Assembly (NCBI GenBank): GCA_038207085.1
Contig: JBBRAE010000043.1
Coordinates: 1-21,002 of the forward strand
Source of the DNA: Armatimonadota bacterium
GTDB taxonomy: Bacteria; Armatimonadota; UBA5829; DTLH01
Reading direction: 5' to 3'
DNA: 21,002 nt
Shown here: positions 1 through 21,002 of the stretch, piece after piece
Numbering within the stretch: position 1 is the stretch's first letter
Layout of the letters: the number at the start of each line of letters is the position of its first letter
Position numbers and translations under genes: made by a program
The notes under the pieces: model-generated
What the model was told of the DNA's origin: nothing
Database searches by the model: none
The model's input: the letters and a program-made list of their open reading frames with translations, nothing else

Positions 1-86
1 GACCACGAACCCCACGCTCAAAACGACGAAAAACCCCAGGGTTGATGTCCCCGCAGCATACAGCAAACGTGGTGATGGTTGGGAAT

Positions 87-106
87 AAGGGAACAGACAC
101 CTTTTT
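87..106 (-). repeat. REP-like ~20-bp repeat, copy R0 (variant)
   Basis: Reverse complement reads AAAAAGGTGTCTGTTCCCTT(ATTCCC), one substitution from the core of the copies at 3851, 7949, 10187 and 11723. Confidence 0.85.
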
Positions 107-243
107 GACGAGTCAGTTTTGGGCGGACGCACATTGCCCCCAATACCCACTCACCACCAGTGAACAACATTTAACGGAAAGTTCTCCCCCATGATTCCAG
201 TTTTTGCCCGAGTTGCTGTCTTATAATATGGGGAAATACTTTT

Positions 244-273
244 TGGAGTGCGCCGTCTAGACGCCGCACTCCA
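244..273. repeat. 30-bp near-perfect palindrome (GGAGTGCG...CGCACTCC), REP-like
   Basis: TGGAGTGCGC-CGTCTAGACG-CCGCACTCCA, with one mismatched pair. Confidence 0.7.
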
Positions 274-498
274 TACCAACCCCGAAGCCATCCAGCGGCT
301 ATACACCCAGCGCCACAGCTAACTCACCAGAAAGGAGAAACCACCAAGTGAAGACATTCAGTGCCCTCAAACCCTTCATCCCCTCAGTGGTTCAGGAAGA
401 AAATCAGCCCATCATACAAAAACCGACAAAACGAAATCCCCCCACGCTCAATGTCAGCACGAAATCGTTTCGACAAAACCCGGAACTCACCCTCAAAC

Positions 499-536
499 AA
501 AAACCGCCCGGCAGGACTTATCCCACCGGGCGGTTT
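499..536 (-). terminator. Rho-independent terminator of secA
   Basis: Stem AAACCGCCCGG (501-511) / CCGGGCGGTTT (526-536), with a U-rich tail on the minus strand, about 25 nt past the secA stop. Confidence 0.85.
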
Positions 537-560
537 CAACGTCTCTATATGCGAAGCGCG

Positions 561-3500
561 CTACACCTGTTCTTCTTTAAGCAGGCAGCACTTCTTATAC
601 TTCTTGCCGCTGCCGCACGGACACGGGTCGTTTCGGCCTACTTTGCCGTCGATTCTGCGAGGGGCCGACTGTGCAGGCCCACTGTGGCCACCGTCGCCGG
701 AGGTCGGGGCGTCGGGTGCGCTTTCCACCACGTTGTAGTAGCTCTTCCTGCGCACCGGCTCGGGCTTGGCGAGCTGCACGCGGTACATCCAGCGGATGAT
801 GTCATCCTGGATGCTCGCCTGCATCGCCATGAACATGTCATAGGCTTCTTTTTTGTAGGCGATAAGCGGGTCCTGCTGGGCGTAGCTTCGCAGGCCGATG
901 CCTTCGCGCAGGTAGTCCATAGCCTCCAGGTGGTCCATCCACTTGCTGTTGATGATCTGAAGCGCGATGTGCCGCTCAAGGTCGCGCATCACCTCCGGGG
1001 TGACATCCTGCTCCTTGTCCTGATAGGTGCGGTCGGCGACTGCGGTCAGGAAGTCGACAAGCTCGTGCCGCTTTTTGCCACGGACATCCTCGGGCTGAGC
1101 GTAGTGCTCGAGCGGGAATATCTCGTTCAGGAAGGTGTAGAGCGCGTCGTAATCCCACTCACTCGTCGGCATCTGCTCGTTGCAGAAGTTGGCCACAGCG
1201 CCATCGACCGTATCGTTCAAGTACTCGATGTTGGTCTGGCGCAGGTCGACGCCCTGCAGGATCTTCTTGCGCTGCCCATAGATCGTCTCGCGCTGCACGT
1301 TCATAACGTCGTCGTACTCAAGAACATGCTTTCTGATGCCGAAGTAGTAGCTCTCCACCTTCTTCTGCGCGCGCCCGATCATCTTCGACAAGAGCCCGGA
1401 GTCAAGCGCCTGCTCCTCCGGCCAGCCCCGAAGAAGCGGCGACTGGGTCTTGTCTCCAAAAAGTCTCCAAAGCTCGTCTTCAAGGCTCACGAAGAACTTG
1501 GCCGAGCCCGGGTCGCCCTGTCGTCCGGAGCGTCCCCGCAGCTGGTTGTCGATTCGCCTGCTTTCGTGGCGCTCGGTGCCGACGATGTGCAGTCCGCCGC
1601 GGTAGATCACCTCGCGGGCGTCGTCGCTCATCGCTTCCCACTTCTTCAGGTTCTGCTCGCGCCAGGTTTTGAAGTCCCAGTCGGTCTTGGAGGGGTCGAA
1701 GCCGCCTTTAGCCTGGTGAGAGGCCTCGGACTGGACCTCTTCGCTTCCACCGAGGATAATGTCGACGCCTCGTCCCGCCATGTTGGTAGCGATCGTGACC
1801 GCGCCTCTTCGCCCGGCGTCGGTGATGATCTGCGCTTCCATCTCGTGGAACTTGGCGTTCAAGACGCTGTGGACGATGCCCTCTGCAAGCGCCTCGGCAA
1901 GCTTGGGGTTGTCGCCCTCGTCGATGCCGAGCAGTTTCCCAAGCTCCGCCACGTTTTCGGGCAGGAGCATATTGGGGTTGACCTCAAGCGCCTTGGCGAC
2001 TCCGGCGAGCCTCGGAACGGTGAGGTCGTCAAACTTGCCGTTCAGGAGCGCACCGTACTGCGTGCGTTTTTCGTTGTCGATGCTTTTCGAACTGTCGAGC
2101 CTGTTTCTCAGGATGATCGTCGCCGCGAGAAGTTGCAGGCGCTCGGAGATCATCCGGTCGCTCACCCGCTCGGACACCTCGATGGAGCGCGTTCCCACAA
2201 GCACCGGCTGCTGTCGGGAGTAGCAGCGCAGAATCTCCTCGGCGATGCCCCTGAACTTCGCCTCTTCGTTTTTGTAGATCACGTCCGGGTAGTCTTTGCG
2301 AATCATCGGCCTGTTGGTCGGGATCTCGACTACGTCCAGCGCGTAGACCTTGCGGAACTCTTCTTCTTCGGTCTTGGCGGTTCCGGTCATACCGGCGAAC
2401 TTTTTGTAGAGTCTGAAGTAGTTCTGGTAGGTGATCGTCGCAAGCGTCTGGTTTTCCTGCTGGATCTGCACGCCCTCTTTGGCCTCGACTGCCTGGTGGA
2501 GCCCATCGCTCCATCGGCGGCCGAACATGAGTCGTCCGGTGAACTCATCGACGATCACGACCTGGCCATCTTTTACGACATAGTCGACGTCGCGCTTCCA
2601 GACCGCCCGGGCCTTGATCGCGGCGTTGGCGTGCTGCATCAGTTCTAGGTTTTCGGGGTCGGTGATGTTGCCGCATCCGAAAGCCTCTTCGATTTTCTGG
2701 ATGCCTTCTTCTGTAAGCATCGCCGTCTTGGCTTTTTCGTCGACGGTATAATCTGTCTCGTGGCGAAGGCGTGCGGCGACCTTGTCCATCTTGTAGTAGA
2801 GGTCGGTCGACTCATGCGCCTGGCCCGAGATAATGAGCGGGGTTCTTGCTTCGTCGATCAGGATGCTGTCGGCCTCGTCGACGATGGCGTAGTGCTGCCC
2901 GCGCTGCACGAGCTCGTCGTCACGGAACGCCATATTGTCGTAGAGGTAGTCGAACCCGAACTCGCTGTTCATCCCGTAGGTGATGTCGGTCTGGTAGGCG
3001 AGCCTGCGTCCGGCCTTGTTCGCCGGGTCGTAGGGGTTGTTCGCATCGCCCAGTGGCCGGAGGTGCTCCCACTCTTCGGGGTCATCGGGCTCGTAGGTCG
3101 GGTCGTAGATAAACGAGCCACGGCTGGAGCCGTTTTCGGCGCTCTGTCCCTGGATCGCCGAGACGGAAAGCCCAAGGAAGTGATAGATTGGGCCATACCA
3201 ACGGGCGTCTCGTTTGGCAAGGAAGTCATTTGTCGTGACGAGGTGCGCGCCCTTGCCTTCGAGCGCGTTCAAGTAGAGCGGAAGCGTCGCGGTGAGGGTT
3301 TTGCCTTCACCTGTTCTCATCTCGGAGATTCGTCCCTGGTGGAGGACCAACGCGCCGACCATCTGAGAGTCGAAGTGGCGCGCCTTGTTCTCGCCGAGCT
3401 TCCTGCAACCGGCTTCTCGAACGACGGCAAACGCTTCTACCAGCAGATCGTCAGGAGTTTCACCCGCCTCGACCCGCGCGCGAAACTCATCTGTCTTGGC

Positions 3501-3620
3501 GCGCAGTTCGGCGTCAGAAAGCGCCTTCGTCGCAGGTTCGAGCGCGTTGATCTGGTCGACGACCTTCCGGAACTTCTTTATCTCACGCTCATTGGCGTTA
3601 AAAATCGAAAACAGACCCAT
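561..3620 (-). CDS. secA: Preprotein translocase ATPase SecA
   Basis: Motifs MRTGEGKT (Walker A), IVDEADSILIDEARTPLIISG, GMTGTAKTE, TNMAGRGVDI, RRIDNQLRGRSGRQGDPG and C-terminal SEC-C CPCGSGKKYKKCC. GGAG RBS upstream. Confidence 0.99.
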   Translation of the reverse strand: MGLFSIFNANEREIKKFRKVVDQINALEPATKALSDAELRAKTDEFRARVEAGETPDDLLVEAFAVVREAGCRKLGENKARHFDSQMVGALVLHQGRISEMRTGEGKTLTATLPLYLNALEGKGAHLVTTNDFLAKRDARWYGPIYHFLGLSVSAIQGQSAENGSSRGSFIYDPTYEPDDPEEWEHLRPLGDANNPYDPANKAGRRLAYQTDITYGMNSEFGFDYLYDNMAFRDDELVQRGQHYAIVDEADSILIDEARTPLIISGQAHESTDLYYKMDKVAARLRHETDYTVDEKAKTAMLTEEGIQKIEEAFGCGNITDPENLELMQHANAAIKARAVWKRDVDYVVKDGQVVIVDEFTGRLMFGRRWSDGLHQAVEAKEGVQIQQENQTLATITYQNYFRLYKKFAGMTGTAKTEEEEFRKVYALDVVEIPTNRPMIRKDYPDVIYKNEEAKFRGIAEEILRCYSRQQPVLVGTRSIEVSERVSDRMISERLQLLAATIILRNRLDSSKSIDNEKRTQYGALLNGKFDDLTVPRLAGVAKALEVNPNMLLPENVAELGKLLGIDEGDNPKLAEALAEGIVHSVLNAKFHEMEAQIITDAGRRGAVTIATNMAGRGVDIILGGSEEVQSEASHQAKGGFDPSKTDWDFKTWREQNLKKWEAMSDDAREVIYRGGLHIVGTERHESRRIDNQLRGRSGRQGDPGSAKFFVSLEDELWRLFGDKTQSPLLRGWPEEQALDSGLLSKMIGRAQKKVESYYFGIRKHVLEYDDVMNVQRETIYGQRKKILQGVDLRQTNIEYLNDTVDGAVANFCNEQMPTSEWDYDALYTFLNEIFPLEHYAQPEDVRGKKRHELVDFLTAVADRTYQDKEQDVTPEVMRDLERHIALQIINSKWMDHLEAMDYLREGIGLRSYAQQDPLIAYKKEAYDMFMAMQASIQDDIIRWMYRVQLAKPEPVRRKSYYNVVESAPDAPTSGDGGHSGPAQSAPRRIDGKVGRNDPCPCGSGKKYKKCCLLKEEQV

Positions 3621-3748
3621 TAATTATCTCCAGGCGGGCGTCTTACCCGCACCCCTCGCCAAAACGCAACAAAAAAGGAACCTGGGACCGATATCTTCCC
3701 TTGATTCCCATTAGTTGTGCCGCAAATTAGCTCATTTTAATTCAGTAT

Positions 3749-3777
3749 ATGTTATCACGAGAGGGGGAAAAGGTCAA
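3749..3777 (-). promoter_or_regulatory. Putative sigma70 promoter for secA
   Basis: Minus strand TTGACC-N17-TAACAT with a TG extended -10. A second TATACT lies at 3744-3749. Confidence 0.5.
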
Positions 3778-3871
3778 TCGTGTTGAGCGCGTTGCCTGTT
3801 GAGTGTGAACGAGTCGTCTGGAGATTCTTCGCATCTGTGGGTCGTTGTTCAAAAAGGTGTCTGTCCCCTTT
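3773..3871 (+). repeat. 99-bp direct repeat copy 1, ending in REP-like copy R1 (3851-3871)
   Basis: Ungapped match to 11644-11742 with 7 mismatches by manual alignment. Confidence 0.95.
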
Positions 3872-3932
3872 ATTTCTCTTTATCCCCCGACCTCTGATAT
3901 GATCGGATGTGTGTGCGAGACGAACTGCAATA

Positions 3933-3984
3933 GGTGGGTCAATATTCGACGCCGATGGTGGGTCAAGTTTCCACGCTATCGACA
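3933..3984 (-). mobile_element. Solo IS21-family-like terminal sequence (relic)
   Basis: Minus strand TGTCGATAGCGTGGAAACTTGACCCACC-ATCGGCGTCGAATATTGACCCACC: a TGT terminus plus two TTGACCCACC repeats 24 bp apart, the typical IS21 end layout. No istA/istB in the window. Confidence 0.7.
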
Positions 3985-4259
3985 CTCTTACCCTGTAGTT
4001 CCCCTTACATCAGGACAGTGGCAGCCGGTAGGTGTTCGCATCTGTAGTCATAGAGGCGGCAAGAACCAACACCGTGCAGAGTATACAAGCACTAGCTTGC
4101 TTGGCCCTGTTGAGCCGAAGGTCCTTCACACATTCACCACGGGTCCCTGACGAAAGAGAATGGGATGACACTGGCGGTCCACAAATCGCCCAACAACCTC
4201 AACTATATTCATAAAATAGATCCACATCCGGTAGTATTGCCAGTGCGATCATCATCGAC

Positions 4260-4288
4260 TTGACAAATAAAGTCACAGTAGTCATAAT
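4260..4288 (+). promoter_or_regulatory. sigma70 promoter of the large secreted-protein gene
   Basis: TTGACA (4260-4265)-N17-CATAAT (4283-4288). Confidence 0.75.
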
Positions 4289-4394
4289 GCAGGCGAGGGT
4301 TTATGGCTACCTGCCACAAAGTCTACCCCTCACCACGTGGCCCCAGGTCAGGCCATCTCGCCTACTGGGCACTGCGGAAGATGAAAGGGACGAA

Positions 4395-7300
4395 ATGAGG
4401 CGCAAACATCATCACATCCTGATGGCTTGTCTTCTGGCGGCCATCGCTACTACTGGTCCGACGCTGGCGAGTGTTGGAAGCAACCTGGCAAACACAGCTC
4501 TAAAGTGGCTACCTCCGGACGACCCAAACCGCGTGGGGCCTGGTCGGGTCACGCACTTCATGCTCGGAACTCATGGTGACATCAGAAAAGGGACCTGTAC
4601 GACAAGCACTGGTCGCGCCAAACTTGCTGTGTATCCTCTTTCTGGCTGTGACCTCCCCTTGGATGTCGACCACTACTATCTTTGCTGCTCGTATTGTGGC
4701 CCAGGCAGTCCTGGCAAGTCTTGCCTGGAGGTGGAGAGTGGGTGGAGCAGCAAGACCAGTGGGCACTTTGATTGTGTTGGTTTCTTGGATCAGGTTTTCA
4801 GGGATACTGGGTCTGGACTGTTGGATTCATATCTCGGACTCGAACATTGGGAGGTCACATCTCTGTTCAAGACATTGCACGATGATAGCTCACTCAAGAA
4901 GAAGTGGATGTGGCACCCAAATCCTGGATTGCAGGGATACACTGATTCAGATGCAGATGCTGCCAGGCAGATAACTATTGACAATGCTTACTGCGTTGAT
5001 CAGAATGGGCAGTGGACGAACAACGAGTGGTTCAAAGATCTCAGAAAAGGTAGCATTATCATCTTCCGTCCGCTCAACACTAATAGTTCGGCGTGTCGTG
5101 AGAGTCCGTGTTCTTCTTCGTGTAATGGACCGTGGTATTCCGATTGGACTAACTGGCAAGACGCGGAAAGTCATACCGCAATCTGTGTTCTAGGGTACGA
5201 AGAGTCCGGGGCGAATCCAGCTATGGTCAACTGTCGGGCCCCAAAATGTGGCACTCCATGTCCACCGTTTGGCTTGGTCGATGGATTCGATTCTGGGGTC
5301 AAGTATGATGTGTTGAAGCAGTTTCTGATAGATGGGCGTGCCTCACGTTGTGATACCAAGTGTGGCGTTAAAGGACGGAGCCTGTTCGGCTACTTTACTC
5401 TCAACGAGTGTACCTCCACCATCACAGTAACCAAAACAGCTGACTGCGGATCCTCCGTTGACGGCCTTGTGATCTACCTAAAGGACGCCAGTGGGAATGT
5501 CCTGCAGCAGGGAACGATCACCAGTGGCAAAGTCGTCTTCGGCAACATCCCGGCCCCAAACGGCTCAGCCGACTACTACGTGACCGATGCACCCAACGGA
5601 GAGTCTGTGATAGAGATAAATGGCCGCAGGCTAAAAACCGACACTCAGAAGGTCACCGTTACCGAAGGCGACTGCCGGGACTATCCTGTGACGCTGGCGA
5701 ATACCACTCTCTGGACTATCACCGTCAAGAAGTTCAGTGACCAGAACATGAATGGGGTAAGAGACGGGGACTCCGAGTCCTGGCTCGGCGGCTGGCCGAT
5801 CAAGCTCAGTGGCCCGACACCCAGAGATACGCAGATGACGGACGCAAACGGCGAGTGCAAGTTCACCGACTTGCTTCCCGGTGAGTACGCAGTCAGCGAA
5901 GAGAGCTCGGGAATCGTCTGGGAGAAGATAACCACAACCTGTGGCGGTACAACTTACTGCGACTGGCGCACCACTTGGTATGACAAGTCCGGCGACTCTC
6001 AGAAGACCCGGCGGTGGCAGTTCACCGGAGCAAGCACTGCAACCGGACAACTCTACAGCGCCGGAACATGCGGTGCGGGGACCGCACCAACGGTCTCGCC
6101 GGTCCTTATCAACTGCGCGCCGGTCACGCTGAACATCGGGAACGCGCCGCTTGCGACTGTGAAGGCGTTCAAGTTCCACGATCTCAACATGAACGGCGTC
6201 TATGATCCAGTCGGCGAGCCTGATGCCGACGGCGACTTGATCTGGAAGTCAGGTGAGCCGTTCACCGACCGGAACTGTAACGGCATCTGCGACTCGAACG
6301 AGTATTTCAACGATCTCAATCAGAACAAGAAGTGGGACGCACCGGAGACTTACACGGACCTCGACGGTGACAGCCACTACGACTGGACTGAGGGACCGAT
6401 TCACACTTGGCCATTTGCATTGTCGGGCTTCCGGGCCGATAACAGGCCCGTCTGCCACACAGCCCAGACTGGCGAATCAGGATGGGTCACGTTTTCCGAT
6501 GTTGCGCCGAGCAATCTGCCCGGCTATACGCTGAAAGAGGACTGTGATTGGTGCCCTGTGACCCTTGGCTGGACAGGCGATCCCCAGTGGCGGACCACTT
6601 ACCCCGTGCAAGGGGTGAAAAACGGCGGGGCAGCATGCAGTTCAATTGACCGCTGGCAGGCCACGACCGCATGGCAGAGGCAGTTCCTGCTTGCAGGCAG
6701 AGAGGACCGGTCCGAGAGCTTCGGCAACGTCTGTTTGACCACGCTCGACGTTACGAAACTGGTCTACAATGACGGCCTACCCGGGCAGGGGACACCGGTT
6801 CCGGGCACAGGCTGGGAAATGTGTCTTGCCGGCAAAGACCACTATAACCGGGACATCATCCCAAGCTATCCGGCGTGCAATCTGTTGGGGTTGGCTTCCA
6901 AATCGCCGATCGATCTTCCTTGCCAGAGCCCCAAATGGTACAAGAACCTCGTCGATGCCAACGGCAAGTGCTACTTTGTAGACCTTTTGCCGGGACACTA
7001 TCATCTGGCTGAGCAGCCGGATTCCAACTACAAGCTCAAGATCGACAAGGCTATGCTCTGCGGTTTCGATGTTATGTGCTGTCCATGGGAAGCAACACTG
7101 GAGAACTTCAGAAAGGACCTAACCTACACAGTCTACCAAGTCTACCCGGGTGATTCCCAGCAGGCTGATCAGCACTTCGGCGGCTACACTGGCAAGTCTG
7201 GTGACGCTATCACGGCGTCTCCTGGCGTGCTCCAGATAGTTCCGGGGCCGTCCTGGAGCAACTTCAAACAGGCTGACCAGCTCTGTCGGGAAAGCCCCCT

Positions 7301-7892
7301 GAAGAACGTCGTGCTTACTAAGCAGACCCCCAGCTTCATCCAGTGCTCGGAGGTATTTGCTCCGCATCGTGTGACGCAGCGGGGCACGTCAAACATCAGG
7401 CTCTGGTGGCCGCTGATGTATGAGGCCCCCGGCACTCTTTGGACGCTTAACATCCAGTACGGCACCGGCACAGCTGTCCTGTTCCCCGGCGAGACCAGTT
7501 CCGGCTTCTTCCACAACGATGTCTGGCGGTGGCGCATTGAGACTGATCTTGAGCACATCGGGCTGCTGATGGATCTGTTCCACGAGGTGCCGTTTGGTAC
7601 TGACGAGGTGCCGCTTATCTCCGATGAAGGCCTCTATGCAAGAGGCAAGCTCTTGTTGGCTGCGGCAGAGAGCCGATACAAAGCAAGCGACAATGCAGGG
7701 GCGGCAGAGGCACTCTCTGAGTTTGAGCTGATGGTATCTGACGCTTGCATCTCCTCCTCACCTATGCAGCCGCTACCTCGGGGCGCAGGCACCGGAGTTG
7801 CGCAGACTAGTGAGAACCCAGCCTGCTGCAAGCTCCTTATCGACATCGAGTATGTCGCCAAGAAGCTCGGAATATTCGTAAGCAACAAATAG
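4395..7892 (+). CDS. Large Cys-rich secreted protein: signal peptide, NlpC/P60-like domain, SdrD-B/SpaA-like repeats, Ca-binding loops, unknown C-terminal domain
   Basis: Start reassigned to ATG 4395 (GAAAGGGA RBS; MRRKHHHILMACLLAAIATTGPTLA signal peptide). FDCVGF...LRKGSIIIF...HTAIC resembles NlpC/P60 motifs. KKFSDQNMNGVRD...TDANGECKFTDLLPGEYAVSE and VDANGKCYFVDLLPGHYHLAE resemble SdrD-B/prealbumin-like domains. Confidence 0.85.
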   Translation: MRRKHHHILMACLLAAIATTGPTLASVGSNLANTALKWLPPDDPNRVGPGRVTHFMLGTHGDIRKGTCTTSTGRAKLAVYPLSGCDLPLDVDHYYLCCSYCGPGSPGKSCLEVESGWSSKTSGHFDCVGFLDQVFRDTGSGLLDSYLGLEHWEVTSLFKTLHDDSSLKKKWMWHPNPGLQGYTDSDADAARQITIDNAYCVDQNGQWTNNEWFKDLRKGSIIIFRPLNTNSSACRESPCSSSCNGPWYSDWTNWQDAESHTAICVLGYEESGANPAMVNCRAPKCGTPCPPFGLVDGFDSGVKYDVLKQFLIDGRASRCDTKCGVKGRSLFGYFTLNECTSTITVTKTADCGSSVDGLVIYLKDASGNVLQQGTITSGKVVFGNIPAPNGSADYYVTDAPNGESVIEINGRRLKTDTQKVTVTEGDCRDYPVTLANTTLWTITVKKFSDQNMNGVRDGDSESWLGGWPIKLSGPTPRDTQMTDANGECKFTDLLPGEYAVSEESSGIVWEKITTTCGGTTYCDWRTTWYDKSGDSQKTRRWQFTGASTATGQLYSAGTCGAGTAPTVSPVLINCAPVTLNIGNAPLATVKAFKFHDLNMNGVYDPVGEPDADGDLIWKSGEPFTDRNCNGICDSNEYFNDLNQNKKWDAPETYTDLDGDSHYDWTEGPIHTWPFALSGFRADNRPVCHTAQTGESGWVTFSDVAPSNLPGYTLKEDCDWCPVTLGWTGDPQWRTTYPVQGVKNGGAACSSIDRWQATTAWQRQFLLAGREDRSESFGNVCLTTLDVTKLVYNDGLPGQGTPVPGTGWEMCLAGKDHYNRDIIPSYPACNLLGLASKSPIDLPCQSPKWYKNLVDANGKCYFVDLLPGHYHLAEQPDSNYKLKIDKAMLCGFDVMCCPWEATLENFRKDLTYTVYQVYPGDSQQADQHFGGYTGKSGDAITASPGVLQIVPGPSWSNFKQADQLCRESPLKNVVLTKQTPSFIQCSEVFAPHRVTQRGTSNIRLWWPLMYEAPGTLWTLNIQYGTGTAVLFPGETSSGFFHNDVWRWRIETDLEHIGLLMDLFHEVPFGTDEVPLISDEGLYARGKLLLAAAESRYKASDNAGAAEALSEFELMVSDACISSSPMQPLPRGAGTGVAQTSENPACCKLLIDIEYVAKKLGIFVSNK

Positions 7893-7901
7893 GCATGGAA
7901 T

Positions 7902-7940
7902 GGCAGGAGGCGGTCGACTGATTGGCGGCTGTCTCCTGCC
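7902..7940 (+). terminator. GC-rich hairpin after the large gene (terminator-like)
   Basis: GGCAGGAGGCGGTCG / CGGCTGTCTCCTGCC stem with G-U pairs, about 10 nt after the stop. No clear U tract. Confidence 0.55.
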
Positions 7941-7948
7941 TATGGGAC

Positions 7949-7968
7949 AAAAGGTGTCTGTCCCCTTT
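7949..7968 (+). repeat. REP-like ~20-bp repeat, copy R2
   Basis: AAAAGGTGTCTGTCCCCTTT, followed by ATCCCCGGCAAG. Confidence 0.95.
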
Positions 7969-7971
7969 ATC

Positions 7972-8034
7972 CCCGGCAAGGTCGAGGTCGGGCTCAGGGG
8001 ATGGGAGATTGCCACTTTGAGGTGTGAGTTATAG
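7972..8034 (+). pseudogene. 3' stub of a gene, possibly a GH38 alpha-mannosidase-like C-terminus
   Basis: PGKVEVGLRGWEIATLRCEL* resembles the 'LxPFEIxTL' C-terminal strand of GH38 proteins. It begins at R2 and is followed by a + strand terminator. Confidence 0.45.
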
Positions 8035-8053
8035 ATAATCTATGAAGCATGTT

Positions 8054-8085
8054 GGTGCCGGAAATCCGTTTCGGCACCTCTTTTT
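8054..8085 (+). terminator. Rho-independent terminator
   Basis: GGTGCCGGAA / TTTCGGCACC stem followed by TCTTTTT. Confidence 0.8.
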
Positions 8086-8129
8086 CCCATAGTTCGTCCC
8101 TCAGCACGGATCCGTCTACGGATCGGCTG

Positions 8130-9647
8130 TCATGCGCCCGCGATCCTCGGCATCCACATCGGCTCCTTGCCCATCTCGGCGGATATCAACTTGATCAGGA
8201 GTTCGGACTTGAGTCCGGCACACTCTGGGCGGTTCCATAGATTCCTGACCTCGTAGGGATCCTCTACCAGGTCGAAAAGCTCGCCGTAGGCATGACCGAA
8301 GTATACTGTCAGCTTGTAACGCTCATCGACATAGGTCTTGCAGTGTACCGTCGTCGGCTCGTGGTGGTTCTCTACAATGATGTGGTCTCGCGCACTTGTT
8401 TTCTCACCTGCCCATACGCCGCTTTGGTCGACGCCGGTCATGGAGTTGGGCAAGTCAAGGCCGAGCATTCGTAAGAACGTCGGTGCAAGGTCTATAAGGC
8501 TTTGCATCGCGTCGCTCTTCTCCCCGGCGGGGACTGTTCCCGGGTAGCGCACAATGAGGGGGACTTTTATCATATCCTCATAGTGGAATGCTCCCTTGGC
8601 AGTCAGTCCGTGCTGGCCGAAGAAGTGCCCATGGTCGGTCGTAAAGACAACGATCGTGTTGTCGGTAAGCCCGAGTTCCTCGAGTCGATCAAGAATCTTG
8701 CCGATGTATTTGTCCATCAGGCTGACCATCCCATAGTAGGTCGCGATGTTCTTTGCAAGCTCGTATTTATCACATACGTGCGAATGGAACCCATGCACGC
8801 TCTTCCCCGTCTCCTTCCAGGGACTGAAATCCGGTTCTTCCTCTTGTGTGAGCGCGAAGTGCGGCGGGTTTTCATCGTGCTCTCTAGGGGTCAGCGATGG
8901 TACAGTGATCTTTTCCGGATCGTACATCGTGTCCCATGGCTCAGGAACAAGGTACTGAGGGTGCGGATCAAAGAAGCTCGCCCACAGGAAGAACGGCTCA
9001 TCGTTGGCCGCGTAATCTTCCATCAGAGCGTTGGTGCGCTCAGCGATCCACGTATCGTAGTGATACTCCTCCGGAATCATCCACTTATGCTTCTGGGTGT
9101 CGTTGTTGCCGGTAGGCGACTGGAAGTAGTCGCGCCAGTTGGCACAGCCCTTCTCCTCAAGCCAGATCGCGTAGTGTTGCCCGACGTGGGCCTCGGCTGT
9201 GTGGTTCCTGGCAAGCTCGACGTGCCGAAACCCGTAGAACGGCTCATCGAATGCTCGCCAAAAACCCAAGTCCTGCAGAACCGGATATGCCTCAAGCGAG
9301 GGATAATCCTCAGTCCCAACAAGTGGCTGAAAGTGCGCCTTGCCCACAAGTGCAGTCCGGTAACCTGCTGCGTGGAGGTCGTCTCCAATCGTGTGCGCTG
9401 ACTCCGGCAACTTCGTTCCAAGTGTCCACGCACCGTGCTGGCTTGGGTACTGGCCAGTGATAATCGACGCCCGCGTCGGGGTACAGGTAGGGTTGGGACA
9501 ATAAGCACGAGAGAACATCATCCCCTGCGAAGCAAGCCTGTCGAGGTTCGGCGTGCTCAGATCCGGGTTAATGCAGCCTATTGTGTTCCAGTGTTGCTGA
9601 TCGCTGGTGATTAGTAGAATGTTTGGTCTTGCACTACTCATGAGCAC
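8130..9647 (-). CDS. Cys-type (formylglycine-dependent) sulfatase, arylsulfatase A-like family
   Basis: RPNILLITSDQ, CTPTRASIITG (CxPxR), GKAH, DPHPQY, TTDHG and GELFDLVEDPYE. The start may be ATG 9641. Confidence 0.95.
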   Translation of the reverse strand: MLMSSARPNILLITSDQQHWNTIGCINPDLSTPNLDRLASQGMMFSRAYCPNPTCTPTRASIITGQYPSQHGAWTLGTKLPESAHTIGDDLHAAGYRTALVGKAHFQPLVGTEDYPSLEAYPVLQDLGFWRAFDEPFYGFRHVELARNHTAEAHVGQHYAIWLEEKGCANWRDYFQSPTGNNDTQKHKWMIPEEYHYDTWIAERTNALMEDYAANDEPFFLWASFFDPHPQYLVPEPWDTMYDPEKITVPSLTPREHDENPPHFALTQEEEPDFSPWKETGKSVHGFHSHVCDKYELAKNIATYYGMVSLMDKYIGKILDRLEELGLTDNTIVVFTTDHGHFFGQHGLTAKGAFHYEDMIKVPLIVRYPGTVPAGEKSDAMQSLIDLAPTFLRMLGLDLPNSMTGVDQSGVWAGEKTSARDHIIVENHHEPTTVHCKTYVDERYKLTVYFGHAYGELFDLVEDPYEVRNLWNRPECAGLKSELLIKLISAEMGKEPMWMPRIAGA

Positions 9648-9757
9648 TACTCTTTCTTTGCAACGGCACGTCGTCCCTGAAACCCTGAAGCAACCTCGTG
9701 CCGTATCCTTCGCTGAATGTTACTGTAGTAGTTGCCCCTTTTGTTAGCATGCACATT

Positions 9758-10048
9758 CTATTCAAGCTCCGCGATCCATGCTTCGAGCGTCCTCATGTTT
9801 CCGAGGGTGTCGTCCCACGTCATTGCGGGTGAATCGGGCTCCTTAGCGCCTTTCGCGATGGCTACGGCTACTGTGTCGGCCTCGATGGCGTAGAGTCCTC
9901 CGGCTTCCGGCACGCTGATCCGCTCGGGCTCTTCGATTCCCGCTTTGTGGACGATGATGTTCGCGCCGGTCTCGTCCTTGCCGCATAACCAGGGGTTCGG
10001 GACAAGTATCCAGCCTTCCGAACCATAAATTCGGACCACGTTCTCCTC
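9758..10048 (-). pseudogene. 3' fragment of a Gfo/Idh/MocA-family oxidoreductase
   Basis: ENVVRIYGSEGWILVPNPW...LYAIEADTVA...PAMTWDDTLGNMRTLEAW matches the C-terminal region of this family. The Rossmann fold is missing and homology ends at repeat R3. Confidence 0.75.
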
Positions 10049-10078
10049 GGGTAAATGGGGACAGACACCTTTTACGTG

Positions 10079-10147
10079 ACGGCGATTCCCGCTCTGGGTC
10101 ACGTGATATGGCACACCTTCAATGACTACACGTGCTGTTCTCGGCAT
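10079..10147 (-). pseudogene. 5' stub (23 codons) of a REP-associated tyrosine transposase (RAYT, Y1/IS200-like HUH)
   Basis: MPRTARVVIEGVPYHVTQSGNRR matches the MPRxxR...G..YHVxxRGNxR N-terminus of RAYT proteins. The HUH and Tyr motifs are lost. Confidence 0.85.
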
Positions 10148-10153
10148 GGACAG

Positions 10154-10183
10154 AGTATAGCAGAGCGGTCGAGGGAGTGTCAA
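10154..10183 (-). promoter_or_regulatory. sigma70 promoter for a probably leaderless RAYT transcript
   Basis: TTGACA-N18-TATACT with a TG extension. ATG 10147 follows the -10 after a 6-nt gap, with no RBS. Confidence 0.75.
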
Positions 10184-10297
10184 GATAAAAGGTGTCTGTC
10201 CCCTTTATTTCCCGGCAGGTGCTCTAAGTCAATTGCACGAGCGAGAATGTTGTCCATTATATGTGAGATGCGCCGCCCTGCGATTGTGTGGCACGCG

Positions 10298-11452
10298 TTA
10301 GGCCCGCCTTGCCGGAAGAAACGCGGATATCAGTGCAGTGTTTGCTGTGATACCGCTTTTTACGCGCCTTAGATATCCGTCCTGAACTAATTCCTTCACA
10401 TCTCTTGCGAGTGTGCGTTCGGTTACTTCGGTGTACTCCTTGGCGACCCGTCCTGTAATCATCGAAAGATTGCTCATCGGCACAGGGTCGGGCTTCGTGG
10501 AGAGATCAAGCACGAGATGTCGCTTACGAGCGTTGGCGTCCGAACCGACAAGCGTTTCATGGACGAAGTTGCGCCATGTGACTTCCATCTGCTGATGGCG
10601 GACCATGTCGAGCTGTTCCCGAAGTGAGTCCACAAATCCGCTCACTGCATACATCAAAAAGCCGACTACCCCATCCTGGTCGACGCTTGACCGGTCCAAC
10701 TGCCGGTAATACTCCGTTCGAGTCCGGTTGTAGTGATCGCTCAGGAGATGTGCGGCAGGAAGAGGGACCCCAGTAGCCGCAAGTATTTCAAACTCCACAA
10801 GTCGTGCGGTGCGCCCATTGCCGTCGCCAAATGGATGTATCCAGGCTATATAGAGATGCGTTGCGACGGCCTTGATAACTGCAAAAGCTATTTCCTGTCC
10901 CTCGGGCGGCTGGAACGATCCCGAGTTGTTCAACCAGTCGCACAGCCTCACCAGGAGATATTCACAGTCTTGGTGCGGCGCTCCGTGGTATCGCCCTACG
11001 CTTACGTCATAGTTGCGAATTATACCCGGCGTTATCCCTTCGTCCAACACAAGTCCGCGCAGAACTTGTCGGTTGAAATCAACCAATGTTTGCAGTTCAA
11101 TTATGGCGCTGTCGCCATTTACGGGCCTTCGGAATATGGCGTTGGCCGCTTCCACTATATTGTCGATTTCCTGACCCAGGTATTCCCTTGATGGTGGCAG
11201 AGGCAGATCTCCCTGCACTCGTCGGAGAGCTTCGCTTTCAGTAAGAGTATTGCCCTCAATCGCTGTGGTTGCGAGCGCTCCTTTGGCAAGGTATATATCA
11301 TTAAGTCTGGTTGCCACATCTGGACGTAGTGGAACGCCCGCGATATGCTCGATCTTGGATTGCGCTTCCCCAAGAAGCATCCACAGCGTGTATGGCACAT
11401 GCCGTAGATCAAGGGAGAAACTAATGTGAGGATGTGTCCTGGTTTATGTCAT
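10298..11452 (-). pseudogene. Fic-domain protein with C-terminal HTH; in-frame TAA at codon 3 (intact ORF 10298-11398 from GTG)
   Basis: Canonical HPFGDGNGRTAR motif, ATTAIEGN and a C-terminal TERTLARDVKEL HTH. The upstream frame reads M-T-*-TRTHPHISFSLDLRHVPYTLWMLLGE, with the stop at 11444-11446. Confidence 0.75.
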
Positions 11453-11643
11453 ACTATTTGTCATGTAAATAATCCAAATATTTGTTGGCCCTAACGTCGG
11501 ATGAGAAACCGGGTTGCGAGTGTCTTTCAGTGGTGTTATACCCAATACAGCTGCGACCAGTTGTCAATTATTGTCTATTATAGCAAGTCGTACGCTTACA
11601 ATACATGTCATGTATTATTGGCAGTCAATGGATCTTCCTTCAT

Positions 11644-11742
11644 GTCAATCGTGTTGATCACGTTGTCTGCTGAGTGTGAACGAGTCGTCTGGAGATTCTT
11701 CGCATCTGTGGGTCGTTGCCCGAAAAGGTGTCTGTCCCCTTT
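11644..11742 (+). repeat. 99-bp direct repeat copy 2, ending in REP-like copy R5 (11723-11742)
   Basis: Matches 3773-3871 (92/99 identical by manual alignment). Confidence 0.95.
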
Positions 11743-11967
11743 TCCTAGCGGGACCGATGGCATATCGTAGATCGGTTTGGAAAACGCAACAGTGGCCGCT
11801 GACGGCATAGTCGCGATACCTAAACTCTGCTGGCATGATCGATAGTCCGTATCGTGTCGCCAGCATATCTGTCCTGGCCTCAGTCCACGATGATCCATCA
11901 GTGGACGCATGTCGGTTGGAACGAATCAGGAAATCGGAGGGTTAAGGCCCGGCACAAAGTCGCGCCT

Positions 11968-12243
11968 CTAATAACTCCAGCCATTGTTCCGGGCTAACTC
12001 AAGGTTCTCAATCGGAGTTTGTTCGGGTTGCTTTCGTTTGTCGAACTCAGTCAGCAGCTCACACTGATAATCAGGACACTGGCCACAATGACTAATATAC
12101 CGTCCCATACAGCACTGAGCTATGGTGCATTGTGCCGCGGAGCATCGGTCCTGCTTGCCGCCCATGACTCGACATCCATCGCACGAGTGTTCAAGCATAG
12201 CGCCGCAAGTTCCACAATCCAGGCCGCAGTAAGCCATTTCCAT
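11968..12243 (-). CDS. DUF3795-like small Cys-rich (metal-binding) protein
   Basis: AYCGLDCGTC...CDGC...CTIAQCC...HCGQCPDYQC pattern. Start is ATG 12243 or TTG 12252. Confidence 0.85.
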   Translation of the reverse strand: MEMAYCGLDCGTCGAMLEHSCDGCRVMGGKQDRCSAAQCTIAQCCMGRYISHCGQCPDYQCELLTEFDKRKQPEQTPIENLELARNNGWSY

Positions 12244-12256
12244 CTTTTGCAATATA

Positions 12257-12832
12257 CTACACCTCACAGCATGAGACGCGTGCTTCGCCGTATTTGGAGA
12301 CATGGACGTCGGGATCGACTGAACCAAACAGCGTCAAATACGTGCGAGGCTCCCCGGGGGCAGGAACAATAGATAGTCCGATCTCAAAATAGAACCGCTC
12401 TGAGTCACTGTCAAGCCCAATCTGGTCCATCGGTATCAACGCTAAGACTTGATAGCCCTGATCGAGTCTGCTGATCGAATGCCGCACCATTGGTGCTGGA
12501 GCATACTCGCTGTGCCGAAAAGCTAGAACCTCGCTTCGATGAGCACCATCAAGGGGCAGAAAGGTCACCTGGTAGTTCTCGGTTTCACCAACAGGCAGAA
12601 AATACAAGTCCAGGCACGATCCCTCATAATGAACGTCACGGCGAATGATCTCACATTCGCCGATCGTCGCGAACACGGCAAGCTCATCGCCGGCAACAGC
12701 AAGACGCAACTGAGCAACAGTCGTGCCGCTCCATTCCACATGCAGGTCTGTCGAATCAACGAGATAATCGCCAATTCGTTCCACATGAGTGATGGATGTT
12801 AACCGGGGTATATCAAAATGTTTGTCTTGCAT
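12257..12832 (-). CDS. Hypothetical protein, CBM9/DOMON-like sugar-binding fold
   Basis: EGSCLDLYF...GYQVLALIPMDQIGL...FYFEIGLS resembles CBM9-like beta-sandwich motifs. Start taken at ATG 12832. Confidence 0.55.
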   Translation of the reverse strand: MQDKHFDIPRLTSITHVERIGDYLVDSTDLHVEWSGTTVAQLRLAVAGDELAVFATIGECEIIRRDVHYEGSCLDLYFLPVGETENYQVTFLPLDGAHRSEVLAFRHSEYAPAPMVRHSISRLDQGYQVLALIPMDQIGLDSDSERFYFEIGLSIVPAPGEPRTYLTLFGSVDPDVHVSKYGEARVSCCEV

Positions 12833-12933
12833 AGTGTTCCCTAACCCCAATAATTCGTAATGAGAGTAACCCGAGATTACCCATATAAATTTGGTAATCC
12901 CGTTTGCTATTGATTTCTCAGCTTAATGCTATT

Positions 12934-12962
12934 AGTATATGCAACCGTTGGGCAGATGTCAA
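12934..12962 (-). promoter_or_regulatory. sigma70 promoter for the CBM9-like/DUF3795 pair
   Basis: Minus strand TTGACA-N17-TATACT. Confidence 0.8.
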
Positions 12963-13090
12963 ATATTTTCGGACGGTTGAACCGCCAATTAACCTGTTCT
13001 TGGTGTGCAGCGCCCAGGACGTGTGCAGGAAAATGACACACGAGACGTTAATGCACGTTCCCTCTCATCTGGGCTTATGTTATTCCGGAT

Positions 13091-13107
13091 AAAAGGGGAC
13101 ACCTTTT
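13091..13107 (-). repeat. REP-like repeat copy R6 (4-nt internal deletion)
   Basis: AAAAGGGGACACCTTTT corresponds to AAAGGGGACAGACACCTTTT lacking one GACA unit. Confidence 0.75.
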
Positions 13108-13146
13108 ATGCACCCAATGATAACGGCCACTGTCGCCGTTCATTGG

Positions 13147-13174
13147 GCTTCGGGACGATGAGATGTCCCGAAGC
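13147..13174. terminator. Perfect 10-bp hairpin downstream of DUF167
   Basis: GCTTCGGGAC-N8-GTCCCGAAGC. No strong U tract. Confidence 0.55.
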
Positions 13175-13188
13175 ATATCAATGTGGCG

Positions 13189-13224
13189 CCCCTCACCCTA
13201 ACCCTCTCTCACAAGGGGAGAGGG
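13189..13224. repeat. CCCCTCACCC...GGAGAGGG-type extragenic palindromic repeat
   Basis: CCCCTCACCCTAACCCTCTCTCACAAGGGGAGAGGG, matching a widespread bacterial intergenic repeat motif. Confidence 0.7.
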
Positions 13225-13226
13225 AA

Positions 13227-13490
13227 CTAGAGCTCATCGATTCGTGCGCGTAGTTCTTCTTCGCTCAACCCATCAATCTCAAAGGTCTTGTCCCGGCTCT
13301 TTTCGCCTGAGACCAGGCTGACTTGGGAGCGCTTTACGCCGAGGGTTTTGGCGAGAAAGTCGACGCAGGCTTTGTTGGCTGCGCCTTCTACGGGGGGGGC
13401 GGTGAGTTTGACGGCGAGTGCGTCGCCTTTCCAGCCGATCACTTCTTCTGTTGAGCCGCGGGGGGTCACGCGGACCTTTAGGCGCACCAC
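13227..13490 (-). CDS. DUF167 / YggU family protein
   Basis: VRVTPRGS...LAVKLTAPPVEGAANKACVDFLAKTLGV...LVSGEKSRDK. GTG start just after the kinase stop. Confidence 0.92.
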   Translation of the reverse strand: MVRLKVRVTPRGSTEEVIGWKGDALAVKLTAPPVEGAANKACVDFLAKTLGVKRSQVSLVSGEKSRDKTFEIDGLSEEELRARIDEL

Positions 13491-13491
13491 C

Positions 13492-14421
13492 CTACAGCCG
13501 TTCGACCGCGACACCCGAAAGGAGCCGCAGGACGTCCTCGCGTTTGCCCATCTCAACACCTGAGCTCATCGCCGTGGCCGCGCCGGAGGCCGAACCCAGA
13601 GCAAGCGCGTCAGCAAGAGATTTCCCACCGACAAGCCCCGCGCAGATCCCAGCGACCATCGAGTCACCGGAGCCGACGGTGCTCAGTACCTCGACCCTTG
13701 GGGGGACGGCGTAGTAACACTCTGAAGCGCTCGCCGCGACCGCGCCTCGTTTGCCCATCGAGACTACCACAAGCTCGATACCGCGCGCGACCAATGCTCG
13801 GGCGGCCTCGGCGACGTCGCAGGGGGTTTTGAGCTCCATCCCCGTCAGGCGCTTGGCCTCCTCGATGTTCGGTTTGATCATACTCGGCCCGGCGGCTATG
13901 CCGTGGAGGAGCGACTGGTTGTCGGCGTCGAGCACAGCCTTCGAGCCCTCGGAGCGGATGATCTCGATCAGCTCGGCGTAGATCGTCGGCTCGACTCCCT
14001 GGGGGATGCTTCCGCCAAGGACCATCATCTTACTTTGTTTTGCCCAGGCGCGGACGCATGCTTTCAGTCGGGTGAGCTCGTCCGGGGTGATTGGGCCGCC
14101 GCGCTCGTTTAGCGTAGTCGGGGGTAGCCCGTCGCGGCACTCGATGTCGATGTTGGTGCGGGTTTCGGCTACGGTGCGGATGAAATCGGTGTGAATTCCC
14201 TCTTCGAAGAGCACATGCTCGATGAACCGGCCCGTCGTCCCGCCGACAAAGCCGAGCGCGACAGTCTCCGAGCCGAGCACCGCAAGCATACGCGAGGCGT
14301 TCACGCCTTTGCCGCCGGCATCAAGCTCGGTCCTGGTGATGCGGTTGGTGTCGCCGCAGACGAGACCGCCGACGTAAATGGTGCGGTCAAACGCAGGGTT
14401 GAGTGTAACTGTAGAGATCAT
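13492..14421 (-). CDS. pfkB: 1-phosphofructokinase-family hexose kinase (PfkB family)
   Basis: TVTLNPAFD, AGGKGVNAS, TRTNI, IKPNIEE and STVGSGDSMVAG. Confidence 0.95.
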   Translation of the reverse strand: MISTVTLNPAFDRTIYVGGLVCGDTNRITRTELDAGGKGVNASRMLAVLGSETVALGFVGGTTGRFIEHVLFEEGIHTDFIRTVAETRTNIDIECRDGLPPTTLNERGGPITPDELTRLKACVRAWAKQSKMMVLGGSIPQGVEPTIYAELIEIIRSEGSKAVLDADNQSLLHGIAAGPSMIKPNIEEAKRLTGMELKTPCDVAEAARALVARGIELVVVSMGKRGAVAASASECYYAVPPRVEVLSTVGSGDSMVAGICAGLVGGKSLADALALGSASGAATAMSSGVEMGKREDVLRLLSGVAVERL

Positions 14422-14443
14422 AGTGTGGACATTTCATAAGGAA

Positions 14444-14483
14444 GAGCGGAAAGACCCGGGACAACCCGCCGGTCCTTCCGCCC
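14444..14483 (-). terminator. GC-rich hairpin between hpf and pfkB
   Basis: Minus strand GGGCGGAAGGACC / GGTCTTTCCGCTC, followed by TTCCTT. Confidence 0.6.
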
Positions 14484-14505
14484 CATAAAACACAAAACAC
14501 AAATC

Positions 14506-14541
14506 AAAAACTAGCGACTAGCCACCACCGGCCAGCGACTA
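14506..14541 (-). terminator. Bulged hairpin plus U tract directly after the hpf stop
   Basis: Minus strand TAGTCGCTGGCC-GGTGGT-GGCTAGTCGCTA-GTTTTT. Confidence 0.5.
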
Positions 14542-14543
14542 AT

Positions 14544-15092
14544 TTAGGCTTCAGGCTCCATAAGGCCATAGTTGCCGTCTTTTCGTTTGTAGACGACTGC
14601 GACGTTGTCGCTGTCCTCATTTAGGAAGACGAAGAAGTCGTGGTGAAGAAGCTCCATCTGGTTGGCGGCCTCGTCTGGCCCCATCGGCTTGATGGCGAAG
14701 CGTTTGGTCCGTGTGATATACGGAAGCGGCTCTTCGTGGGCGTTTTCCGCTTCGGCCGCGATCTGCTCACGCTGCATCTCGCGTTCCTTGGGACCTTTGT
14801 CGATGGTCTTGCCGTAGAGTTTGCCTTTGAACCGCTGAACGCGGCGCTCGAGCTTCTCTACTACCAGATCGATGGACGCATACATGTCGTCCGAACGCTC
14901 TTCACCTCGCAAAAGCACTCCGTCGCCTTCAAGCATAACTTCGACGATGTGCCAGTTGCGCTGAACGCTTTGTGTGACTTGTGCCTCCTTGATTTCCTTG
15001 AAGTATTTCTCCAGTTTCTGGATCTTCTTCTCTGCGTAGCTCTTCAGGGCGTCTGTAACCTCGACGTTTTTGCCCTTCACTGTAACTAGCAT
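14544..15092 (-). CDS. hpf: Long-form ribosome hibernation promoting factor (HPF/RaiA)
   Basis: VKGKNVEVTDALKSYAEKK, DMYASIDLVVEKLERR and C-terminal KPMGPDEAANQMELLHHDFFVF...VVYKRKDGNYGLMEP. GAGGAG RBS before ATG 15092. Confidence 0.97.
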   Translation of the reverse strand: MLVTVKGKNVEVTDALKSYAEKKIQKLEKYFKEIKEAQVTQSVQRNWHIVEVMLEGDGVLLRGEERSDDMYASIDLVVEKLERRVQRFKGKLYGKTIDKGPKEREMQREQIAAEAENAHEEPLPYITRTKRFAIKPMGPDEAANQMELLHHDFFVFLNEDSDNVAVVYKRKDGNYGLMEPEA

Positions 15093-15155
15093 TGGCAGTG
15101 TACTCCTCTCAGTAGAAATCAACGGGCTTACCCGTCACCGCTTCGAAATCGAACA

Positions 15156-15184
15156 AGTGTAGCACGGGCACCCCTCATTGTCAA
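15156..15184 (-). promoter_or_regulatory. sigma70 promoter of hpf
   Basis: Minus strand TTGACA-N17-TACACT with a TG extension. Confidence 0.8.
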
Positions 15185-15401
15185 CGTGGACTATTCCCTC
15201 ATAACTTATCATGCCACTTCGCACCCAAGCTATACATATTCTATTGTACATTTGTTTATACCCATCTTTATGGGGCAGATGAAACAGCCTCAACAAGGAT
15301 TTTCTCTCTTGTTCGTAGAATCATGACGCAGGTCGTCGGAATCGTTGATGGCTTTTTACCCGTATTGAAGACTATAAATACAACTGCGGAGGCAGATCGC
15401 A

Positions 15402-16529
15402 TTGAGGTTAGTTAGAAATCCTGAGCTAAGAGGCATCCTGATGCTTCTTGGCATAGCCCTGCTGCTCGGGCTCGGTATGGCCGCATGGACCGGCAAAATA
15501 ACAGACTTGACGGGCTGGAAGCTCACGCTTAGAAAGCCCCTCACCGACGCCATCGTCTACGTCACAAGTGAATCGGGCCACCCCGATATCTGGGTGATGA
15601 AGCCAGACGGCACAGATAAAAAATCGCTCACAAACGACGCATTCCCTGACTCCGAGCCCGTCGTCTCGCCCGACGGCTACACCATCGCCTTTATCTCAAG
15701 GCGCGAGGGCAACTATAACCAGGTCTTCGCGATGGACCCCGACGGCTCCCATCAGCACAGGCTGACCCAGATCACAGGGACCAAGTCCGGCCTCAGTTTT
15801 TCCTCCGACGGAAAGTCGGTGATATTCCTCTGCGGCGGAAACGTTTGGCGCGCGGCGATAAACCAGGACCACCCCGAGCGCCTGCTGCCGACCGAGGACC
15901 AGGAGACCGCCGAGCGCAGTGCAGTCGAGCGAAACCCGTATCTGTGGGCCGCCGAGTCAGGCAACGGACAGGCGATCGCGGCGATCAGGCTTCAGGAAGG
16001 AAAGCAGGTCGCGTACTGGATGAAGCTCGGTGACGCAGAGCCCTCACCGATCGTCGACCCCCAGCAGCTGGGAGGGGCTCCGTTTATGGGTGAGCGCGTC
16101 GGGGCGACGTGGTCGCACTCTGGCCCGGAGATGATCCTTACCGGCTGCGTGCCGAAGGCCTCAATTATCGCAGTTGCGAACATGTCCGAGGGCAAGATCC
16201 AGCCGATGGCGCTTAAGCAGGCTATCGGAAACCCGGACTGGTCGCCGGACGGCAATTACGTCGCATGTGAGGCGCAGGACAGGCTCGGCCCAAACGACTA
16301 CAGCCCCGTGGGGATCGTGGTGATCGATGTCACCAACGGAGAAGGCAAGGTGATAGCCGCAGGTGAGCCGCGCGAGCCCAAATGGTCGCCCGACAGCAGC
16401 AAGATCGTCTTTACCGATCGGGACCGTATAATGGTCTATGACAAATCAACGGGCAAGACGGAGCCGATCACCGACGGCAAGCCGGCCTGCTCCGACCCTG
16501 GCTGGGCGTCCGCGCCTGAGCAGAAGTAA
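15402..16529 (+). CDS. Membrane-anchored TolB-like beta-propeller (PD40 repeats)
   Basis: N-terminal TM helix; DIWVMKPDG, PVVSPDG, FSSDG, PDWSPDG and PKWSPDS repeats; GGAGG RBS. Confidence 0.9.
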   Translation: MRLVRNPELRGILMLLGIALLLGLGMAAWTGKITDLTGWKLTLRKPLTDAIVYVTSESGHPDIWVMKPDGTDKKSLTNDAFPDSEPVVSPDGYTIAFISRREGNYNQVFAMDPDGSHQHRLTQITGTKSGLSFSSDGKSVIFLCGGNVWRAAINQDHPERLLPTEDQETAERSAVERNPYLWAAESGNGQAIAAIRLQEGKQVAYWMKLGDAEPSPIVDPQQLGGAPFMGERVGATWSHSGPEMILTGCVPKASIIAVANMSEGKIQPMALKQAIGNPDWSPDGNYVACEAQDRLGPNDYSPVGIVVIDVTNGEGKVIAAGEPREPKWSPDSSKIVFTDRDRIMVYDKSTGKTEPITDGKPACSDPGWASAPEQK

Positions 16530-16532
16530 ACT

Positions 16533-17714
16533 GTGCTGCAAGACCCGTATCTGACCCATCAGCTGATCCCCTACATCGGCAACAAGCGCAAGCTTCTGCC
16601 GTTGATCAGCGACGCCATCTCGGCGACTGGTGTCTCGGGCGGGACGTTTTGCGACCTGTTTTCTGGTAGCGGGGTCGTCTCGCGTCTTGCAAAGAGGCTT
16701 GGGTTTGGGGTGATCTCAAACGACTGGGAGCCCTACACCGAGCCGATCAACCTCGCATGTGTCGGTGTGAACGCTGCACCGAGGTTTGCACGGCTTGGCG
16801 GGATGGACTCGGCTTTCCAAACGCTTAACGGCCTTGCCCCTGTTCGCGGGTACATCGCGACCCACTACTGCCCCGAGGACGACGAGCATCCCGACTATGA
16901 GCGCGAGAGGATGTTCTACACCCAGGAAAACGGGCGGCGGATCGACGCTATTCGTGAGAAGATCGCCGAGTGGAGCGATTCGGGTATGATCGATTCACTC
17001 GAACTGGCCGTGCTCCTTGCGCCGCTCATTTACCAGGCGAGCTACTGCAGCAACACGTCTGGCGTGTTCAAGGGGTTTCACCGCGGCTGGGGCGGGGCGA
17101 CCAAGACCGCGTGGTACCGCATCAGAAGCACGCTTTCTCTTTCACCGCCGGTCTTCTTTGACAACGGCCGGCAAAGCGTCGTCACTCGCGAGGACGCATG
17201 CGAGCTTGCGCGGCGGGTGGAAGCGGATATCGCCTACATAGACCCGCCGTATAACCAGCACCAGTACGGCTCGAACTACCATCTGCTAAACACGGTCGCG
17301 CTTTGGGACCATCCGCCGGTCAGCCGACATATTTCGACGGAGCCCGGGGACCGGACCAAGTCGGCGATCAGGCTCGACTGGCGGACGCTGCGGCGCAGCC
17401 CTTACTGCACCAGGGCCGCCGCGCTGCCTGCGTTTTGCACTCTGGTGGAAAGAATCCGCGCACGGTTCGTCTTGGTAAGTTATAGCACGGACGGGATAAT
17501 CCCGCTTGATGAGCTTTTATCCGTGCTTTCCATGCGCGGCAGGCTCTCCGTGATCCCGCGCCGGTACAAGCGCTATAGGGTGAGCAGCCAGAGGCCGTCG
17601 CTTAGACCACATACGGTTGAGTTTGTAGCGACAATCGATACACTTGCGCCCTCCGAACGCGCCGAGGTTCTGCGCGCCATAGAAGAGATAGACCGGGCCG
17701 GGAGCGAGGCTTGA
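16533..17714 (+). CDS. DNA adenine N6 methyltransferase (D12-class-like), orphan
   Basis: YIGNKRKLL, DLFSGSGVVS (motif I), YIDPPYNQHQYGSNYH (motif IV) and VSYS. Confidence 0.92.
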   Translation: MLQDPYLTHQLIPYIGNKRKLLPLISDAISATGVSGGTFCDLFSGSGVVSRLAKRLGFGVISNDWEPYTEPINLACVGVNAAPRFARLGGMDSAFQTLNGLAPVRGYIATHYCPEDDEHPDYERERMFYTQENGRRIDAIREKIAEWSDSGMIDSLELAVLLAPLIYQASYCSNTSGVFKGFHRGWGGATKTAWYRIRSTLSLSPPVFFDNGRQSVVTREDACELARRVEADIAYIDPPYNQHQYGSNYHLLNTVALWDHPPVSRHISTEPGDRTKSAIRLDWRTLRRSPYCTRAAALPAFCTLVERIRARFVLVSYSTDGIIPLDELLSVLSMRGRLSVIPRRYKRYRVSSQRPSLRPHTVEFVATIDTLAPSERAEVLRAIEEIDRAGSEA

Positions 17715-17725
17715 AAGGAAGTACG

Positions 17726-18358
17726 ATGAACTCCAGGATGTTAGTTGCAGTGACACTTGCAGCGGTTGCGGCGGTTCCCGCCGTTGCCGACCGCCTGATA
17801 CTCGCCCCTACGGGAAACGTGCTGAACAAGGGGGACTTTCGCGCGGAGGTGTCGCTTCAGACGTCCCCGGACGACAACAGGATATTCTGGCTGAACGCGG
17901 GACTGCCCCGTTTTGAGCTGAATCTGACCCAGTTTGACCAGCGAAGCACCCCGGGGTCAGAAGACACAACCCTATTTGGCGCGGAGTTCGCTATGCTCCC
18001 AGAGACCTCGCTGACCCCCGGCATCGGTGTCGGCGCTTATGACATCACCGGGCAGACCCCGGACGGCGTCGGCTTCTATCTTGCGTTCACCAAGGCGGTA
18101 CCCTTTGACGAAAAGGTGCCGTACCTGCCGCTATCAGACATCAAACTGACCCTCGGCTACGGGGTAAAGGGGATACACAGTTTCTTCTACGGGGCCGACG
18201 CTCACCTGCCACTAAACTTGACGATCTACGCCGAGCACTTCCAGAAACATACCAACCTCGGTCTCGGGTGGACCCCGCTAAAAGGCGTGCAGGCGACGGC
18301 CTATCGGATCGACGACGGCACCTACTTCGGCGTGCAGGTGTTTTCGGTGCTGGAGTAG
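17726..18358 (+). CDS. Exported protein, probable outer-membrane beta-barrel (YjbH-like)
   Basis: Signal peptide ending AVPAVA, amphipathic beta strands and a C-terminal TYFGVQVF. GAAAGGA RBS before ATG 17726. Confidence 0.7.
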   Translation: MNSRMLVAVTLAAVAAVPAVADRLILAPTGNVLNKGDFRAEVSLQTSPDDNRIFWLNAGLPRFELNLTQFDQRSTPGSEDTTLFGAEFAMLPETSLTPGIGVGAYDITGQTPDGVGFYLAFTKAVPFDEKVPYLPLSDIKLTLGYGVKGIHSFFYGADAHLPLNLTIYAEHFQKHTNLGLGWTPLKGVQATAYRIDDGTYFGVQVFSVLE

Positions 18359-18449
18359 CGGCCAGTTGTTATCCTGAACAATAGTGAAAGATCTAGGCTC
18401 GGCGACGAGGGATTTATCGGCTGGTGGCGTATTTGCCGCAGCGGGGGGA

Positions 18450-18475
18450 GGGCGGACACACTGGTCCGCCCCTAC
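18450..18475 (-). repeat. GTAG-type REP palindrome
   Basis: Minus strand GTAG-GGGCGGAC-CAGTGT-GTCCGCCC. Confidence 0.8.
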
Positions 18476-18519
18476 GTTGTTGCCGGTCAGTTTTCGGGCG
18501 GATGGAATCCGCGGAACGG

Positions 18520-18547
18520 GGTCGGGTGAGGGATTCACCCGACCAAC
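18520..18547 (-). repeat. Second REP-like hairpin
   Basis: GGTCGGGTGA-GGGAT-TCACCCGACC, a 10-bp stem with a GTTG foot on the minus strand. Confidence 0.6.
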
Positions 18548-18673
18548 GGGAACCTGCACCAACACTTTCTACACGTTCTCTTGATTGCCACGGCGGGCCA
18601 TTCGTGTTAGAATTCACCAGAAACGGGCACAACTATTTCATCGATCATTCGCCCCGGCATAAGGGAGCAGGAT

Positions 18674-20458
18674 TTGACTGATATAAACACAATTTTAGCT
18701 ACGGACTGCGGCAGCACCACGACCAAGGCGATTCTTATCGAGCGCGAGAACGGGGAATATCGCCTCAAGGTCCGAGGGGAGGCCCCGACCACCGTCGAAG
18801 CGCCGTTTGACGACGTTACAGTCGGCGTCGTAAACGCGGTGCGCGAGGTTGAGGAGCTTTCAGGACGCAGAATCATAGGCGACGACGGGCTGATCATTCG
18901 TCCGGCAAGCGACGGCACAACCGGCGTCGATATGTATCTTTCCACCTCATCGGCGGGCGGGGGCTTGCAGATGACCGTCGCGGGGGTCGTCAAGGCGATG
19001 AGCGCGGAAAGCGCGCAGCGGGCGGCGCTTGGCGCGGGCGCGATTATCATCGACGTGATCGCGGTCGATGATGGGCGCAAAGACTACGAGAAAGTCCGGC
19101 GCATCAGAGAGCTTCGACCAGATATGATCCTTGCCTCGGGCGGGACCGACGGGGGAACCGTGAAGCACCTGGCCGAGATCGCCGAAATGCTTTTGGCAGC
19201 CGACCCCAAACCCAGACTCGGACTTGGGATGGCGCTTCCGGTCATATTCGCAGGAAACAAGGACGCGCGCGAGGCGTTTAGGGAAGTGATCGACGGCAAG
19301 GTCGACCTGCGAGTGGTCGACAACCTACGCCCCACGATGGAGACCGAGAACCTCGGCCCAGCGCGCGAGGCGATCCACGAACTCTTTCTACAGCACGTCA
19401 TGCAGCAGGCGCCGGGCTACGGCAAGCTTTCGAGCTGGGTCGACTCGGGGATTATGTCGACGCCAAACGCGGTCGGCAAGATCATCGAGACTATCGCCGG
19501 GCAGTTTGGGATAAACGTGCTCGCGGTCGATATCGGTGGCGCGACGACCGACGTTTTCTCGGTCTTTGAAGGCACGTTCACCCGCACCGTGAGCGCAAAC
19601 CTCGGTATGAGCTACTCGATATGTAACGTGCTGACCGAAGCGGGCGTTGAGAACATCAGCCGCTGGGTGCCCTTTGACCTCGACGAGACCGATCTCAGAA
19701 ATCGCCTCCGAAACAAGATGATCCGGCCTACGACGATCCCGCACACGCTTGAGGACCTCCGAATCGAGCAGGCGGTATCCCGCGAGGCGCTGCGGCTGGC
19801 ATTCGAGCACCACAAGTCGCTTGCCCGCTCGCTCACGGGCGTGCAGCAGGCCCGCTCGGTCGGCGACCTGATGACCCAGGAGGCGACGGGCCAGACGCTT
19901 GTAAAGATGATGAACCTCGATATGGTGATCGGAAGCGGTGGGGTGCTCTCGCATGCGCCGCGCGCCGCAGAAACCGCCTATATGATGCTCGACGCCTACC
20001 AGCCCGAAGGGGTGACGATGCTCGCCAAGGACTCGATCTTTATGATGCCGCAGCTCGGCGTGCTCTCGACCGTTCACGCAGAAGCCGCCGCGCAGGTATT
20101 CGAGCGCGACTGCCTGGTCAAGTTCGGCCACGTGATCGCCCCCGTGGGGGTGGCAAAGCAGGGGGACAACGTGCTGACGCTTACAATAGACGGCGTCGAT
20201 CGGCAGTTTTCATTTGGGACGCTTTCTCTCGTGCCGCTTGGGCTCGGGGAGACCAAAGAGGTTGTGATCAAGCCCGCGCGGGGATTTGACGCAGGTGCAG
20301 GACGCGGCAAACAGGTGACGGCGACGGTCGAAGGCGGCACAGTCGGCCTGATCATCGACACCCGTGGCCGTCCGCTGCAGCTTCCCGCGGACAAAAAGAC
20401 TAGAATTTCAAAGCTCGTCGAGTGGCACAGCGCGCTCGGACTTGAGGCGGAGGGTTAA
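18674..20458 (+). CDS. glmL: GlmL/MutL (glutamate mutase L)-like ASKHA-fold ATPase
   Basis: TDCGSTTTK, TSSAGGGL, SGGTDGG, VDIGGATTDVFS, RTVSANLGM and IGSGGVLSH. AAGGGAG RBS before TTG. Confidence 0.9.
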   Translation: MTDINTILATDCGSTTTKAILIERENGEYRLKVRGEAPTTVEAPFDDVTVGVVNAVREVEELSGRRIIGDDGLIIRPASDGTTGVDMYLSTSSAGGGLQMTVAGVVKAMSAESAQRAALGAGAIIIDVIAVDDGRKDYEKVRRIRELRPDMILASGGTDGGTVKHLAEIAEMLLAADPKPRLGLGMALPVIFAGNKDAREAFREVIDGKVDLRVVDNLRPTMETENLGPAREAIHELFLQHVMQQAPGYGKLSSWVDSGIMSTPNAVGKIIETIAGQFGINVLAVDIGGATTDVFSVFEGTFTRTVSANLGMSYSICNVLTEAGVENISRWVPFDLDETDLRNRLRNKMIRPTTIPHTLEDLRIEQAVSREALRLAFEHHKSLARSLTGVQQARSVGDLMTQEATGQTLVKMMNLDMVIGSGGVLSHAPRAAETAYMMLDAYQPEGVTMLAKDSIFMMPQLGVLSTVHAEAAAQVFERDCLVKFGHVIAPVGVAKQGDNVLTLTIDGVDRQFSFGTLSLVPLGLGETKEVVIKPARGFDAGAGRGKQVTATVEGGTVGLIIDTRGRPLQLPADKKTRISKLVEWHSALGLEAEG

Positions 20459-20459
20459 A

Positions 20460-21002
20460 ATGGGAACCGCATACACACCGGGCCTGAAAGTAAGCCCGAA
20501 GACGCTCGTCCGAAAGACGCGTCGCCTCCCCCTGAAGGGGAGCGTAATGGTCGCCGCGGGGGACATGGTCAACCCGGACACCGTTGTCGCGCGCACCGAG
20601 ATCCCAGGGATCATGCAGACCGTGCGCGCGGCGGAGCAGCTCGGGATCGAAGTCTCTGATATGCCGCACGCGCTTCGGGTGAATATCGGCGACAAGGTGA
20701 CCCGCGACCAGGTCCTTGCCGAGACCAAGAGTTTCTTTGGCCTGATGAAAAACGACGTCAAGAGCCCGATCAACGGCACGGTGGAGCTTATAAGCGAGCA
20801 GACCGGGCACATCGGCATACGTCTTCCCGCCGCACCGATCGAGGTCGCCGCCTACGTTTTAGGACGGGTAGCGGAGGTTATGCCTGACGAAGGGGTCGTC
20901 GTCGAGACTGAGGCTGCGATGATTCAGGGGATATTCGGCGTCGGTGGCGAGCGAACGGGCGAGATTCGAGTGCTTGTCTCGGACCCGGACGCGCCGCTCA
21001 CC
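20460..21002 (+). CDS. Hypothetical protein with barrel-sandwich-hybrid-like motifs, runs off the window end
   Basis: ATG immediately after the glmL stop with a GGAGG RBS. Open frame MGTAYTPGLKVSPKTLVRKTRRLPLKGSVMVAAGDMVNPDTVVARTEIPG...VNIGDKVTRDQVLAE...KSPINGTV...IQGIFGVGGERTG. Missing from the ORF track because it has no stop in the window. Confidence 0.88.
   Translation, partial: MGTAYTPGLKVSPKTLVRKTRRLPLKGSVMVAAGDMVNPDTVVARTEIPGIMQTVRAAEQLGIEVSDMPHALRVNIGDKVTRDQVLAETKSFFGLMKNDVKSPINGTVELISEQTGHIGIRLPAAPIEVAAYVLGRVAEVMPDEGVVVETEAAMIQGIFGVGGERTGEIRVLVSDPDAPLT

Follow-up and report, generated by a model that had tools for sequence, protein, structure and literature searches.

The locus considered here raises the question of how one 20-nt repeat came to stand in spacer after spacer between segments that are unrelated to each other. 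The window, that is, the whole stretch of DNA analysed, is a contig of 21,002 nt from an Armatimonadota bacterium (JBBRAE010000043.1). The sequence-only reading took it for an array in which a RAYT captured DNA at the repeat; of this, the link of the repeat, as a REP, to a RAYT is supported, and the joining of fragments into an integron-like array is not. The features of the window are as follows.

1-62, no strand assigned: last 62 nt of a repeat of about 150 nt; the contig begins inside it
86-105, minus: REP copy R0, 2 mismatches, downstream of secA
561-3620, minus: secA, core gene (Pfam SecA domains)
3773-3851, plus: D1 tail copy a, 79 nt on the AAAAGG side of R1, forming with R1 a 99-nt REP-headed unit
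3852-3871, plus: REP copy R1, exact
3929-3987, plus: orphan right end of an IS21-family element (terminal repeats, no IstB gene)
4260-7892, plus: large predicted secreted protein, 1210 aa, likely start near 4395
7949-7968, plus: REP copy R2, exact, in the spacer of two convergent, complete genes
8130-9647, minus: sulfatase, complete (Pfam)
9758-10053, minus: oxidoreductase 3′ fragment, final 98 of some 335 codons, cut off at R3
10054-10073, minus: REP copy R3, 1 mismatch, AAAAGG side joined to RAYT codon 24/25
10074-10186, minus: RAYT stub, promoter TTGACA-18-TATACT, ATG at 10147, first 24 codons MPRTARVVIEGVPYHVTQSGNRRH
10187-10206, plus: REP copy R4, exact, upstream end of the RAYT cassette
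10298-11398, minus: Fic/DOC family protein (Pfam PF02661)
11644-11722, plus: D1 tail copy b, preceding R5
11723-11742, plus: REP copy R5, exact
11968-12327, minus: DUF3795 gene (Pfam)
12257-12850, minus: 197-aa ORF, no family match
13091-13107, minus: possible degenerate REP with a 3-nt deletion, 120 nt downstream of the DUF167 gene
13227-15122, minus: DUF167-PfkB-HPF block, right edge of the non-syntenic stretch

The repeat and the units that it heads

First of all, the 20-nt repeat is a REP, the recognition hairpin of a RAYT. A search with the 20-base motif, allowing up to 3 mismatches, gave 6 matches in the window and 0 in each of 100 shuffles. Seven copies had been claimed; six of them hold with no more than 2 mismatches, two at slightly corrected positions (86-105 and 10054-10073, given before as 87 and 10057), and the seventh, at 13091, is a 17-nt variant only. 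This variant lacks 3 central bases (on the minus strand it reads AAAAGGTGTC, the three-base gap, then CCCTTTT), forms a perfect 8-bp hairpin and has a core that occurs once genome-wide; it plausibly belongs to the REP family. The motif itself folds into a short, imperfect hairpin (AAAGG/CCTTT and a single G-C pair) with a weak energy of -2 to -3.4 kcal/mol, and a perfectly palindromic variant, AAAAGGTGTCTGTCACCTTT, is also present. Genome-wide there are 17 copies with no more than 2 mismatches (reversed-pattern control: 0), and this 21-kb contig, 0.63% of the genome, accounts for 6 of them (binomial P = 7e-10). All REP sites examined lie between ORFs, among them the 10 outside the window, and C28:834/869 is an inverted doublet with its copies 15 nt apart. 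Orientation in the window is mixed, with four copies on the plus strand and three, the 17-nt variant included, on the minus strand; all four exact copies (20/20 identical) are in direct orientation. The identical 20-mer was unexpectedly found in records of many phyla as well.

In addition, several copies head short repeat families. The two D1+REP units (3773-3871 and 11644-11742) are 93% identical over 99 nt and are the only copies in the genome; the D1 tail is absent from the 35 other genomes of the order and has 0 matches in metagenome_contigs. R2 and R4 (family D2) have a common 14-nt extension on the CCCTTT side, and the genome holds one further pair of REP-headed repeats. The repeat of about 150 nt begins elsewhere with a sister motif, AAAGGGGACGGAGCCCTTTT; its segment at 1-62 is 97% identical to C72:2466-2527, and more copies occur in C21, C30 and C33. 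The family-specific tails always lie on the AAAAGG side of the motif. Such REP-headed units are probably non-autonomous mini-elements, to be likened to REPINs or to the palindrome-associated elements of IS200/IS605.

The RAYT stub and its full-length relatives

The strip 10054-10206 is a RAYT cassette, composed of a REP, a sigma-70-like promoter, the RAYT start and an inverted REP, in which an internal deletion has left only the first 24 codons of the gene. The N-terminus of the stub matches that of full-length RAYTs, the HUH and Tyr regions are absent from it, and the 159-nt unit recurs in full, 92% identical and with the same junction, at C41:20037-20195. The earlier statement that R3 adjoins truncated genes is confirmed on both sides: opposite the stub lies the 98-aa 3′ fragment of what we take to be a Gfo/Idh/MocA-type oxidoreductase, 69% identical to the end of a full-length paralogue at about 39.3-40.3 kb of C5. 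R3 is the only REP at which a host gene is truncated. The same had been said of R2 and is not confirmed: there the 1210-aa protein aligns with its paralogues to the last residue, and the sulfatase aligns with a homologue over 3-504/505.

A search of this genome gave no intact cognate RAYT: the 4 PF01797 matches are weak or of another type, with none beside the motif, and the only protein-level RAYT match is a 26%-identical gene in C5 with its own, different repeats. That is to say, either the spread is old or the RAYT gene lies in an assembly gap. A full-length RAYT flanked by the same motif, which the sequence-only reading had proposed to look for, does exist in other organisms, namely between inverted copies of the exact 20-mer in an NPL-UPA2 record (L114/L115) and, with the exact 20-mer on both sides in the same orientation, in the Omnitrophota genome G053. 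Moreover, the sister motif, inverted, brackets RAYTs in four genomes of the same order (G023, G018, G019 and G007), with the layout [sister motif]-TTGACA-N17-TATAxT-ATG...stop-[inverted sister motif]. The repeats are inverted in 5 of the 6 RAYT cassettes examined and direct in G053. The relatives' RAYTs match PF01797 (E 2e-15, and 8.8e-15 in G053) and score 68 and 65 bits against NF047646, below its cut-off of 80; the best NCBIfam match of the enzyme is REP_Tyr_transpos, at 68 bits versus 29.5 for IS200, and a search of PDB sequences gave no match at E 0.01 or better.

How the repeats came to lie at the seams

In our estimate, with a probability of roughly 0.6, the window cluster is the debris of a resident REP/RAYT element whose copies were seeded into nearby intergenic spacers before gene decay. 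Mini-elements headed by a REP would have been seeded close to a RAYT, itself decayed afterwards, within an accessory stretch that bears IS scars; the cognate RAYT, now lost or unassembled, would have moved them as single strands, and the moves may have favoured short distances or insertion-tolerant accessory DNA. Such local hopping of REPs is what we infer here and is not an established property. Cutting and faulty rejoining at a REP end may sometimes have deleted the adjoining DNA; both the stub and the oxidoreductase gene cut off at R3 would be explained in this way. G023 has a second precise join of a REP end to a cut RAYT, a copy that stops at residue 130, and this supports the reading. 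The REPs would then be found at the seams because the seams are intergenic spacers, and most seams were probably not made by the repeats.

Several findings count against this explanation, the lack of an intact cognate RAYT among those found in this genome being one. The concentration of 6/17 copies in 21 kb is extreme; four identical direct copies are likewise predicted by a Campbell-type or cassette model; G053 contains [gene-REP]n runs beside toxin-antitoxin, Fic and methyltransferase genes that resemble a cassette array; and the cut edge of an IS21 remnant comes within 57 nt of R1. The last point agrees with the earlier remark that R1 is about 60 bp from an orphan IS end, 3929-3987 being IS21-family terminal repeats without IstB. 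This segment has matches of 85-93% in G003, G019, G027 and G034, mostly at or near contig ends, and in G003 and G019 the matching repeats come after the IstB C-terminus (PF01695, E 4e-19 and 1e-11). Since R1 is near this cut edge and R3 lies between truncated genes, some seams are real breakpoints.

It is unlikely that the repeats were passive substrates, that is, that REPs and D1+REP came first and host recombination or circular-DNA integration then made the 7.87-kb block 3872-11742 and the other rearrangements. The 99-nt direct repeat (93%, with a 48-nt identical core) does bracket exactly the block of secreted protein, sulfatase, stub and Fic, an extended 37-nt match is common to R2 and R4, and in Salmonella, tandem duplications are reported to have REPs where they join. 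However, the D1 copies differ at 7/99 positions, so this is not a fresh duplication, and D1+REP resembles other small REP-headed families of 2-5 scattered copies, for which two independent insertions are an equally good explanation. The block contains no recombinase, plasmid or phage genes, and depth is flat at about 13x over the block and its flanks.

The capture array, in which a RAYT in trans cuts at REPs and joins foreign single-stranded fragments with no integrase, so that every REP is a scar, is very unlikely. Its appeal comes from the seven consecutive spacers that each hold a REP or variant between segments which, as had been stated, are unrelated by Pfam, from the shared direct orientation of the four exact copies, and from the precise join of two truncated genes at R3. 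The G023 join is precise as well, the cut RAYT being fused to the outer border of the REP that belongs to the following cassette, and the direct-orientation runs of G053 have one or two accessory genes per interval (YhaV, ParE/Phd, Fic). Cleavage and strand transfer of REP DNA by the E. coli RAYT in vitro, as described in PMC8266576, also speaks for it. Against this, the proposed enrichment of copies at breakpoints did not appear: each of the genome's 10 other REP sites has apparently intact neighbours and shows no truncation or breakpoint signal, and there is no REP at two further synteny breaks that were inspected, where secA neighbours have been displaced to C6 and C2. Among 9 loci of the closest homologues of the sulfatase, Fic and 1210-aa protein, 0 have a REP or sister motif (up to 4 mismatches) within about 1.5 kb. 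In addition, 3/7 copies are inverted, the convergent genes on either side of R2 are both complete, the G053 clusters differ in how the REP is oriented to its neighbouring gene, and no cognate RAYT was found in the genome. The Fic proteins of the window and of the REP-adjacent gene in G053 are only 27% identical, so that no shared cassette was found.

The gene neighbourhood points the same way. The interval between secA and DUF167 had been proposed as the site of accumulation, and the two are neighbours in 0/5 genomes of the same family; there is thus no conserved interval in which cassettes could build up. The secA of the window lacks the downstream neighbours found in 3 of these 5 genomes (the contig ends in the other two), and the DUF167-PfkB-HPF trio is syntenic in 3 of the 5, PfkB being absent or fragmentary in the other two. 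The sulfatase is closest by DNA to G035 and G019, of another family of the order (71-72% nucleotide identity), and has no DNA match in the five same-family genomes. The C-terminal 250 aa or so of the large secreted protein are common to 5 paralogues, and the nearest Fic homologue found, in G007 (62% aa), has no REP nearby. The CBM9-like label once given to 12257-12850 is not borne out by either Pfam or NCBIfam.

That the mosaic consists of chimeric joins at repeats in a metagenome-assembled genome is extremely improbable: although the assembly comprises 83 contigs, of which the window is one, and the likely source run, as Logan k=31 contigs, is broken within the 48-nt D1 core and at the stretch of some 32 nt that the C41 stub shares, so that it does not independently confirm the phase over these two repeats, single contigs of the run span R1, R2, R4 and R5 and extend beyond each by more than 31 nt in both directions, the k-mers usual in assembly are longer than a 20-nt REP, depth is uniform, another sample from that study has 100%-identical secA, 1210-aa gene and Fic pieces (and a PfkB piece with two differences), and even with a swap at the stub the REP would still adjoin a truncated gene.

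Known systems and the clustering of this REP family

Among known systems, the decayed element is comparable first with the REPtron (REPIN-RAYT) systems, such as TnpA_REP/YafM with REP/BIME in E. coli and those of Pseudomonas fluorescens. In both, short palindromes recur in extragenic DNA, the repeats bracket a Y1/HUH transposase-like gene, each cassette has a single RAYT, and inverted doublets occur (C28 here, and G035); the relatives' enzyme finds its best NCBIfam match in REP_Tyr_transpos. The differences are that the copy number is low for a REP, 17 instead of hundreds, that the enzyme falls below the NCBIfam cut-off, and that the RAYT of this genome is only a stub. REPs are described, in PMC3733652, as carrying a GTAG or CGTC tag next to the stem, whereas no such tag is found at the stem foot in the aligned copies, whose ends are AAAAGG and CCCCTTT. 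RAYTs are described, in PMC5581495, as mainly inherited vertically on shorter timescales, and as open to horizontal transfer on very long ones; the presence of the identical 20-mer in many phyla is a further difference from REPtrons.

IS200/IS605 elements and their gene-less derivatives share with it a probable Y1 HUH enzyme, ends that form hairpins, short non-autonomous units in which a terminal hairpin and a family-specific tail are retained, and a strong strand bias within one genome (G053: 17 forward and 2 reverse copies). In contrast, the relatives' enzyme scores higher as a RAYT than as IS200, there is no TnpB, and the cassettes examined are single or partly duplicated rather than multi-copy; no target-site rule can be derived from the copies here.

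In integron arrays (attC, IntI), too, accessory genes that are unrelated to each other are separated by recurring copies of a short imperfect palindrome, and the G053 runs contain toxin-antitoxin and similar small genes. However, no integrase or recombinase is found among the 18 window ORFs by Pfam scan, nor is there an attI; the boundary sites are not in one orientation, the repeat is 20 nt long compared with about 55-140 nt for attC, and no gene-plus-site cassette was found to recur among the 9 homologue loci, the genes here not being found elsewhere with the same boundary. The nearest precedent for capture may be the one-ended rolling-circle transposition of IS91/ISCR, in which an HUH Y2 enzyme with faulty end recognition mobilises adjacent DNA. 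That enzyme is of a different class, and its intact gene normally adjoins the captured genes, unlike the 24-codon stub here.

Finally, kb-scale clusters are found in other genomes, which speaks for the decayed element. In G035, 50 REP copies occur, mostly as inverted doublets, with three clusters of 2-3 sites each, mostly doublets, within 1-9 kb; in G053, 15 of 19 copies (no more than 2 mismatches) lie in three kb-scale clusters. Clustering on the kb scale is therefore a trait of this REP family.

The repeat and the remains of its RAYT cassette

As it stands, the window holds a decayed REP/RAYT locus (RAYT, a REP-associated Y1/HUH transposase-like enzyme) within accessory DNA scarred by IS elements, in what is probably an Armatimonadota genome. 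The 20-nt REP motif AAAAGGTGTCTGTCCCCTTT occurs six times in the window at no more than two mismatches, and not once in 100 shuffles. The sequence-only reading had counted seven copies; six stand at this threshold, and the seventh (13091-13107) is a 17-nt variant without the three central bases. Four window copies are exact, all on the plus strand, and all three minus-strand copies are imperfect.

REP copies in the window (at most two mismatches)
86, minus strand, REP copy R0
3852, plus strand, REP copy R1
7949, plus strand, REP copy R2
10054, minus strand, REP copy R3
10187, plus strand, REP copy R4
11723, plus strand, REP copy R5

The source genome comprises 3.35 Mb in 83 contigs with 57% G+C, the window being one entire contig (C43), and it contains 17 REP copies at the same threshold (reversed-pattern control, 0). 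Since six of the 17 fall within 0.63% of the genome (P = 7e-10), the clustering in the window is real. One inverted REP doublet is present in this genome, at C28:834/869.

According to Pfam, the segments between the copies carry, in order, secA, a 1210-aa predicted secreted protein, a complete sulfatase, a 141-aa chimeric ORF, a Fic protein, a DUF3795 protein with a 197-aa ORF without known family, and a DUF167-PfkB-HPF block. The accessory stretch, which has lower G+C than its flanks, contains an orphan IS21 end at 3929-3987. The chimeric ORF opens with the N-terminal part, MPRTARVVIEGVPYHVTQSGNRRH, of a RAYT-type Y1 transposase, and a TTGACA-18-TATACT promoter lies ahead of it; this RAYT stub reads directly into copy R3, and the remainder of the ORF is the final 98 codons of an oxidoreductase gene, of which a full-length paralogue lies on contig C5 (69% identity). 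Across 10054-10206 the order is REP(-), 24 RAYT codons, promoter, REP(+), that is to say, a RAYT cassette whose interior has been deleted. The alternative that the REP overwrites RAYT codons was rejected, as oxidoreductase sequence, not RAYT sequence, lies beyond R3. The 159-nt stub unit, with the identical RAYT/REP junction, is found once more in the genome, at C41:20037-20195 (92%).

Other repeats were also observed. Window 135-491, downstream of secA, consists of multi-copy repeats with 80-93% identity to C31, C4, C6:1-229, C19, C54 and C76, which probably explain why the contig ends there. Just downstream of the DUF167 gene, at 13114-13228, are two short multi-copy repeats (36-64 nt matches on more than 12 contigs). 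An unrelated 81-nt repeat, at C72:2604-2684, recurs at over 40 further places, spread across more than 25 contigs, with 92-99% identity.

The motif and its enzymes in other genomes

RAYTs of about 220 aa starting MPR.AR...PYH.TQRGN are found in four same-order genomes (G023, G018, G019 and G007), bracketed by inverted copies of a sister motif, in the common layout [AAAGGGGACGGAGCCCTTTT]-TTGACA-N17-TATAxT-ATG...stop-[AAAAGGGCTCCGTCCCCTT]. For the RAYTs of other genomes, the top NCBIfam match is REP_Tyr_transpos at 68 bits, the cut-off being 80 (IS200, 29.5 bits). The exact window 20-mer brackets a full-length RAYT in an NPL-UPA2 record (L114/L115), and in the Omnitrophota genome G053 it stands on both sides of the RAYT in direct orientation (PF01797, E 8.8e-15); full-length RAYTs flanked by the 20-mer thus occur under at least two phylum-level labels. 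The same-order genome G035 has 50 copies, mostly inverted doublets 14-27 nt apart, which match the REPIN arrangement and in three regions occupy consecutive spacers. Because cassettes elsewhere share motif and layout, and because of these REPIN-type doublets, the association of the repeat with a RAYT that the sequence-only reading had proposed is upheld: in the window the stub lies between inverted copies, and in other genomes full-length RAYTs lie beside the exact 20-mer or its sister.

An intact cognate RAYT was not found in the window genome with either the PF01797 profile or the G023 RAYT as query. The profile gave four matches, two above the cut-off, none of which adjoins the motif; the sole match to the G023 RAYT, at 26% identity, was the gene with the best profile match, at C5:71 kb. 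It is of a different type and is enclosed by 135-nt direct repeats that belong to another multi-copy family. This gene (C5:70500-72000, L001; 38 bits, 195-aa frame) is the only intact RAYT-like gene in the genome; its two repeats are 97% identical, and parts of them have 53 further BLAST matches on many contigs, often at contig ends; gene and repeats are probably the genome's own, different repeat system. Nor was a cognate RAYT found in G035 despite its 50 copies, in an assembly that scores 60% complete and in which a sulfatase homologue (L067, G035:C5:157860-162368) aligns across several frames. That alignment suggests many frameshift errors in the G035 assembly, from which the completeness score may follow.

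Clustering on the kilobase scale is normal for this REP family: in G053, three clusters account for 15 of 19 copies (at most two mismatches), and the RAYT lies within one of these clusters. In an orthologous spacer of genomes G071 (L212, 2113-2149) and G053 (L199, 1035-1073), which are 85% identical, the same REP unit of about 39 nt is found in opposite orientations, which shows that the unit is discrete and turns over in place; either the unit was inverted where it stood, or the two lineages have kept opposite halves of an ancestral doublet.

The exact 20-mer was found in at least 120 stretches (one genome per species), where chance alone would give about 2 in 596 Gb, the 20-mer being two-fold degenerate at one position (A or C at position 15). 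Among the matches listed (loci L079-L158; genomes G053-G057), record labels span roughly ten or more phyla and include Omnitrophota, several Acidobacteriota groups, Planctomycetota, Hydrogenedentota, NPL-UPA2, Thermodesulfovibrionales and Armatimonadetes, as well as Gamma-, Alpha- and Deltaproteobacteria with the cultured Ectothiorhodospira. Five of these genomes hold 2 to 58 copies at no more than two mismatches. The G053 RAYT (exact motif) and the G023 RAYT (sister motif) are 44% identical, and their REPs differ at three of 20 positions. REPs are generally regarded as species-specific. A literature search on the motif letters found no published print of this motif in the library searched, the matches being unrelated primer lists. 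RAYT groups are described as passing mostly by vertical descent, with horizontal transfer possible on long timescales (PMC5581495); the exact 20-mer in many phyla fits poorly with the vertical inheritance stated there for well-studied groups.

Some REP neighbours recur between G053 (L199/L200/L201) and the window genome (C5:116899 and C41:20040), which belong to unrelated phyla. In both, a REP lies just downstream of ychF, others adjoin genes for an EngB-like GTPase, RRM protein, Fic and toxin-antitoxin, and the REP cluster has a D12 methyltransferase gene close by. This could reflect chance or a shared insertion preference.

Proposed gene capture at the repeat

In the sequence-only reading, a RAYT acting in trans had joined foreign fragments at the repeat, upstream of secA, in an integron-like array. 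The evidence obtained here does not favour a RAYT-driven capture array. The expected enrichment of REPs at breakpoints was not seen, as the ten other REP sites of the genome are ordinary spacers without truncated neighbours (a coarse test, based on how far Pfam matches extend and on ORFs no shorter than 90 aa); their neighbours, such as ECF sigma/rhomboid, aldo-keto reductase/DUF5696, TacA-GNAT/YchF and GTPase/GH28, have Pfam matches that look complete. Nor does the window have the grammar of an array: the copies point in both directions, R2 occupies the spacer of two convergent genes that are both complete, and Pfam detects no recombinase. Neither the motif nor its sister was found near homologues of island genes at any of nine loci (within about 1.5 kb, up to four mismatches), these being the closest homologues, namely several of the sulfatase, part of the 1210-aa protein and one Fic.

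The interval between secA and DUF167 was compared in five same-family genomes and is not conserved, because secA lies at another location in all five and other neighbours lie downstream. HPF and DUF167 are together in all five, with an intact PfkB between them in three. Orthologues of the genome's own C49 follow DUF167 in two of four relatives examined, and those of C6:32.3 kb and C2:201 kb follow secA in three. This REP was not found at the two other inspectable synteny breakpoints, in C6 and C2. When an unchanged gene order lacking the REP was sought at the other REP sites by DNA search of the five genomes (all of other genera), only one flank per locus was recovered. As the relatives belong to other genera and gene order is poorly conserved generally, the synteny comparison is weak either way. 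The REP cluster of Ectothiorhodospira was rejected as a comparison, its region being full of multi-copy mobile DNA and synteny being limited to the first gene.

That genes are acquired through REPs at a low rate is judged improbable. A broader proposal is that a RAYT family with a near-invariant 20-nt REP, moving among at least ten phyla, would constitute an integrase-free cassette system, in which a single-strand cut at the AAAAGG edge joins foreign DNA and strings accessory genes together in direct orientation, as upstream of secA in the window and, independently, in G053 (toxin-antitoxin, Fic, methyltransferase). In G053, neighbouring REPs on one strand do enclose one or two accessory genes (for RRM proteins, for a YhaV toxin beside a small ORF, for a PEP-CTERM protein, for ParE/Phd and for Fic), and these runs, together with the four exact direct copies in the window, resemble a cassette array; this proposal is likewise unlikely.

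Chimeric joins at the repeat are very unlikely, as contigs of the likely source run bridge R1, R2, R4 and R5 and depth is flat at about 13x. The breaks in these contigs are confined to the 48-nt core that is identical in both copies of D1 (the tail at R1 and R5) and to sequence shared with the C41 stub. No structural variant indicating excision or alternative joins was seen in Logan contigs of the likely source run; a candidate joint, 107->10185, was rejected, its 21-nt side being a REP match from elsewhere. In another sample from that study, fragments of several island genes are identical or differ at few positions, and no variant was seen in the pieces compared.

REP-headed units and the probable decay of the locus

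It is always the AAAAGG side of the REP that is joined to specific sequence.

Sequences joined to the AAAAGG side
RAYT stop codon, in full cassettes
RAYT stub, two copies
79-nt D1 tail, two copies, both in the window (3773-3851 and 11644-11722), upstream of secA and of Fic
Tail of about 130 nt, on the sister motif, four copies and the first 62 nt of the window contig
Further two-copy tail, C72 and C7

These REP-headed units look like small non-autonomous elements, each retaining a single REP, and would be comparable to MITE-like derivatives of IS200/IS605. On this reading, D1 with its REP need not mark the integration of 7.9 kb and can be a two-copy mini-element. Other identities for D1 were considered and rejected. 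Neither a structured RNA nor a gene end is indicated: Rfam matches were limited to three chance ones below threshold, none in D1, no tRNA or tmRNA was found, and D1 folds no better than shuffles (z -0.16 and 0.42). A conserved secA leader is not indicated, D1 being absent from the 35 other genomes of the order, and its 38-nt core had no match in metagenome_contigs. A many-copy IS ending in D1 was discarded, the genome holding only two D1 copies.

In the preferred explanation, a RAYT cassette would have lodged in the accessory, IS-scarred stretch with its orphan IS21 end and lower G+C, seeded REP-headed units into nearby spacers, and then decayed. In G023, the RAYT cassette is partly duplicated in tandem (L005, 1020-2133): one RAYT copy stops at residue 130, where it is joined precisely to the outer REP edge of a complete cassette that follows. 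This fusion and the joins of R3 to two cut genes probably reflect an occasional faulty cut-and-join, or adjacent deletion, at the REP end.

In summary, a known element type is extended to a little-studied lineage. Were the capture reading true, it would give RAYTs a biological role. The precise REP-edge joins to truncated genes are recurrent, including to the RAYT's own gene in two genomes; as natural footprints of the enzyme's cut-and-join chemistry, they could guide in vitro work.
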